Shown: piece after piece, positions 1 through 64,000 of the stretch
Layout of the letters: each line of letters opens with the position of its first letter
Numbering within the stretch: the stretch's first letter is position 1
NCBI GenBank assembly: GCA_043812795.1
Contig: JBDRLU010000033.1
Location: 27,763-91,762, forward strand
Source of the DNA: Chloroflexota bacterium
Lineage (GTDB): Bacteria > Chloroflexota > Dehalococcoidia > Dehalococcoidales > UBA2162
DNA length: 64,000 nucleotides
Reading direction: 5' to 3'
Notes under the pieces: model-generated
Databases searched by the model: none
Told to the model about the DNA's origin: nothing
What the model saw: the letters and a program-made list of their open reading frames with translations, nothing else
Position numbers and translations under genes: made by a program

Positions 1-100
1 GCCCCGTCCGTACCAGGCATAGTGGTTTTCCGCCCCCAGCCGGATAGCGTTCCTGTCCAGAGTGAGCGGTAGCATGTGATGGTGAGCATCGATAATCAAC
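1..100 (-). CDS. amidohydrolase-family protein, N-terminal fragment (gene continues beyond window start)
   Basis: Minus frame reads (TTG)LIIDAHHHMLPLTLDRNAIRLGAENHYAWYGRG. IDAHHH resembles the HxH metal-binding start of amidohydrolase-type TIM-barrel hydrolases. GGGAGG lies 8 nt upstream of the TTG at 100. Confidence 0.4.
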
Positions 101-135
101 TTAGATACCTCCCGTAAATAGTGTTACTTTCCTAT

Positions 136-175
136 TTGTTGAAACGCCACCCTTCGACAGGCTCAGGGTGAACGG
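136..175. repeat. REP-like intergenic repeat, family 1 (core CCCTTCGACAGGCTCAGGGTGAACGG)
   Basis: The core at 150-175 recurs with one mismatch at 38939-38964. The flanking TTGTyGAAmC is also shared. Both copies are intergenic. Confidence 0.6.
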
Positions 176-235
176 TACGGACTCCGGTTTGTTTCGCTGC
201 GACACCCTGGTACTTCCCTTGAATAGCTTTAGGGG

Positions 236-1390
236 CTAATCGCTGGCACCGAGTAATTCGTGGGCTTTCTTCAGCCAGTCGGCGATGGGAATTTGCTGGG
301 GGCATACTTCTTCACACGTACCGCATTCCAGACACTGGTCGGCCCGCTGCTCTTCCTTCAGCCCGTTGGGCCCGCAGTAGTGCAGGCGGGGGACGCGCAG
401 CTCATTATACATGACGGCATTGTTATAGAGGTCGAAGATTTGCGGAATTTCCACACCGTTGGGGCAGGGCAGACAATACTGGCACCTGGTGCAGGGAATT
501 GGGCTGAGGTCGCGATAAGTGACGCGTACTCTATCGAGAAACTCAAGCTCGTTGGCAGAGAGCGTACCCGGCCCGGAGCGGTCGGCAATGGCCAGGTTCT
601 CGGTGACCTGTTCCATGGTGCTCATGCCACTGAGAGCGAGGGAGACCTCTGGCTGGTTCCAGACCCAGAGCAGTCCCCATTCAGCCAGTGTCCGCTTTTG
701 CGGGGCGTCAGCCCAGAGCTTGGCGACCGGTGCCGGCGGTCCTTTGGTAAGCCGGCCTCCACGTAACGGTTCCATGACGACCACGGCCAGTCCTTTGTCG
801 CTGGCGTACTTGAGCCCGCGCGTACCGGCCTGGTAATTGACGTCCATGTAGTTGTATTGAATCTGGCAAAAAGTCCAGCCGCCGTAGGCGTCGATTATTT
901 CCTTGAAAACATCAAACTCATCGTGAAAGGAAAAACCCAGATGGCCGATGCGCCCGTCGGCAATTTGTTTTTCCGCCCAGCGTAAGACACCGCAGTCGCG
1001 CATCACGGGCCAGCGCTCTTTGTTCTGCCCGTGCAGCAGATAAAAGTCAACCCTGTCCGTCTGCAGTCGTTCGAGCTGCTCGTTGAAGTAGCGGTCGCAG
1101 TCCTGCGTTGACTGGACCAGCCATGAAGGTAGTTTGGTGGCCAGGTGGACTTTCTGGCGGTAGCCGTCCTGCAGGGCACGGCCTAATAATACTTCACTCC
1201 GCCCGGCATGGTAGGGATAAGCTGTGTCCACATAATTGACACCGTGGTCGATAGCGTGGCGTATCATCCGGATTGCCTCAGGCTCGTTGATATTCCCCGG
1301 ATTACTATCAAGTGTGGGCAGACGCATCGCTCCGAAACCCAATGCCGATGGCCTGTAGTCCAGTTTCCCGAATTTCCGGTATTTCATCAC
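236..1390 (-). CDS. aldo/keto reductase with C-terminal 4Fe-4S ferredoxin-type domain
   Basis: 384-aa ORF. The N-terminal AKR pattern is LGFGAMRLP...GVNYVDTAYPYHAGRSE. The C-terminus has two Cys clusters (CTRCQYCLPCP and CLECGTCEEVCP). Confidence 0.85.
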   Translation of the reverse strand: MMKYRKFGKLDYRPSALGFGAMRLPTLDSNPGNINEPEAIRMIRHAIDHGVNYVDTAYPYHAGRSEVLLGRALQDGYRQKVHLATKLPSWLVQSTQDCDRYFNEQLERLQTDRVDFYLLHGQNKERWPVMRDCGVLRWAEKQIADGRIGHLGFSFHDEFDVFKEIIDAYGGWTFCQIQYNYMDVNYQAGTRGLKYASDKGLAVVVMEPLRGGRLTKGPPAPVAKLWADAPQKRTLAEWGLLWVWNQPEVSLALSGMSTMEQVTENLAIADRSGPGTLSANELEFLDRVRVTYRDLSPIPCTRCQYCLPCPNGVEIPQIFDLYNNAVMYNELRVPRLHYCGPNGLKEEQRADQCLECGTCEEVCPQQIPIADWLKKAHELLGASD

Positions 1391-1543
1391 CCACCCCTAA
1401 TTTGAAAATGATACTGACATTTTCCCCCATTTTGCTTTAGAAAGCAAACCGCGGATAGAGGAGTAAGTCATTTGAGAAGTTGGCCTGTCTGAGTTATTAT
1501 GGGCTAGAGTCCTTTTGACCAAGTACGAGGAGGCGAATCACCG

Positions 1544-2338
1544 GTGGACTTATCGGCTCTGGACCAGCCCGCAATTCTTGAAGTCATCTTCCCGCTGGTC
1601 TATTCTCCTTTTTACTCGACGGCTTACAGTGTAGCGCTGCCGGATATTCCCGGCCATTTCATTGAGGTCGAAGAAGGCGTCAAAATCCATTGCGGTTTCT
1701 GGCTGAAGGACAAGGGATTCCCGACCATCCTTTATTTCCACGGTAACGGAGAGACGGTGGCTGATTATCATTCGATGGCCCCTTTTTATAACGACCGTGG
1801 CATAAATCTTTTTGTGGCCGATTACCGGGGCTACGGCCTGAGTAGCGGTAAGCCGACCGTCTCTAATTTGATAAATGATGCTCACCTTGTCTTCGAAAGT
1901 TTCCAGAAAATTATCGGGCAAGAAAGGTGCAGCCAGAGCCTTTTCATCATGGGGCGTTCTCTGGGCAGCATGCCGGCGCTGGAGGTTGCCTTAAATTACC
2001 AGGATGATATTCGAGGCCTGATTATCGAGAGTGGTGCCGCCAATAACCTCCGCCGGCTATGGGAGTATCTGGACATCGCCGAACAGGGAGTCCTTGATGA
2101 GAATAGTCCATTCCTCAATAAAGTCAAGATTAGACAGGTCGCTAAACCAACGCTGATTATCCACGGTGAATACGATGAGATTATCCCGGTAAACGAAGCC
2201 GAAGAACTGTACCGGAATTCAGCCGCCAGGGACAAGAAGCTGCTCATTATCCGTGGTACCGGGCATAACGACCTGCTGGCAGCCGGACATAAGATGTATT
2301 TCGAAGCAATCGAAAAGTTTATCGAAGCCCATGGCTGA
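1544..2338 (+). CDS. alpha/beta-fold hydrolase
   Basis: 264-aa ORF with the nucleophile elbow GRSLGS, a late HG..D and a GHND histidine region. GAGGAGG lies upstream of the GTG start. Confidence 0.8.
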   Translation: MDLSALDQPAILEVIFPLVYSPFYSTAYSVALPDIPGHFIEVEEGVKIHCGFWLKDKGFPTILYFHGNGETVADYHSMAPFYNDRGINLFVADYRGYGLSSGKPTVSNLINDAHLVFESFQKIIGQERCSQSLFIMGRSLGSMPALEVALNYQDDIRGLIIESGAANNLRRLWEYLDIAEQGVLDENSPFLNKVKIRQVAKPTLIIHGEYDEIIPVNEAEELYRNSAARDKKLLIIRGTGHNDLLAAGHKMYFEAIEKFIEAHG

Positions 2339-2353
2339 GCGAGAGGTGAAGCA

Positions 2354-3147
2354 ATGGAACAACTAATCGAAAGAGCCGCCCGTGATTTAGTCGATTCAAA
2401 GTATGCTATTGCCTTGACGGGGGCCGGAATTTCCACCGAGTCCGGCATTCCTGATTTCCGCGGCCCGTCCGGAGTGTGGACGAAAAACCCGGAAGCGGAG
2501 AGACGGGCATACCGGAGTTACGAGCGGTTCCTGGAAGACCCGAAGGGGTGGTGGGAGGAGCGATTCAATAGTCCCAGTTTACTGGGTGACTTCCGGACAA
2601 TAACGCCTAACGCCGGACATTATGCCCTGGTTGACCTTGAGAAACTAGGTGTCATCAAATGCGTCCTTACGCAGAATGTCGATGGGTTGCATGAAAAAGC
2701 AGGGACACAGCATCTCCTCGAATATCACGGCAATGCGTTGAAGTTGAGGTGTGTCTCCTGCCTGGCCCGCTTTGCCGAAGATGAATTCGACCTGGCCACG
2801 ATGAGAGAGAGGCCGGTATGTTGCCGCCACGCTGTCCCAAATGTGGCGGCATTGTTAAAACTGACGGGGTGGCCTTCGGTGAACCGATTCCCTCCGATGT
2901 TGCCCGCAATAGTCTCGCCGAAGCCGGGAAGTGCGACTTGATGCTTATCTGCGGGACATCGGCGGTCGTCTATCCTTTTGCGGCTTTACCGCGTCTGGCT
3001 AGAGAACGGATTGGTGTAACCATCATCGAAATAAATGCCGACCCGACACCTTTGACCGAGGACGGTATTTCGGACTACCTGGTACGGGGGAAGACCGGCG
3101 AAATTCTGCCGAAAATAGTCGAGGCCATAAAAAAATTGCGGAAATAG
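2354..3147 (+). pseudogene. Sir2-family NAD-dependent protein deacylase, interrupted by a frameshift near 2801-2820
   Basis: ORF 2354-2941 carries GAGISTESGIPDFRG, QNVDGLH and the first CxxC. ORF 2818-3147, in the -1 frame, carries the second CPKCGG, VAFGEPIP and the C-terminal Rossmann half. Together they make one colinear sirtuin. Confidence 0.8.
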
Positions 3148-3228
3148 TTGACTCATTGTGATATATTTTTTTCAAGTATTTAAGGTCAAAAGGACACACG
3201 GATTTTGCTAGGCTGAAGGGAGCAACAG

Positions 3229-3900
3229 GTGAATTCTGGAACTATCGGACTCATGGGCGCCATGGAGTTGGAAGTTAAGCTTATCGCCGAAAGTATTACC
3301 TTGAAGGGGACCGAGCAACATGTCGAGCGTACTTTTTATCGCGGCCAGTTCGCCGGTCGTGATGTGGTCATCGTTCAGTCAGGAGTTGGTAAGGTGCGGG
3401 CGGCGACGGCCTGTCAGTTTCTTCTGGAACATTTTGGCGTCGAGCGGCTTATCTTCGCTGGTGTCGCTGGCGGACTCAGACCGGGCCTGAGTATCGGCGA
3501 TATCATTGTCTCGGAACGGGCGATGGAATGGGACTTCCACTCTCTGATGCTGCCGCGTTGCTGGTACCATGCTGACCCGGCCCTGGTCTCGCTGGCGGTA
3601 CGGTCGGCCGAGCGCTTAGGCCGTAAAGTACATATCGGCTCGGTACTGACGGGTGACCGGCCCATCTTTAAAAACGAGCAGAAGCAGGACTTGTGGCGGA
3701 CATTCAATGCCGACTGCGTTGAGATGGAAGGAGCGGCGGTAGCCCAGGTGTGTGTTCTCAATGCGATACCCTTTGTCCTCATTCGGGCGGTATCCGACCT
3801 GGCTGACGAACACTCTTTCGTCAACCTGGTGCGTAATTTAAGAGAGGTTGTCGCCTGGCCGGCTGAAGTGGCGCTGGAAATGGTCAAAAGCCTCGTCTAA
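3229..3900 (+). CDS. mtnN: 5'-methylthioadenosine/S-adenosylhomocysteine nucleosidase
   Basis: 223-aa ORF with N-terminal GLMGAMELEV, the VEMEGAAVAQVC motif and SD.A near the C-terminus. All are typical of Pfs/MtnN. Confidence 0.8.
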   Translation: MNSGTIGLMGAMELEVKLIAESITLKGTEQHVERTFYRGQFAGRDVVIVQSGVGKVRAATACQFLLEHFGVERLIFAGVAGGLRPGLSIGDIIVSERAMEWDFHSLMLPRCWYHADPALVSLAVRSAERLGRKVHIGSVLTGDRPIFKNEQKQDLWRTFNADCVEMEGAAVAQVCVLNAIPFVLIRAVSDLADEHSFVNLVRNLREVVAWPAEVALEMVKSLV

Positions 3901-3912
3901 CCGTTGGAGGTG

Positions 3913-4953
3913 ATGGTGAAAGTTATCGATTTGCGTAGCGATACGGTGACTCTACCGACCGATGAGATGCGCCGGGCCATGGCTGAAGCCAGTGTTGGCG
4001 ACGACGTATATCAGGAAGACCCCACCGTGAATGCTCTGGAAGAATTGGGCGCGCAGATGATGGGAAAAGAGGCTGCCCTCTTTACTGCCAGCGGGACAAT
4101 GAGCAACCTACTGGCCGTATTATCCCAGACGCACCGCGGTGATGAAATTATTGTCGGGAATGAAGCCCACACGTTCTGGTATGAGGTCGGCGGGGCGTCG
4201 GCCCTGGGCGGGGTAGTAATACGTACGGTTCCCAACGATGAAAAGGGTCAGATTGACCCCACGATGATTGAGGCGACTATCCGTGGCCAGAATATCCACT
4301 TTCCTCCGACGACATTACTATGCCTGGAAAATACACATAACCGCTGTGGTGGGGCCGTCCTTACGCCTGAATACACCGCCGTCGCCGCCGAAGTCGCCCA
4401 CCGGCATGGCCTCCACGTGCACCTGGATGGTGCCCGTATCTTCAATGCGGCCATTGCCTTAGGTATCCCTGCCAGGGAACTGACGAAGGACGTGGACTCG
4501 GTCAGTTTTTGTTTGTCCAAGGGACTGAGCGCCCCGGTCGGCTCTTTATTTTGTTCGACGGGCGAATGTGTTGACCGGGCGCGTAAATGGCGGAAGATGC
4601 TTGGCGGCGGGATGCGTCAGGCCGGCGTGATTGCGGCGGCGGGCATCGTTGCCCTCAAAACAATGATAACCCGTCTCAAGGAAGACCACGATAACGCCCG
4701 GCGCCTTACCCGTGGCTTAGCCCGCATTCCGGGTATCATCGCACCCGAAGAAGTACCGACCAATATTATTATTTTCCGGTCTCCGGAAGTTATTTCCGGT
4801 ACTGAGTTTCTTGAGCGGGCGACCGAGCGTGGTGTCAAGCTTACCCATCTCGGCGGACAGAGCTTCCGGGCGGTTACTCACCGTATGATTAGCGCGGAAG
4901 ACGTTGATGAAGCTTTGCACCGTATCGAAGTGCTTGTTAAAGAGATTCGTTAG
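3913..4953 (+). CDS. ltaE: low-specificity L-threonine aldolase (PLP-dependent)
   Basis: [12 protein letters not shown]...[12 protein letters not shown] is the classic threonine-aldolase N-terminus, and a CLSKGL lysine region is present. The start is ambiguous (TTG 3904, ATG 3913 or GTG 3916) after GGAGGTG. Confidence 0.8.
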
Positions 4954-4969
4954 GCGTACGGAGGCGGTA

Positions 4970-6028
4970 ATGCACAGAGTTTTGGTGATAAACCCCGGGT
5001 CAACCAGCACAGAAATTAACCTGTTCGAGGATGAGAGGGAAATAAGGACGGCACGGATGGTGCACCCGGTCGAGGACCTGAGAAAACTCACGAAGATAAT
5101 CGACCAGTTTCCCTACCGGAACGAGATCGTCAAGGCAAAAGTGGCCGAATGGGGGTTGAAGAGAGGCGATTTGGCGGCCGTGGTGGGACGGAGTGGCTTT
5201 CGCCTGAAGGAAAGCGGAGCCTACGGGGTCAATCAGAAGATGGTCGATGATGTGAAGGCCGGTCGGGTGCGGGTAGAGCATGCCTCCGTCCTTGGTGGTT
5301 TGCTGGCGAAAGAAATCGGCGATGCCTATGGTGCGCCCCCTTTCATTGCTCATACCGCGGCTCGTGATTTGGAGCCAATCGCTAAGGTCACAGGTATTCC
5401 TCAAATCGAAAGAAGGCCGGCTTATCATGTGCAGAATATTGTGGCCGTGGCGATACTGGCGGCCGTGACCATGAAAAAAGATATCAAAACGGTAAATTTT
5501 GTCGTTGCTCATCTCGAGGGCGGTATGTCGGTTGCCGCCGTGAGGGGTGGCGAAGTTATCGATGCCACCAGCGCCATGGACGAAGGGCCGTTCACGATGG
5601 AGCGTAGCGGAAACTTACCCGGAGTCTCCCTTATCGAGCTGTGCTTTTCCGGCAAATATACCAGAGAACAGATGTTAAAGCTGATAAGAGGCGAGGGGGG
5701 TATGGTGGCTTACCTGGGAACGAACAAATTCAGCGATGTCGAGGACAGAGTAAATCAGGGCGATGAGAAGGCGAAGTTTTACCTGGAGGCGATGTGCTAC
5801 CAGGCGGCCAAAGACATCGGAGCGATGGCGACCGTGCTAAAGGGTAAGGTTGATGCCGTCATCCTTACCGGTAAGATTCTGGATTCGAAAACTGCGGTCA
5901 ACTGGATAAAAGAGAGAGTTAAGTTTATTGCGCCGGTCGAGACATACCCGGAACAGGAAGCGTTGGTCTTTGTACAGGCGGGACTGAAGGTACTGCGCGG
6001 TGAGGAAAAGGCCAGGAAGTACGAGTAG
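4970..6028 (+). CDS. buk: butyrate kinase
   Basis: MHRVLVINPGSTSTEI..., EHASVLGG, VVAHLEGGMSVAA, ERSGNLP and LRGEEK are colinear with Buk. ATG 4970 follows GGAGGCGG, whereas the longer ORF start at 4904 would overlap ltaE. Confidence 0.8.
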   Translation: MHRVLVINPGSTSTEINLFEDEREIRTARMVHPVEDLRKLTKIIDQFPYRNEIVKAKVAEWGLKRGDLAAVVGRSGFRLKESGAYGVNQKMVDDVKAGRVRVEHASVLGGLLAKEIGDAYGAPPFIAHTAARDLEPIAKVTGIPQIERRPAYHVQNIVAVAILAAVTMKKDIKTVNFVVAHLEGGMSVAAVRGGEVIDATSAMDEGPFTMERSGNLPGVSLIELCFSGKYTREQMLKLIRGEGGMVAYLGTNKFSDVEDRVNQGDEKAKFYLEAMCYQAAKDIGAMATVLKGKVDAVILTGKILDSKTAVNWIKERVKFIAPVETYPEQEALVFVQAGLKVLRGEEKARKYE

Positions 6029-6124
6029 CTGGCGGTCCTAGGCTAAGTGTTATTCTAGTTGTATAAATCCCTTTGATTATTGCAGTATCTCTTTATTTGT
6101 CATTCTGCTACGAAGGATAGAGCA

Positions 6125-6874
6125 ATGGGAAAGATAGTTGCTATCGGTGGAGGACACATTGGAAGCCTGGGTCAACCTATCGAAACTACCGAAATAGATA
6201 AAGAAATAGTCAGACTGAGTGAGAGTAATAGCCCGAGACTGCTCTTTATTCCAACAGCAAGCACTGATGCTGAGTCGTATGTGGAAGCGGTTGACAACCA
6301 TTTCGGAAAAGACCTTGGCTGTATTATTGATACGCTATTTTTGATAAAAGAAAAACCTGGTATCTCGGAAATAAGGGAAAGGGTATTTAATGCGAACATT
6401 ATCTATGTCGGTGGTGGCAATACCCTAAAGATGCTAAGGATATGGCGGGGTCTTGGTGTAGATAATGTCCTTCATGAAGCTTACGGGAGAGGTGTAGTAA
6501 TGTCTGGACTTAGTGCTGGAGCAATATGTTGGTTCAAATACTGTAGCTCCGATTCAAGAAAATTTGCCAATCCAAATGCCGGATTGATTAAGATTACGGG
6601 TTTAAATTTTATCGATGCCTTGTGCTGTCCTCATTACAATACCGAGGCAGACAGAAAACCGCATCTTAAAGCATTAATGAGGAAAACATCGGGAGTCGCA
6701 TTGGCTATCGATGACTGCTGCGCCTTCGAGGTCATGGACGATAAATATAGAGTCATCGGCTCAAAAGAAGATGCCAACGCCTACAAAGTGTATTGGAGAA
6801 AGGGAGAATTCTACGAGGAAATCATCAAGAAACAGACGGGATTTCTAACGTTAAATAGCCTTTTGGCGAAGTGA
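6125..6874 (+). CDS. peptidase S51 family (dipeptidase E-like)
   Basis: YVGGGNTLKML, the nucleophile context SGLSAGAICWF and CCPHY match the S51 Ser-His arrangement. The gene is visibly more AT-rich than its flanks. Confidence 0.7.
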   Translation: MGKIVAIGGGHIGSLGQPIETTEIDKEIVRLSESNSPRLLFIPTASTDAESYVEAVDNHFGKDLGCIIDTLFLIKEKPGISEIRERVFNANIIYVGGGNTLKMLRIWRGLGVDNVLHEAYGRGVVMSGLSAGAICWFKYCSSDSRKFANPNAGLIKITGLNFIDALCCPHYNTEADRKPHLKALMRKTSGVALAIDDCCAFEVMDDKYRVIGSKEDANAYKVYWRKGEFYEEIIKKQTGFLTLNSLLAK

Positions 6875-6889
6875 TATTGGTGGTTGGGA

Positions 6890-7615
6890 CTACCCGAGCA
6901 GACAGAACTTGATATAGCTGGCAACGGCGGTAGCGGCCGTACTGACGCGTAAGACAGTGTCACCCAGAGAAACGGGAATAAAACCGGCACTTTTCGCCAG
7001 TCCGATTTCTTCCTGGGTAAAATCTCCCTCTGGACCAATCAAGACCAGAATACTGGTTGGCTTTACCGAGGCGAGTGCTTCGGTGATATGTTTTCTTTCC
7101 CCATATACTGCCAGGATAAGCTTAAGGTCGTAAACCTGGGACTGTGCCACGACTTTTTCCAGGCTGGTTACGGGTCCGATTAAGGGAATATCATTCCGCT
7201 GGCTCTGCTGGGCTGCACTTTGGGCGATGCGCCGCCAGCGCTCGAGTCTGGCTTCCTTTTTGTTTTCCGGCAGTTTGACGATGACGCGGGCTGTTGCCAG
7301 CGGGATAATGGTATCGACGCCGAGTTGCGTCAGACTATCCACGATTTCGTCCATCCCGGACTTTTTGGGCAGGGCGCAAGCCACCGTGATTTTGACCGGT
7401 TTACTCCCGGAGCTTTTTGTTGCCTTGATGGCGAGCACCGCCCGGGTTTTGTCCATTTCGGAAATCAGACTAACACATTCATTACCATCACCGTCAAAGA
7501 CAGTTACTTCATCATTTACCTTCAAGCGCAGGACGTCTTTCAGGTGATGCAGTTGCTCGGCATCGGAGATAGTGACGTAATCGCGGTCTATCTTCTTGAC
7601 ATAAAATCGGTGCAT
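6890..7615 (-). CDS. rsmE: 16S rRNA (uracil1498-N3)-methyltransferase
   Basis: 241 aa. It has an MHRFYV start, an N-terminal PUA-like region and C-terminal LIGPEGDFTQEE, as in RsmE. Confidence 0.85.
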   Translation of the reverse strand: MHRFYVKKIDRDYVTISDAEQLHHLKDVLRLKVNDEVTVFDGDGNECVSLISEMDKTRAVLAIKATKSSGSKPVKITVACALPKKSGMDEIVDSLTQLGVDTIIPLATARVIVKLPENKKEARLERWRRIAQSAAQQSQRNDIPLIGPVTSLEKVVAQSQVYDLKLILAVYGERKHITEALASVKPTSILVLIGPEGDFTQEEIGLAKSAGFIPVSLGDTVLRVSTAATAVASYIKFCLLG

Positions 7616-7652
7616 GCCAATTACCTTCCCGACTTGCTGACTCTATTGTACT

Positions 7653-9067
7653 TTATTCTTTGTCAGGTTGTGGAGATAATCCGGGAGCTTTATCTGTTGC
7701 GGGAGTGGAATCGGGGCCACGTGGCATGAGAAAGACAGTCGGTAACGCTAGAAGTAAGATGGCGCCGAAACCCACAAAGATAAAAAAGAAAGCCCGCTGT
7801 GGCTCAGTACCATTATGGAGGAGTACTGTAGCTAAAGCGATGCCGACGGCGCCGCCAATCTGGCGGAACATGCCGCGCAGTCCGGTAATCGTGGCTATTT
7901 TGTCCGGCATCAGCTCAATGCAGGCGTTATTGGCGGCTGGCGTTGCTATCCCCATGCCGATACCGGAAAGGGTCATGATGGCCCCTAATATCACGCTTAT
8001 GCTCAATGAAATACCTAATACACTGATGCCGGAAAGTTCAAGAGCAAGCAGGAAAAGACTGAGCGCAATAGCCAGTGTCCCCGCTATTATCGGCCGTCGG
8101 TAGCCATATCTGACCAGAAGGAAGCTCATGATGGCCGAAGTGATAGCCATGCCGACAGACCGTGGTGTTAGAATAAGGCCACTGGTAAAGGTAGGCATAT
8201 CGTAAACGGAAACTGCATAAAGAGGAATTAACGAGAAGACTCCGAAGGCGCTGGCGCCGTAAATTAAATTATAAATGTTGGCACCCAGAAATGGTCTTTT
8301 TTGCAGGAGTTCCAGGTTGATAATGGGGTCGGGTACTCTCTTTTCCTGTCGGATAAAATAAAATAAGGCCACCAGTCCTACGGCGATGAAGATGGCGAGC
8401 AGTAGCCAGGGTATTCCAGTGCCACGATTGCCTCCTTCGGTAAGCGCCAGCATGAAGGCGGTGAGAAAAACGGTGAGCAGGCCGGTACCGATAAGGTCGA
8501 TACTCCGGTTGCCGGTCTGACGGCCCCGGCGCAAAAGAAACTGTCCCATTATCAGTATGACCAGTCCGAAGGGTACATTGAGCCAGAAGATGGACTGCCA
8601 TCCCAAAGATGCGACCATCCAGCCGCCAAGGTTAGGGCCGATGATGGCCCCGGCAGGAAAGATACTACTAAAGAGGCCGATAGCCCGCTGGCGGGACCGG
8701 GGGAATTCATCGCTGACAATTCCGGCGGCTGCGGGCAGGAACCCCCACCACCGAGACCCTGAATGACCCGAAAGAAGATTAACCAGTTGATATTTGGTGC
8801 AATAGCACAGAGGACGGAGCCCAGGGTAAAGAGAAGAGTACATAGCATGAAGGTGGACTTCCTGCCAAAGTTCTCACTCATCTTGGCGGCAAGAGGCGTG
8901 GCACTAACCGACACCAGCTGGTAGGAACTGAGCAGCCAGCCGGCCAGTATTATCGAGACGTTAAAGTCGGATGTGATGACCGGGAAAGCGACGGACACGG
9001 TGGTCATACTCAGCGAAGCCAGAAACAGGGCCAGACTGACGACGAAAAAAACGAGGTACCTACGCAT
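7653..9067 (-). pseudogene. MFS transporter (drug:H+ antiporter-like), frameshifted in a G5 run
   Basis: The N-terminal ORF (8552-9067) ends its meaningful sequence at ...RVIQGLGGGG. The other frame (7653-8843) continues FLPAAAGIVSDEFPRSRQRAIG..., so the MFS motifs are colinear. The junction is the C5/G5 run at 8742-8746. Confidence 0.75.
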
Positions 9068-9134
9068 AACAAAAGTTCATTATAGCGCCGTATGGCCGCT
9101 TTGTTAATTGAATTAGAAGGCACGCTGGGTTGGC

Positions 9135-9611
9135 TCAGATATTTCGGCAGCCAGCTGGTGCAATGAGCAACACCGGTACCCCGGCATGGCGGGATACCCT
9201 ATCGGCGACGCTACCGTAAGCCCAGCGGCTGATGCCGGACCGGCCATGAGTACTCATTATAATCATATCCACCTGATTGTTGGTTGCGTAGTCGAGTATC
9301 GTATCGGCCGCATTACCGGACACAACCACCGGCCGGGCAGCGATGCCCTGAGCTTTCAATTTGTCCGCCATCATCGTGACGTATCGGGTAGCTTCGGCTT
9401 CTTTGTCAGTTTCGGCTTTTTTGAGCATATCTCCGCCGGCGGTACCGGCTTCCAGAAAAGACGAGACGGTGTAGGTAGGCAGGGGTTCCACCACGGTAAG
9501 CAGGATGACATCGGTCACATTACATCCTGAAGCCACGGCTTGTACGTGGGCCAGACTGCATTCGGCAAGTTCCGAACCATCGAGCGGCACTAAAATAGTT
9601 TTGTATAACAT
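9135..9611 (-). CDS. universal stress protein (UspA family)
   Basis: 158 aa. YKTILVPLDGSELAE and ...MSTHGRSGISRWAYGSVADRV match the USP ATP-binding pattern. Confidence 0.85.
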   Translation of the reverse strand: MLYKTILVPLDGSELAECSLAHVQAVASGCNVTDVILLTVVEPLPTYTVSSFLEAGTAGGDMLKKAETDKEAEATRYVTMMADKLKAQGIAARPVVVSGNAADTILDYATNNQVDMIIMSTHGRSGISRWAYGSVADRVSRHAGVPVLLIAPAGCRNI

Positions 9612-9686
9612 GTTCTCCTCCGTTTCCCAGTTACGTTTAGTTGACTATCAGTTTAGGGCGGTTTTCCTCAGGCAACCTCGCTAGAG

Positions 9687-9716
9687 ATTTTAAGCCTAAA
9701 TTCATCATAAAGTCAA
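9687..9716 (-). promoter_or_regulatory. putative sigma70-type promoter for the usp gene
   Basis: On the minus strand: TTGACT (9716-9711), an 18-nt spacer, then TAAAAT (9692-9687). It lies about 75 nt upstream of the usp start. Confidence 0.35.
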
Positions 9717-9795
9717 AGAGCGCGGCAGAAAGGTTACAAATTCCTTATTGACAAGCGACTGTCATTCTAGCCCTCGACCAGGGCTTGTGTTATTG

Positions 9796-9939
9796 TCAAC
9801 AACCCGGTTCTCCGGGATGGCCACAGCAGGTCTGCCGTTTCCGTATTTTGGTAAAAGCATTGCGGAATAGAAGGTATACTTTACGATGAAGCGGCATCGG
9901 AACTGACAGGTTGGTGATGAAAGCTTTGCCATGCGACAT
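9796..9939 (-). CDS. candidate 47-aa Cys-rich small protein (MSHGKAFITNLSVPMPLHRKVYLLFRNAFTKIRKRQTCCGHPGEPGC)
   Basis: Not in the ORF track because it is under 60 aa. The ATG at 9939 lies 7 nt downstream of a perfect AAGGAGG. A 6-bp hairpin (AGCCCT/AGGGCT) follows the stop. No family was recognised. Confidence 0.25.
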   Translation of the reverse strand: MSHGKAFITNLSVPMPLHRKVYLLFRNAFTKIRKRQTCCGHPGEPGC

Positions 9940-10174
9940 TCAGTTACCTCCTTTCTTCCCAAGGTAGGGAATTCTCTCTCGCGTAGGGTGACCCGTTGTG
10001 ATAGGGCATAGTTAACCTGCGATTAAGTTTTCCTGGACAAAGTCTAACCTTTGTGAAGTTAAATAATCATAAAATTTAGGGGTAAAAAATAACAAATTTA
10101 TGACGGATTAGCTGAATTTGAAATTACCGGGGTTGAAAGCAAAAGAAATCTATCGAAGAGAGACAAATCTCCTC

Positions 10175-10204
10175 TTGCATATCTGAAATACGACGGCATA
10201 TAAT
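10175..10204 (+). promoter_or_regulatory. putative sigma70-type promoter for the HEAT-repeat gene
   Basis: TTGCAT (10175-10180), an 18-nt spacer, then TATAAT (10199-10204). It lies 27 nt upstream of the ATG, which is preceded by AAGGAGG. Confidence 0.4.
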
Positions 10205-10230
10205 TTTATCAGGGAGATAAGGAGGAAACT

Positions 10231-10800
10231 ATGGGTGAAAGGAAGGATGCTACGCCGGCGAGTGAGTCAGAATTGCTAATTCGTTCCCTGCTGGCTAGGT
10301 TAAGCAGTGATGATGGTGAAGTGCGTCAGAAGGTACGTCGTTCTCTGGTAGTGATGGGGGAGGTGGTGATACCGCATTTGATAAGGAGATTGACCAACCG
10401 GAATGTACGGGTAAGGTGGGAAGCGGCTAAAGCATTGGGCGAGATTGCCAGCCCAAAGGCGGCGCCGGCCTTGGTTAAAGCCCTGGACGATAGAGAATTT
10501 GATATCCGCTGGCTGGCAGCCGAGGGACTAATTACCATGGGAGTTGGCGGCCTCGAGCCTTTGTTGCGGTCGCTTATGCGGCACTCACAATCGCTCTGGT
10601 TGAGGCAAGGTGCTCACCATATATTGAACCACATGACGGGCCGGGACTCGGAAATCGAGCATCACATTGTGGCTCATCCTCCCCGTAAAAAGGACTTTCA
10701 AGAAATACTGATGCCCGTGGTGGTGGCGCTCGATGGCCCGGCACCGCTGGTGGAAGTGCCGTTAGCGGCAAGGCGTGCTTTGGATGCCATCAGGAGCTAG
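10231..10800 (+). CDS. HEAT-repeat (PBS-lyase-type) protein
   Basis: Repeated units VRVRWEAAKALGEIASPKAAPALVKALDD / FDIRWLAAEGL are typical of HEAT_2/PBS-lyase repeats. Confidence 0.75.
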   Translation: MGERKDATPASESELLIRSLLARLSSDDGEVRQKVRRSLVVMGEVVIPHLIRRLTNRNVRVRWEAAKALGEIASPKAAPALVKALDDREFDIRWLAAEGLITMGVGGLEPLLRSLMRHSQSLWLRQGAHHILNHMTGRDSEIEHHIVAHPPRKKDFQEILMPVVVALDGPAPLVEVPLAARRALDAIRS

Positions 10801-10804
10801 TCTT

Positions 10805-12103
10805 CTATCGCCCGTATATTCTCAAGTTCCTTAACGGCCTGGGGTCGGCGCCCCAGGTGAAATAGACAACTACCAGAGAAACAGCGTACGTTACGGCGAA
10901 GATAACGAACACCAGCGAATATGACCCCGTAGCATCGAAGATAAACCCAGCCAAGGATGGGCCAGCTGCGGAAAGACTGATTACCACGAAGTGAACGAAG
11001 CCGTAGATTGTGCCGAAGCTGGTCCGCCCGAAAAGGTCCACGATGGCTAGTGGCATCAAGGCGACCAGGCCACCCATGGAAAACCCAAATACGAATACGA
11101 ACAGCCAGACCGTGGCCATGGTCTGCGTTTGCATCAGAATTAATACACCCGCCAGTTGCATGGCGAAGGACAATAGGACGACATAGCGGGTGGACATCCG
11201 GTCGACCAGCCAGCCGAAGACAAGCCGGCCGACTCCACCCATGGCGCCGGTGAAGCCAAGAGCGGAAGCTGCCGCCGTAGCGGCAATACCCATGTCAACG
11301 AAAAAACTGGCCTCATGAGTAATGATGGCTATTTCGCCAATCTGGGCCAGCGTAAAACTAAGGCACAATAACCATAGTGGCAGGCTGGTCAGCCAGGGAG
11401 GCATCCCGCCTCGCTTCGGAGGGCTGGTCGGTTTCGGCGGGGCACTTGAGACTGCCTTTATGGCTGCGGTGTTTAGTTCCGAACGTGTTTCACCATCAGG
11501 CAATAGCCCCATTTCTTCTGGCTTCGTTTTTAATATTAGAGCCAGAGGGATATCGATAGCAAATACGGCTATTCCCATAAAAATATAGGCTATGCGCCAG
11601 CCATACTTTTCGGTGATAAATCCCACCAACGGGACCAGGATAGCCGCACCTAGGGCCAGACCGGCCATGGCAATGCCCAGGGCGGTACCTCTCCTCCGGG
11701 TAAACCAGTTGGCGATAAGTACACCCACAGCCACCAGCCCGCCGATACCGAGACCAAAACCAACGAAGAAGTACATGGAGTACAGGTACCAGGTAGTGGT
11801 CGTGCGGCTAAGCAGGAACCACGAAATTCCGGTTATCGTGGCGCCGATAATCACAGTCATCTTTGCTCCGTAGCGTTCCAGCATTTTGCCGACCAGTAAG
11901 CCACTGGCTGCAGCAACAATGATATATATTGACTGGGCTACGGAAGCACTGCCTCGACTCCACCCGAATTCGGCAATGAGTGGCTTAAGCAAGATGCCAA
12001 AAGAGTAGAAACCCGTTCCGCCCGCGATAAAAGTAATACCGAGGCTGGCCAGTGTTATCCACCAGCCGTAAAAAATCCGGGGGCGTTTAGCCGTCTGTTG
12101 CAT
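10805..12103 (-). CDS. MFS transporter, oxalate/formate antiporter (OFA)-like
   Basis: 432 aa with 12 predicted TM segments. The N-terminus FYGWWITLASLGITFIAGGTGFYSFGILLKP is typical of OFA/MCT-like MFS. It is a paralog of the gene at 43534-44835. Confidence 0.8.
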   Translation of the reverse strand: MQQTAKRPRIFYGWWITLASLGITFIAGGTGFYSFGILLKPLIAEFGWSRGSASVAQSIYIIVAAASGLLVGKMLERYGAKMTVIIGATITGISWFLLSRTTTTWYLYSMYFFVGFGLGIGGLVAVGVLIANWFTRRRGTALGIAMAGLALGAAILVPLVGFITEKYGWRIAYIFMGIAVFAIDIPLALILKTKPEEMGLLPDGETRSELNTAAIKAVSSAPPKPTSPPKRGGMPPWLTSLPLWLLCLSFTLAQIGEIAIITHEASFFVDMGIAATAAASALGFTGAMGGVGRLVFGWLVDRMSTRYVVLLSFAMQLAGVLILMQTQTMATVWLFVFVFGFSMGGLVALMPLAIVDLFGRTSFGTIYGFVHFVVISLSAAGPSLAGFIFDATGSYSLVFVIFAVTYAVSLVVVYFTWGADPRPLRNLRIYGR

Positions 12104-12312
12104 TTTCCTTTTCTGTTCTTATCGTCTCAAACCGTTTGACAAGTGATTATGGTCTGGCGCAAACTTCTTGCATTCTACTACTTTAGCAACATCCGGTCAA
12201 TGAATATGTAAACTTGGTGCTGGCCGATGCCCTGCCCGGTAGTATTGCCGTCTTGACACAACTGGTTGGCGACTTTACACTGAATTTATAGCCCCCGGTG
12301 AGGTTTAAACAG

Positions 12313-12738
12313 ATGATATGTCCGAAATGTAAGAACGATATGATAGTGGTTGAGCACGAAGAGATTGAGCTTGATTATTGCCCCAATTGTCGGGGAGTAT
12401 GGTTCGATGCGGGAGAGCTTGAGCTTTTACTGGAGTCCATGAATATGGAAAGACCGCACCAGTTCGTGAGCGATATGCTCGATAGTGCCGAACACGGGAC
12501 TCCGGAAAAGCCGCGGAAGTGTCCTATTTGCTCGCAGCAGATGAAGAAAACTATGGTAGGTGAGGGGCCAAAGATTCTCATCGATATCTGCCGCAGGGGA
12601 GATGGACTGTGGTTTGATGGCGGGGAAGTGTCTCAACTGGCCAGGCAAATACCAGAACCCCCACCTGGACCGCATTCGCATGGCCAGATTAGTGATTTTC
12701 TGGCAGAAGTATTCAAAGAACAAGGACCAAACGGTTAG
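12313..12738 (+). CDS. double zinc-ribbon protein (zf-TFIIB-type, CPxC...CxxCxGxWFDxGE)
   Basis: There are two copies of the pattern: CPKC...CPNCRGVWFDAGELELL and CPIC...C..GDGLWFDGGEVSQL. ATG 12313 follows GGTGAGG. Confidence 0.65.
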   Translation: MICPKCKNDMIVVEHEEIELDYCPNCRGVWFDAGELELLLESMNMERPHQFVSDMLDSAEHGTPEKPRKCPICSQQMKKTMVGEGPKILIDICRRGDGLWFDGGEVSQLARQIPEPPPGPHSHGQISDFLAEVFKEQGPNG

Positions 12739-12765
12739 CAGAGATATGAATACGGAGGTGAATCG

Positions 12766-13344
12766 ATGGCAGCACTCTGGGTAATTATCGGTATTATCGT
12801 TATTTTAGGGCTTGTGTTCTGGGCGACTTATAACAGTCTGATCAGGTTGCGTAATCAGACCAAGAATGCCTGGGCGCAGATTGACGTCCAGTTGAAAAGA
12901 CGGCATGACCTCATTCCGAACCTGGTGGAAACAGTGCGGGGTTACATGAAATTCGAGCGTGAAACATTGGAGGCGGTCACTAAAGCTCGTAATGTTGCCG
13001 TGCAGGCTTCCTCGGCCGGGGCTGGTGCCGCCGAGCGCGGTAAAGCCGAAGGCGAACTTGGTGGTGCCCTCGCCCGTTTGATGGTCGTTGTAGAGCAGTA
13101 CCCCGACCTTAAAGCCAACCAGAACTTCCTGGCACTGCAAGAGGAACTTACCTCGACGGAGAACCGGATAAGCTTTGCCCGCCAGTACTACAATGACTCC
13201 ATTCTGAGGTACAACAACCAGACGCAGATGTTCCCCTCGAATATGGTTGCTAATATGGCTGGTTTCAAATCGGGCGAATTCTTTGAGGTTACGGCAGAGG
13301 CAGAGCGAGCAGCGCCCAAAGTCAATCTCACCAAAATGGAATAG
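12766..13344 (+). CDS. lemA: LemA family protein
   Basis: It has an N-terminal TM helix, then YNSLIRLRNQTKNAWAQIDVQLKRRHDLIPNLVETV, the canonical LemA core. Confidence 0.85.
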   Translation: MAALWVIIGIIVILGLVFWATYNSLIRLRNQTKNAWAQIDVQLKRRHDLIPNLVETVRGYMKFERETLEAVTKARNVAVQASSAGAGAAERGKAEGELGGALARLMVVVEQYPDLKANQNFLALQEELTSTENRISFARQYYNDSILRYNNQTQMFPSNMVANMAGFKSGEFFEVTAEAERAAPKVNLTKME

Positions 13345-13353
13345 CTTTAACTT

Positions 13354-14586
13354 ATGTGGGAGCAAATCAGGTCGAATCAAGTAAAGTCGGTGGTGCTGGT
13401 AGCCCTGATGGGTGTGTTATTGCTGGTCCTCGGCTACTTTCTGGGCGTATTGTTTCTTGATAGCGGGACAGGCGGACTGGTTATTGCCCTGGTAGTGTGG
13501 GGCATAATGAACCTGGTAGCTTTCTTTCAGGGGGACAGCATACTGCTGGCCATGTCTGGAGCCAAGAAAATCAAGCCCGCCGATCACCCTCGTCTCTATC
13601 ATGTGGTCGAGGAAATGAAAATTGCTTCCGGCCTAGAGAAGATGCCCGATATTTATATTATCGATGACCCGGCGTTGAATGCCTTCGCTACGGGACGGAA
13701 CCCGAACCGGGCTACGGTGGCGATTACCTCCGGCCTCCTGCAAAAGCTGAACCGTGATGAGCTCCAGGGGGTCATGGCCCATGAAATCTCTCATATTAAG
13801 AACCGGGACGTCCTGCTCATGGTATTGCTCAGTGTTCTTCTCGGCAGCATCGTCATTCTGGCATGGTACGCTTCGCGGTTCATGTTTTTTGGCGGTTTCG
13901 GTGGCGGCCGCAGGCGCAGCTCATCATCCGGCGGTGGGGGTGGGGCAGCACAGTTAATTATTATCGTCGTTGCTATTGTCCTGATGATACTGGCGCCGAT
14001 TATAGCTCAGCTTATCTATTTTGCCGTTTCCCGAAAGAGAGAATATCTGGCCGATGCCTCGGCAGCCCTGTACACCCGCTATCCGGAAGGGCTGGCTTCA
14101 GCCCTGGAAAAGCTGGCCACCTCGGAGGTTGGCGTTAAGGCGGCTAATCAGGCTACCGCACCGATGTATATTATTAATCCTTTCCAGAAAAAAGGTATGT
14201 CGGTCAATAGTTTAACGGCGACTCACCCACCCATTGCCGAACGAGTCCGTATTTTGCGTTCGATGGCCGGCGCCTCGCTGGCTGATTACGAGCAGGCTTA
14301 CCGGAAGGCCAAGGGTGGCGCCGGTGTCTTGCCGGCTTCGGCTCTTACGGGTGCCGGAGCTGTTTCGCTGCGGGCGGCGGCAGCGGGGACGACGCCAGTC
14401 GAGGAACACGAGCAAAAGGTTGAGCGAACGCGGGAAACCTCAGATTTAATGTGGCGGCTCAATAACTATAAGACTATCCCCTGTGAGTGTGGCACCACGC
14501 TGAGAGTACCGCCGCACTTCAAGTCACCTACGGTAAAATGCCCGCACTGCGGCCGCGTTCACCAGGTCTTAAAAACCCGAGGGTGA
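13354..14586 (+). CDS. M48-family Zn metallopeptidase (HtpX-like) with Gly/Ser-rich insert and C-terminal zinc ribbon
   Basis: It has the HEISHIKNRD (HExxH) motif, several TM helices and a later E..AD. The C-terminus carries CECG...CPHCG. Confidence 0.8.
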   Translation: MWEQIRSNQVKSVVLVALMGVLLLVLGYFLGVLFLDSGTGGLVIALVVWGIMNLVAFFQGDSILLAMSGAKKIKPADHPRLYHVVEEMKIASGLEKMPDIYIIDDPALNAFATGRNPNRATVAITSGLLQKLNRDELQGVMAHEISHIKNRDVLLMVLLSVLLGSIVILAWYASRFMFFGGFGGGRRRSSSSGGGGGAAQLIIIVVAIVLMILAPIIAQLIYFAVSRKREYLADASAALYTRYPEGLASALEKLATSEVGVKAANQATAPMYIINPFQKKGMSVNSLTATHPPIAERVRILRSMAGASLADYEQAYRKAKGGAGVLPASALTGAGAVSLRAAAAGTTPVEEHEQKVERTRETSDLMWRLNNYKTIPCECGTTLRVPPHFKSPTVKCPHCGRVHQVLKTRG

Positions 14587-14630
14587 CATTTCATTAGCGC
14601 TACAACCATAGGAGCACGGCGATGACTATC

Positions 14631-15452
14631 TTATGTTTGCTCCTCGAAGGGCTTATTTTTGGCTTTGGCCCACTCCACATCCGTCTTGATTCCTTCGGCG
14701 ATGTTGCGGAGCTTACCTATAATCCAGAAGTTGCCGGAAGCTCTCATTGCCGCCGTCTGTCCCATGATATCAGCGGCCTGATTGATTGACATTTTAGAGA
14801 GCATCAAGGCGAAAGGTTCATTAAGAGCTACCCGTCGGGCTAACTTCATTGTCTCCTCTTCGAGACGTTCCCGGGGTACGGCTCGATTTACCATGCCCAG
14901 ACGACAGGCTTCCCGGCCATCGATGAAATCACCGGTCCACAGGTGTTCCTTCGCTTTCCTCGGCCCGAGGTCCCAGAAGTAGGTGGGATATTCGTCATGG
15001 GCGCCTCCCCACCGCACCAGCCTGTCGGTAAATTGGGCGTCTTCCGCAGCGATGATGATGTCACAGGCCGAGGCCAGCATCCAGCTTCCCATGATGCAGT
15101 AGCCCTGCACCATGGCGATGGTCGGCTTGGGAATGTTACGCCACCGGTCGTGCATATACCAGAAAACTCCGCGGTCCATATCTTTCAGGGTACCCAGCGG
15201 TGTCTGGTCGCGCGGGTTCTCTTTCTCCTCTGCCTGCATCTCTTTAGTACCGAGGTCGTGACCGGCACCGAAGTTATCGCCGGCTCCCGCCACGACAATT
15301 ACTCTTACTTCACTGTCCTTTTCCGCCTCGGTAAAAGCATCATCCAATTCGCGGTAGACCTCTCGGCTGATGACGTTCATCACCCCGGGTCGGTTGACCG
15401 TGATTTTACCAATGTTATCAAGCTTTTCGTACAAGATGTATTTGTAGTCCAT
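14631..15452 (-). CDS. enoyl-CoA hydratase/isomerase (crotonase) family protein
   Basis: 273 aa with the crotonase pattern ITVNRPGVMNV...VVAGAGDNFGAGHDL... Confidence 0.85.
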   Translation of the reverse strand: MDYKYILYEKLDNIGKITVNRPGVMNVISREVYRELDDAFTEAEKDSEVRVIVVAGAGDNFGAGHDLGTKEMQAEEKENPRDQTPLGTLKDMDRGVFWYMHDRWRNIPKPTIAMVQGYCIMGSWMLASACDIIIAAEDAQFTDRLVRWGGAHDEYPTYFWDLGPRKAKEHLWTGDFIDGREACRLGMVNRAVPRERLEEETMKLARRVALNEPFALMLSKMSINQAADIMGQTAAMRASGNFWIIGKLRNIAEGIKTDVEWAKAKNKPFEEQT

Positions 15453-15500
15453 TATTGCCCCCTTTGTTTTAATTTCTTTCCCATCGAAATGTTAGTAGTT

Positions 15501-15968
15501 TCAAGTAATCTGTCCCCGCTGACCTGTCGTCTTTTGCTCTACCGGTATCGTCGTCCCTGTGGCTCGGGCGATAAGCTTGCCGTCCTGGTTGGTGACGGTC
15601 ATTTCAGAGATACCGGCCCGCCGGCCGCTTTTGACCACACGGCATTCGGCGGTCAGTTCGTCATTGATGGCAGCACCATTGATAAAATGAATGTTGAACT
15701 GGGCGGCCAAGCTGGGATAAGCTAGCGAGTTGGAGGCGTAGGCAAAGGCCTGGTCGGTAAGGGCCATGATGATACCGCCGAAGATTAAGCCATTGAAGTT
15801 CTGGTATTCGGGTAATAGTTTCATGGTCACTTTAGCATAGCCGGGGCTAAGCTCGACCAGCTTTATTTTCAGGAAAGAGGCGACTGGTTCTTTCCGTTCG
15901 CCGGCTTTTAGTATGGCGATGTTATCGGTGGCCTGTGTTTTTGATTGGTCAGGCATAAATTCCTCCAT
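15501..15968 (-). CDS. PaaI-type hotdog-fold acyl-CoA thioesterase
   Basis: 155 aa. NFNGLIFGGIIMALTDQA matches the PaaI/YbdB-type thioesterase signature. Confidence 0.8.
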   Translation of the reverse strand: MEEFMPDQSKTQATDNIAILKAGERKEPVASFLKIKLVELSPGYAKVTMKLLPEYQNFNGLIFGGIIMALTDQAFAYASNSLAYPSLAAQFNIHFINGAAINDELTAECRVVKSGRRAGISEMTVTNQDGKLIARATGTTIPVEQKTTGQRGQIT

Positions 15969-16004
15969 TAGTAAGCCGTCAGCTAATAGCTTTCAGCTTT
16001 ATTC

Positions 16005-16080
16005 ACCCATCCCCTCCTTTTGTTAAGAGGAGAGGGTTCACCCTGAAGGTTCTCCCTGAAGGGATAAAGGGTGAGGAGTC
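16005..16080. repeat. REP-like palindromic element, family 2 (CCTCACCCTTwATCCCT type)
   Basis: This intergenic block contains nested inverted repeats. Its minus strand, CTCCTCACCCTTTATCCCTTCAGGGAGA..., matches CCTCACCCTTAATCCCTCTCC at 53621-53641. Confidence 0.5.
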
Positions 16081-16087
16081 AATTTCT

Positions 16088-17272
16088 TTATCCAAGCTTA
16101 AATTTCTGGGCGGCCTGACGGAAACCATCGAGTGAGCCTTCGAGGGTGCGGTCATTGACGCAGTAAGCGATGCGGAAATAGCCGGGCGAGCCGAAGCTGC
16201 AGCCGGGCACGGTGAGCACACGGTACTCCTGTAATGCCCTGACGAAAGCAATATCGTCCTCACCGGGCGCCCTGGGGAACATATAAAAAGTCCCACGGGG
16301 TTTCATCATGGCATAACCCATCCGGCTCAACTGGTCGTATAATAAATCTCTTTTCTTCTGGTAATCGGCGATAGAGACGGTCGCCGCCGGTAAATGACGC
16401 ACTACCTGCTGCATCAAAGCCGGAGCATTGACGAAGCCCAGTATCCGGTTGCAGTAGATAAAACCATTGACCAGTTCATTGTGGTCCGTACATTCGGGAT
16501 GGATGGCAATATAGCCGATGCGTTCGCCGGGCAGGGCCAAATCTTTAGAGTGAGAGTTGACGACGATACTGTTGCGGGAATGGTGCCAGATATGCGGGCA
16601 TTTCACGCCGTCATAGACAATCTTGCGGTATGGCTCGTCACTGATTAAAAAGACCGGTGCCCCGTTTTTAGATTTTCTGTCGAGTAGTTCCCCGAGTCGA
16701 TGGATAAAGTCCTCGCTATAGACGGCCCCGGAGGGATTGTTGGGGGAATTAATGAGGACGGCTCTCGTGCGGCTGCCGATGGCCTTGCTAAGAACGTCGA
16801 GCCGGGGGATAAAATTTTCATCGGTCGGCAGCACCTTGGCGGCGCCGCCGTGGTTATCGATATAGTTCAAATACTCGGCAAAATAAGGAGCGAAGACGAT
16901 AACTCTGTCACCGGCGTTGAGGATGGTCTTGAGTACCACGTTCAGGGCGCCGGCGGCGCCGCAGGTCATGACGATATCGTTCATGGTGAAATTGACGCCG
17001 GTCTCGTCGGCTAACCGGGATGCGACGGCGGCCCTGGTCTCAGGATAGCCGGCATTCTCCATGTAACGGTGCATGCCCGGTACGGGGTTATCGGCCAGTC
17101 TTTTCAGTTCGCTGACAAATTCCGGCGGTGGTTCCATTATCGGGTTGCCCAGAGAGAGGTCGAAGACATTTTCGGCGCCGTAGCGCTGCTTGAGCTGAGT
17201 CCCTTCATCGAACATCTTCCTTATCCAGGACCCCGCCGCCATACTTTTCTGGACTTTCGCCGAGATGGGCAC
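16088..17272 (-). CDS. class I/II pyridoxal-phosphate aminotransferase (aspartate/aromatic type)
   Basis: 394 aa with NSPNNPSGAVY and the SHSKDLALPGERIGY lysine motif. Confidence 0.85.
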   Translation of the reverse strand: MPISAKVQKSMAAGSWIRKMFDEGTQLKQRYGAENVFDLSLGNPIMEPPPEFVSELKRLADNPVPGMHRYMENAGYPETRAAVASRLADETGVNFTMNDIVMTCGAAGALNVVLKTILNAGDRVIVFAPYFAEYLNYIDNHGGAAKVLPTDENFIPRLDVLSKAIGSRTRAVLINSPNNPSGAVYSEDFIHRLGELLDRKSKNGAPVFLISDEPYRKIVYDGVKCPHIWHHSRNSIVVNSHSKDLALPGERIGYIAIHPECTDHNELVNGFIYCNRILGFVNAPALMQQVVRHLPAATVSIADYQKKRDLLYDQLSRMGYAMMKPRGTFYMFPRAPGEDDIAFVRALQEYRVLTVPGCSFGSPGYFRIAYCVNDRTLEGSLDGFRQAAQKFKLG

Positions 17273-17282
17273 GTTGCCTCCG

Positions 17283-17750
17283 TCAGGCTACCGGTTTCTT
17301 TTTGGCCGCTTTCCCTCTCGTTTTCTGGGCTTCAATCTCGAAGGTGGTCACTTTGAGGGCTTGCTTGGGGCAGACCTCGACGCATTTGGGCTGGGCGCGT
17401 CCCTGGCACAAATCGCAGAGCACGACCGTTTTTTCCGAGCGTTTGAGGGAGATAGCTCCGAAGTCACAGGCTTCGATGCACCAGCCGCAGCCGATGCAGC
17501 GTATCTTGTCAACGCGAATGCTGTTGGTAGTCTCGTCCATCGTGAGCGCCTCACGCGGGCAGGCACTGATGCAGGGTGTTTTTTCACAGAAACGACAGGC
17601 GATGCTGACGGCGGACTGGCCATCGGTTACCAGGTGAATCCGAGACAACTCGGGGCAGAAGACACCTTCTTTTTCCGATGAGCAGACCATCTCGCAGATG
17701 CCGCAGCCGGTGCATAATTCCGTATCACAGATTATATACTTGCGTTCCAT
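17283..17750 (-). CDS. 4Fe-4S dicluster ferredoxin-domain protein (AOR-associated electron-transfer subunit)
   Basis: 155 aa with four CxxCxxC(xxx)C-type clusters (CTGCGICEMVC, CRFCEKTPCISAC, CIGCGWCIEAC, CDLCQGRAQPKCVEVC). It overlaps the stop of the AOR gene. Confidence 0.8.
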   Translation of the reverse strand: MERKYIICDTELCTGCGICEMVCSSEKEGVFCPELSRIHLVTDGQSAVSIACRFCEKTPCISACPREALTMDETTNSIRVDKIRCIGCGWCIEACDFGAISLKRSEKTVVLCDLCQGRAQPKCVEVCPKQALKVTTFEIEAQKTRGKAAKKKPVA

Positions 17751-19575
17751 ACTGTAGTCCTTTTACCGGCGCGATGGAGTCCTGCAACTCCAGCGAGCGC
17801 AGTTTACTCTCCGGAATTAAACCTTCAGCCGTCCAGCCCCGGGCCTCATAATAGCCATCAATCATCAGGCGGAGGCCTTTCTCGGTGACGGTAGTGCCTT
17901 TGCCTTCCGGCCCGGTCAGCGGGTCTTTAAACACGCGGGGCGGCAGCCAGTCGTCGCGGCATTGCCAGCCTTCGCGGATGTTGAAGGCTTTCTTCATATT
18001 ATTGATGCGTTCGCCGGCCAATTTCAATTCGGCGGCTGTCAGTTCCAGACCGGTAGCCTGAGAATAAAGATAAGCCGTCTCGGCATACATATCCTTGAAG
18101 CACCGCCGCATGAATTTGCAGATGACCAGCGAGTCGAGGACGGCGGCAAAATCTTCCGGCCCGGTAACCATAGCCCCGCGGCCCGGTTCATCCTGGAAAC
18201 GGTTGACCTGGCCGGAGGTATCTACTTCATAGGCCGGGGAGCGGTTGTGACAGGCGCCTCTCAGACCAGTCGCCAGCCCGATAGCCAGTGTTTTCATGGC
18301 CCGCGGGTCATAGCCGGGAATTTCAAGACCTTTGGAATGCATCGCCCAGTAGTCGGAACCGTGTCCCAGTTTGGTGGAAGCCAGTCTGGTACCCTCGGCC
18401 AGCAAATTGCCGAGGCTCTGACGCTGGCTGATTTTCTCAATCATGGCGATGAGAGCGTTGTGGTTGCCGAAGGTAAGCTCGATACCGTCGGTATCTTTTT
18501 CCGTCAACAGGCCTTTCTCAAAGCATTCCATGCCCCAGGCGATACTGCTGCCGGTGCTGATAGTATCCAGACCAGCATGGTCGCACAGTTCGGCGGCTTT
18601 CAAAATGCCGGGGACGTAATCGATACCGCAAAGAGGCCCGAGGGCGTAGAGAGACTCATAGTCCAATTCCCATTGGGCTCCCTGGTCAGGCCCGTCGGTG
18701 ACGGCGTAGATGTGGCCGCACGCTACCGGACAGTTAGCGCAGGACATCTGTTTGATAAGGTGGCGTTGGGCAAGGATTTCGCCGCTGACATTTTCGGCTT
18801 TATCGAAGGCCGACTGCTGGAAATTCCGCGTCGGCAAGGCTGACATGGTATTAAGCATTAAAACATTACCCGGCGTCCCCAGCCCGCGGTATTTTTCGGT
18901 GTCCCGCCCCTGGGCTTTTTTGATTAACTCGAGGCTGATTCTTTCCACCTCGGCAAGATTGTGCACCTTGATGGGACGGGTACCCCGTAAGGCGATGGCT
19001 TTTAATTTCTTGGCACCCATGACGGCACCGGTACCGGTACGGCCCGCCTGCCGGTAAATATCATTGCTGATGCAGGCATAGCGTACCAGGTTCTCTCCGC
19101 CCGGGCCGATAGAGGCGACGGTTACTCTCGGGTCACCGATTTCGTCTTTAATAAGGCTTTCTGTCTCCGGGCTGCCCTTGCCCCAGAGGCGGTCGGCTTT
19201 CTTGAAGTGGACGATTTCATTATCGATAAAAAGATAGGTCGGCGATGTGGCGGCACCGGTGATGACCAGAGCATCGAAGCCCGTCCGCTTCAGTGCCTGC
19301 GACCAGAAACTGGAGGAGATAGAATCGCCGATGAGTCCGGTAAGCGGTGACTTGGTGGCCACGGCATGCTTGTTCGCCGTCGGTATAATCGTGCCGGCCA
19401 GGGCGCTGCTGGCAAAAACCAGCGGGTTATCGGGAGAAAAGGGTTCGGTACCGGCAGGTAAGTACTGGTAGAGCAGGCGCGCCGCCAGCCCCACTCCGCC
19501 GATGTAGCCTTTCAAAAAGGACGGGCTGAGCTCTTCTCCCCTGACTTCTTTTGTCGTCAGGTTGATGATGAGCAT
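17725..19575 (-). CDS. aor: aldehyde:ferredoxin oxidoreductase (tungsten/pterin AOR family)
   Basis: The N-terminus is MLIINLTTKEVRGEEL.... AOR motifs include GLG..G, the CANCPVACGH cluster ligands and DxxGLC-like regions. The start is either ATG 19575 or the longer TTG at 19608. Confidence 0.9.
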   Translation of the reverse strand: MLIINLTTKEVRGEELSPSFLKGYIGGVGLAARLLYQYLPAGTEPFSPDNPLVFASSALAGTIIPTANKHAVATKSPLTGLIGDSISSSFWSQALKRTGFDALVITGAATSPTYLFIDNEIVHFKKADRLWGKGSPETESLIKDEIGDPRVTVASIGPGGENLVRYACISNDIYRQAGRTGTGAVMGAKKLKAIALRGTRPIKVHNLAEVERISLELIKKAQGRDTEKYRGLGTPGNVLMLNTMSALPTRNFQQSAFDKAENVSGEILAQRHLIKQMSCANCPVACGHIYAVTDGPDQGAQWELDYESLYALGPLCGIDYVPGILKAAELCDHAGLDTISTGSSIAWGMECFEKGLLTEKDTDGIELTFGNHNALIAMIEKISQRQSLGNLLAEGTRLASTKLGHGSDYWAMHSKGLEIPGYDPRAMKTLAIGLATGLRGACHNRSPAYEVDTSGQVNRFQDEPGRGAMVTGPEDFAAVLDSLVICKFMRRCFKDMYAETAYLYSQATGLELTAAELKLAGERINNMKKAFNIREGWQCRDDWLPPRVFKDPLTGPEGKGTTVTEKGLRLMIDGYYEARGWTAEGLIPESKLRSLELQDSIAPVKGLQYGTQVYNL

Positions 19576-19617
19576 CCGGCCGCTATATAGTTCCAAACTT
19601 AACCTCAAAGCTGCGAA

Positions 19618-20232
19618 TTATTTTTTGCCGGCTTTGACCGGTCTCATTGCTTTTATCTCGGCAGCGCCCCGATAGAAAGCCTCGAGGCTGGACTCGGTAA
19701 ATCTGGGTGGTAAGTGCGGACGGATATTCTCTATCCATGTCTCCGTCTCCAGTTCCAGAAATACCGATAGAGCGCCGAGCATCACCATGTTCAGCGCCCT
19801 CGGGTTGCCGACTTCACGGCCAATCCGGTTCGCCGGAATCAAGTATATCTCATCGGTGTATTGACCGAGAATTTCTTTGATTTCTTCCCAGGTGGGGTAA
19901 GGGGTGGTGCCGCCGATGACGGATACCGGGATGATGGTGACGTCGGACACGATAGCAACGCCCTTTGGTTTTAAGTACGGTGCCCAGCGGGCCGCTTCCA
20001 GTTGCTCGAAAGCGAGCAGGAAATCAACGTCGCCCTGCTTAATCATCGGGGAAAAGACCTGTTTCCCCCAACGGACATGGCTGACCACGCTCCCGCCCCG
20101 CTGCGACATACCGATAGAGTCCGACTTTTTGACATCATAGCCGCAATTCATGCCGATTTCAGCCATAGCATCACTGGCCAGAATAATCCCCTGGCCGCCA
20201 ACGCCTGCCACCAGAACATTGACGTCCTTCAT
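19618..20232 (-). CDS. iorB: indolepyruvate:ferredoxin oxidoreductase, beta subunit
   Basis: 204 aa with the pattern of the gamma-type domain of 2-oxoacid:ferredoxin oxidoreductases (VAGVGGQGIILAS). Its start overlaps the iorA stop by 4 nt. Confidence 0.85.
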   Translation of the reverse strand: MKDVNVLVAGVGGQGIILASDAMAEIGMNCGYDVKKSDSIGMSQRGGSVVSHVRWGKQVFSPMIKQGDVDFLLAFEQLEAARWAPYLKPKGVAIVSDVTIIPVSVIGGTTPYPTWEEIKEILGQYTDEIYLIPANRIGREVGNPRALNMVMLGALSVFLELETETWIENIRPHLPPRFTESSLEAFYRGAAEIKAMRPVKAGKK

Positions 20233-22073
20233 TTCTTACTTTCCCCGATAGCCTGTTGCGGGCAGACTTGGACGCAGATATTGCAGCCCGAACCGACGCA
20301 GAGACTCTCATCAATCCAGCCTTTCTCATTAGCGACGGAAATGGCCGGACAGCCCAAGCGCAGGCAAGCGTAGCAGCTATTACATTTTTCACTGTCAACT
20401 TTAAAGGGTGTCCCTGATGCCCTGACATTGAGCGGGCAGGGGCCCCGTACGATGATTACTGAAGGTTCGTCGGTTTCGACGCACCGACGGATGGTGGACT
20501 CGATGGCCGCCAGGTCGAAAGCGTTCACCACATTCACGTCTCTGACACCGATGCCGCGCGCCAGTTCTTCCAGCTTCACGACCTGAGTTTTTACCCCTCT
20601 GGCTGAAATGCCTGTTCCCGGATGGCCCTGATGACCGGTCATCGCCGTGGTCGCGTTATCCAGAATAATAACCGTGGTGTTGCCCTGATTATAAACCACG
20701 TCCACCAGCGGCGTGATGCCGGAATGGATGAAGGTGGAATCACCGATAATGGCGACAACTTTATTGGGCACACCGGCTTTTTCCAGCCCGAGTGCCTTAC
20801 CGATGCTGGCGCCCATGCAGGCGGTAGTATCCAGCGCCATGAGGGGAGGATATACCCCCAGCGTATAGCACCCGATATCACCGGTTACGATGAGGCCGCT
20901 CGTTTTTAACTGCCCCAGTATTTCTCTTTCCGGTGGAACGTCACTGTCAGGGCCGGGGTTATAGAAGCCAAGCCTTCTTAAGGCAAACTCGGCGGCGGTG
21001 TGTGGGCAGCCGGGACAGAGTAGCGGCGGCCTTGACGGCAGTTGTTTTGGCGTCTGGCCAGGTTTAGTCTGACGTTTTCGCGTTGACTTTATTAAACCGG
21101 CTTTGATGGCACCGTTTTCGACTATCTCAGGATTAAGCTCACCGGTGATGGGGAAAAATTCTTTGCCGGTTACGGGAATACCGAGGCCGCGCACTTCCTC
21201 TTCAAGAACCGGGTCAAGCTCCTCGACGACAATCACCCTTTCCACTTCTCTGGCGAATTTGCGAATAAGGTCCACGGGAAGGGGATAAGTGGTGACCAAC
21301 TTGAGAAAAGAGGCTTTCTTGAAGACCTCGCGGGCGTATTGATAGGCAACTCCGCTGGAGATTACGCCGAGCTTGCGGTCGGCCAGTAGCGTCTCGTTCA
21401 GAGGGAAGCTTTCCACGTAAGAGCGCAACTTGGCGGTGCGTTCTTCCATGACATAACGTCGGGCGCGGGCATACTGCGGCACCATGACAAATTTACCGGG
21501 TGAGCGTTTGAAGACGGCTTGTTTTAAACTGGCTGGTCGCTCTTTATTGACATCGACCACTGTTTTGCAATGAGAGATGCGGGTCGTCGAGCGCAGCAGT
21601 ACCGGCGTATCGAATTCTTCGCTGATATTAAAGGCGTGGTCCATTAACTCGTAAGCTTCCCGGCTGTCGGTCGGTTCGAGCATCGGTACTTTGGCGAATT
21701 TAGCATAGTGACGGTTGTCCTGCTCGCCCTGCGAGCTATGAATCCACGGGTCGTCACAGGAAATAACGACCAGTCCGCCCACGATGCCGGTTGTCGAAGC
21801 GGCAAAGAACGGGTCGGCGGCAACGTTCAGCCCGACGTGTTTCATTGAGACCAGTGCCCGGATACCGCTGTAGGCGGCGCCTAAAGCTACCTCCATGGCC
21901 ACTTTCTCATTGGTCGACCATTCGGTATAGATATCGTTGAAGTGGGCCAGCGCTTCCAATATCTCGGTGCTGGGTGTGCCGGGATAGGCGGTAGCCACCT
22001 TAATGCCGGCGTGGTAGGCACCGAGGGCGAGAGCTTCGTTGCCGGAAAGGAGTTTTAACATGATAGTGCTCAT
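20229..22073 (-). CDS. iorA: indolepyruvate:ferredoxin oxidoreductase, alpha subunit (TPP, 2x[4Fe-4S])
   Basis: 614 aa. It has the TPP motif GDSTFIHSG...NATTAMTGHQ and C-terminal CNSCYACLRLGCP / CVGSGCNICVQVCP. Confidence 0.9.
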   Translation of the reverse strand: MSTIMLKLLSGNEALALGAYHAGIKVATAYPGTPSTEILEALAHFNDIYTEWSTNEKVAMEVALGAAYSGIRALVSMKHVGLNVAADPFFAASTTGIVGGLVVISCDDPWIHSSQGEQDNRHYAKFAKVPMLEPTDSREAYELMDHAFNISEEFDTPVLLRSTTRISHCKTVVDVNKERPASLKQAVFKRSPGKFVMVPQYARARRYVMEERTAKLRSYVESFPLNETLLADRKLGVISSGVAYQYAREVFKKASFLKLVTTYPLPVDLIRKFAREVERVIVVEELDPVLEEEVRGLGIPVTGKEFFPITGELNPEIVENGAIKAGLIKSTRKRQTKPGQTPKQLPSRPPLLCPGCPHTAAEFALRRLGFYNPGPDSDVPPEREILGQLKTSGLIVTGDIGCYTLGVYPPLMALDTTACMGASIGKALGLEKAGVPNKVVAIIGDSTFIHSGITPLVDVVYNQGNTTVIILDNATTAMTGHQGHPGTGISARGVKTQVVKLEELARGIGVRDVNVVNAFDLAAIESTIRRCVETDEPSVIIVRGPCPLNVRASGTPFKVDSEKCNSCYACLRLGCPAISVANEKGWIDESLCVGSGCNICVQVCPQQAIGESKK

Positions 22074-22092
22074 TATAACATAATGTGGTGGG

Positions 22093-22142
22093 TGAGCGAA
22101 GCCAACGCCCTGTTATTGGGAGGAGCACATTTGCTTCGCTCA
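22093..22142. repeat. REP-like palindrome (10-bp perfect arms TGAGCGAAGC / GCTTCGCTCA)
   Basis: It is intergenic, between iorA and typA. The perfect 10-bp inverted repeat is separated by 30 nt and followed by a second small palindrome (AATCTC...GAGATT). Confidence 0.5.
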
Positions 22143-22241
22143 GTATAAACTCCGCGACGAAGCAATCTCCTTCGATGAGATTACTATGTCCCGATAAAAT
22201 CAGGACTTGTAGTGACAATATGGGAAAAGACTTCAGGTTGG

Positions 22242-24095
22242 CTATGGCCGCGCGTGGCTGCTTTCCACCTCGTCGCTGCGGCGGGTGGCATGGATATCCC
22301 TCAGACGCTGGGTCTGGGTCAGTAACTTTTTCCGTAACCGGATGTTGGCCGGCGTTACCTCAACCAGTTCATCTTTGTTGATAAAGTCGATAGCCTGCTC
22401 CAGACTCAGCTTGATGGGTGGCGTCAGCTTGATGGCGATGTCTGAGGTGGACGATCGGACGTTGGTCTTCTTCTTTTCTTTGCAAACGTTGACGGCGATA
22501 TCCTGTGCCCGTGGATTCAACCCGACTATCATGCCTTCATAGACGGCCGTGTTCGGTTCGATGAAGGTGAGGCCGCGGCCCTGGGCATTGTTCAGACCGT
22601 AGGTCACGGCTTTGCCCGGCTCCGAGGCGACCAGCACACCACTGCGGGTCGAAACAATATTCCCCCGCCAGGGCTCATAATCAAGAAAAATGGTATTCAT
22701 GACCCCTTCACCCCGGGTCGCTGTCAGAAAGGCGCTGCGGAAGCCAATAAGCCCTTTGGTGGGCACGTGGAATTCCAGGCGCATGTTACCCTTGCCATCG
22801 TTGCGCATGTTGGTGAGTTGGGCCTGCCGTTTGCCGAGCATTTCGGTTAGAATGCCAATGTTTTCCTCTTTAGTATCGAGGGTGAGGACTTCCACTGGCT
22901 CCATCAGCTTGCCGTCGATTACCTTGGTGATGGCTTCCGGCCTGGAAACTTCAAATTCATAGCCTTCGCGGCGCATGGTCTCAATCAAAATAGCCAGGTG
23001 CAGTTCACCCCGGCCTTTGACCAGGAAAGTATCCGGGCTATCGGTATCCTGGACTCTGAGGCTGAGGTTGGTCTCCAGTTCACGGTAAAGCCGCTCCCGC
23101 AACTGGCGGGTAGTGCTGAAGCGACCCTCACGTCCAGCGAAAGGTGAAGTGTTGACCCCGAAGGTCATCTCGACCGTAGGTTCGCCAATCTGGATACGGG
23201 GTAAGGCTTCGGGACTTTCGGGACTGGCGATAGTGTCGCCAATGCTCACTTTTTCGATGCCAGTTATAGCGGCGATATCGCCTGCCTCAACCTGGGCCAC
23301 CTCTAGGCGCTTCAAGCCGAGATAGGTAAATACGGAATTTACTTCATAATCCGTCGCCGTACCGTCGGCGGTCAGACTGACCACCTGGTCGTGCGCGGTA
23401 ATCTTACCGCGCCAGATACGACCGATGGCGATTCGGCCAATATGGCTGTCATAGTCCAGGTTAGAAACCAGCATCTGTAACGGCCCGTTTTCAGTCTGTG
23501 GGGGTGGTATCTTCTCCAGGATGCATTCGAACAGTGGGGTAATATCCTTGCCTTTGATACTGAGGTCGGTGGTAGCCGTACCTTCCCGGGCGCTGGCGTA
23601 AAGCACCGAGAAGTCAAGCTGGTCGGCACTGGTAGCTAATTCCAGGAAGAGGTCCTGGGTGAGCTGTAATACTTCGGCTATCCGTGCATTTTCGCGGTCT
23701 ATTTTATTGATGACCACGATAATTTTTAAACCTTTTTGCAGGGCCTGACGGAGGACAAATGTGGTCTGGGGCATCGGCCCCTCGACCGAGTCCACCAGCA
23801 GTAAACAGCCATCGGCCATGCTGATGACCCGCTCCACTTCTCCGCTGAAGTCAACGTGCCCTGGAGTATCGATGATATTGATTTTGACTCCCCGGTAAAC
23901 GACGGCAGTATTTTTGGCCATGATAGTAATGCCTTTTTCGCGCTCGAGGGCATTCTGGTCCATTATCAGTTCGCCCACCTGCTGGTTGTCCCGGAAGATT
24001 TTACTTTGCTTGAGCATGGCGTCCACCAGAGTGGTCTTACCATGGTCAACGTGGGCGATGATAGCGATATTTCTAATGTCACTGCGATAATTCAT
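22242..24095 (-). CDS. typA: translational GTPase TypA/BipA
   Basis: 617 aa. [27 protein letters not shown] and NKIDR match the G1-G4 motifs, and the protein is colinear with BipA throughout. Confidence 0.95.
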
Positions 24096-24320
24096 ATTTT
24101 ATCGGTTTTTCCTTTACTCTTTTTTAGAGAAAAGTGATATCCTTTCTTAAAAAACTATTGGACGACCTTTTCTCAATGCCGAGAGCATCGGTCATCCAAT
24201 CTGTCAGGTAAAGCGATAACTTTTATCTGAGACTGCTGAGTGTATTATACATCAATCGCAGGCTGGCAGCAAATAACTTGTGCGTGACCGTTTATAGACA
24301 AGTTGCTATCGGAATAAGGA

Positions 24321-24977
24321 GTGAGTAATAATTTGGGTGTTATCAAAGTGCTGAGCCAAACGCTTATGACAAAGAAAATACTTTCTCCGGCTATTCCTTA
24401 TATCACGGTTAGCGTTGGTCTGTTTGTTTTTCATAATGCCTGGGTGGCGATTCTCAGCTACCACGTGGGGATGTTAATCATGCTCTTCTTGGCCAGACCC
24501 GGAATTACAGTGAAGCAGTTTGTTAAGAGCAATAATTATCCGATTCCGGCTCTGACCGCCGTTGTCGGTGCTGGCGGGGGAGCGCTGCTTTACTTTTTAT
24601 GGCCGTTCTTATTGATACCGAGCGATATCAGTGCTTACACCCAGAGTATTGGCCTGGTAGGGAGAGCGTGGCCATTGTTCCTAGTCTATTATGTTCTGGT
24701 CAACCCGGTACTGGAAGAATACTACTGGCGGGGCTATTTAGGCAGTCAGACCAGGCAAGTGACGTTCAACGATTGGCTCTTCGGCGGATACCATGTAATT
24801 GTCCTGGCCGGTAAAATGGGAATAGTCTGGCTCATCGTTGCCTTCCTGCTGCTATCCTGCGGAGGATGGTTCTGGCGGCAAATGAACCGTCTGAGCCAGG
24901 GACTATTGCCGTCCGTGGTCTCGCATGTTGCCGCCGATATTACCGTTATGCTGACTATCTACCACGCGCTCGGATGA
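24321..24977 (+). CDS. CPBP-family intramembrane glutamic endopeptidase (CAAX protease-like)
   Basis: A multi-TM protein with the EEYYWRGYL motif 1 and later H...H/ HVAAD motifs. The start is uncertain (GTG 24321, TTG 24333 or ATG 24366). Confidence 0.7.
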   Translation: MSNNLGVIKVLSQTLMTKKILSPAIPYITVSVGLFVFHNAWVAILSYHVGMLIMLFLARPGITVKQFVKSNNYPIPALTAVVGAGGGALLYFLWPFLLIPSDISAYTQSIGLVGRAWPLFLVYYVLVNPVLEEYYWRGYLGSQTRQVTFNDWLFGGYHVIVLAGKMGIVWLIVAFLLLSCGGWFWRQMNRLSQGLLPSVVSHVAADITVMLTIYHALG

Positions 24978-25020
24978 TTATTTGAGGAAGCCCCAGCGCT
25001 TCTGATTTTTGAGGTAGTGC

Positions 25021-26496
25021 TTAAAACAGTCCTTTTAAAATCTTTCCGTACTTACCGAGAATCGTGCGGTGGAGTGCGGGGCTTGACTGAGCGACCGGGT
25101 ACCATTCCTTCTTCCATTCAAAGGGCTGGCAGGCATCGATAACAAGTTTGGAAGTGTATAGCGGTTTCGGCGGTACCTTGTATTTCCTTTTCTCCTCGGG
25201 AGAAACAGCGATGTCCCTGGAGGTAGTATTGCAATTTCGGAGGATTTGGATGGCGTGTTCCGGTTCAGCCCGCGTTACTATTGCCCAGATGACCTGGTTA
25301 ATATCAGACGGGTCAATATCATCGTCCACTACTACCGTGTACTTGCAGGCACCACCCAGACGGACCTGAGAAGCAATTACCCCGACTTCCGTGGCATGTC
25401 CGGAGTACTTCTGTTCGATGGAAATAATTTGTAACATGCTGCCATGTCCGGCCTCAGGGCACCAGATATCTTTGATACCGGGGATTCCGGCGGCGTCCAG
25501 TCTATCCCAGATAGTAGTCGAGGAGAGGAAAGCGGTCATCGGTGTCATTTCCTGGGGTGGGACGGAGGGGATGGCACAGGTGAGGATGGGGTTATCGCGG
25601 TAATAAACCGCCGATACCCGCATTACCGGTTCGGGTACGGACTCGAGGCCGAGATTGGCGTAGTAGCCGTTTCCTTCACCGAAAGGGCCTTCATTAGCCA
25701 AGTCACCCGGCCGGCATTCTCCCTCGATGACTATTTCGGCGCTGGCGGGCAGAGGTAGTCCGGTCTTTGGGCCGGTAAAAATTTCTATCGGTTGGCCTTT
25801 GAGCATCCCGGCATAGTCGTATTCCGAGATTTGTGACGGAACTTTTTTGGCGGAAGCAAACCATAATGCCGGGTCAATGCCCATGGCGATGGCTACAGGC
25901 ATGGGCTTGCCTCGGTCGAGATACTTTTCGTTCATGATGAGGCTGCCATGCTGTCCTTCCAGAATATGAATAATCAGACGGTTGCGGTCAACTAACATTA
26001 CCCGGTACACACCCAGGTTTACGTACCCCGTATCGGGGTCTTGCTGGATAACAGCGTGGCCGGTGCCCAGGTAACGACCGCCGTCCAGCTCATGGAATTT
26101 TGGCGAAGGAAACTTAAGCAGGTCAATCTTATTTCCGGTCATCTTGTTGGCCATCACCGGAGGCGAGGTCACCACTTTGGGTGGGATGAAATTAGATGCC
26201 TTGCTCTTCTTCCGCCAGTTCTGCATAATTTCTTTGCGTCCAATCCGGTTTTCGGGTAAACCCATCGCCATCGCGAGCCGGCGCCGTGAACTAATCTGGC
26301 CGAAAAGACAGGTATATCCTTTGGGATAGCCCGGAATGTCATCGAAGAGTAAAGCTGGTTGGGGAGTTTTGCCTTCATGATAGACCATTTCGGCAATGCT
26401 GCCCATTTCCAGGTTCCAGTCCACGCCGGATAAACGTTTCAGTTCGCCGTTTTTCTCTACCTGCTTGAGAAAGTCACGTAAGTCTTTGTAACCCAA
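25021..26496 (-). CDS. UbiD-family (prenylated-FMN dependent) reversible decarboxylase
   Basis: 491 aa. It starts DLRDFLKQVEKNGELKRL, and the length and overall pattern are typical of UbiD. UbiX is adjacent. Confidence 0.9.
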   Translation of the reverse strand: MGYKDLRDFLKQVEKNGELKRLSGVDWNLEMGSIAEMVYHEGKTPQPALLFDDIPGYPKGYTCLFGQISSRRRLAMAMGLPENRIGRKEIMQNWRKKSKASNFIPPKVVTSPPVMANKMTGNKIDLLKFPSPKFHELDGGRYLGTGHAVIQQDPDTGYVNLGVYRVMLVDRNRLIIHILEGQHGSLIMNEKYLDRGKPMPVAIAMGIDPALWFASAKKVPSQISEYDYAGMLKGQPIEIFTGPKTGLPLPASAEIVIEGECRPGDLANEGPFGEGNGYYANLGLESVPEPVMRVSAVYYRDNPILTCAIPSVPPQEMTPMTAFLSSTTIWDRLDAAGIPGIKDIWCPEAGHGSMLQIISIEQKYSGHATEVGVIASQVRLGGACKYTVVVDDDIDPSDINQVIWAIVTRAEPEHAIQILRNCNTTSRDIAVSPEEKRKYKVPPKPLYTSKLVIDACQPFEWKKEWYPVAQSSPALHRTILGKYGKILKGLF

Positions 26497-26531
26497 TTCC
26501 TTGTCCTCCTTCGGCCACTTATACCTTTATT

Positions 26532-26924
26532 CTAATGGGAGCCTTGCCCGGTTAGAGTAAGGGAATGGGCAAATTCCTCGGCCAGTTCGTCTGTATTGTG
26601 CAAGATTTCGGCGATTTCTGTCTCGGTTATATTGTCAATGTGTAAACCGGCGATGACGCAGGTCGCCTTCCGGGTATGCTTGCAAATAGCATAGGCTATT
26701 TTCTGGGCAACGGCGTCATCCTTATGGCCTGTTGCGGTTATTGTTGAGGTGAAGACCCGGCTGCTCTTGTCGTCAAACTGGCTTACGGCAACTGCTCCCA
26801 TGTGGATATTCCGGTTGTAGGCGCAGACCAAGATATCGTGTCCCAAGCCCCAGGCAGTGAGATAGACTTTCGTTCTGCCCTTTCCTTTTTCCAGGCGGTA
26901 AAGAGGCCTTGTTAGTTTGTCCAT
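26532..26924 (-). CDS. small UbiD-associated protein (possibly LpdD-like accessory subunit/chaperone)
   Basis: This 130-aa ORF is sandwiched between UbiD and UbiX. The assignment rests on position only, and motif-level similarity was not verified. Confidence 0.35.
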   Translation of the reverse strand: MDKLTRPLYRLEKGKGRTKVYLTAWGLGHDILVCAYNRNIHMGAVAVSQFDDKSSRVFTSTITATGHKDDAVAQKIAYAICKHTRKATCVIAGLHIDNITETEIAEILHNTDELAEEFAHSLTLTGQGSH

Positions 26925-26937
26925 AGCTGATAAGAGA

Positions 26938-27501
26938 TTACTGCTCGAATCCCGCCCAGCGCCGGGAAAGGTTATGTTTTATCGCCTGCAGGTCAAGGAT
27001 TTTAGCGACCGTGTGGTCGACGATGTCATCGATAGTCTTGGGCCTGTGGTAGAAGCTCGGCACCGGCGGTAATATGATGGCACCCATCTCGGCGAGGCGG
27101 AGCATATTCCGGAGGTGCCCCTGATGGAGTGGGGTCTCTCGGGCGAGCAAGGTTAAGTTCTTCCTTTCCTTGAGGGTTACATCGGCCGCTCTTACCAGCA
27201 GGTTATCCGCGATGGAATAAGCGATGGCGGACATCGTCTTCATGCTGCATGGCGCGACTACCATCCCATCTCTTAAGAAGGAGCCGCTGGAGATACAGGC
27301 AGAAAGGTCATCAATGTCATAACAGAAACTGGCCAGCTTTCTGACCTCGCTTACTTTATAAGTTGTTTCGTGCTCGATAATCTGCTCGCCGGTTTTGGAA
27401 ATTATCAGGTGTGTTTCAACCTTTGCTTGACGTAGCACCTCGAGTAGCCGGATGCCGTAGATTGAGCCGGTGGCTCCAGAAATTCCCACAATAAGCGGCA
27501 T
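26938..27501 (-). CDS. ubiX: flavin prenyltransferase UbiX
   Basis: 187 aa. MPLIVGISGATGSIYGIRLLE... and the CSMKTMSAIA motif are characteristic of UbiX/Pad1. Confidence 0.9.
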   Translation of the reverse strand: MPLIVGISGATGSIYGIRLLEVLRQAKVETHLIISKTGEQIIEHETTYKVSEVRKLASFCYDIDDLSACISSGSFLRDGMVVAPCSMKTMSAIAYSIADNLLVRAADVTLKERKNLTLLARETPLHQGHLRNMLRLAEMGAIILPPVPSFYHRPKTIDDIVDHTVAKILDLQAIKHNLSRRWAGFEQ

Positions 27502-27650
27502 ACTTCCCTTGCCCTCCCGTTCTAATTAGTGCCGATTGTATGCGTTTCATGATGTGTTGTCAAACGGTGGGTTGTGAAGCGATGGATTCTTTGCTTCATA
27601 CCATGGTGGACTTGACGATTAAATCCTGTGCGTGTATTATCGGTATCAAT

Positions 27651-28666
27651 ATGATAGTAGAAATGCGGACCGGGGCCACTAAACGTGAAATAAACGATGT
27701 GGTACAGAGGGCCAAGTCACTGGGGTTTGAAGTCCAGTTGAACCTGGGTACTGATAAAACAGTTGTTGCCATACTGGGCAGTAATACCGGGCAAACATCG
27801 ACCGATATCTTCGGGGTACTCCCCGGGGTAGAAACGGTAACCCGGATTATGAAGCCTTATAAACTTGCCTCGCGCGAGTTCAAAGCCGAGGACACTCTGG
27901 TTTCTATCGAGGGCATCGAGGTTGGCGGTAAGCGCGTTGTCGTCATGGCCGGGCCTTGCGCCGTCGAGCGCGAGGAGCAGATGATGGAAGCCGCCCGGGT
28001 AGTCAAGAAAGCCGGGGCGAGCATCCTGCGTGGCGGGCTTTCAAACCGCGGACTTCTCCCTTCAGCTTTCAAGGATTAGAGAAGGTCGGGCTGGAACTGC
28101 TGGCCCGGACTAAAGAAAAGTACGGTCTACCGGTGGTGACCGAGGTGGTTGACCCTCATGATGTTAGCCTGGTCTCCAAGTATGCCGATATACTGCAAGT
28201 TGGCTCGCGAAGTATGCAGAACTTTGCCTTGCTGAAGGCCGTCGGTAAGAGCAAGTGTCCGGTCGTGTTGAAGCGCGGATTTTCCTGTACGGTCACCGAG
28301 TGGCTTACTGCGGCCGATTACCTGCTGGCAGAAGGAGACAACCGGGTCATTCTTTGTGAGAGAGGCATCCGAACGTTTGAGGACAGCACCCGCTTTTCAC
28401 TGGACATTTCTTCTGTACCCGTGATTAAGCGGTTCAGTCATTTGCCGTTACTGGTTGACCCCAGCCATGCAGCGGGACATTATGCTCTCGTACCAGCAAT
28501 AGCGAGAGCGGCGGTGGCGGCCGGTGCGGATGGCCTTCTTATCGAAGTGCACCCAAATCCGAAGGAAGCCCTGGTAGATGGTCTGCAGTCACTCACTCCT
28601 TCGGACTTTGCCCGGTTGATGGAAGAGCTTAAGCTGATTGCCAAAGCAGTGGGTAGATATATTTAG
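27651..28666 (+). pseudogene. 3-deoxy-7-phosphoheptulonate (DAHP) synthase, type I-beta with N-terminal ferredoxin-like regulatory domain; frameshifted
   Basis: Frame 1 gives MIVEMRTGATKREINDVV...MAGPCAVEREEQMMEAARVVKKAGASILRGG. The next frame gives AFKPRTSPFSFQGLEKVGLELL...LCERGIRTFE...VDPSH.... The whole is colinear with Thermotoga-type DAHPS. The junction is at GGCGGGC (28032-28038). Confidence 0.85.
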
Positions 28667-28721
28667 TGCCGTAGGGGAATTTTCAATGGGGGGGAGATAA
28701 TCTGCCTTTGTGAGTATAGCG

Positions 28722-28754
28722 AATCGGCGGGAGGAATAATTCCTCCCGCCGATT
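28722..28754. terminator. intrinsic terminator between convergent DAHPS and E1-beta genes
   Basis: A perfect 13-bp stem, AATCGGCGGGAGG / CCTCCCGCCGATT, with a 7-nt loop, followed by TTCATTTT on the plus strand. Confidence 0.7.
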
Positions 28755-28775
28755 TTCATTTTACAGGGGTATGGC

Positions 28776-29762
28776 CTACACCATCTCTTTGACAGTTTTG
28801 ACGATGTCCTCCACCTGAGGTACGACGTACTTTTCCAGTTCGGCACCGTGAGGCAGAGCGATATTCTTGGCGGCTAGCCTCTTGATGGGAGTCTTAAGGC
28901 TCTTCACCACCTCAGGGGCGGCTTCGGTGACGCGGAAGGCAATCTCGCCGGCAAACCCGCCCCGTTTCATGCCGGTATGGGCGATAAGCAGTCGACCGGT
29001 CTTCTTGACCGATTTCACGATGGTTTCTACATCCATAGGGACGAGGCTGCGGAGGTCAACTACCTCGACGCTGATACCCTGTTTGCCCAGGGCTTCTGCC
29101 GCAGTGAGAGCTTTGGCCACCATAGCGGCGTAGGTTACCAGTGTCACGTCTTTCCCCTGCTTCTTGACAGCGGCTTTACCCAGCGGGACGATGTAATCTT
29201 CGGTGGGGACTTCTTCTTTCATCGTACCCAGGACCGAGCTCGACAGGTAAATTACCGGGCGATTGTCCCTGATGGCCGCTTTCATTAACCCTTTGGCATC
29301 GTAGGGGCTGGCGGGGGCTACTACCTTTAATCCGGGGCTATGAACGAGGAGAGCCTCGGCGGAAAGGGCATGGTCAGCCGTAGCGCCCGGGCCGCCGATA
29401 GTAGCGTGGATGACCACCGGGAGCGGGCCTTTATAATTATGTAACTGGTAATAATTGCCCAACTTTAGAAAGATGCCATCCAGACACAACGGAAAGAAGC
29501 CAGTGGAGGAAAGAAAAGCGATTGGTTTGAGTCCCGTAAGAGCGGCGCCAATCGTCATCTCGACAATAGCTATTTCCACAATGGGAGTATTCCGGACTCT
29601 GTCCCGGCCGAAGGCTTCTATTGCCCCCGGCATTCCGGCAAAAATGCGGAACCGGGTGATATCTTCCCCCCACATGACCACCTTCTTGTCTTTCCGCATC
29701 TCTTCGATAATAGCGGAACCCATTGCTTCCTGATAACTGAGCATCTGAGTTTTTTCTTTCAT
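28776..29762 (-). CDS. 2-oxoacid (pyruvate/acetoin/branched-chain) dehydrogenase E1 component, beta subunit
   Basis: 328 aa with a transketolase-like pyrimidine-binding domain plus C-terminal domain (GEDI...FGRDRVRNTPIVE...). Confidence 0.85.
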   Translation of the reverse strand: MKEKTQMLSYQEAMGSAIIEEMRKDKKVVMWGEDITRFRIFAGMPGAIEAFGRDRVRNTPIVEIAIVEMTIGAALTGLKPIAFLSSTGFFPLCLDGIFLKLGNYYQLHNYKGPLPVVIHATIGGPGATADHALSAEALLVHSPGLKVVAPASPYDAKGLMKAAIRDNRPVIYLSSSVLGTMKEEVPTEDYIVPLGKAAVKKQGKDVTLVTYAAMVAKALTAAEALGKQGISVEVVDLRSLVPMDVETIVKSVKKTGRLLIAHTGMKRGGFAGEIAFRVTEAAPEVVKSLKTPIKRLAAKNIALPHGAELEKYVVPQVEDIVKTVKEMV

Positions 29763-29789
29763 TAAACTGTCCTCCTCACTCTTCTTTCG

Positions 29790-30779
29790 CTATAGGACAT
29801 CGACTACGGCATCCTTCACGTAATCTTCATACTTGATGCGTGGAATCTTCATCGCCGCCTTAGCGGCCGCATCGAGCTCGGCTTTTATCTCCGCCTCGAG
29901 TTTGTTAACGTCCTTGGTGGTGAGTATTCCCATTTTCATCAATTGTTTCTGGTAGCGCGGCAGTGGGTCTTTCTTCCACCATTTCTCAATCTCGCCCTTG
30001 GGGCGGTAAACCTGCGGGTCGCCTTCCATGTGCGGACCTAAACGATAAGTTTCAGCGGCAATAAAGCTTGGCCCGCCACCCCGGCGGGCTTTGGCGATAC
30101 ACTTCTTCACCAGGTCATACATGGCAAGAATATCATTACCATCCACGGCATACGAGGGGATGCCATAACCCCTACCCCGGTCGGAGAAGTCCTTCAGGTT
30201 TTTATAGGTCTCACGTCGTGATGAAGTACCCATAGCATACTGGTTATTCTGTAAAACGAAGACCGCGGGCAAACCCCAGGCGGAGGCGACGACCATCGCC
30301 TCATGAACCGGTCCCCGGCTGGCGGCACCATCGCCGACCATAATGATAGATACCTGGTCGGTATGTCTCATCTGAGCGGAGAGGGCCGCCCCCAAATAGA
30401 TGGGGATATCTTCGCCGAGGGTATGGCTCCGGCCGAGATTGCCATATTCGGGGTGGATATAATAATAAGTGCCATGGCCGCCGGCTTTTGGCACATCACG
30501 GTACATTTCGCAGGCGATGATATCCCTGAAGGACAGGCCTTTGGCAAAAAGGGTCAACATCACTCTGGTCCGTATCAGCAGGTAGTCATCCTTTCTCAGG
30601 TTGGCCATGATCGCCAGAGATATTGCCTCTTCGCCTCTCCCCGGGTGGACGCTAAACATGCCCTCCTTCTCAATGGCGGCCAAGTCATGCATTTTATCAG
30701 CGAGGCGCCGGGCAGTGAGTAGGTTCCGATACAATTCTAACAACGTTTTCTTCGGGATATTAGTCGTAGCTGCTTCCAT
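29790..30779 (-). CDS. 2-oxoacid dehydrogenase E1 component, alpha subunit (TPP-binding)
   Basis: 329 aa with the TPP motif GDGAASRGPVHEAMVVASAWGLPAVFVLQNNQYAMGT. Confidence 0.85.
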   Translation of the reverse strand: MEAATTNIPKKTLLELYRNLLTARRLADKMHDLAAIEKEGMFSVHPGRGEEAISLAIMANLRKDDYLLIRTRVMLTLFAKGLSFRDIIACEMYRDVPKAGGHGTYYYIHPEYGNLGRSHTLGEDIPIYLGAALSAQMRHTDQVSIIMVGDGAASRGPVHEAMVVASAWGLPAVFVLQNNQYAMGTSSRRETYKNLKDFSDRGRGYGIPSYAVDGNDILAMYDLVKKCIAKARRGGGPSFIAAETYRLGPHMEGDPQVYRPKGEIEKWWKKDPLPRYQKQLMKMGILTTKDVNKLEAEIKAELDAAAKAAMKIPRIKYEDYVKDAVVDVL

Positions 30780-30845
30780 TTTCCCCTCCTTTTATTTTAA
30801 TGGTTATGCTTTTAGCCCGTCTAATAATTGCTTAAGAAAAAATAA

Positions 30846-30889
30846 AAAGAGGCATTGGAATTTTATGAGAAAGATTCCAATGCCTCTTT
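30846..30889 (-). terminator. strong intrinsic terminator located inside the 5' leader of the E1-alpha gene
   Basis: The 16-bp stem is AAAGAGGCATTGGAAT / ATTCCAATGCCTCTTT. On the minus strand it is followed by TTATTTTTTC. It lies downstream of the promoter at 30943-30971 and upstream of the E1-alpha RBS. Confidence 0.7.
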
Positions 30890-30892
30890 CAT
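30863..30892 (-). promoter_or_regulatory. leader mini-ORF (MKEALESFS*) overlapping the terminator 5' arm
   Basis: The ATG at 30892 is preceded by GGGAGACGAACGG (SD plus an 8-nt spacer). The ORF covers the left arm and loop of the hairpin. Confidence 0.3.
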
Positions 30893-30942
30893 CCGTTCGT
30901 CTCCCTAAGCCTGCATTAAAAATAATTGGCAATAACAGCACT

Positions 30943-30971
30943 GTTATACTCGAACCGCAGAGTCTTGTCAA
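30943..30971 (-). promoter_or_regulatory. consensus sigma70-type promoter (TTGACA-17-TATAAC), copy A of a 32-nt repeat
   Basis: On the minus strand: TTGACA (30971-30966), a 17-nt spacer AGACTCTGCGGTTCGAG, then TATAAC (30948-30943). Positions 30942-30973 match 34123-34154 at 30 of 32. Confidence 0.55.
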
Positions 30972-31013
30972 TAGTTTCGCTAAACCGGGTACCGACGAAA
31001 CAGACCGTACCTT

Positions 31014-32000
31014 TTATACTTTTAGCTTCATTTCCCCGTTTTCGATGACGGTAACGTCATCCAGCTTAACATTTCCGCCCGTCATCAGAACATCCTGGTG
31101 AATCGTACTGAGTGTCTGGCCACCAATGTCATTATTCCGGCCACAGGCAATGTGATAAGTTCCGATGGTAGCGTAATCGGAGGCGTAAGTACCCCGTAGT
31201 ATCTGGGACAGAATATGGTTTATCCCCAGACCTAATTCAGCGGCACAGTTGTTGGCATTTTGGTCAAGCGAAAGCGATTTTTTGAATCTCTCTGCCTGCT
31301 CAGCCATGTCAGACCGGATTGATTCGAGTTGTACTCTTCCCTTCTTCACTTCGAAACGAATTGGTTTTCGCAAGAGGTATCCCCAGCCTCTGACGGAAGC
31401 ATCAGCCACCACCACTCCCTCGGTGCTGCCTTCTACCGGCGCAATAGCAGCCTCACCATAGTCGGGCACGATGCCACCCGATAACGGATGGATAGCAATA
31501 GCCTTTCTATCCTTCAGACTCATGGTAACATCAGTCCCGTAAGGAGTGGTTATCCTGGCTGTGTTGGCTTTAGTCATCATCTCCGCCAGTTTTTCGCCCC
31601 GTTTCTTGACAATCTCGAGGGCTTCGAAAGAAATCGGGTCTTTTGAATAATAGTCGGTAGCTTCGGTCGGTATCATGTAACGCCTGGTCCCGGCGGCCCG
31701 TGCTTCTCTTACCGCAGTGGTGTGGCCCAAGAAAGAAGCTCTCTCACTGATTTCCAGGACGATATTAGAGGCCTTAATCGCCGCGATAATATTTGGTGGG
31801 GGTTCCTGCCCGATATGGTCGGAAGGTTCCATCGTGGCGACCATCGTCTGTGCTCCCATCGAGCGGCATAGCTCATCAAGAACAAAGGCAATAGACCTGG
31901 AACGGGCGAAGGGATGGGTGGCAATTAGAATATTCTGTCCGGGTTGGATTTTGATAATTTTTTCTAGGATTATCTTGAGGTTTTCTCTTGTGTCAGCCAT
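31014..32000 (-). CDS. M29 aminopeptidase-like / NicX-like metalloenzyme (tentative)
   Basis: 328 aa. The C-terminal ...YHIACGRNNDIGG...IHQDVLM resembles the HIAxG...H.D pattern of aminopeptidase T/S-type proteins. The assignment is by eye only. Confidence 0.45.
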   Translation of the reverse strand: MADTRENLKIILEKIIKIQPGQNILIATHPFARSRSIAFVLDELCRSMGAQTMVATMEPSDHIGQEPPPNIIAAIKASNIVLEISERASFLGHTTAVREARAAGTRRYMIPTEATDYYSKDPISFEALEIVKKRGEKLAEMMTKANTARITTPYGTDVTMSLKDRKAIAIHPLSGGIVPDYGEAAIAPVEGSTEGVVVADASVRGWGYLLRKPIRFEVKKGRVQLESIRSDMAEQAERFKKSLSLDQNANNCAAELGLGINHILSQILRGTYASDYATIGTYHIACGRNNDIGGQTLSTIHQDVLMTGGNVKLDDVTVIENGEMKLKV

Positions 32001-32107
32001 ACGTTCTCTCCTTTAAACTTCAAATGAATTACACGGAACTCTTATCGGGGATGAGGGGCAGGAAGAAGTTGCTCCTACCCCTCAATTTCCTGTTTGCATC
32101 CTGGTGT

Positions 32108-33964
32108 CTAGTAACCCATGGACTTTTTCAGGTCCTGGTCAATCCAGACAAATTTGGTAAAATCATCCAGATGGTGATGCTGCATCAATCTCTCACCGTG
32201 GAAACCTTTCAGCCATGGCCACCACATGTCATAGTTCATTGGTAAAGGTAGGATTATTTCCCAAGCTTGCTCAAGGGCTCTCAGGGACGCTTCCTTGAGG
32301 TAAGAGTACCGCAGGTCTGTGTTGGCAATGGTCTCATAGTCGAACAGTTTGTTATAGAGCTCATCCATCTTGGCGTCATTTATCCGGCTGTAGTTACCTG
32401 AGGCAACCGACCGGTGGGAGCCGAGCCGTCCTGAAGCCGAGTTCTTACTGCCGAGATACATCTCATTAAAGGTAAAGCCGCGCCCAAGTGATGTATAGAC
32501 GCCCTGTTCCTTGGGGTCTATCTTGAGGGTGACTCCTACTTTAGACCAGTAGTCCGCCACGACGGACAGGAGGTCCACATCGGCTTTGGTACACACTATT
32601 TCGGTAGCGAAACCGTTGGGGTAGCCCGCATCAGCCAGATACTGCTTGGCCTTGTCCGGTTTATAGCTGAAAAGTTCTTTGATATTTTCCGGTAGTTGGT
32701 CCACCGGTACGTTGGACTTCGGGAATACAGGCGAGGCTGGCCACCAGTTCAGTATCGCTTCACCGCCATAGAGGTTCTTGACGATGTTATCGAAGTCGAT
32801 GGCCATCTGCAGTCCCTGGCGAACCTTAATGTCTTTAAAAGGTAGCTCAGTCTTATCTATTCTCCCACAAATCATCTTCCCGCTGGTCTGCTGCGAGGTC
32901 ATGTACTGCAATACGGGCACCTGTGCTGTTAGTTCGTCCGCATCGTCTTTAGTAAGGTCATCCAGGTGGTCCACCTTACCGGTGCGGAAGGCCGCTTGCT
33001 GGGTAGACCTATCCAGGATAATCAACCACTTATAGCCATCTATGTAGGGGAGCTGATTTTCCGGAAAAAGAGGGTCCTTCGCCCAGTAGTTAGGGTTGCG
33101 AACATAAGTATATGAGCTTGAGGGAACGACGTCCACCAGCATGAACGGCCCGCTACCCACAACGTTCCTCCAGTCACTCATATTACCATATTTCTCCACC
33201 ACTTCTCGCGGTATCGTCCCGAAGAATTGCAATATGCCCTCCAAAGCGGCGGCTGTCTTCGTTCTTGAATCATTATCGCCCTTGACCACGACCGTGTACT
33301 TATCAGTGGCTTCCACCGAAACGAACCAGCCGGGGAGGCTTTGGTAGATGCCCCAGGAGGTGGGAGTGGTAAAACCACGGTTGATATTCCAGGCAACGTC
33401 CTCGGCTGTCACCTCCCGGCCGTTAACGAGCCGGCTTGCTTCGCTCTTTGGATTTAGATAGAAATGCACCCCCTTGCGGACATGAATAACAATAGTATCT
33501 TCATCAGGACATTCCCAGGCTTCAGCCAACAGACCGGTACGGTCTGGACCGAGAAAATGGCCGTTTTGGCGGATGAGGAATTCATTCGTACCTAGCGGAC
33601 CCCTCGTCCAGTCCACGGTTATCAGCTCCTCAGTGCAGGCGTTGGAACCGCGGGTACCGGAAATCGTGTTTATCGCATCATCAAAGCCGATTGGCTCGGT
33701 TGTGATGAGGCCCTGATACGACCCGCCGTACCTCGGCTTTTCCAGGGTCTTTACCACGGGCGTCCCATCGAGCTTGGTAAGTTTAACAGTCCCCATTTCT
33801 GTACTAGGTGATATTGGCGTTGTAGGTGTTGTCGGGGTTGTTGGTGTGGTGGGCGTCGTGGGGGTTGTTGGCGTGGTTGGGGTAGCAGCCGGAGCACAGG
33901 AAATTACTAGTAGGGTAGCCAAAATCAGGCAGCTGACAAGCAACCAGGCAATCCTTCTTTTCAT
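32108..33964 (-). CDS. ABC-transporter substrate-binding lipoprotein, family 5 (peptide/nickel type)
   Basis: The signal peptide plus lipobox is MKRRIAWLLVSCLILATLLVISC, followed by a (PTT)7 linker and an SBP_bac_5-like body. ATG 33964 follows GGAGGGAGGG. Confidence 0.85.
   Translation of the reverse strand: MKRRIAWLLVSCLILATLLVISCAPAATPTTPTTPTTPTTPTTPTTPTTPISPSTEMGTVKLTKLDGTPVVKTLEKPRYGGSYQGLITTEPIGFDDAINTISGTRGSNACTEELITVDWTRGPLGTNEFLIRQNGHFLGPDRTGLLAEAWECPDEDTIVIHVRKGVHFYLNPKSEASRLVNGREVTAEDVAWNINRGFTTPTSWGIYQSLPGWFVSVEATDKYTVVVKGDNDSRTKTAAALEGILQFFGTIPREVVEKYGNMSDWRNVVGSGPFMLVDVVPSSSYTYVRNPNYWAKDPLFPENQLPYIDGYKWLIILDRSTQQAAFRTGKVDHLDDLTKDDADELTAQVPVLQYMTSQQTSGKMICGRIDKTELPFKDIKVRQGLQMAIDFDNIVKNLYGGEAILNWWPASPVFPKSNVPVDQLPENIKELFSYKPDKAKQYLADAGYPNGFATEIVCTKADVDLLSVVADYWSKVGVTLKIDPKEQGVYTSLGRGFTFNEMYLGSKNSASGRLGSHRSVASGNYSRINDAKMDELYNKLFDYETIANTDLRYSYLKEASLRALEQAWEIILPLPMNYDMWWPWLKGFHGERLMQHHHLDDFTKFVWIDQDLKKSMGY
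33815..33883. repeat. coding low-complexity repeat encoding TPTTPTTPTTPTTPTTPTTPTTP linker
   Basis: The 9-nt periodicity uses varied synonymous codons. It lies inside the SBP gene, just after the lipobox. Confidence 0.8.
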
Positions 33965-34025
33965 CTTCCCTCCCTCCTGTTTTAATATATAATGCAGCCC
34001 AGTTAGTACAATTTTCACAATAAAA

Positions 34026-34047
34026 AAGGAGGCATAATAGCCTCCTT
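34026..34047 (-). terminator. intrinsic terminator inside the 5' leader of the SBP gene
   Basis: On the minus strand: AAGGAGGC-TATTAT-GCCTCCTT followed by TTTTTATTG. It lies between the promoter at 34124-34152 and the SBP RBS. Confidence 0.6.
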
Positions 34048-34072
34048 AAGTAGACTTCTGTTCCCTCCCCAT
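34046..34072 (-). promoter_or_regulatory. leader mini-ORF (MGREQKST*) ending at the base of the terminator
   Basis: The ATG at 34072 is preceded by GGGAGGCGAATAA. The TAA stop overlaps the first nucleotides of the hairpin 5' arm. Confidence 0.3.
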
Positions 34073-34123
34073 TTATTCGCCTCCCAGCTTGGTTTTTAAG
34101 AAAATTGTATAACGGCTGCAATT

Positions 34124-34152
34124 GTTATACTCGAACCGCAGAGCATTGTCAA
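34124..34152 (-). promoter_or_regulatory. consensus sigma70-type promoter (TTGACA-17-TATAAC), copy B of the 32-nt repeat
   Basis: On the minus strand: TTGACA (34152-34147), a 17-nt spacer ATGCTCTGCGGTTCGAG, then TATAAC (34129-34124). Confidence 0.55.
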
Positions 34153-34176
34153 TACTTAATTAAGTGTTCCGGGCTG

Positions 34177-34857
34177 TTATATGCCGAGTTCCTCTCCGCA
34201 GATGATGACGGTTATTCTATCCTTTTGCCGTTGCTGCTCGATAATAGTGACAAGTTTGCAGGCCCGTTGCGTCGTATGGCAGTCAACGCAATAGCCGACC
34301 TTGGTGCAGGGGAAGGTATGGTCGCGCCGTTTGCCATGGACAGGCGTGACATAGTTTTGAATCCGGTACATGGCAGCTTCCTGGTCGGGGACGATTTTGT
34401 TGATGCCGGCGATAATGATTACTTTTTTGGGGCCATATAATAGAGCGGCGACACGGTTGCCCTGCCCGTCGATATTGACCAGTTTGCCGTCCATGGTCAG
34501 AGCATTGGTGCTCGATAAGAAAACGTCGGCGAGGAGGCTCTCATTTCTGAGTCTCTCCACATCATCATCAGTGAGGTTGGGGACGCGGCGGTCGATGAAC
34601 CGGTACTCTTTCTTCCGTTTCCGCAGGGTATCGAGCAGCCCCATTTCTTCAAGGGTCAGTGAGCCGCCATGTGCCACCTTACACCCTTTCGGTATCAGGC
34701 TGAGTGCTTTCTTCAGGGCTGCTTCCCTGGTCTTGACGTAGCAGGCGGTCATGTTATTCTTTTCGAGCGACTTTATCACGCGGGCGGCGAGCGTTTCTTT
34801 GTACCATTCTTTAGCCGCAGCAGCTTTCTGAAATTCGTTCATTCTTAGTTGTGACAT
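34177..34857 (-). CDS. LUD-domain (LutC/YkgG-like, DUF162) protein
   Basis: 226 aa. The pattern ...VFLSSTNALTMDGKLVNIDGQGNRVAALLYGPKKVIIIAGINKIV... is typical of LUD-domain proteins. There is also a C-terminal Cys cluster, CTKVGYCVDC. Confidence 0.6.
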   Translation of the reverse strand: MSQLRMNEFQKAAAAKEWYKETLAARVIKSLEKNNMTACYVKTREAALKKALSLIPKGCKVAHGGSLTLEEMGLLDTLRKRKKEYRFIDRRVPNLTDDDVERLRNESLLADVFLSSTNALTMDGKLVNIDGQGNRVAALLYGPKKVIIIAGINKIVPDQEAAMYRIQNYVTPVHGKRRDHTFPCTKVGYCVDCHTTQRACKLVTIIEQQRQKDRITVIICGEELGI

Positions 34858-35020
34858 TTTTCTCCCCTTCTAAAATAAAATAGTCGTTAATTGATGCCAT
34901 ATTGAGCGGCTACCTGTAGTTAGAATAGACCCATCTTCATCATCCTCCACGGCAAAAAGTGTTGCTGTTATACTAGCAGGGCTTTGCCCCTCTTTACTTC
35001 CGATTCGAGCGGGATACTTG

Positions 35021-35944
35021 TTATCTGCGGTTGAGTGCCCAGGGGGTAGGCCCCGCCTTCATTACCTCCCCGGGTAGTTGCCTGCCCAGCAGGTTTTGCA
35101 CCATTTTCTCACATTCAATCAGTTTTTCCAAGTCTATCCCGGTAGCGATGCCCATAGCTTCCATCATATTGACGGTATCGGCGGAGGCGATGTTGCCGGT
35201 CGCTCCCGGGGCAAAGGGACAGCCGCCCAGGCCGGCAATGGAGCTATCGAAAATGGTGGCGCCGGCGAGCAGGGCGGCCAGCGTATTAGCCAGGCCCGCC
35301 CCGCGGGTATCATGAAAATGGAGGCGCAGTTTGGTGTTAGACCCCTGGAACTTTTGTAGATAGTCGCGCACCATTTCGCTTACCTGGGACGGGTTGGCCA
35401 TGCCGGTAGTATCGGCGAGCGATAATTCGTGTACCCCCATATTAAGGAACTGGCCGGTGATAGCCTGCACTTTTTGCGGGGGCACCCATCCCTCGATAGG
35501 ACAGCCGAAGGCGGTGGAGATAGCGGCGGTAACCGTCAAATGACCGTTTAGCGCCAGCTTAGCCGCTTCCGCCAGCGTCTTCATCGACTCAGCGACTGTC
35601 ATATTGACATTGCGCTGGTTGTGGCTCTCGCTGGCCGAAACAACCATCCCGATGTGTTTCACCCCGGCCTGGATAGCCCGCTCGACGCCTCGGGCGTTGG
35701 GGACGAGGGCTTCATAGATGACACCCTCTTTTTTCTGGATGCCGGCCATAACTTCGGCGGCATCGGCCAGCTGGGGGATAGCTCTGGGGTGGACGAATGA
35801 AGTAGCCTCTATTCTCTTGATGCCGGTCTCGGAGAGGCGGTCGATAATCTTGATTTTCTGGTCGGTTGGAATGAAACCCGATTCCATCTGGAAGCCATCC
35901 CGCGGCCCGACCTCGACAATAGTTACCTGTTTGGACAAAATCAT
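35021..35944 (-). CDS. hydroxymethylglutaryl-CoA lyase (HMGL-like family)
   Basis: It has VTIVEVGPRDGFQ at the N-terminus and the HFHDTRG metal site. Confidence 0.85.
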   Translation of the reverse strand: MILSKQVTIVEVGPRDGFQMESGFIPTDQKIKIIDRLSETGIKRIEATSFVHPRAIPQLADAAEVMAGIQKKEGVIYEALVPNARGVERAIQAGVKHIGMVVSASESHNQRNVNMTVAESMKTLAEAAKLALNGHLTVTAAISTAFGCPIEGWVPPQKVQAITGQFLNMGVHELSLADTTGMANPSQVSEMVRDYLQKFQGSNTKLRLHFHDTRGAGLANTLAALLAGATIFDSSIAGLGGCPFAPGATGNIASADTVNMMEAMGIATGIDLEKLIECEKMVQNLLGRQLPGEVMKAGPTPWALNRR

Positions 35945-35956
35945 AGGCTGTCTCCT

Positions 35957-37879
35957 TTAGCCAACCCCGGCAATTAGCCTCTCTACTTTAGTAACGTCCA
36001 GGGCGTTAATGTTACCATCCTGGTTAGCATCAGCCCCCGGCGTCGGGTCATCCAGATGGACGATAATCCGCTCTGTTTTGGTGATGTCCGTAGCGTCAAT
36101 CCGGCCATCGCCGTTGGCGTCACCGAGTAGGAGCCCTGATGAAGTAGTGAAACTTTTGTCTTCTCCGTAGCCGGTCATGTTGTCACCTGTTGCCTTAGCC
36201 CGGAAATGGTAGGTCGTGTTGTTAGACAGTCCGGTCAAGTTGGCGCTGAATAATCCGACATCGTTTATGGGCATTGGTGCCGTCTCATCGGTGTAATTTC
36301 CGGAGTTTAGCCCCCAATCAAAGGAGACCATGATACTGGCCGCCGCACCAAAGCTGTCAAGCGTACCGTTGAGTACGGCTGAACTACCGTTAACGTTGGT
36401 AGCATTATCGGTGGTAACGGTTGGCGCTACCGTTGCCTCTCCACCCAGCGAACCGTCACCGGAGACCCGCTGGGCATAAATGTCATTATCGGTACCGCTG
36501 CGAAAATCTGACCAAATGATGACAGCGCCGCTTGAGATGACAGAGCAAATCTGCGGTACGCTCTGGTGGTTACCGGCGGTGGAGATGGCCGTCCCGTTGT
36601 CCGTCCACTGGGTGAGACCGGCTGCGTTAACTCTTTGGGCAAAGATATCATAATAGCCGCTACGAGCATCTGACCATGTAATTATCGCCCCGCCTGCGCC
36701 ATCGGGACAAAGCTGGGAACCGGTCTGCCGGTTGGTGAGTGAACTGATGGCCGTCCCATTGTCCGTCCATTGTGCCACACCAGCGGCGTTCACTCGCTGG
36801 GCATAAATGTCTTCGAGGGTGCCGTTCCGGTCGTCGTCCCAAGAGATAATAGCCCCACCCGAGCCGTCAGGGCAGAGCTGAGGGGCAGCCTGATAATCGC
36901 CGGTATTGCAAACGGCGGTGCCGTTATCCGTCCACTGCGGCGTACCCGCCGTGCTTACCCGCTGCGCATAAATATCAAAGTTGGTTTCCTGGCGATTGTC
37001 TACCCAAGTGATAATAGCTCCTCCGGAACCGTCGGAGCATATTTGGAGATAAGCTTGATTATTGCCAGCCCGGCAAACGGGCGTGCCATTATCGGTCCAC
37101 TGCGGCACACCAGTGGCATTTACTCTCTGGGTGTAAACATCGGTGCTGAGAACAGGGCGCATATCCTCCCATGCGATAACCGCTCCGCCGGAACCATCGG
37201 AACAAATTACGGGCCTTGACTGTCCTTCACTGGCGCTGGATACGGCTATACCATCAGCCGTCCATTGTGGCGCACCTGCTGAGTTTACTCTCTGGGCATA
37301 AATATCCGTGTTGGCACCATTACGCGAGTCGTCCCAGGCAATGATAGCCCCTCCGGAACCGTCAGGGCACAATTGCGGGTATTCCTGCTTGTTCGTCGCC
37401 GTGCAGACGGCGGTGCCGTTATCGGTCCACTGTGGTATGCCGGCAGCATTGAGCCTCTGGGCATAAATATCGTAGTTGCCGTTGCGCAAGTCCTGCCAGA
37501 CGATGATAGCCCCACCGGAACTGTCAGGACAAAGTTGAGGGTAATCCTGTTTGTTAGTGGCCGTGCAGATGGCGGTGCCATTATTCGCCCACAGGGGCAC
37601 GCCGCCGGCGCTTATTCTCTGTGCATAAATATCATAGTCGACGCGGCGGTCGTCCCGCCAGACGATGATAGCTCCACCGGCGCCGTCCGAGCAGATTTGG
37701 GCTGGTTCCTGGGTGCCATTAGTAGTGCACACAGGCACATTGACCGTCGGGTCACCGGGCCAGGCTCGGAGACTGTCAGGATATACGTCTCCTTCCACAG
37801 CTACTTCCGGTAGCGCCGCTCCCCACAGTGGCAGGGTAAGTATTACCACCATGACTGCATGCCACAGTTTAATCTTCAT
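35957..37879 (-). CDS. secreted repeat protein: about 8 tandem 54-55-aa repeats + FN3-like domain + C-terminal type-I dockerin
   Basis: A signal peptide is present. The repeats have the form DIYAQRVNAAGxPQWTDNGTAVC....QxxPQLCPDGSGGAIIxW.D.R. The C-terminus, GDANGDGRIDATDIT...DANQDGNINALDVT, is a duplicated Ca-binding dockerin motif. Confidence 0.75.
   Translation of the reverse strand: MKIKLWHAVMVVILTLPLWGAALPEVAVEGDVYPDSLRAWPGDPTVNVPVCTTNGTQEPAQICSDGAGGAIIVWRDDRRVDYDIYAQRISAGGVPLWANNGTAICTATNKQDYPQLCPDSSGGAIIVWQDLRNGNYDIYAQRLNAAGIPQWTDNGTAVCTATNKQEYPQLCPDGSGGAIIAWDDSRNGANTDIYAQRVNSAGAPQWTADGIAVSSASEGQSRPVICSDGSGGAVIAWEDMRPVLSTDVYTQRVNATGVPQWTDNGTPVCRAGNNQAYLQICSDGSGGAIITWVDNRQETNFDIYAQRVSTAGTPQWTDNGTAVCNTGDYQAAPQLCPDGSGGAIISWDDDRNGTLEDIYAQRVNAAGVAQWTDNGTAISSLTNRQTGSQLCPDGAGGAIITWSDARSGYYDIFAQRVNAAGLTQWTDNGTAISTAGNHQSVPQICSVISSGAVIIWSDFRSGTDNDIYAQRVSGDGSLGGEATVAPTVTTDNATNVNGSSAVLNGTLDSFGAAASIMVSFDWGLNSGNYTDETAPMPINDVGLFSANLTGLSNNTTYHFRAKATGDNMTGYGEDKSFTTSSGLLLGDANGDGRIDATDITKTERIIVHLDDPTPGADANQDGNINALDVTKVERLIAGVG
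36452..37750. repeat. coding tandem repeats (period 162-165 nt, about 8 copies) within the dockerin protein gene
   Basis: Repeat boundaries were counted from the translated protein (aa 44-476). The copies are diverged, at roughly 50-70% aa identity by eye. Confidence 0.75.
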
Positions 37880-38010
37880 TGCTTGCCTCTAGGACCATAC
37901 AAAAAAGAAGAGGGACTATGTAAATTGCATAGTCCCTCTTTGATAACGTTTGACCCCCGGGTGACAACCCTTTTCGTGGCGGACGAGGGAGGGATAATTT
38001 TATGGTTCAT
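37876..38010 (-). promoter_or_regulatory. 44-codon upstream ORF spanning the leader terminator and ending in ATGA overlap with the dockerin-protein start
   Basis: I translated it by hand: MNHKIIPPSSATKRVVTRGSNVIKEGLCNLHSPSSFLYGPRGKQ*, with no internal stop. It is preceded by AAGAGGTGGGGGCGTAA. Its TGA (37878-37876) overlaps the main ATG (37879-37877). Confidence 0.3.
37908..37940 (-). terminator. intrinsic terminator in the 5' leader of the dockerin-protein gene
   Basis: A perfect 13-bp stem, AAGAGGGACTATG / CATAGTCCCTCTT, with a 7-nt loop. On the minus strand it is followed by CTTTTTTG, about 20 nt before the RBS. No upstream same-strand gene exists for it to terminate. Confidence 0.65.
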
Positions 38011-38089
38011 TTACGCCCCCACCTCTTTTACACCAGGTGCGGGAAAGTGCCCGCTCGGCCTTTCAGCCGTTATTAGTTGAGACGCTTTC

Positions 38090-38118
38090 AATATAGTCTG
38101 TTCATAAAGTAAAGTCAA
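38090..38118 (-). promoter_or_regulatory. sigma70-type promoter (TTGACT-17-TATATT) for the dockerin-protein gene
   Basis: On the minus strand: TTGACT (38118-38113), a 17-nt spacer, then TATATT (38095-38090). It lies about 200 nt upstream of the start codon. Confidence 0.5.
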
Positions 38119-38213
38119 TATGTCCGTGAGCTGCCGGTGGAGGATTGGACGGTCCCGATTTGACGGAGCGGAGCGCGTATAATATAGTGCGGTCGGAGAA
38201 GGTAATACGCAAT

Positions 38214-38822
38214 ATGACGACGACGATTTTTCTCATCCGCCACGGGCAAACTGAATCGAATGTTAACGGTTTCTTTACCGGCTGGACCGACGAGGACATC
38301 AACGAAGCAGGCCAAATCCAGTCCCGCCGTCTGGCCCGGCGGCTGGCCGGATTTCCTATTACTTCGGTCTATACCAGCCCGCTACGGCGAGCGTATACTA
38401 CTGCTATGATTCTCGCCGGACATCATCGGGTTGAGCCGGAGGCATCAGACGACTTGATAGATATAAAGCTGGGGGACTGGCAGGGACGGCCGATGGATGA
38501 AATCCAGCGAAGATGGCCGGACCGGTGGAAGGAATGGCGGGCTAATCCATCTGACGTTAACATACCCAACGGTGAGAATCTGAGTCAGGTGGCCGAGCGT
38601 GCGGTGAGGAGCTTTGACCGGATAGTAGCCGCTAACCCGGGTAAGCAAGCGGTCATCGTTACCCATAATTTAATCGTTAAAGTGCTGGTGGCGCACGTCC
38701 TCGGCGTACCTTACGGCATCAATCGCCGGTTTCAGGTCAGTAATGCCTCGTTGAACACGGTAGAGGTCACCGATGGCTCTTTGCGTCTGGTCAGGCTTAA
38801 CGATACGTCACATCTGGAATAA
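38214..38822 (+). CDS. histidine phosphatase family protein (phosphoglycerate mutase-like)
   Basis: MTTTIFLIRHGQTESN carries the RHG catalytic motif, and a later VTHN region is present. ATG 38214 is preferred over the upstream in-frame start at 38145. Confidence 0.85.
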   Translation: MTTTIFLIRHGQTESNVNGFFTGWTDEDINEAGQIQSRRLARRLAGFPITSVYTSPLRRAYTTAMILAGHHRVEPEASDDLIDIKLGDWQGRPMDEIQRRWPDRWKEWRANPSDVNIPNGENLSQVAERAVRSFDRIVAANPGKQAVIVTHNLIVKVLVAHVLGVPYGINRRFQVSNASLNTVEVTDGSLRLVRLNDTSHLE

Positions 38823-38920
38823 TGGATTACCTCCTCTCAAGCGGACTGCCTAGAGGACGGGGGGAAAGATTTAGGCATTTTTATGGGAACGTGAATATTG
38901 AAATACCGTTCATGGTGAGC

Positions 38921-38964
38921 TTGTCGAACCATGAATCGCCCTTCGACAGGCTCAGGGCGAACGG
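38921..38964. repeat. REP-like intergenic repeat, family 1 (second copy)
   Basis: TTGTCGAACCATGAATCGCCCTTCGACAGGCTCAGGGCGAACGG matches 136-175. Confidence 0.6.
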
Positions 38965-39045
38965 ATGAGATCCTTTGCTCGCAGTGAATGGCTGAAGAGG
39001 ACGCCATCTTTTACTTTAAGAGTTTTAGATAACGGATCCCCAGTC

Positions 39046-40146
39046 TTAGCGCAAGCAGTTCCAGTAGTCTTTCAAATAGTTTTTTACGTCTCGGATAACT
39101 ATCTTGACATCCGTTAAGGAGTGGTCAATATTGAGCCAGGGTGGGGCCGGTCTCGGATCGCGTAGTGGGACGTCGATACCAGCCAACCCGCAGATTAAGG
39201 CCAGCCAGGCATGGGGCAAGACTCTTTTGTTATAGCCCGAGGCGATTAAATCGATTACTTTCTCGTCACAAAGCCGGGATATTTCCCTGACCTGTTCGCC
39301 AATTAATTTGAATCCATCTACCTCCAGCCCCAGGCTGGTCAGGCCGTCGCTGACGTGGGGGTCGGAGCCACCGTTACGGATAATGATTTGAGGCCTGAAC
39401 TCTTCGGCTACCGGCCGGACAATCTCTTCGAAGACCAGTCGATAGGATTCTTGGCCGGAATAGAGGGGCATGGGCACATTGATGGTGAAACCTTTACCTT
39501 TGCCGGTGCCAATCTGATTGGGGAAACCGGTGCCGGGGTAGACTGTCCTCGGGTCCTGGTGGAGGTCGATGAACAGGACGGTCGGGTCTTCAGCGAAATA
39601 GCCGGCCGTCCCGTTGCCGGCATGAGCATCGGTGTCCAGGATAAGGATGCGCTCCAGCTTATATTTTTGCTGTAGATATTTAGCACAAAAGGCAACATCG
39701 TTATAAATACAGAAGCCTTCCCCGTAATCGGGTTTGGCGTGATGCAGTCCGCCGCCGATGGAGACTACCTTTTCCGCGCCGTCGGTTTGAATCAGGTCGG
39801 CGGCCAGCTTGGCCTGGCCGATGACAAGCCGGGCCGCTGCCTCGACTTTGCCCGGCCTCCCCTTCGGCTTATTATCTTTGCTCTGGAACCGGGAAAAATC
39901 ACCGGGGTAGGTTAAGCCTGCATTAGCCGCGGCATAATAGCCTTTATTGAAGGCGATATAGTCCTTGTTACAGATAAGACATAAATCTTTGTCGCTTGCT
40001 GACTTGGCCAGTAGGACTCGGTAGGTCCCATCGGGGAGCTTGTCCTTTAAGAATACGGGGAATGTTTGGTAACGGTCGCCGCGGAAGTGATGCCCCGGCC
40101 CGAAATCATATTCCTTCAGTTCTTCCCGGTACAAGATGGTGAGCAT
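39046..40146 (-). CDS. histone-deacetylase-family enzyme (AcuC/acetylpolyamine amidohydrolase-like)
   Basis: GGGLHHAKPDYGEGFCIYNDVA and DTDAHAGNG are the HDAC Zn and active-site motifs. Confidence 0.85.
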   Translation of the reverse strand: MLTILYREELKEYDFGPGHHFRGDRYQTFPVFLKDKLPDGTYRVLLAKSASDKDLCLICNKDYIAFNKGYYAAANAGLTYPGDFSRFQSKDNKPKGRPGKVEAAARLVIGQAKLAADLIQTDGAEKVVSIGGGLHHAKPDYGEGFCIYNDVAFCAKYLQQKYKLERILILDTDAHAGNGTAGYFAEDPTVLFIDLHQDPRTVYPGTGFPNQIGTGKGKGFTINVPMPLYSGQESYRLVFEEIVRPVAEEFRPQIIIRNGGSDPHVSDGLTSLGLEVDGFKLIGEQVREISRLCDEKVIDLIASGYNKRVLPHAWLALICGLAGIDVPLRDPRPAPPWLNIDHSLTDVKIVIRDVKNYLKDYWNCLR

Positions 40147-40251
40147 CTTCTACATTGTAGGTGAATTGCGCCATATTGGCAACGTAAAACATTGACTGTG
40201 GTAGTACGAGAGACTAGGATATAGCTCAACCGACTGATTAAAGGTACCAGC

Positions 40252-40788
40252 ATGATTGGGCAATTCTTTTTTGCAGAACCTTGGGAACAGAAAGAAGCCT
40301 CGGTAGAATGGGGCGAATACCGGATTGAGGTCGTCCGAATATCCGAACCGGGGCCGACGGTTGAAGTGAGTAATCTTTTTCACCGATTGTACGCTCAGTC
40401 ACAGCATGGTGAAGAAACGAGTCCCTATTTTGCCGGATACTTGAGATTTAGGGCGAAGGCCTTTCCACGCTCCGGCGGCAGGCAGGATAATGATAGTATT
40501 GCTGGCAGTGCCGAATACCGGTACTGGCCTTCCCTGAATCTGGGTTACATCGAGTACGTCCAGGTCGATGCCGGTACGCGTCGAAAAGGCCTTGGCGTCA
40601 AACTGGTCAACTTTATCGTTGATTACATGCGACGTAAGGGTAGCTGGCGCGTTTATGCCTTTGCCGTCAATGCCATGGGGTGCCGGTTACTGGCGCGGGC
40701 GGGATTTACGGATGAGACACCTGAAGACCCGGCCAGCCCGCGTCGGAAATGGTTCTTCTGTAACACGAGACGTCGGCCGGTGACTTAA
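40252..40788 (+). CDS. GNAT-family N-acetyltransferase (divergent)
   Basis: YVQVDAGTRRKGLGVKLVNFIVDYMRRKG matches the acetyl-CoA-binding motif A (Q/RxxGxG/A). The N-terminal half is unrecognised. Confidence 0.6.
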   Translation: MIGQFFFAEPWEQKEASVEWGEYRIEVVRISEPGPTVEVSNLFHRLYAQSQHGEETSPYFAGYLRFRAKAFPRSGGRQDNDSIAGSAEYRYWPSLNLGYIEYVQVDAGTRRKGLGVKLVNFIVDYMRRKGSWRVYAFAVNAMGCRLLARAGFTDETPEDPASPRRKWFFCNTRRRPVT

Positions 40789-41708
40789 CGCTGTCCGAAG
40801 CTATCACCCGGTTTCAGAGATACGGCCTGAGCATACTGGGCGGCCGGTATTTTAGCCGAAGCTTCCGGTTGTACCCGTTTGGCCAGAATGGAACCGCTCT
40901 GGCCAGCTATCACAATGCCTTTCTCATTGCATTCCACAATCTGTCCCGGGGCTTTGTCGGAAGGCTGTTGTATCAACTCAGAATCGAAGATTTTGAGCTT
41001 CTTGCCAGCGAAGCAGGTAATGGCTCCCGGCTGGGGATTGGTGCCCCGAATCAGGTTGTAAACTTTCGTGGCTGGCTGCGACCAGTCGATGACGGAGTCC
41101 TTCTCGGTGCACAGGCCCTCATAGGTGGCCTGCGATTCGTCCTGGGGAATGCGTGGAGCGTGGCCCTGTTTGACCAGTTCGACGGCTTCCACCAGTGTCT
41201 GCACGCCCAGAGGGAAAAGTTTATCGAAATAAAGGGAACCGACCGTATCGTCGGGTAAGATGTCAACCTCTTTCTGCAGCAGGATAGGCCCGGTATCGAT
41301 ACCGCGGTCGGGCCAGAAGATGGTGAGACCGGTCCCGGTCTCACCGTTGATGATAGGCCAGTTGATGGCACTGCCTCCCCGGTGTTTGGGCAATAAAGAG
41401 GGGTGGTATTGGATTGTTTCCAGCCGCGGGCACTTCAATATTTTTTCCGGAACGATATCGGTAACGAAAGCCATGATGCCCAGGTCGGCTTTAAGTCCGG
41501 CAAACTGGGTGTAAACGGCGGGGTCACGCATTCGCGTTGGCTGGAAAACGGGGATGCCTTGTTTCCCGGCCGATTCGACGAGCGGGTCTAACCTCCCTCC
41601 CGGTACCGAAGGCGGCGCGTACACGGCGATGACCTCCTCACGTTTTTCCAGTAACGATTGGAGAATTTTCTCACCGAAAGCCGCCTGTCCGATTAAGACG
41701 ATGCGCAT
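40785..41708 (-). CDS. formyltransferase, Fmt/ArnA/FDH-N superfamily (stand-alone, 307 aa)
   Basis: MRIVLIGQAAFGEKIL..., YHPSLLPKHRGGSAINWPIINGETGTGLTIFWPDRGIDTGPILLQ and the C-terminal beta-barrel domain are present. By eye it is closer to the 10-formyl-THF dehydrogenase N-domain/ArnA branch (GQxxFG, SAINW) than to canonical Fmt (GTPxFA, APIQR). Confidence 0.8.
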   Translation of the reverse strand: MRIVLIGQAAFGEKILQSLLEKREEVIAVYAPPSVPGGRLDPLVESAGKQGIPVFQPTRMRDPAVYTQFAGLKADLGIMAFVTDIVPEKILKCPRLETIQYHPSLLPKHRGGSAINWPIINGETGTGLTIFWPDRGIDTGPILLQKEVDILPDDTVGSLYFDKLFPLGVQTLVEAVELVKQGHAPRIPQDESQATYEGLCTEKDSVIDWSQPATKVYNLIRGTNPQPGAITCFAGKKLKIFDSELIQQPSDKAPGQIVECNEKGIVIAGQSGSILAKRVQPEASAKIPAAQYAQAVSLKPGDSFGQR

Positions 41709-41740
41709 TGCTCAACTCCTCGTTAATGTCCAAGATTGTG

Positions 41741-43384
41741 TCAGGCAGTAGCCGACATGGTCGAAGTCAGGTGGCCGTATTCCATGGTCTGGTCGATAAT
41801 GACGTTGATGCAGGCGGGTAGTCCTGACGAGAATGACCTCTCGAGGGCGGGCCGAATTTGCTCCGGTCTTTCCACGAACTCACCGTGGCCACCGAGGGCT
41901 TCGACCATTTTATCGTAGCGGGCTTTCCCGAGCGCCCGGCCTAAGGCGACCGACCCCTGTGGTACCGGTGACCAGGCTCGGTTATTGCCGATGACGGAAA
42001 CGACGGGGATGTTATGACGGGCCATGGTATCGAATTCCATGGCGTTCAGGCCGAAGGCGCCGTCGCCGTTGACAATGAGCACCTGCTTATCCGGCTCGGC
42101 CAGTTTGGCGGCCATGGCAAAGCCGGTGCCTACGCCCAGACACCCCAGCTTACCCGGGTCGAGCCAGTGGCCGGGGTAGTTTATTTTCAGGATTTGAGCG
42201 GCGTAGGAAACGATATCGCCGCCGTCACCGACCACGATGGCATCGCGGTCGAGAAAGTCGCGTACTTCGCGGAGCAGCCTGACCGGATGGATGGGCACGG
42301 CATCCGAGTGCATGAATGGCTCCAGTTCTTTTGTCCTGGCGGCTTCAACGGCCCGGAGTTTTTCCAGCCACTCAGGATGCTTGGTTACTTTGCCGGCGGG
42401 AAGTTCGGCCAAGAGTTGCTTGAGCACTTCTTTGGTATCGCCAAGGATACCGACATCGATAGGCCGGTTGTGGCCGATTTCGGTCTGGTCGATATCAATC
42501 TGGATAACCTTGACTCCTTTATTGAATAGTGGCGGCGCCCCGTAATTCAAACGGAAGTCAATTACTGTACCGATGAGGACAATAACGTCGGCCTGGCCGA
42601 GGGCGAGACGCCGTGAATAAACGGAGAACTGCGGATGGTCGGCCGGGATACAGCCACGCCCCATGCCATTGAGAAAGACAGGGGCGCCGATGGTTTCAAT
42701 GAACTTTTGTAGCTCCTCGCTGGCGTGAGACCAGTATACGGTGCTTCCCGCCATTACCGCTGGTCGCTGGGCTTTACTGAGTAATTCAGCGGCTGCCTTC
42801 ACCAGCTCGGGATTGCCCGGTACCCTAGCGGTCGTCCGTGATTTAGCCGGTTCGGGGAAGACAACTTCGGATTCCTCGACGGTAGCATTGAAGATATCCA
42901 TCGGGCATTCCAGTACGACCGGGCCGGGTTTGCCGGCCAGAGCATACTTATAAGCCATACTGATATACTCGGGAATCCGCTTCGTTTCATAGACAGTGCG
43001 GGCCCATTTGGTAATCGGTTTCATGAACTCCAGGTGGTCCATTTCCTGGAGGGGGCTTTTTTCAAACGAACCGACCGGACTACGTCCGGCCAGGACGAGC
43101 ATGGGGCTGCCGGCTTGGTAGGCATTGGCCACGGCCGTGACTACATCGGTGACGCCCGGCCCGGCGGTGACTACTGCCACGCCCATCTGCCCGGTAACCC
43201 GCGACCACCCCTCGGCGGCGTGCCCGGCGGCTTGTTCGTGACGGACATCGATTATCTTCATCCCCTCACTATCAGCACCGTGGAAAATAGCGGCGATATG
43301 CCCGCCCCAAAGGCCGAACAAATATCTTACTCCTTCTGCTTTCAAAGCCTTCGCCGCCAGTGTCCCGCCATCAACTTTAGCCAT
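41741..43384 (-). CDS. TPP-dependent enzyme of the oxalyl-CoA decarboxylase / 2-hydroxyacyl-CoA lyase subfamily
   Basis: 547 aa. It has the three-domain ALS-like layout, LQEMDH (compare YEEMDQ of Oxc), FLNGMGRGCIPADHPQ (compare Oxc MGMAKGLLPDNHPQ and HACL MGKGVVPDNHP) and the TPP motif GDGAFGLNAMEFDTMARHNIPVVSVIGNN. Confidence 0.8.
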   Translation of the reverse strand: MAKVDGGTLAAKALKAEGVRYLFGLWGGHIAAIFHGADSEGMKIIDVRHEQAAGHAAEGWSRVTGQMGVAVVTAGPGVTDVVTAVANAYQAGSPMLVLAGRSPVGSFEKSPLQEMDHLEFMKPITKWARTVYETKRIPEYISMAYKYALAGKPGPVVLECPMDIFNATVEESEVVFPEPAKSRTTARVPGNPELVKAAAELLSKAQRPAVMAGSTVYWSHASEELQKFIETIGAPVFLNGMGRGCIPADHPQFSVYSRRLALGQADVIVLIGTVIDFRLNYGAPPLFNKGVKVIQIDIDQTEIGHNRPIDVGILGDTKEVLKQLLAELPAGKVTKHPEWLEKLRAVEAARTKELEPFMHSDAVPIHPVRLLREVRDFLDRDAIVVGDGGDIVSYAAQILKINYPGHWLDPGKLGCLGVGTGFAMAAKLAEPDKQVLIVNGDGAFGLNAMEFDTMARHNIPVVSVIGNNRAWSPVPQGSVALGRALGKARYDKMVEALGGHGEFVERPEQIRPALERSFSSGLPACINVIIDQTMEYGHLTSTMSATA

Positions 43385-43533
43385 TTCCTTGCCTCCTTCT
43401 CATCAATAGAAATCCACGTATCAGGGAGGTAACCCCCCAAGTTTGACAGACCTATTCATAGCATATTTCATCGGCTGAACGCAAGAGACTTTTTGTGATT
43501 TAACCAGGGGGCCGCCGGAAGAGGAATCTCGAA

Positions 43534-44835
43534 TTATCCGCCGGTTGGTAGTGGCTGTTGTTTCGGAGCAGCGGGCATGGTGAACATGAGGGCGGCACTC
43601 ACCAGGCCGGCGATGGCTAGAACAAGCCAGGTGGGATCGTACCTGCCACGGGTATCGAAGACCCACCCGACCAGTGGCGGCGTAATCACTGACATGACCG
43701 TAGTGAAAATTTGCTGCAAGCCGAAGATACTGCCAAAATGCCGGGCACCGAAATATTCTCTGATGAGAGTTGCCCTCAGGGGCGTGGCGGCACCGAAACC
43801 GATGCCATACAGGACGATGAATGGAACGGTCATCCAGGAAGAACCAGGCTTGATACCAGCGAAGAAGAATAAGGCGGCAGCCATCAGCATGGTAGAAATG
43901 CCCGTCAGGTAGCGCTTCTGGAAAATATCAACCAGCCAGCCCCACATGAACCGGGCGGGGACGCTCACTAAAAGGAATAACATCGCTACCATTGCCGCCG
44001 CTGCCCGGCTCAAACCTACCATCGGACTGGCCAGTTAAGGCACTACGTGTAATGTCACCGCACCGATGCTGGCCCAATGGAACATCTCGGCGAATCCCAG
44101 TTGCCAGAAGGCCCTGGTCCGGGAGGCTTCCCGGACGCCGGGATTATATTCGCTGAAGCGGACTCTTGGTGAGTCCTTTGAACTATCCGGTTTAACTCCA
44201 TCGGGGAGCAGGCCGTAGTCTTCGGGCCTATCTCGGTAAACGAAAGCGAGTGGTATACCGACGATGGCGACCATGGCGGCGACGAGGAGTAGTACCGTGC
44301 GCCAGCCGTAGGCATCAACCAGAAATACCAGCACCGGGACGCCGTAGCCGCCGAGGCCGATACCCATGGCCACAATGCCATTGACCTTGCCGATGCTCTT
44401 CTTGAACCATCGGGCAATGGCGGCGGCTGGTGCCATGTGCGTCGCGAGCGAGCTGCCGGCAGCGGCGACCAGGAAACTGGCGTATAACATGGGCAGATTT
44501 CTCGTCTGGCTGAGCAGAGCGTAGCCGAGAGCTTCGACCGCCACACCGATGAGTATTAACCACTTCGCCGGGAAACGGTCAACTGCCCGGCCGAAAAACG
44601 GGCTTAAGACGCCGGTCTCGATGCTGCGTAAGGACATCGCCAGTGAAATCTGGGCATAGCTCCAGCCGAATGAGGCGGCAATCGGGGTTATCAGTGTCGT
44701 CAGTCCCTTGGATACGACACCAACGACGAAAATATTTTCCACCACATAAGCGGCGACGATATACCAACCGTAAAAGACCGTTTTCGTCTTTTTGATGAGA
44801 GCTGTGGCGGAGAAGCTATTTACTTTCACGGACAA
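43534..44835 (-). pseudogene. OFA-type MFS transporter interrupted by an in-frame TAA (44035-44037)
   Basis: ORFs 44035-44835 and 43534-44022 are in the same frame. The read-through is ...VTLHVVP*LASPMVGLSRAAA, where related MFS proteins typically have Tyr (VPY). It is a paralog of 10805-12103. Confidence 0.75.
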
Positions 44836-44924
44836 CCTGTTCCAGTGGACTGGCCTGATACTATGCCGGGCGGCTTATCGATGATAGACCCTACACTGCC
44901 TTGACCACCACCATGGTACGGTCA

Positions 44925-44953
44925 ATAATATGGTGTGGTATGCCCGTTGTCAA
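44925..44953 (-). promoter_or_regulatory. sigma70-type promoter (TTGACA-17-TATTAT) upstream of the OFA-MFS gene
   Basis: On the minus strand: TTGACA (44953-44948), a 17-nt spacer, then TATTAT (44930-44925). Confidence 0.45.
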
Positions 44954-44957
44954 TTTT

Positions 44958-45737
44958 CTAAATAGCTGGCTTCGTCGCTTTCCAGATTCTGGCGGCTCCG
45001 AGTACTACTCGGAGTTCCTCTTTCATTTTAATACCTGCTTTGCTGAGTAAGCCTTCCAGGTCGGAATTAATAAATTCCAGATAATATTTACCTTCATAAA
45101 GTTTGACCAGATGGTAAATCAGAAACCGGCCAAGTTTATTTTGAGGCAATGCGTAATCAATAATCAGTATCGTCCCTTCCGGTCTGGTCACTCTCACCAT
45201 TTCTCGCAATGCCCTTTCCCGGATGGTCAGCGGCATATCGTGTAAGGCGAAAGAGATACAGGAAACATCGAAGGTACTGGCGGCAAAGGGCAGGTTGGCA
45301 GCATCGGCAGCCTGGAATTTCACCCCGTGTTTATTGTGGCGATGGGCTATTTCAAGCATGGCTTCCGACAGGTCGATGCCGGTAACATCATAACCCTTAC
45401 GGGCGAAAGCAAACGCCTGCTTTCCTGTGCCAGTGGCGACATCCAGTATCTTCGCCCCGTCCCTGGCATCGGCAAAAGTAACTGCTCTATCCCTCAACTT
45501 CGAGACGGGCCTGGTTACGATATCGTAAAAAGGGGCTAACCCCTTGAATACTCTTTCTATCAGCGAGTAGTATTCTTTTTCTTCAGACGTTATTTTGTTA
45601 GCTTGGTTCTTACTCAATTCTATTACCATCACCTTCGCTAGCTGGGGCACCACCAGATGCTTATTGTACCATCCTTTTGTTTTCAGCAAATCAGCTATGG
45701 TGACCGTTTGGGACAGGAGAGTTGAGAATAACGCCAA
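44958..45737 (-). CDS. class I SAM-dependent methyltransferase (UbiE/COQ5-like)
   Basis: ILDVATGTGKQAFAFARKGYDVTGIDLSEAML is SAM motif I plus post-I. The start is uncertain (TTG 45737 or an internal ATG). Confidence 0.75.
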   Translation of the reverse strand: MALFSTLLSQTVTIADLLKTKGWYNKHLVVPQLAKVMVIELSKNQANKITSEEKEYYSLIERVFKGLAPFYDIVTRPVSKLRDRAVTFADARDGAKILDVATGTGKQAFAFARKGYDVTGIDLSEAMLEIAHRHNKHGVKFQAADAANLPFAASTFDVSCISFALHDMPLTIRERALREMVRVTRPEGTILIIDYALPQNKLGRFLIYHLVKLYEGKYYLEFINSDLEGLLSKAGIKMKEELRVVLGAARIWKATKPAI

Positions 45738-45798
45738 AAGGCTGCTACAATAGAAATCTCACAAAGATTTTTGACGGACTAGTAGAGAAAAAGGGGGT

Positions 45799-47679
45799 AT
45801 GGTGATGTCAAAAAGTACGGTGGGTGGTTATGCCGGTAAAATTCTCCGGGTTGACCTGACCAGAGAACGTATCAGCGAAGAAACTCTGGACGAAGCGACT
45901 TTGAGGAAATGGGTCGGTGGGGTCGGGTTCGGGGCGAAGTACCTTTATGAAGAAGTCTCCCCGCGGGTCAAATGGGACAGCCCGGGCAACCGGCTCATCG
46001 TTGCCAGCGGCCCGCTGGGCGGGACAAGGGTAGGTGGCTCGGGGACGATTTCCATCAGTGCTAAAGGCTGTCTGACCAACGGGGCGACCTCGACCCAGGC
46101 CAATGGTTTCATGGGTGCTTACATGAAATTCGCCGGCTATGATGCGGTCATCTTCAAAGGCAAAGCCAAACGGTGGGTCTATCTTTATATGCACGATGGT
46201 ACCGCCGAACTCAGGGATGCCCAGCACCTGGTGGGTAAAAATACCTGGGAGACCGAAGACATGATAAAGGCGGAGTTAGGCTATAACGAGCGAGGGATGA
46301 GCGTTTTCGGTATCGGGCCAGCGGGCGAGAACCTGGTGAAATTTGCCGGTATTTTCGGCGATAAAGACCATGCCGCCGGTCACAACGGCATCGGGGCGGT
46401 GATGGGTGCCAAAAAGCTGAAGGCTTTTTGTGCCGCCCGGGGCCGGGGCAGTGTTCCGGTCAAGGACTCGGGGCAACTGTTGCCGGCGGTTGAAGCTATC
46501 TGGAAAGGACTCGAGAGCGACCCAACGACAAAGGCGGTACTCGACTGGGGTACCGGCGGGACTTACGAAGCCGGGGAACAAAGAGTGACCGCGGGAACGC
46601 TGCCGGTCAAGAACTACCTGACTACTCTTTACCCGGAGGCACGGGTGATGACGTGCCAGTACACCCGGGAACACTGGAATGCCAAACCGAACCCGTGCTG
46701 GGCCTGCCGGTCACACCATTGCCACATGATTACTATTACGGATGGGCCTTACCGGGGGCTGACCGTGGAAGAGCCGGAGTACGAGATGTTTGCTGCCTGG
46801 GGGTCCCTGGTGGGTAATACCGACCCGGCGGAAGCCCTTGTGCTGTCCAATCTGCTCACTTTGCTGGGGCTGGAAGGCAACGAAGCCGGCTTTCTGATGT
46901 CGATGTTGATTGAGCTTTATGAGAAGGGTGTACTTACGAAGAAAGATACCGACGGGCTCGAGTTGACGTGGGGCAACACGGCGGCGATGCGGACGCTGCT
47001 GGAGCGGATAGCCTACCGTGAGGGTGCTTTTGCCAAGCTGCTGGGTGAAGGCACAGTGCGGGCGGCCAAGGCGCTGGGGAAAGAGGCGCAGGACTGCGGA
47101 ATTTATGCCCTGAAAGGCCATTCTCCGCGGGGACATGACCACCGGGGGATGTGGCGGGAAATGTTCGATACGGTTACTTCCGACATCGGCACTTATGAAT
47201 CAGGCTACTGGGGACCGCCCGACCCCGATGTGCCCGGACTGCGGCACCGCTTTGCTCCCGACGAAGTGTCCACACATATCGCCAAGTCGAAAGGGAGACG
47301 TCAGTTCGAGGATGCCCTGGGCACTTGCGTTTTCTGCACGCGGGTGCCTCTCCAGCTGGTAGTGAATGCCTTTAATGCCGTCACCGGTTGGGACTTCACG
47401 CCGAAGGAGGCTCAGGACGTCGGCTTCAGAGCGGCTAATGCGCTGCGTGCGTTCAATATTCGGCACGGTGTTTCGGTAGAGCTGGAACGTCCGTCTCCGC
47501 GCTGGTCGTCGACGCCGGTGGATGGCCCGGCTAAAGGTATCAGTGTCGAGCCGCACTGGGACAGTATGCTGGACAATTACTATTCATTGATGGGCTGGGA
47601 CAGAAAGACAGGAAAACCCTTCCCGGAGACTTTGAAGAGCCTCGGGCTGGAAAATATTGCCGCCGACCTTTGGAAGTAA
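45799..47679 (+). CDS. aldehyde:ferredoxin oxidoreductase family protein (second paralog)
   Basis: 626 aa. GGYAGKILRVDLT at the N-terminus and the overall AOR_N/AOR domain pattern are present. Confidence 0.9.
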   Translation: MVMSKSTVGGYAGKILRVDLTRERISEETLDEATLRKWVGGVGFGAKYLYEEVSPRVKWDSPGNRLIVASGPLGGTRVGGSGTISISAKGCLTNGATSTQANGFMGAYMKFAGYDAVIFKGKAKRWVYLYMHDGTAELRDAQHLVGKNTWETEDMIKAELGYNERGMSVFGIGPAGENLVKFAGIFGDKDHAAGHNGIGAVMGAKKLKAFCAARGRGSVPVKDSGQLLPAVEAIWKGLESDPTTKAVLDWGTGGTYEAGEQRVTAGTLPVKNYLTTLYPEARVMTCQYTREHWNAKPNPCWACRSHHCHMITITDGPYRGLTVEEPEYEMFAAWGSLVGNTDPAEALVLSNLLTLLGLEGNEAGFLMSMLIELYEKGVLTKKDTDGLELTWGNTAAMRTLLERIAYREGAFAKLLGEGTVRAAKALGKEAQDCGIYALKGHSPRGHDHRGMWREMFDTVTSDIGTYESGYWGPPDPDVPGLRHRFAPDEVSTHIAKSKGRRQFEDALGTCVFCTRVPLQLVVNAFNAVTGWDFTPKEAQDVGFRAANALRAFNIRHGVSVELERPSPRWSSTPVDGPAKGISVEPHWDSMLDNYYSLMGWDRKTGKPFPETLKSLGLENIAADLWK

Positions 47680-47714
47680 TGCCATTATTTCCCACGGTCT
47701 GAGGATAGAGAGTA

Positions 47715-48023
47715 TTGAGTACGGGCAAAGTCAGGGTAGAAATCCGCCCCTGGTTGAGCGATGGGCTTAGTCCTAACGGGTCGGGGGCCGTCGTTCTGGA
47801 AGAGCAAATAGAAAAAGGGGCTACGGTCAGTGGCTTGCTTACCCGATTGGCCGCCGAACACAAGGCCCTGGGTAAAGTGTTGTTCGAGCCGGACGGTCGC
47901 CAGCTTAACGGTGAGGTGTGCATCGTAGTCGATGGCCGGCTGTTACAGTTGCCCGGGGAACTGGACAAGGGGCTGAAGGACGGGACGACTATTACGCTGC
48001 TGCCGGTAATCGACGGCGGGTAA
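47715..48023 (+). CDS. MoaD/ThiS-family ubiquitin-like beta-grasp protein with C-terminal Gly-Gly
   Basis: 102 aa ending ...TITLLPVIDGG followed by stop. It lies immediately downstream of the AOR paralog. Confidence 0.7.
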   Translation: MSTGKVRVEIRPWLSDGLSPNGSGAVVLEEQIEKGATVSGLLTRLAAEHKALGKVLFEPDGRQLNGEVCIVVDGRLLQLPGELDKGLKDGTTITLLPVIDGG

Positions 48024-48098
48024 GCCAATGGTAGCCAGCAGGTCGCCGCTATGGTTCGACAAGCTTAGGGAGTTTTGCCCTAAAGTAACTAGATTAAT

Positions 48099-48188
48099 GT
48101 CATTCTGACCCTGAACGCAGTGAAGGGGAAGAATCCGTCCTATCCACTCCAAGAACGGATTCTTCGTCGTTTCACTCCTCAGAATGAC
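48099..48188. repeat. 90-nt palindromic REP/MITE-like element
   Basis: Terminal 10-bp inverted repeats are GTCATTCTGA (48099-48108) and TCAGAATGAC (48179-48188). Inner 11-bp arms are GAAGAATCCGT (48128-48138) and ACGGATTCTTC (48155-48165). The element is intergenic. Confidence 0.6.
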
Positions 48189-48227
48189 TTTTGGGGCAAG
48201 GCTGGCTCAGGGCGAGCGGGAAGAATC

Positions 48228-49439
48228 TTAGTAAATTATCTTCTCTTCGACCAGCCGGGCTATCTCTTCCTTCGATAGCCCCAGCAACTGGCCGAAGACG
48301 TAATCGTTCTGCTCGCCGAGGAGAGGGGCGTAGCGCGGCGGCTTGCGGCCGAGGCCGCTGGCCTGCCAGGGCAGGTCGTACAGGGTCAGCCCACCGGCGA
48401 TGGGATGGTCCACATTTAAGAAAATGCCGCGTTCTTGAAAATGGGGGTCGAAGAAGACGCCTTCGATATTGAGCACCGGCGCGGCGGCCACGCCTGCTTT
48501 CTGCAATAGTTCAGCGGCCTCGTAGTCCGTGTGGGTGAGTGTCCATTCCGTGACGTGCTTATCGAGTTCATCCAGATTCCCAAGGCGGTGGGATAAGTCG
48601 GAGAATTTCGGGTCGCCGGTCCACGTGGGATTACCGATGGCTGTACAGAAAGCCTGCCATTCGTCTTCGGTCTTGACGGCGATGGAGACCCACTTGTCAT
48701 CGCCTTTACAGCGATAGTTGCCGTGCGGGGCCATGTGGGGCCGTAAATTCCCCTGGCAGCCCGCCACCCGCCCGTTCATGAAATAGTCCATCATGGCCTC
48801 ACCGATAAGCGATGTCGTCACTTCGCTCTGCGAGAGGTCGATATATTGCCCCTGGCCGGTCCGTTCGCGATATCTGAGGGCGGCCATGACGGTAAAGGCG
48901 CCATAAAGGGTCGCCACCACATCGGCATAGGCGTGCTTGAAGCCTAATGGGCGGTCGTCCCGGTAGCCGAGCATACTATCGATACCGGCGAGGGCACTTA
49001 ATAATGGCGCGTAGGCCAGCATTTCGGATAGCGGCCCGTACTGCCCGGCCGGAGACAGCGAGAGCATGATAATATCCGGCTTGATTTTGACCAGAGAGTC
49101 GTAGTCGAGGCCGTGGCGTTTCAAGGTGCCCACGCCGAAGTTTTCATTGACGATATCGCTTTTCCGGATGAGTTCTAAAATAAGCTCGTGTCCTCTGGGC
49201 GTCGTCCAGTCCAGCGTGATGCTCATTTTACTGCGGTTATTGTTGTGGAAGGCAGGATTGACTTCTAGGGTATCGCCCAGTTCAAACACTCTACCGAGGC
49301 GGAGGCCGTCCAGCCTCTTTTTCGATTCAATCTTGATGACTTCGGCACCATGGTCGGCGAGAATATGGCCTAAAACGGTGCCCGCCCACACCCAGCCGAA
49401 ATCGACGACACGGTAGCCTTCGAAAGGTAGCTTCGCCAT
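48228..49439 (-). CDS. family III CoA-transferase (CaiB/BaiF/Frc family), pair 1 subunit B
   Basis: 403 aa. YRVVDFGWVWAGTVLGHILADHGAEVIKIES matches the N-terminal family III signature. Its start overlaps the upstream stop (TAATG). Confidence 0.85.
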   Translation of the reverse strand: MAKLPFEGYRVVDFGWVWAGTVLGHILADHGAEVIKIESKKRLDGLRLGRVFELGDTLEVNPAFHNNNRSKMSITLDWTTPRGHELILELIRKSDIVNENFGVGTLKRHGLDYDSLVKIKPDIIMLSLSPAGQYGPLSEMLAYAPLLSALAGIDSMLGYRDDRPLGFKHAYADVVATLYGAFTVMAALRYRERTGQGQYIDLSQSEVTTSLIGEAMMDYFMNGRVAGCQGNLRPHMAPHGNYRCKGDDKWVSIAVKTEDEWQAFCTAIGNPTWTGDPKFSDLSHRLGNLDELDKHVTEWTLTHTDYEAAELLQKAGVAAAPVLNIEGVFFDPHFQERGIFLNVDHPIAGGLTLYDLPWQASGLGRKPPRYAPLLGEQNDYVFGQLLGLSKEEIARLVEEKIIY

Positions 49440-50653
49440 TATATCGTCCCCTCCTTCCGGAGTGCGTCCAGGTCGGCTTTGGAGTAGCCGAGTTTTTCAC
49501 AATATATCTCTTCGTTGTGCTCGCCGAGGCGCGGCGCCGCCCGTTGGATAAGAAAAGGTGTTTTCGAAAGCTGGTAGCCGGCACCGGGGTATTTCAGCTT
49601 ACCGGCCGCGGGATGGTCAATTTCGACGAAATAGCCCCGCTCTTTCAGGTGCTCGTCGTTGGCGACGTCCTCGACCGTCCTTATCGGCGCGGCGGGCACG
49701 CCGTTGCTCTGGCAAAGCTGAAAAATTTCTTCCTTGGTGTGCTGCATCAGCCAGGGCATCAGGTAGGCATCGGCCTGCGTGGCATATTCGTCGCTGGTCT
49801 TGATGCGGTCCTTGAAGATAGGGTCGTCGGCCCAGGCCGGATTGCCCATGATGCCGAGAAATTTTTGCCACTGGCGGTTCTGCGGCGTATCGATGCAGAC
49901 ATAGCCGTCCTTGCAGGGATAGACGGCATCGGTATAGCCCTGGTGGATGACGCGGAAGCCGGTGCGGGTACGGATGCCCTCTTCATCGAGGAAGGCCTGC
50001 GCTCCGTGCCCGATATGAAAAGTCGCCCAGCACTGGGCTTCGGCGAGGTCGATGTGGCTGCCTTCGCCCGTCCGGTCGCGGTTGAAGAGAGAAATCATGG
50101 TGACGAGGGCGCCCTGGAGTCCGGCCTGATAATGGGCCTGGCACATGGGCGGGGCTAACGGCTCGCGCTCGGGATAGCCGCTGGCGGCGCTGATGCCCCC
50201 TAAAGCACAGGTATTGATATCGTAGGCTTTCCAGTCTTTATACGGGCCGGTCAGGCCGAAAGGCGAGAGGGAGAGCATGATGAGCTTCGGGTTGATTTCT
50301 TTTACCGACTCGAAATCAAGCTTGAGTTCTTTTACCAGCGGGTAGGGGTAATTGTGGACAAAGATATCGGCGTCTTCGAGCAGTTTGAGAAAGATTTCAC
50401 GGCCGGCCGGCGGCTGCGGGGCGAGGGTGACGCCGAATTTATTGATATTGAGGTAGAGGAACAGGCCGCTTTTTTCGATATCCGGGGTGTCCCCGGGGAA
50501 GGGGCCGTGGCGGCGGGCTTCTTCACCGGTGTGCGGCGGCTCGATTTTGACGACCTCCGCCCCCAAGTCCGCCAGCAGTTTGGTACAAAATGGGGCCGAG
50601 ATAAAAGACCCCCACTCCACCACCTTCAAGTCAGCTAACGCTTGCTCAGCCAA
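49439..50653 (-). CDS. family III CoA-transferase, pair 1 subunit A
   Basis: 404 aa. LKVVEWGSFISAPFCTKLLADLGAEVVKIEPP matches the same family signature. Confidence 0.85.
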   Translation of the reverse strand: MAEQALADLKVVEWGSFISAPFCTKLLADLGAEVVKIEPPHTGEEARRHGPFPGDTPDIEKSGLFLYLNINKFGVTLAPQPPAGREIFLKLLEDADIFVHNYPYPLVKELKLDFESVKEINPKLIMLSLSPFGLTGPYKDWKAYDINTCALGGISAASGYPEREPLAPPMCQAHYQAGLQGALVTMISLFNRDRTGEGSHIDLAEAQCWATFHIGHGAQAFLDEEGIRTRTGFRVIHQGYTDAVYPCKDGYVCIDTPQNRQWQKFLGIMGNPAWADDPIFKDRIKTSDEYATQADAYLMPWLMQHTKEEIFQLCQSNGVPAAPIRTVEDVANDEHLKERGYFVEIDHPAAGKLKYPGAGYQLSKTPFLIQRAAPRLGEHNEEIYCEKLGYSKADLDALRKEGTI

Positions 50654-50941
50654 ATCCGGTCTGCCTCCTCTAAGTTAACCGAGGACATTATATACGGTAA
50701 GGCTGGTTCGACTCAATGGGAAGGGTTTTGGTCAGCAGTATATATCTGGACTTTAGCATTATTATGGAGTCTGAATGCCGATGATGCGGCGAAGACACAA
50801 AAAGTTTAGCCTGTTTGACAACCTTAACAAGATGTAAGATTACAAAGTAGGTTGAAAGCCTCTATGATAGTACTAATCTTACACAAAGAAGTTAACTCGA
50901 TGAAGGCCGCCACAAGACCGACTAAAACACTTAGATATATA

Positions 50942-51724
50942 CTAGAGCAAGTTGGACTGTTTCCACCTTCTATCAAAGTTCTCGTTTAATGCTTCGTAAA
51001 TGTTCTTACTACTCGCTTCATCCAACATGATAGCAAATGATTCCTTCGCGCCCAAATCCTTTATACTGTGACCGAGAAGTACTACAGAACTCGGAGAAAT
51101 AATGTATCTATCATGCAAATCAGTGTTAGGATAATTCCCGAAATCGATATTAGGATTTTCTGATTTGAAATCCTTAAGTTCCCTGAGCAACTTAGTTCTT
51201 GCATTCGTGTTTGTAATGTTTTCGATCCTAGTCAAGAATTTGATAGGTCTTCCTTTCACCTCTTTTACAATATCAAGTGTTCTCTCGCTACAATAGGGGT
51301 CTACAATCTTTATCTCACCATCAAGCGTGTTTAAGATGCTATTTGCTAAAATCCTTTTACTTGAATATCTCTGCTCAGGTTCGAAATAGAGTATCTCTAA
51401 CTCGCCCTCTCCTCTGAGAGACTTCAACTGTTCTTTGCCAGGTTTCATTATCTCGTAATAAACCCCGCTACTTTGCAGGTTAGTATAGATTCTGTCACCA
51501 GCTCTATTGAGAGATTGTGTTATGCTCGTTACTTTGATGTTTACCTCTTGTACATCCCGGAGGATAGAAGCTATTTGTTCTGCAGTCAATCTCTTTATTA
51601 ACAATTTGTCTTTAGCAACCCAAAGAATCCATAATGCCCGCTCGAGGATTGTATTACAATCCTCGAGCCGAGGGATGTCGCTAATGTCAGCGGTTAAGAA
51701 TCTCTCCTGGATGGTTAAGGCCAT
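50942..51724 (-). CDS. hypothetical protein: N-terminal winged-helix-like module + C-terminal degenerate PLD/MIT_C-like domain (DPY...LHDRYII...LLGHS)
   Basis: This 260-aa ORF is the last gene of an AT-rich cassette. The C-terminal half reads IKIVDPYCSERTLDIV...FLTRIEN...DLHDRYIISPSSVVLLGHSIKDLG. It resembles a single HxK-like PLD motif with K replaced by R, as in the MITD1 C-terminal PLD-like fold. The assignment is by eye. Confidence 0.5.
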   Translation of the reverse strand: MALTIQERFLTADISDIPRLEDCNTILERALWILWVAKDKLLIKRLTAEQIASILRDVQEVNIKVTSITQSLNRAGDRIYTNLQSSGVYYEIMKPGKEQLKSLRGEGELEILYFEPEQRYSSKRILANSILNTLDGEIKIVDPYCSERTLDIVKEVKGRPIKFLTRIENITNTNARTKLLRELKDFKSENPNIDFGNYPNTDLHDRYIISPSSVVLLGHSIKDLGAKESFAIMLDEASSKNIYEALNENFDRRWKQSNLL

Positions 51725-51730
51725 ATTATT

Positions 51731-52141
51731 TTACTTCTCCACGAATCCGCCTTCTACAAGTTGCTCACCCGTGTTAGTCAGAACCAATGCCTTCGCTTTA
51801 TCCTTTTTCTCTTTATCTTCCATCATGTAACCCTTTTTAATATTGTAAAACACCGCTAGATGTATGTTTTTTGGGAAGGGTTCTTTAGCTGATCTGAAGC
51901 CATTTTCCAAGTCGCTAACATTAAAAGGTGATACCGATTCATGCTTCTCAAGATAGTACCCTATCACCAACGTTTTATGGATTCCGCTTTTAGGTTTCTT
52001 AGACAACAGGAATTCTTTTAGGGACATCTTCTTTGGTGAACTACTCGGCTCAGTTTGAGATTTCGATTCTAATTTACTAATTCTTTTTTCATGGTCTTCC
52101 ATTTGCTTTTTTAATGCGTTGAGCGTATCTTCAACTGACAT
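51731..52141 (-). CDS. hypothetical protein: N-terminal coiled-coil + winged-helix-like module
   Basis: This 136-aa ORF overlaps the upstream gene by 11 nt and lies 6 nt from the downstream gene. Its pattern is TLVIGYYLEKH...FNVSDLENGFRSA...PKNIHLAVFYNIKKGYM...LTNTGEQLVE. Confidence 0.5.
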   Translation of the reverse strand: MSVEDTLNALKKQMEDHEKRISKLESKSQTEPSSSPKKMSLKEFLLSKKPKSGIHKTLVIGYYLEKHESVSPFNVSDLENGFRSAKEPFPKNIHLAVFYNIKKGYMMEDKEKKDKAKALVLTNTGEQLVEGGFVEK

Positions 52142-52571
52142 CCTTCTTGCCCTCCTTGCTCACCTTTTTGAGCATATCTTTGAGTGATTTCTCAACAACA
52201 TTCAAGGCTACCACATGATAACTTAACTTCCCTTTTGTAGTCGTCTTGATCTTATTATCATCTCGAAGGGTTTTTAGCCAAGGCAGCAGAGAACCTTTAG
52301 GAACACCTAATTCATCCATCAATTCACTATTACTCGCATCATCGGTAGGAGTTAATTCAGCTTCTTTAGCATATAACTTGCCAATCAAATAAAGTATGAT
52401 GCATTCCGTACCTGTCAGTTTATCCTTGGGTAGAACGTCAATCTTACCGTCTTTGGTGATTCGAATTAGTTGCTTCGCAAGGTCAAAATTCTTTTCAAGT
52501 GCACTTCCATAATCAACAGTCATCTCTTCAATTATTTTTCGTTTCAAGGTACTAAGAGTTTGATTGGCCAT
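52131..52571 (-). CDS. hypothetical protein with winged-helix-like module
   Basis: This 146-aa ORF is the first gene of the cassette, and GGAAGGTGA precedes the ATG. Its pattern is ECIILYLIGKLY...SNSELMDELGVPKGSLLPWLKTLRDDNKI...KGKLSYHV. Confidence 0.5.
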   Translation of the reverse strand: MANQTLSTLKRKIIEEMTVDYGSALEKNFDLAKQLIRITKDGKIDVLPKDKLTGTECIILYLIGKLYAKEAELTPTDDASNSELMDELGVPKGSLLPWLKTLRDDNKIKTTTKGKLSYHVVALNVVEKSLKDMLKKVSKEGKKDVS

Positions 52572-52608
52572 ATATCACCTTCCAAATATAATAATAATCT
52601 ATATACAA

Positions 52609-52638
52609 GCATAATCCTAATTTAGTATAATGTCAAGG
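52609..52638 (-). promoter_or_regulatory. possible promoter of the three-gene cassette
   Basis: On the minus strand: TTGACA (52638-52633), an 18-nt spacer, then TATGCT (52614-52609). It sits in a very AT-rich 280-nt upstream region. Confidence 0.3.
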
Positions 52639-52850
52639 GCTTTCTGTCTATGTTCGTATTAGTATTTATAATCCAATAATTCTTCGAACCATGCATAGAT
52701 TATTTTTATACTATCTTATTTATGTATGGCAAAAATCAAGGTGTGTGAAAAGCTCTGGCTTCACTAACATCCACTGCTGTGGAGAAATAGAATTTGCTGA
52801 AGTAGCGGAACGGCTGCCGGTATTCTAGCTCACGTACGTCTTACCCGGGG

Positions 52851-53582
52851 TTATTTATAAATCGAAGACATAAAAGTAATATAGTAAATTTCGCCGGACT
52901 TGTAGGTGCCGACAGCGCCATAGGTATTCAGGTCGTTGATAAGCACGTTTTCGTAATCATAAACATTTACTGTCCAGGTTATCAGGGCGGCATTGGCCAC
53001 CTGCTCGACCGTGCCGTAGCGTATCGCCCAGAAAACGTTTTGATAGACGCCACCCAGGCTGGAGTAATGGTATTTCCCCAGGGCCGCCATTTCCTTGCTG
53101 TTCTGGAGGGCCAGCCCGTAAAGGTTTACTCCCCACTGGAGTTCAGGAACACCGGCTTTTCTCCGTTCGGCGTTGATGATGGCGAAGATAGTCTGGTCGA
53201 TTTCATCTTCTTTTAGTGCCGTTGTCCCCGAAATCATGGCATCATATTTACTTTGCAGGTCGGCGAATTTATCATTCAGTTCGCTATATCTGGTATTCAG
53301 GTCGTCGTAGTTAGCCTGGGCAGTCTGGATGGCCGCCGTTTGCGTTTCATATTGTTTTTGCAGGTCTTCATAGCGGGTATTCAAGGCCTGATATTGGGCG
53401 TCGCCAAGATTGGCGGCGTTGAGTTGCGACTGCAGGGCGGCGACCTGTCCTTTGACGGTCTCCAGTTCGGCCTTCACGGCATCGTACTCTTGCTGGGATA
53501 CCCCTGATTTGCAGCCAAGCATCGTCGCCAGAATAACGATTGACAGAAGCGAAAAGAGACTGATTTTTATTTTCCTGGCCAT
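52851..53582 (-). CDS. lipoprotein with coiled-coil region and C-terminal CAP/SCP (YkwD-like) domain
   Basis: The signal peptide plus lipobox is LSIVILATMLGC. A Q/A/L-rich heptad region follows, then INAERRKAGVPELQW...NSKEMAALGKYHYS, typical of CAP domains. Confidence 0.7.
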   Translation of the reverse strand: MARKIKISLFSLLSIVILATMLGCKSGVSQQEYDAVKAELETVKGQVAALQSQLNAANLGDAQYQALNTRYEDLQKQYETQTAAIQTAQANYDDLNTRYSELNDKFADLQSKYDAMISGTTALKEDEIDQTIFAIINAERRKAGVPELQWGVNLYGLALQNSKEMAALGKYHYSSLGGVYQNVFWAIRYGTVEQVANAALITWTVNVYDYENVLINDLNTYGAVGTYKSGEIYYITFMSSIYK

Positions 53583-53620
53583 ATCACACCTTCCACGGCG
53601 ATATTGTTTTTAAAGGGCGA

Positions 53621-53654
53621 CCTCACCCTTAATCCCTCTCCTAGAAGGAGAGGG
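53621..53654. repeat. REP-like element, family 2 (CCTCACCCTTAATCCCTCTCC + 8-bp hairpin CCCTCTCC/GGAGAGGG)
   Basis: It shares CCTCACCCTTwATCCCT with the minus strand of 16060-16080. Confidence 0.5.
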
Positions 53655-53665
53655 AAAATAATGAT

Positions 53666-53684
53666 AAGAGGGCTTCGCCCTCTT
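53666..53684 (-). terminator. hairpin downstream of tRNA-Gly
   Basis: AAGAGGGC-GAA-GCCCTCTT on the minus strand, followed by ATCATTATTTT. Confidence 0.45.
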
Positions 53685-53741
53685 CTAGCAACTCCATTAA
53701 GACCGCTGCTTCAACAAAAACCAAATTGAACCTTTTTAAAG

Positions 53742-53816
53742 TGGAGCGGGTGATGGGATTCGAACCCACGACGTCTTGCTTGGGAAGCAAGCACTCTACC
53801 GCTGAGTTACACCCGC
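53742..53816 (-). tRNA. tRNA-Gly (anticodon CCC), CCA encoded
   Basis: I folded the cloverleaf by hand. The acceptor stem is GCGGGTG/CACCCGC and the D stem ACTC/GAGT. The anticodon stem CTTGC/GCAAG carries the loop TTCCCAA. The T arm is GTGGG-TTCGAAT-CCCAT, followed by discriminator T and CCA. Confidence 0.9.
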
Positions 53817-53905
53817 CTGAATTAAATTCATTCTAGCCTAAAAGATGGGGCATGTAAAGGAAAAGAGCTTGCTCTTTTCGGGGAAAATGAGGGACCGGCC
53901 CGGCC

Positions 53906-54736
53906 TTATCCTTTTGGAGCGGCAACCGGGCAGGCGGGAGTAAGACCAGCTTCGGCAATCCGGAGCAGAGAGCTCTTACCGGATTCGGACAGCCCGAAGG
54001 TATCCAGATTCTTCTTGAGGGTATCCAAATCACCAAAGCCGCCGGCGTACCCGTTCAAGCGGGCGATTGCGGTAGAGTCCCGGAAACTTTCAGGCTCCGG
54101 GTAAATTTTGTATAAGGTATCCACCACGTCATGCCTTAGTTTCAAATAATACTTCTGGTGATAGTCCTCGGCCACATAAAAAGCGGTAAAGGGTTCGATG
54201 CCCGTGTAGACGGTCTTGCCCAGCCTTGCCTCTTCTGCCTGTCTGGACTCGATGGCGAGTTTATGCTGTTCTTCATTGGTATAAAAGATAGCCGACCGAT
54301 ATTGTTCCGAATAAGGTTGACTGGTGATATCGTGCCCGCTCCAGAAGGCGGTTAATAATTGCTGGTAAGAGACAACGGACGGGTCGTATTCAACCGCCAC
54401 GGTCTCGCTATGGTCGCCGATGTTGTAGTAAGTGGGCGCCGCCGTCGTGCCTCCGGCATACCCTACCCTGGTGCGGATAACTCCTTCGATACTCCCGAAC
54501 TGGGAGTCGGCACCCCAGAATCAGCCCAGGGCGAAATAAGCCGTCTCCACAGAGTTGTGAGGTACCGTATCCAGCAAAGGCGGCTCCAGCTTTGCCGATG
54601 GAATAGCTGAATAATCGCTGCTATTTATCGAACGCTTACATCCGAACATCGGAAAAACACTCACCAAAGTCAAGAAGACTAAAATCGATAGGCCTATTTT
54701 CCCAGACATGAGTTTGCCAACTACTTTACATATCAT
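53906..54736 (-). CDS. msrA: peptide-methionine (S)-S-oxide reductase MsrA, predicted selenoprotein (in-frame TGA at 54521-54523) with lipoprotein signal and C-terminal extension
   Basis: ORFs 54521-54736 and 53906-54400 are in one frame with a single TGA between them. The read-through is ...ETAYFALG-U-FWGADSQFGSIEGVIRTRVGYAGGTTAAPTYYNIGDHSETVAVEYDP..., and the TGA replaces the Cys of the GCFWG active site. The N-terminus is MSGKIGLSILVFLTLVSVFPMFGC. Confidence 0.7.
54491..54507 (-). promoter_or_regulatory. candidate bacterial SECIS hairpin
   Basis: On the minus strand: ACUCCC-AGUUC-GGGAGU (6-bp stem with GU in the loop), starting 13 nt after the UGA. Confidence 0.45.
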
Positions 54737-54823
54737 TATAACCTATCTCAGGTTATGCCGCAACAAGACGGATTGTGGTAGGTCCTGTTTGCATTAACCT
54801 ATCTCGGCCAAAACCGTGGAATC

Positions 54824-56032
54824 TTATTCGAAGACGCCGTCGTTGAAGAGCGCGAGGAACTCGTCCGGCGGCATGCCGAGCAACTCGCGGCAAACATACT
54901 CGGTGTGTTCGCCGAGGCAGGCGGCCGCTCTTTCTCCGACGGCCGGCGTCAGAGGCAGGCGGAACAACTCGCCGAGGTGCAGGTAATTACCCATTTCGGC
55001 GTGTTTAAGCTCCCAGAAAGTGTTGCGGGCCAGCAACTGCCGGTCCTGGACGAGGTCGCGCGGGCTATTGACGATACCCGCGGCCACGCCATGGCCTTCC
55101 AGCATTTCCATCATGGCCCCGGCGGTGAAATTGATTGTCCACTCGCCGACCAGCCTGTCCAACTCGTCCTCGTTCTTTTTTCTGGCGGCAAAGGAGGCAA
55201 AGGCTTTTCTTTTTGTCCAGGGGAGGTTGCCGGTAGCCTCGCCGAAGTTACGCCAGTCCTCTTCCGTTATTACGGAGATAGCACACCACCTATCGTCGCC
55301 CTGGCACGGGTACACGCCGTTCGGTGCCGCATCGCCGCAACGGTTGCCCTGTCTCGTTGTCTCCCGACTATTCAGGGCATAGTCCATAATCGAAGAGGCG
55401 AGGAACTGGGTGCTGGCTTCCAGTTGCGAAACATCGATGTTCTGACCGTTACCGGTCTTTTTCTTATGGATTAAGGCGGCGAGTAAGCCGCAGGCGCTCA
55501 AGGCCCCGCTGATAAAATCAGGGTAACCGCCGAAAGGCTGCACCGGCTCTCGGTCGGGCCAGCCGGTCAGGGAGGTAAAACCGGCCATGCCGACCAGATT
55601 GGTGCCCGTGCCCGAAACTCCGTTCAACGGTCCGGTCTGCCCCATCTGGCTGATACTTAGCGTGATGATATCCGGTTTTAGCTGCTTGACGTGCTCGTAG
55701 TCGAGGCCGTACCGGGCCATGATGCCGGGCGTAAAGTTATCGGTAATGACATCCCCCCATTCGACCAGCCGCCGGACGACGCGGTCAGCTTTGGGATGGC
55801 TCAGGTTAAGGGCGAGGCCGTATTTATTGGCGGCAAAAAAAGCATAATAGCCGCTGCGGTCGATGCCGGGCACATTGTCTTTGTACGGCCCGGATACCCT
55901 GAGGAAATCGGGGTGAGTGGCCGACTCGACGTGAATTACCGTGGCACCGTAGTCGGCCAGGAACTTCATCATCAGCGGCCCGGCCACGCTCCAGGTAAAA
56001 TCGACTATTTTGATACCTTCAAGGGCTTTCAT
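54824..56032 (-). CDS. family III CoA-transferase, pair 2 subunit B
   Basis: 402 aa. IKIVDFTWSVAGPLMMKFLADYGATVIHVES is most similar to the 48228-49439 product. Confidence 0.85.
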   Translation of the reverse strand: MKALEGIKIVDFTWSVAGPLMMKFLADYGATVIHVESATHPDFLRVSGPYKDNVPGIDRSGYYAFFAANKYGLALNLSHPKADRVVRRLVEWGDVITDNFTPGIMARYGLDYEHVKQLKPDIITLSISQMGQTGPLNGVSGTGTNLVGMAGFTSLTGWPDREPVQPFGGYPDFISGALSACGLLAALIHKKKTGNGQNIDVSQLEASTQFLASSIMDYALNSRETTRQGNRCGDAAPNGVYPCQGDDRWCAISVITEEDWRNFGEATGNLPWTKRKAFASFAARKKNEDELDRLVGEWTINFTAGAMMEMLEGHGVAAGIVNSPRDLVQDRQLLARNTFWELKHAEMGNYLHLGELFRLPLTPAVGERAAACLGEHTEYVCRELLGMPPDEFLALFNDGVFE

Positions 56033-56041
56033 CGCTGGCTT

Positions 56042-57277
56042 CTAGATTACACCTCTCTGTTTTAAATCGAGTAATTGTTCTGCTGACATGCCCATCTCGT
56101 CCTGGTAAATTTCGGCGTTATGTTCTCCCACGCGGGGGGCTGGACGGCGTATTTCGACAGGCTGCTCTGAAAATTTAGCGAAGGCCCGGGGGCAGGTAAC
56201 ATTGCCCAGTCCGGGGTGTTTAACGGTTGTCCAGAATTCTCTGGCTTTGAGCTGCTTATCGGCAAGCAGGTCTTTCAGTTCATAGACCGGAAAGAGCATC
56301 AGGCCTCTCTTCAAAGCCCCCTCGAAAAGTTCGGCTCTGGTGTGCCGGGCAAAGAAGGCAGTTATCGGCTTCTCGATGGCGGCCCAATCTGCGGCGGTCA
56401 CTCTGGCTAAATCGAACGAGGCCCAGTCTTTTTCTTTCAGGTAATCGGGGGCCATCTTCTCCTCGTCCATCCACTCGACCAGCGGGCGGTTGGTCTTCAC
56501 GCCCCGGGCGCCGCCGTAAATCGTCAGGGTGATGAAGCCGTCCTGACATTGCCACGTTTGTTTTTGGGTAGCCGCCGAGGTCAGCCCGGTACGGCGGTTA
56601 CCGGCACGCTTGACCAGATTGGCATTCAATGTCCAGTGGGGAATGGTATTGATGGTGACCGGCACCAGGCATTGTTGCATGGAAACATCAACGTGTTGAC
56701 CCTGGCCGCAGGTCTCCCGGTAACAGAGGGCAATCAGGGTAGCGAGAGCGGCGTAGGTGCCGGCAAACAGGTATGCCTGGGGCGGCCCGCCGACGGTCAC
56801 CGGCGGTCTATCGGCATCTCCGGTCAGCCAGGTGATGCCGCCCATACCCATTGAAGTAAGGTCGGAGGCTTTGTAGTCGCAGTACGGCCCCTCCTGGCCG
56901 AAGGGAGTAATTGAGGTGAGGATGATTTTAGGATTGTCCGCCTTGATATTGTCGTAACCCAAGCCGAGCCGGTCGAGATAGCCGGGCGGGTAGGACTCAA
57001 TGATTACATCTGAAGTTGTAGCCAGCTTGCGGAAGATAACCTGTCCTTCGGGAGTTTCAATGTCCAGGCTGATGCCTCTTTTGCTGAGGTTATAAGCAAG
57101 CCAGTATAAACTACTCTTTGAATGTCCCTTCTTACGGCTGAAGGGGCCGAGCCTTCGTGATGAGTTGCCACCAGGCTTTTCCACCTTGATGACGTCGGCG
57201 CCCATATCGCCGAGCAATTTCCCGGCGAAGCAGCCTTTTTCATCGCAAAGGTCCAAGCACCGATAGCCCTCGAGCAT
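56042..57277 (-). CDS. family III CoA-transferase, pair 2 subunit A
   Basis: 411 aa. CLDLCDEKGCFAGKLLGDMGADVIKVEKP matches the same family signature. Confidence 0.85.
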   Translation of the reverse strand: MLEGYRCLDLCDEKGCFAGKLLGDMGADVIKVEKPGGNSSRRLGPFSRKKGHSKSSLYWLAYNLSKRGISLDIETPEGQVIFRKLATTSDVIIESYPPGYLDRLGLGYDNIKADNPKIILTSITPFGQEGPYCDYKASDLTSMGMGGITWLTGDADRPPVTVGGPPQAYLFAGTYAALATLIALCYRETCGQGQHVDVSMQQCLVPVTINTIPHWTLNANLVKRAGNRRTGLTSAATQKQTWQCQDGFITLTIYGGARGVKTNRPLVEWMDEEKMAPDYLKEKDWASFDLARVTAADWAAIEKPITAFFARHTRAELFEGALKRGLMLFPVYELKDLLADKQLKAREFWTTVKHPGLGNVTCPRAFAKFSEQPVEIRRPAPRVGEHNAEIYQDEMGMSAEQLLDLKQRGVI

Positions 57278-57295
57278 ACCCTGCCCCGCTGCGTC

Positions 57296-58462
57296 CTAGT
57301 CCTTTTTGGCTGGTGGCGCCGGATATTTCACCTGACCGCCGGCCCGCGACGGTAAGATAACCGTGGCTGACCCGGGCAGAGTAACCTCGCCCCGCTGGTT
57401 TTGTGCCCAGCATTTAATATCCACCAGGTACTGGTCGCCTTCCTGGTATTTCCGGGCGACTTCACCCATTAACCACGTCGTATCGCCGACAACATTGAAC
57501 CGGCGCAGGTCGCCGCGCAGTTTCTTCAAGAAGCCGTTGTCGCCCATCCAGTTGGTTATCAGGTTAAAAAGCCAGGAAATCCGCTCGCAACCGTAGTCAT
57601 AGGCGCCGGGCAGTCCGATGGTCTGTGCCCGGCTGTCTTCCATGTGTACCAGTTCGGGCACATCGGCCAGGCCGGTCTTGGTATCAATCATATCGCTGCC
57701 GGCATGTCGCTGGAGAAATGACAGGGCTAAGCCGTGGGCCTTCATGAAAGGACTGCCGGCGCCCATCAGCCAGGCATAGATATCACGGCGGCTGAGCGGT
57801 CCTTTAACGACCGGGACTATTTTATCGCCTTCAGCGACATCTTCCCAGTAACGCGGCTTATCACCACGGATTTCTTCAGCACGATAATCGGCGTAAATTT
57901 TCTCGATGTCCTCCGGAGTGTAGGTGGCCGATTCAATATCACTATATTTCCCTTTTTCCTGGCTGGCCTGCCGGCCGGCCCGGACGCACCAGTCCAGGTC
58001 TTTGGCGACGAGTTCTCCCCGCTGGTTGTAATAGAGAATGTCATGGTACTGGATAACGGTCTTGCCAGCCATCTGACTCTGTTTTACCTGCACATCCACC
58101 ATCTCGTTGGAGTAGGTAAAAGTATCGCCTTCCAGTACCGGCTGATAAAATTCCCACTCGTCGCCGGAATGCCAGGCATGAATGCCGGGCATCCCTCTCC
58201 CCTGGGCAGCCCAATAGACGCTATACAGAAAAGCGGGCGGGGCAACCAGACGTCCGTATTTAGTCTTGCGGGCATATTCGGGGTCGGTATAGAGCGGATT
58301 ACCGTCCCCGATACCATCGCAGAAATGCCGGATAGTATCGGCGGTGGCGGCGGTGTTGAAGTAAGGCCGGCGGGGTTTCCAGACGATGCCGATTCTTTCT
58401 TTTAGCTCGGCGATGGCTTCGTCGGTGATTTGCTCATAGATTTTCTGCTTCCGTTCCGTCAT
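57296..58462 (-). CDS. double hotdog-fold (MaoC/FAS1-dehydratase-like) acyl-CoA hydratase/dehydratase
   Basis: 388 aa. The N-terminal half has IRHFCDGIGDGNPLYTDPEYA (N-terminal hotdog of acyl dehydratases), and a second hotdog-like half follows. The call is family-level only. Confidence 0.6.
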   Translation of the reverse strand: MTERKQKIYEQITDEAIAELKERIGIVWKPRRPYFNTAATADTIRHFCDGIGDGNPLYTDPEYARKTKYGRLVAPPAFLYSVYWAAQGRGMPGIHAWHSGDEWEFYQPVLEGDTFTYSNEMVDVQVKQSQMAGKTVIQYHDILYYNQRGELVAKDLDWCVRAGRQASQEKGKYSDIESATYTPEDIEKIYADYRAEEIRGDKPRYWEDVAEGDKIVPVVKGPLSRRDIYAWLMGAGSPFMKAHGLALSFLQRHAGSDMIDTKTGLADVPELVHMEDSRAQTIGLPGAYDYGCERISWLFNLITNWMGDNGFLKKLRGDLRRFNVVGDTTWLMGEVARKYQEGDQYLVDIKCWAQNQRGEVTLPGSATVILPSRAGGQVKYPAPPAKKD

Positions 58463-58562
58463 GGTCTCTCCTCCTTCGACACGGTATGCTGGTTTTAGTC
58501 TGGACTGTCCTCAGCTACGTTATCAAAAAGTCTCAGCCGAGTCAATCGGGTAACTCGCACGT

Positions 58563-59771
58563 TTACCGCACCAGGATGGTAGCCTGGCTGGCGGCGGGTT
58601 CGCCGTCAATCATGCCGCCGCTATTCTGGGCCAGAGCGGCTTTTGGCCCTTTGCCGTTATGGCCGGGTACTTGCCGGCGCCCGGCTTCGCCGCGCAGTTG
58701 CCAGACTAGCTCGGCTATCTGGGCCAGGCCGGTAGCGCCGATGGGATGGCCGCGGGCGGCCAGCCCGCCGCTGGTATTAACCGGCAGGCGGCCGGTAAGT
58801 GTAGTCGTCCCATCTTCAACCAGCCTGGGTGCATCTTCCGCCGAGCAGAAGCTACAGGCGACATACCTCATCATTTCCGCGGGCGACATGGCATCGTGGA
58901 CTTCGGCTACTTCGATGTCTTCCGGGCCGATGCCGGCCTGCTCGTAAGCCATGGTCACCGGCTCGGCATAGCCGCCGCGGAGGCCGATAAGTTTTTGCGC
59001 CTCGGCATCATCGTTCTGGGGATTACGAAAATAGTTCGACCGCAGGACGGAGGCAGCGATAGCGACCGGCGGCCTCGAAGTGAACCGGTTAGCTACGTCC
59101 TTAGCACATAAAATAGCGGCCGCGGCGCCATCGGCCATGCTTGAGCACATATATAAAGTGAGTGGGTAGCAGACGACTCTTGAGTTCAGTACCTCTTCTA
59201 TAGTCATCGGTTGCTGGAATTGGGCATGCGGATTAAGGGAGCCATTATATTTGTTTTTGACGGCTACTCTGGCAAAGTGTTCCCGGGTCCAACCGAAATA
59301 GGTCATGCACTTGCGCAGTATCATGGCATAGTTGGCCACAAAGGTGAAACCTAAATTACCCGATACCTCGACGTCACTGTTCTGTCCCATCGCCAGGAGG
59401 GCACGGGATGTATCCTCGCAAAATAGTTTCTCGGCACCAACGGCCAGGGCTACATCGTAGAGACCGGCGCCGATGGCAATCCATGCCTCACGCAGGGCGA
59501 TGGCCGAACTGGCGCAGGCACCTTCGACGTTGACCACAGGTATCCCGCTGAAACCCGAATTGTGCAGGATAACCTGTCCCCGCACTGCCTCCTGTCCGGT
59601 GGTAATCCCACCCACGGCATTGCCGACATAGGCTGCTTCAATAGCCTTGGGGTCGATACCGGCATCATGGATTGCATTCCAGATGGCCACCCGTCCCAGG
59701 TCGCTCAGGCTCTGGTCGAGGTACCTGCCGAATTTGGTCATACCGACGCCGATAAGGGCTACTTCTCTCAT
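58563..59771 (-). CDS. thiolase-domain protein (SCP-x/BbsB/DitF-type, non-acetoacetyl)
   Basis: 402 aa. It has MREVALIGVGMTKFG, the active-site region NVEGACASS and C-terminal NTSGGL...GHPIGATG. Confidence 0.85.
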   Translation of the reverse strand: MREVALIGVGMTKFGRYLDQSLSDLGRVAIWNAIHDAGIDPKAIEAAYVGNAVGGITTGQEAVRGQVILHNSGFSGIPVVNVEGACASSAIALREAWIAIGAGLYDVALAVGAEKLFCEDTSRALLAMGQNSDVEVSGNLGFTFVANYAMILRKCMTYFGWTREHFARVAVKNKYNGSLNPHAQFQQPMTIEEVLNSRVVCYPLTLYMCSSMADGAAAAILCAKDVANRFTSRPPVAIAASVLRSNYFRNPQNDDAEAQKLIGLRGGYAEPVTMAYEQAGIGPEDIEVAEVHDAMSPAEMMRYVACSFCSAEDAPRLVEDGTTTLTGRLPVNTSGGLAARGHPIGATGLAQIAELVWQLRGEAGRRQVPGHNGKGPKAALAQNSGGMIDGEPAASQATILVR

Positions 59772-59780
59772 GCTGTACCT

Positions 59781-60218
59781 CTAATGTTGGTCGACCGGCT
59801 TGAATTTCCAGCCGATAATGTCATTGCCGTGTTCATCAAATTTAATCTTACCGATAACCAGTTCCATCTCCTGTCCTATTTGCAGTGCATCCGGTTCCGG
59901 CTGGCAGCCTTCAATCAGTGTAAAAAGGCGCACTTTTTCCGGGAGAACGACGAAAGCTTGAATATAGGGTGTGGTAAAACCGGGTGGCCCCTGCATCGAT
60001 ACGGTGAAGCTCTCCAGCTTGCCTCTCGTACTCAGGTGGATTTCGCTCATCGTGTCATCCTTCATGCAGTTAGGGCAGATAGCGGCCTTAGGGAACGTGG
60101 TCAGGCCACATTCCTCACACTTACTCCCGATAAGATAAGGCCGGTCATTGGCGGATTCCGGGATATGGAACCAGCCTTCTTTTATCAGGGTAACCCTCTT
60201 CTCTGTTTTGTTGTTCAT
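59781..60218 (-). CDS. Zn-ribbon + OB-fold protein (DUF35; thiolase partner, BbsA-like)
   Basis: It has the rubredoxin-like CEECG...CPNC followed by an OB-fold region, and lies immediately upstream of the thiolase. ATG 60218 is preferred over the ORF start at 60293. Confidence 0.75.
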   Translation of the reverse strand: MNNKTEKRVTLIKEGWFHIPESANDRPYLIGSKCEECGLTTFPKAAICPNCMKDDTMSEIHLSTRGKLESFTVSMQGPPGFTTPYIQAFVVLPEKVRLFTLIEGCQPEPDALQIGQEMELVIGKIKFDEHGNDIIGWKFKPVDQH

Positions 60219-60396
60219 GGCTACTTCAAAATCACCTAATGTTATCACGTAGAATGTTTTGAGTAAACAAGAATCATCCGACCCGTACTTCATTACAATG
60301 ACAGATAGGTGCAGCAGCTATAACAAACGGAACTTACGCAGTATCCGGTAACTTCTACTGTTCCCCCAGTTTGCCTTCCGTGATAAGATATTAGTA

Positions 60397-61282
60397 ATGA
60401 GGATTGGGGCTTTTCAGTTAAACGAGCCCGTCCCCGAACTCAGGGAGCCGCACGTATTAACGATGCTACGGCCCTGGGTGGATGTCGGTAGTGTGGGGAC
60501 GCTGACGCTGGCCTGGCTGGAACGGCATTTTCAGGCGAAAGACCTGGGTCGGCTGTCCCGGCCCGGTGATTTTTTTGATTTCACCCGGTACCGGCCAACT
60601 ATCTATACGGAGGATGGGGAGCGGCGGCTGGCTATCCCTAATGCCTATATCACCTATGCCAGGCAGGAAACTGGTAACGACTTCCTCTTCGTCCATCTTC
60701 TCGAGCCTCATAACCACGGTGAGGTCTATGTCGATTCGCTGGTGCGTATCCTGACGAAGTTCGGGGCGAAAAGGTATTGCCTCATCGGGGAGCATGTACG
60801 ATTATATGCCCCATACCCGGCCGTTACTGGTGACAGGGTCGGCAGTCGGTGAGGGAGCCAGACAGGCTCTGGCCGAAATGAAAGTCGGCTCCAGCGACTA
60901 CCAGGGTCCGACGTCAATAACCGGCCTCATCACACAACGTGCACCGAGCCTGAATATGGATACGATGAGCCTTATCGTCCATCTGCCTCAATACACCCAA
61001 CTGGATGAGGACTATATGGGAACGGCGCGGGTGATGGAACTTCTCGGCCCTCTCTATCATGTGCCGGTGGATGAAGCTTACCTTAATGAAGCGGCGCGGC
61101 AGATAGAGCAGGTCAACCGGGCACTAGAGCGGAACCCGCAATTGAAAGCGGTCATCGAACAGTTGGAGAACCAGTACGAAGCGCGGACTCAACCGAAGCA
61201 GGAAACGGAAAAACCGCCGCTCTCACCGGAGATAGAAAAGTTCCTTTCGGAAATGGAAAAGCGCTTCCGCGACAATCAATAG
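60397..61282 (+). pseudogene. PAC2-family (proteasome-assembly-chaperone-like) protein, frameshifted in a G4 run
   Basis: Frame 1 gives ...LRPWVDVGSVG...FFDFTRYRP...KRYCLIG. The next frame gives (S)MYDYMPHTRPLLVTG.... The junction is at ATCGGGGAGC (60787-60790). Removing one G restores CLIGSMYDYMPHTRP. Confidence 0.7.
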
Positions 61283-61318
61283 CTAAGCCCTTCTAGCAAA
61301 TTGTAAGCACCTATATCT

Positions 61319-61354
61319 AAATCCTAAATGTTTAATATTTAGAGTTTAGGATTT
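61319..61354. terminator. hairpin between convergent PAC2 and vWA genes
   Basis: Perfect 10-bp arms AAATCCTAAA / TTTAGGATTT with a 16-nt AT-rich loop, followed by TGGATTT. Confidence 0.45.
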
Positions 61355-61416
61355 TGGATTTCTTCGGACGGGGTTGCTGCGTCTTTCCGATGAAGGACCC
61401 GCAATGACACCAGAGC

Positions 61417-63444
61417 TTACTGGATTTTCTTCTTTTTGTTGGAAATGTAGTCCACCAGCAGGTATTGCCCCAGGTTGCTGGCGTTGGTATAAAAGACCCG
61501 CCCTTTGTTGACCCTTGCCATTTGTAAGACAAAACTGCCGAAGGAACGGCCGCTCTCGAGCATAAAGGTATTGATGACGATGCCCTTGCGGGTGCAATTC
61601 TTAACTTCCCGTAGGGTTAACTGGAGGGTGCGCAGGCTGGCCGGATATTGAAAGAAAATGTTACCGGACTCGATATGGGCAGTCGGCTCTCCATCCGAGA
61701 CCATTATTATCTGCTTATTGCTCGACCGCTCTCTGGCCAGTAGATTCCGCGCCAGGTACAGGCCGTGCTGGATGTTGGTGTAAGGGTCGAATTCATCCCA
61801 GCCCAGGTAGTTAAGGTCCTCTTTCTTAATCCGGCGAGCATAGCTGGAGAAGCCGACGATATAAAGGGTGTCTTTGGGGTACTGGGTGCGGATGAGGGTG
61901 TCCAGGGCAATAGCCACCCGCTTGGCAGCTTCGAAATTACCTCGCATCGGCATCGAAAGGCTGAGGTCCAGCATCAGAACAGTAGCCGAGCGGGTCAGGC
62001 CTTCCGTTTTGTAAATTTCGAAATCATCGACGCTCAGTTTCACCGGGGGTGCCTTGGCCTCACGGTAAATAGAGTTCATGATGGTCTTTTGCAGGTTAAT
62101 ATCGAAGTCATCACCAGCTTCGTATTTGCGGGTTTCCTCTATCCTTTCCCCGCCGGTACCCTTTAGCTTCAGGGAATGCCGTCCGGTGCGGTCTTTGCGC
62201 AGTTCGGCAAAGATATCCTCCAGAGCCTTCTGGCCAAGCTTTCTCATACCGCGCGGAGTCAGTTCGTATTTGCCATCCTTGTAGCGGATGTAGCCGGCTT
62301 CCTCCAGAGCACGGGTAATATTACGTAGTTTGTCCAGTTCGTCGGCGGCTTCCTCTCCCATTAACTGCTTGACTAGGTTGTCATCCACGCCATCCAACGA
62401 ACGGTTGTGCTGCGATTCCCTGAGTTGCGTCTCCAGTTTATCCATCTGCTGAAGTGTTTCCATCAACTTAAGGGCTTCACTATAAGAAATCGGCTCATCG
62501 CCGGAAAAGGGATATTGCCGGTGTAGCCGGTCACTGGGATAAAGGGCTTCTAGATTGGCGGCAAGTTTGGCCATTTCGTACTGCGTACCGTCATCGAGCA
62601 TGGAACGCAGCGTGTTTTCCAATGCTTGCCTGTCTTCCGGCGACATGCTTTCGAGTAACGACTGTGCCTGAGCAATCTGGCTTTGTAGTTGTTCGATAAG
62701 TTCGTCCAGGTTTTTGGGGGGATTGGGGCCGAAGAACTGCCCGAATTCTCGCATGAAGCGGTCGAAATCAGGCTCTTCGCCTTTCATCCGCTGCTCAAGC
62801 ATCTGGTTGATGGCTTCAATCAGGTTCCTCATACCAGCCAAGGCGTTAGCATCCAGGTTCTGGACTTTCTGCATCAGGTCACGGCTGTATGATTCCATGG
62901 CATGTTTTTTTAGCATATCCATTAATTCCTGGAATTGCTGCCGGGCCTGGTCATCCATGAAATCGTATTGTGACAGCTCTTTTATCTTGCCGCCGATATC
63001 CGGGGGCAAGTCATCGAGCTTCTCCAGATTTTGGGCGGCCCTATCCTCGATGTTTTTGGTCAATCGCTGCTGAATTTCCGGGCTAAGCTCGCCGGAGGTC
63101 CCGGTGGCTCGTTGTCTGGTCTGTTCCAGCCGTTGCTTAATGCCAAACCGCTCGGTTCGGACGATATCGTCCAGCTTCCGGCGTATTTCATCGACGACCG
63201 AGCCCAGATTATATTTATCGAGCTGGTTTTGTTTTTTCTGGCGTAGCCGCTGGAGCAGGTCCTGAATACCGGGTAAGCGCCGCCCCGAGCTATCGCGAAC
63301 ACCCATACGTTGCATCAGGTGCATCCCGTAGGTAGGGTCGCCGTAAGTCATCAGATTACGGCCGAGTTCTTCCATTAACTGGTCGGCATCCAGTTTGAAA
63401 AAGTCCTGACTTCCATCCCATTCCGAATAACGAAACTTACCCAT
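61417..63444 (-). CDS. von Willebrand factor A (vWA) domain protein with long helical N-terminal region
   Basis: 675 aa. The C-terminal vWA has a MIDAS-like LMLDLSLSM...IIMVSDGEPTAH. Its start lies 1 nt after the stop of the upstream AAA+ gene. Confidence 0.8.
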   Translation of the reverse strand: MGKFRYSEWDGSQDFFKLDADQLMEELGRNLMTYGDPTYGMHLMQRMGVRDSSGRRLPGIQDLLQRLRQKKQNQLDKYNLGSVVDEIRRKLDDIVRTERFGIKQRLEQTRQRATGTSGELSPEIQQRLTKNIEDRAAQNLEKLDDLPPDIGGKIKELSQYDFMDDQARQQFQELMDMLKKHAMESYSRDLMQKVQNLDANALAGMRNLIEAINQMLEQRMKGEEPDFDRFMREFGQFFGPNPPKNLDELIEQLQSQIAQAQSLLESMSPEDRQALENTLRSMLDDGTQYEMAKLAANLEALYPSDRLHRQYPFSGDEPISYSEALKLMETLQQMDKLETQLRESQHNRSLDGVDDNLVKQLMGEEAADELDKLRNITRALEEAGYIRYKDGKYELTPRGMRKLGQKALEDIFAELRKDRTGRHSLKLKGTGGERIEETRKYEAGDDFDINLQKTIMNSIYREAKAPPVKLSVDDFEIYKTEGLTRSATVLMLDLSLSMPMRGNFEAAKRVAIALDTLIRTQYPKDTLYIVGFSSYARRIKKEDLNYLGWDEFDPYTNIQHGLYLARNLLARERSSNKQIIMVSDGEPTAHIESGNIFFQYPASLRTLQLTLREVKNCTRKGIVINTFMLESGRSFGSFVLQMARVNKGRVFYTNASNLGQYLLVDYISNKKKKIQ

Positions 63445-63445
63445 G

Positions 63446-64000
63446 TTAGCGCCTGTAGATTGTTTTACCTTCTATTCGGGACTTATTCAGCCTCTTGTTC
63501 ACATGGAGGCCCTCGAGAACGAACTCCACGGCGGCCGCCATCACTTCCGGCCTTTCGGAATCGTTAACGACTTTGACGATATCAGCCAGGCCGACAATCT
63601 CCTTGACGTTACGCACGTAAGTCTTGGCACCCATCGTGTCCGAGACTTCGACACTGAAGCCACCGGAAAATTGGGTCACTATTTCTTCAAGCTTATGCAT
63701 ACGGTAATAGCGGTTGAAAACATCGAACACGGCTTTCTTGATTAAATCATCGATAACCTTGTCCTCTTTGTTATCTTCGAAACTTTCCAGCTCCACCTTG
63801 CCGCTGGTCGAGGAAATGATGTAGGAGAGGTCGCTGATACGGGGCACGGCCAGCTTCTCACCGAGCAAGGTAGCCCGCCTGACGGCATTACTTAAAATGG
63901 TCTCATAATTGGCAATTGATACCCGGACACTTACGCCGGAACGCTGGTTGATATCGGGGCTTTTGCGGGCTAATTGGGTTATTCCGGCGATAAATCTCCT
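63446..64000 (-). CDS. AAA+ ATPase (ChlI/MoxR-like), C-terminal part (gene continues beyond window end)
   Basis: The frame is open to the window edge: RRFIAGITQLARKSPDINQRSGVSVRVSIANYETILSNAVRRATLLGEKLAVPRISDL.... This resembles the lid/C-terminal region of Mg-chelatase-type AAA+ proteins that pair with vWA partners. Confidence 0.6.
   Translation of the reverse strand, partial: RRFIAGITQLARKSPDINQRSGVSVRVSIANYETILSNAVRRATLLGEKLAVPRISDLSYIISSTSGKVELESFEDNKEDKVIDDLIKKAVFDVFNRYYRMHKLEEIVTQFSGGFSVEVSDTMGAKTYVRNVKEIVGLADIVKVVNDSERPEVMAAAVEFVLEGLHVNKRLNKSRIEGKTIYRR

Follow-up and report, generated by a model that had tools for sequence, protein, structure and literature searches.

The closest described counterpart of the gene reported here is the methionine sulfoxide reductase A of Clostridium (Alkaliphilus) oremlandii, CoMsrA (PDB 4LWJ, 4LWK, 4LWM, 4U66), a cytosolic 1-Cys-type enzyme of 209 residues that has no signal peptide, contains no Cys and is recycled by glutaredoxin (PMC4479559). 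Its active-site residues comprise Tyr47, Glu55, Gln89, Tyr90, His137 and Tyr140 (PMC4333827), and selenocysteine (Sec)-containing MsrAs with a GUFWG motif form a recognised family (PMC13188914). The 2-Cys and 3-Cys MsrAs (E. coli, bovine, M. tuberculosis; classification in PMC4479559) have C-terminal resolving cysteines. These enzymes use Cys at the catalytic position, have no helical domain, and are cytosolic and reduced by thioredoxin. MsrA chemistry also takes place outside the cytoplasm, namely in S. pneumoniae MsrAB2 with its Etrx1/2 lipoproteins, in the periplasmic MsrAB of H. influenzae and in Neisseria PilB, where it repairs surface or periplasmic proteins (PMC3914529, PMC9404787). These are Cys enzymes fused to MsrB (and, for PilB, also to Trx), with dedicated thioredoxin-like partners encoded nearby. 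Lastly, SaoB, SaoX and SaoC of anaerobic Firmicutes are selenoproteins of strict anaerobes that carry a signal or lipoprotein leader (bioRxiv 10.1101/2022.07.06.499078).

We analyzed a 64-kb stretch of DNA from a Chloroflexota bacterium (hereafter, the window) that encodes an MsrA on its minus strand. Judged from its sequence, the gene is a genuine new Sec-MsrA, belonging to a selenoprotein family that is itself already known, and it very probably specifies a functional selenoprotein MsrA of the C. oremlandii type that is made with an export signal. The predicted protein has the Sec-containing G-U-F-W-G motif, the helical domain and the active-site residues in common with CoMsrA, to which it adds a putative lipoprotein-type leader of ~24 residues, a linker of ~38 residues (with a conserved P-x-[IL]-D) and a Cys-Pro tail. 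It resembles the 2-Cys/3-Cys enzymes in that a flexible C-terminal Cys could reach the oxidised catalytic residue, although this tail Cys is a candidate only. With MsrAB2, MsrAB and PilB it would share an extracytoplasmic location, but it is a Sec enzyme that stands alone, and no partner gene is conserved beside it in 77 loci. The likeness to the Sao proteins is confined to the leader and the lifestyle, as their folds and functions (ABC-transport binding proteins) are unrelated.

When translated, a single minus-strand frame running from 54709 or 54736 to 53906 yielded a complete MsrA with the TGA at 54523-54521 as its sole interruption (VETAYFALG, the TGA, then FWGADSQFGSIEGVIRTRVGYAGG). The two ORF fragments that the initial annotation had joined across this codon (54521-54736, 71 aa; 53906-54400, 164 aa) indeed share one frame. 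At the catalytic position of an otherwise intact msrA frame there is a UGA, and behind it comes a stem-loop that is conserved and covaries. Since homologues begin with MS.K..., the ATG at 54709-54707 (MSGKIGLS...) is a likelier start than the one first assumed at 54736; from it, the CDS (53906..54709, minus strand) comprises 267 codons, as opposed to 276 from the alternative ATG 54736, and ends with a TAA at 53908-53906. A TATAAT hexamer (54735..54740, minus strand) that overlaps the ATG 54736 is a possible -10 element; a promoter scan passed over it, as the accompanying -35 match (TTGCGG, 17-nt spacer) scores just 3 of 6. Immediately downstream of the stop codon, a consensus scan identified a weak candidate for a terminator-like hairpin (53893..53905, minus strand), with 5 pairs and then a T-rich tail. 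In GenBank the gene is represented by a 194-aa fragment, MFH1382232.1, which covers only the region downstream of the TGA and from which the nucleophilic residue and the first strand are missing. Most database relatives, too, are either truncated or spelled with a Trp that is not real, and automated annotation therefore misses the Sec-MsrA family systematically.

With Cys substituted for the UGA, the Pfam PMSR domain (PF01625; 54137..54544, minus strand; residues 65-200 in the 276-aa numbering) matched across the TGA with an E value of 1.9e-42 and 145.5 bits (cut-off 23.7), and TIGR00401 (msrA) reached 128.9 bits (cut-off 108.1). In the alignment with CoMsrA, the UGA of the nucleophile motif ALG-UGA-FWG (54521..54523, minus strand) falls on Cys16, natively Sec, while Y103, E111, Q145, Y146, H193 and Y196 correspond, in this order, to the six active-site residues named above. 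In the PDB, the top hits (E 1e-54) were U16C versions of the C. oremlandii MsrA, whose native form contains Sec, in agreement with a Foldseek search using the model of a homologue. Residues 62-262 aligned with chain residues 6-206 over 201 positions without a gap, and the alignment to 4lwj thereby extends through the C-terminal helical domain (53951..54136, minus strand; residues ~201-262). The corresponding Pfam family, PF20939, matched weakly (20.6 bits, below the gathering cut-off of 23.7). The AF2 model, which is that of the 70%-identical Cys-form homologue P0003 and not of the window protein, has five helices at 195-255 and superposed on 4lwj with a TMt of 0.89. Together, alignment and model indicate that a helical domain of the CoMsrA type follows the catalytic domain. 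The C-terminal extension of about 70 aa, considered unusual at the outset, is present with the Cys of TPACPV, yet most of it is not unusual, given that it aligns with the CoMsrA helical domain; what goes beyond this domain is a final stretch of ~14 residues that includes the Cys-Pro motif.

The stop codon lies exactly where the Cys of the GCFWG motif would be, as had been proposed, and its identity is conserved: TGA is found at this codon in 76 of the 80 closest genomic homologues, which span at least eight phylum-level groups, while the other four have TGT or TGC. Further Cys forms exist among the relatives (P0003, P0040 and others). Carriers available in culture include Desulfosarcina widdelii PP31 (L075) and, for the form that has no leader, Desulforamulus aeronauticus DSM 10349 (L036). 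The replacement of Cys by Sec in MsrA is thus far more widespread than the 'few organisms' to which it had been ascribed. Eight database homologues carry a W at the catalytic position ('GWFWG'), with TGA in the underlying DNA; for one of them, P0002, the translation of the locus under table 11 differs from the database sequence, and the W therefore stems from the gene caller.

A SECIS-like hairpin, ACUCCC-AGUUC-GGGAGU (54491..54507, minus strand), begins 13 nt past the UGA and places its loop nucleotides G-U-U 20-22 nt past it. The hairpin is present as initially described, at the distance expected of a SECIS, and it is both covarying and synonymously constrained. The SECIS of E. coli fdhF is a stem-loop within the CDS just 3' of the UGA, with an apical-loop G-U ~20 nt from this codon; the putative element of the window resembles it in placement and in the distance of the loop G-U, whereas its sequence is unrelated, its stem spans fewer pairs (5-7 bp) and shows no obvious bulged U. 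The covariation score was 0.221 compared to 0.080 in shuffles, and neither any of 500 shuffles nor any slid register reached this value. The five core pairs are mostly kept across relatives, with compensatory variation at pair 18-32 (CG 33, AU 15, UG 9, UA 6) and pair 19-31 (UA 47, GC 11), and the loop follows the consensus [A/G]GUU[C/U], in which G24, U25 and U26 are invariant. The Gly codon within the stem is GGG in 68 of 72 sequences (wobble entropy, 0.35 bit), compared to 1.91 and 1.92 bits for two other invariant Gly codons of the same alignment, and loop G24 is the wobble base of CGG, CAG or UGG in all 72. As TGA is conserved in so many related loci and the hairpin covaries, the combination of the two goes beyond chance. 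The Sec-MsrA reading is supported by the domain that continues across the TGA, the conservation of this codon, the covarying and constrained hairpin, the fact that TGA otherwise serves as an ordinary stop, and the best match to the C. oremlandii selenoprotein MsrA.

With regard to the decoding machinery, neither tRNA-Sec nor selA, selB or selD was found in the 64-kb window, which is part of a 93,284-bp GenBank contig, by RNA scans and Pfam searches of ~58 ORFs, and tblastn with an E. coli SelD query, a weak test, gave no match in the window or any of the loci. All candidates for further selenoprotein genes with in-frame TGA in the window were overlaps with a neighboring gene. In the relatives L038 and L058, the TGA-type msrA has a tRNA-SeC(tca) no more than 10 kb away, and the selenoprotein-richest bacteria include Dehalococcoidia MAGs and the Desulfocapsaceae genome of locus L012 (PMC13326102). 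The low-GC stretch at 50.7-53.7 kb was searched for a duplicated tRNA-Gly 3' end marking it as an integrated island, and none was found.

Could the TGA be a mutated or miscalled TGC/TGT in a dead gene? Three other window genes are disrupted, namely an MFS transporter (in-frame TAA at 44037-44035) and the frameshift-split DAHP synthase and PAC2 genes, which shows that this record is not free of pseudogenes or assembly errors, and the GenBank call of a 194-aa fragment would fit such a scenario. We nevertheless consider it very improbable, as the same codon recurs in independent assemblies from many phyla, the remainder of the frame is intact with every catalytic residue present, compensatory changes and synonymous-site constraint mark the downstream hairpin, and the 194-aa product would miss the nucleophile along with the first strand. 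A genome-wide reassignment of TGA to Trp or Gly (tables 4 or 25), to which the W in eight database homologues might point, deserves even less credence and can practically be dismissed: TGA ends 12 of the 58 long ORFs in the window and 25 of the 73 TGA-type msrA genes, the W in P0002 was produced by the gene caller, and either residue at the nucleophile position would inactivate the enzyme. A somewhat greater, though still low, probability goes to the hairpin being no SECIS but a by-product of the D-S-Q/R-F-G-S peptide and codon bias, with read-through occurring by other means or not at all. The hairpin sits within this conserved peptide, the fold energy of the 76-nt segment is unexceptional (z -1.45), and no SECIS or other RNA family was detected in an Rfam gathering scan of the whole window or in a permissive scan of 54400-54600. 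Moreover, 4-5 of the 5 core pairs persist in five of the eight Cys-form relatives, and four of these eight keep all five; the hairpin therefore also exists outside the TGA forms, and we rejected it as a TGA-only marker. On the other hand, amino acid substitutions are coupled in keeping with base pairing (D(GAC)..S(AGU), E(GAA)..I(AUU), D-A(GCC)..Q/L/R), the stem-loop allows hardly any variation at its wobble bases although codons for the same residues vary freely elsewhere, and pairs tend to be lost in those Cys forms that have diverged further (L074, 3/5; L039, 1/5; with L085, 5/5, as an exception). In Cys forms, the hairpin could be a fossil SECIS or, in part, a by-product of the conserved D-S-[QR]-F-G-S peptide.

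The predicted selenoprotein begins with a putative signal peptide with a lipobox-like end, MSGKIGLSILVFLTLVSVFPMFG immediately before a Cys (54638..54709, minus strand; Cys codon 54640-54638), which is made up of MSGK, LSILVFLTLVSVF and P-M-F-G-C. Its positive n-region and hydrophobic h-region (top 15-residue Kyte-Doolittle window, 2.65) fit the lipoprotein pattern, and the lipobox-like Cys is kept in the closest homologues. The lipobox consensus is [LVI][ASTVI][GAS]-C, and the PROSITE lipoprotein rule disallows Pro at -4. The M-F-G-C of the window is atypical in this respect, with Met at -3 and Pro at -4, and fits a relaxed pattern only, whereas the leaders of the closest homologues end in ...PVAGC, ...PISGC or ...LLSGC. 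The lipobox-like sequence that the initial annotation had read as a lipoprotein-type signal (...VFPMFGC) is present, but an export signal is hardly unusual within the clade, as 63 of the 73 TGA-type msrA genes encode an N-terminal hydrophobic, lipobox or Tat leader, 27 of them with a lipobox-like Cys. Leaders of some relatives contain RRxF Tat motifs (RRSFMK). At the opposite end, the tail AGLTPACPVAAPKG (53909..53950, minus strand; Cys codon 53932-53930) bears a clade-conserved Cys-Pro with a candidate resolving cysteine. The closest clade keeps this 'GL.P.CP' motif, and Cys269 is the sole Cys of the mature protein. Across the family, 24 of the 73 Sec forms carry a Cys in the tail, while most of the remaining ones have no Cys at all; in the AF2 model of P0003 the tail is disordered (pLDDT below 50).

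From these leader features, the Sec-MsrA of the window is probably surface-anchored. The protein might instead be a genuine Sec-MsrA that stays at the cytoplasmic face, with the hydrophobic stretch serving as a membrane anchor or unprocessed segment and with recycling by glutaredoxin or thioredoxin, which is unlikely but the most plausible of the alternatives considered. The imperfect lipobox with its Pro at -4 speaks for it, as do the absence of a leader from 10 of 73 relatives and from L036 (Desulforamulus aeronauticus DSM 10349) and the cytosolic, Grx-dependent nature of the characterised C. oremlandii enzyme (PMC4479559). Likewise, Pfam searches of the ~58 ORFs found no CcdA, DsbD or thioredoxin-like partner in the window, and neighborhood clustering of 77 loci revealed no conserved reductant gene near msrA, with no family except msrA itself occurring in more than 8 loci. 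However, an N-in, C-out topology is expected for a protein whose hydrophobic core is preceded by a positively charged N-terminus, a Cys follows this core directly in 27 relatives while others have clear Tat motifs, and the three distinct export routes used by relatives would all lead to the same location outside. There is also precedent for exported and lipoprotein selenoproteins (bioRxiv 10.1101/2022.07.06.499078).

If the protein is indeed an exported selenoenzyme, the established bacterial Sec pathway suggests that the ribosome would pause at the UGA as SelB with Sec-tRNA(Sec) binds the hairpin, and that selenocysteine would be inserted there to give the G-U-F-W-G active site. The signal peptide would then route the unfolded chain through the Sec translocon, and the Cys after ...PMFG would be lipid-modified, such that in this Chloroflexota bacterium, an anaerobe, the mature enzyme would sit at the outer surface of the cytoplasmic membrane. 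In this location, it might reduce methionine-S-sulfoxide of surface or exported proteins. By analogy with 2-Cys/3-Cys MsrAs, selenolate attack on the sulfoxide would produce a selenenic acid, with which the flexible C-terminal Cys (TPACPV) could form a selenenylsulfide, and we speculate that the latter would be reduced by some extracytoplasmic thiol-disulfide oxidoreductase.

The widespread conservation of TGA and of the leaders shows that Sec-MsrA is the dominant form of helical-domain MsrA in anaerobes rather than a rarity of a few Clostridia, and that most of these enzymes carry export signals. Whether most helical-domain Sec-MsrAs of strict anaerobes constitute an extracytoplasmic branch for selenium-dependent cell-surface repair, including a 'Sec plus C-terminal Cys-Pro' subtype, appears to us evenly balanced. 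The proposed branch would comprise lipoproteins, Tat substrates or signal-anchored proteins from Chloroflexota, Desulfobacterota, Nitrospirota, Spirochaetota and others, and we found no description of it in the literature searched. These findings raise the questions of how an extracytoplasmic selenoenzyme gets re-reduced and why strict anaerobes would spend selenium on the repair of oxidised methionine at the cell surface; in Dehalococcoidia, respiratory enzymes face outward. Finally, the Cys forms that keep the hairpin offer a small set of natural examples in which to follow how Sec is converted to Cys and how a SECIS decays.

The minus-strand msrA gene of the window forms a single reading frame from 54736 to 53906 with the TGA at 54523-54521 as its sole interruption, and the read-through product (...VETAYFALG-UGA-FWGADSQFGSIEGVIRTRVGYAGG...) bears out the initial annotation, which had placed an in-frame TGA at the catalytic cysteine of the MsrA motif GCFWG. 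With Cys put in for UGA, Pfam PMSR covers residues 65-200 including the stop position (E 1.9e-42), and NCBIfam TIGR00401 scores 128.9 bits (cut-off 108.1). Since the closest full-length homologues have MS.K starts, ATG 54709 (MSGKIGLS...) is the likely start codon; the alternative ATG 54736 is overlapped by a TATAAT hexamer. A terminator-like hairpin lies 3' of the stop codon, and tRNA-Gly(CCC) (53816-53742) follows just downstream.

Among solved structures, the closest come from the MsrA of Clostridium oremlandii, an enzyme with native selenocysteine (Sec) that was solved in U16C and U16S forms (CoMsrA; 4lwj and others), to which the window protein aligns without gaps (query 62-262 to chain 6-206, E 1e-54), with all published active-site residues kept. 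The C-terminal extension of about 70 aa, previously regarded as unusual, is therefore the helical domain of CoMsrA-type enzymes; PF20939 matches this region weakly (20.6 bits vs 23.7). An AlphaFold model made for P0003, a database homologue with Cys at the catalytic position that is 70% identical to the window protein (pLDDT 91.4), superimposes on 4lwj with a TMt of 0.89 over 202 columns. Compared with CoMsrA, the window protein adds a leader of ~24 residues, a ~38-residue linker with a conserved P-x-[IL]-D motif, well ordered in the P0003 model, and a ~14-residue tail, AGLTPACPVAAPKG.

A protein homologue search returned mainly 160-194-aa fragments starting past the catalytic site, together with eight full-length homologues written G-W-F-W-G. 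The DNA of one of these, P0002, carries TGA at the position called W, so that this W is an artefact of gene callers using a Trp-reading code on short contigs. Scanning one genome per species, we obtained 80 msrA loci; 76 of these have TGA as the catalytic codon, the other four TGT or TGC. As named in the records, the TGA carriers belong to Dehalococcoidia, Anaerolineae, several Desulfobacterota lineages, Nitrospirota, Spirochaetes, Firmicutes, Actinobacteria, Synergistota and Calditrichota, among them the isolates Desulfosarcina widdelii PP31 and Desulforamulus aeronauticus DSM 10349. Genome-wide recoding of TGA was rejected, as TGA serves these organisms as a normal stop: out of 73 such msrA genes, 25 end in it, as do 12 of the 58 long ORFs of the window. 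A tRNA-SeC(tca) lies within 10 kb of the TGA-containing msrA in two relatives, a Desulomonile tiedjei MAG (L038, 15423-15520) and a Nitrospirota MAG (L058, 2006-2100). Within the 64-kb window we found neither tRNA-Sec nor sel genes, and a search for in-frame-TGA genes gave no second selenoprotein candidate there.

That the window msrA might simply be broken is not implausible a priori, given three disrupted genes elsewhere in the window. An MFS transporter gene (43534-44835, minus strand) has an in-frame TAA at 44037-44035 (...HVVP-stop-LASP...) with PF07690 matching both halves, and is either a pseudogene or the product of a base-call error. Apparent frameshifts affect DAHP synthase (27540-28666, plus strand; ORFs 27540-28079 and 27956-28666) as well as a PAC2-family gene (60397-61282, plus strand; ORFs 60397-60852 and 60794-61282), each of which is read as two ORFs that overlap but differ in frame. 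Taken with the MFS stop, they point to gene decay in this MAG or to errors of the indel or substitution kind. For msrA, however, the conservation of the TGA across genomes excludes a broken gene. We conclude that the window msrA very probably encodes a genuine C. oremlandii-type Sec-MsrA and has been mis-annotated as a fragment. Sec-MsrA (GUFWG) is a recognised selenoprotein family in published surveys (PMC13188914; PMC1976440), and Dehalococcoidia MAGs, like the Desulfocapsaceae genome that carries msrA locus L012, are among the bacteria richest in selenoproteins (PMC13326102); the window msrA adds a member to an already known kind.

The hairpin proposed earlier (ACUCCC-AGUUC-GGGAGU) was confirmed at 54507-54491, starting 13 nt after the UGA. 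In an ungapped alignment of 72 distinct sequences, 48 nt from the UGA onward, a 7-pair structure shows pairing in 80% of cells, and its covariation score of 0.221 was not reached by any of 500 shuffles (0.080 ± 0.014) and was far higher than in any slid register. Pair 18-32 alternates between CG (33), AU (15), UG (9) and UA (6), and pair 19-31 between UA (47) and GC (11), the exchanges being coupled to amino-acid changes as base pairing predicts (D-S...S, E-S...I, D-A...Q/L/R). Three invariant Gly codons served as internal control for synonymous constraint: Gly +3 and Gly +13, outside the stem, vary freely at the wobble position (entropy 1.91 and 1.92 bits), whereas Gly +9, within it, is GGG in 68/72 (0.35 bit). 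Likewise, the wobble base of Ser/Ala codon +6 is C in 70/72, and in all 72 the loop nucleotide G24 falls on the wobble position of a CGG, CAG or UGG codon. The alignment indicates that this stem-loop, with a G-U-U loop ~20 nt past the UGA, is under RNA-level selection; its layout would match that of the SECIS in E. coli fdhF. The fold energy of the region is unremarkable by itself (z -1.45), and no matching Rfam family was found.

Exclusivity of the hairpin to TGA forms was rejected, since Cys forms keep core pairs too. Eight Cys forms could be compared as DNA: five of five core pairs persist in four of them and four pairs in two, while the two most divergent keep three and one. The full SECIS-like hairpin with a GUU loop occurs in TGC or TGT relatives at L081 (1206), L083 (533), L085 (1139) and L086 (423); in the closest of these relatives, P0003, it is identical to the window's. 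The Cys-form hairpins are candidates for fossil SECIS elements that decay once Sec has been converted to Cys, as would have happened repeatedly, in a small sample with L085 as an exception; those fully kept are candidate relics of recent conversions.

Both end features of the protein, a ...VFPMFGC leader and a TPACPV tail, were found as first described. In the leader, a basic N-terminus is followed by a hydrophobic core of 13 residues and by P-M-F-G-C, an atypical lipobox with Met at -3 and Pro at -4, which makes lipidation no more than probable. It is no oddity: by crude hydrophobicity and lipobox criteria, 63 of 73 TGA-type genes encode an N-terminal hydrophobic segment, 27 of them with Cys at the lipobox position, and leaderless forms (CoMsrA, locus L036) are a minority. 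Twin-arginine motifs take the place of Sec-type leaders in the TGA-type MsrAs of L053 (about 1100-1303) and L079 (about 9850-10058), both with RRSFMK (NRRSFMKLLG...), and of L024 (about 9830-10082; RRAF, RRAFVRGLG...), which would be Tat-exported selenoproteins folded prior to export. Three distinct export routes within one orthologous group indicate an extracytoplasmic enzyme, and the window Sec-MsrA is very probably located outside the cytoplasmic membrane. Exported and lipoprotein selenoproteins are already known (SaoB, SaoX, SaoC; bioRxiv 10.1101/2022.07.06.499078), and so are extracytoplasmic Cys-type MsrA/B systems (PMC3914529; PMC9404787).

CoMsrA, an enzyme devoid of Cys, relies on glutaredoxin for recycling (PMC4479559), whereas the mature part of the window protein contains a single Cys, in the tail motif GL.P.CP, conserved across its clade in Sec and Cys forms alike. 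A tail Cys is present in 24/73 Sec forms, the majority of the remainder having no Cys. By analogy with 2-Cys and 3-Cys MsrAs, the tail Cys could resolve the selenenic acid by forming a selenenylsulfide. In the P0003 model the tail is disordered. No reductant gene was linked to msrA in the neighbourhoods of 77 loci. At the family level, the sequences suggest that Sec and export are the rule, with a Cys-Pro-tailed subtype without known electron donor, an extension that is unreported yet unsurprising. NCBIfam NF041383 ('VPGUxxT family thioredoxin-like (seleno)protein, type 2') matches the window MsrA domain below threshold (43.7 bits, cut-off 275) at profile positions 142-238; this selenoprotein family appears to contain an MsrA-like module, possibly in the form of Trx fused to MsrA, which would bear on the missing reductant.

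Directly downstream of tRNA-Gly(CCC), a low-GC stretch (50700-53700; 0.44-0.46 vs 0.52-0.58 in the flanks) looks like an island, holding three ORFs without Pfam match (50942-52571) and a CAP-domain lipoprotein whose N-terminal half is coiled-coil (52851-53582); a duplicated tRNA-Gly 3' end was sought there as an island mark and not found. Flanking msrA on the minus strand (48228-50653, 54824-60293) are four paralogous family III CoA-transferases with a MaoC-like hydratase, a thiolase-like protein and a ChsH2-type OB/zinc-ribbon protein, a set resembling side-chain or aromatic acyl-CoA degradation clusters, whose linkage to msrA was not seen in other genomes (77 loci). The genes of anaerobic metabolism (17283-22073, 25021-27501, 45799-47679) comprise a pair for indolepyruvate/2-oxoacid:ferredoxin oxidoreductase, two for aldehyde:ferredoxin oxidoreductases, a UbiD/UbiX-type decarboxylase pair and a gene resembling bacterial proteasome assembly chaperones (26532-26924). 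The window also encodes a 640-aa protein (35957-37879, minus strand) whose sole Pfam match is a C-terminal type I dockerin, unusual outside cellulosome-forming Firmicutes.
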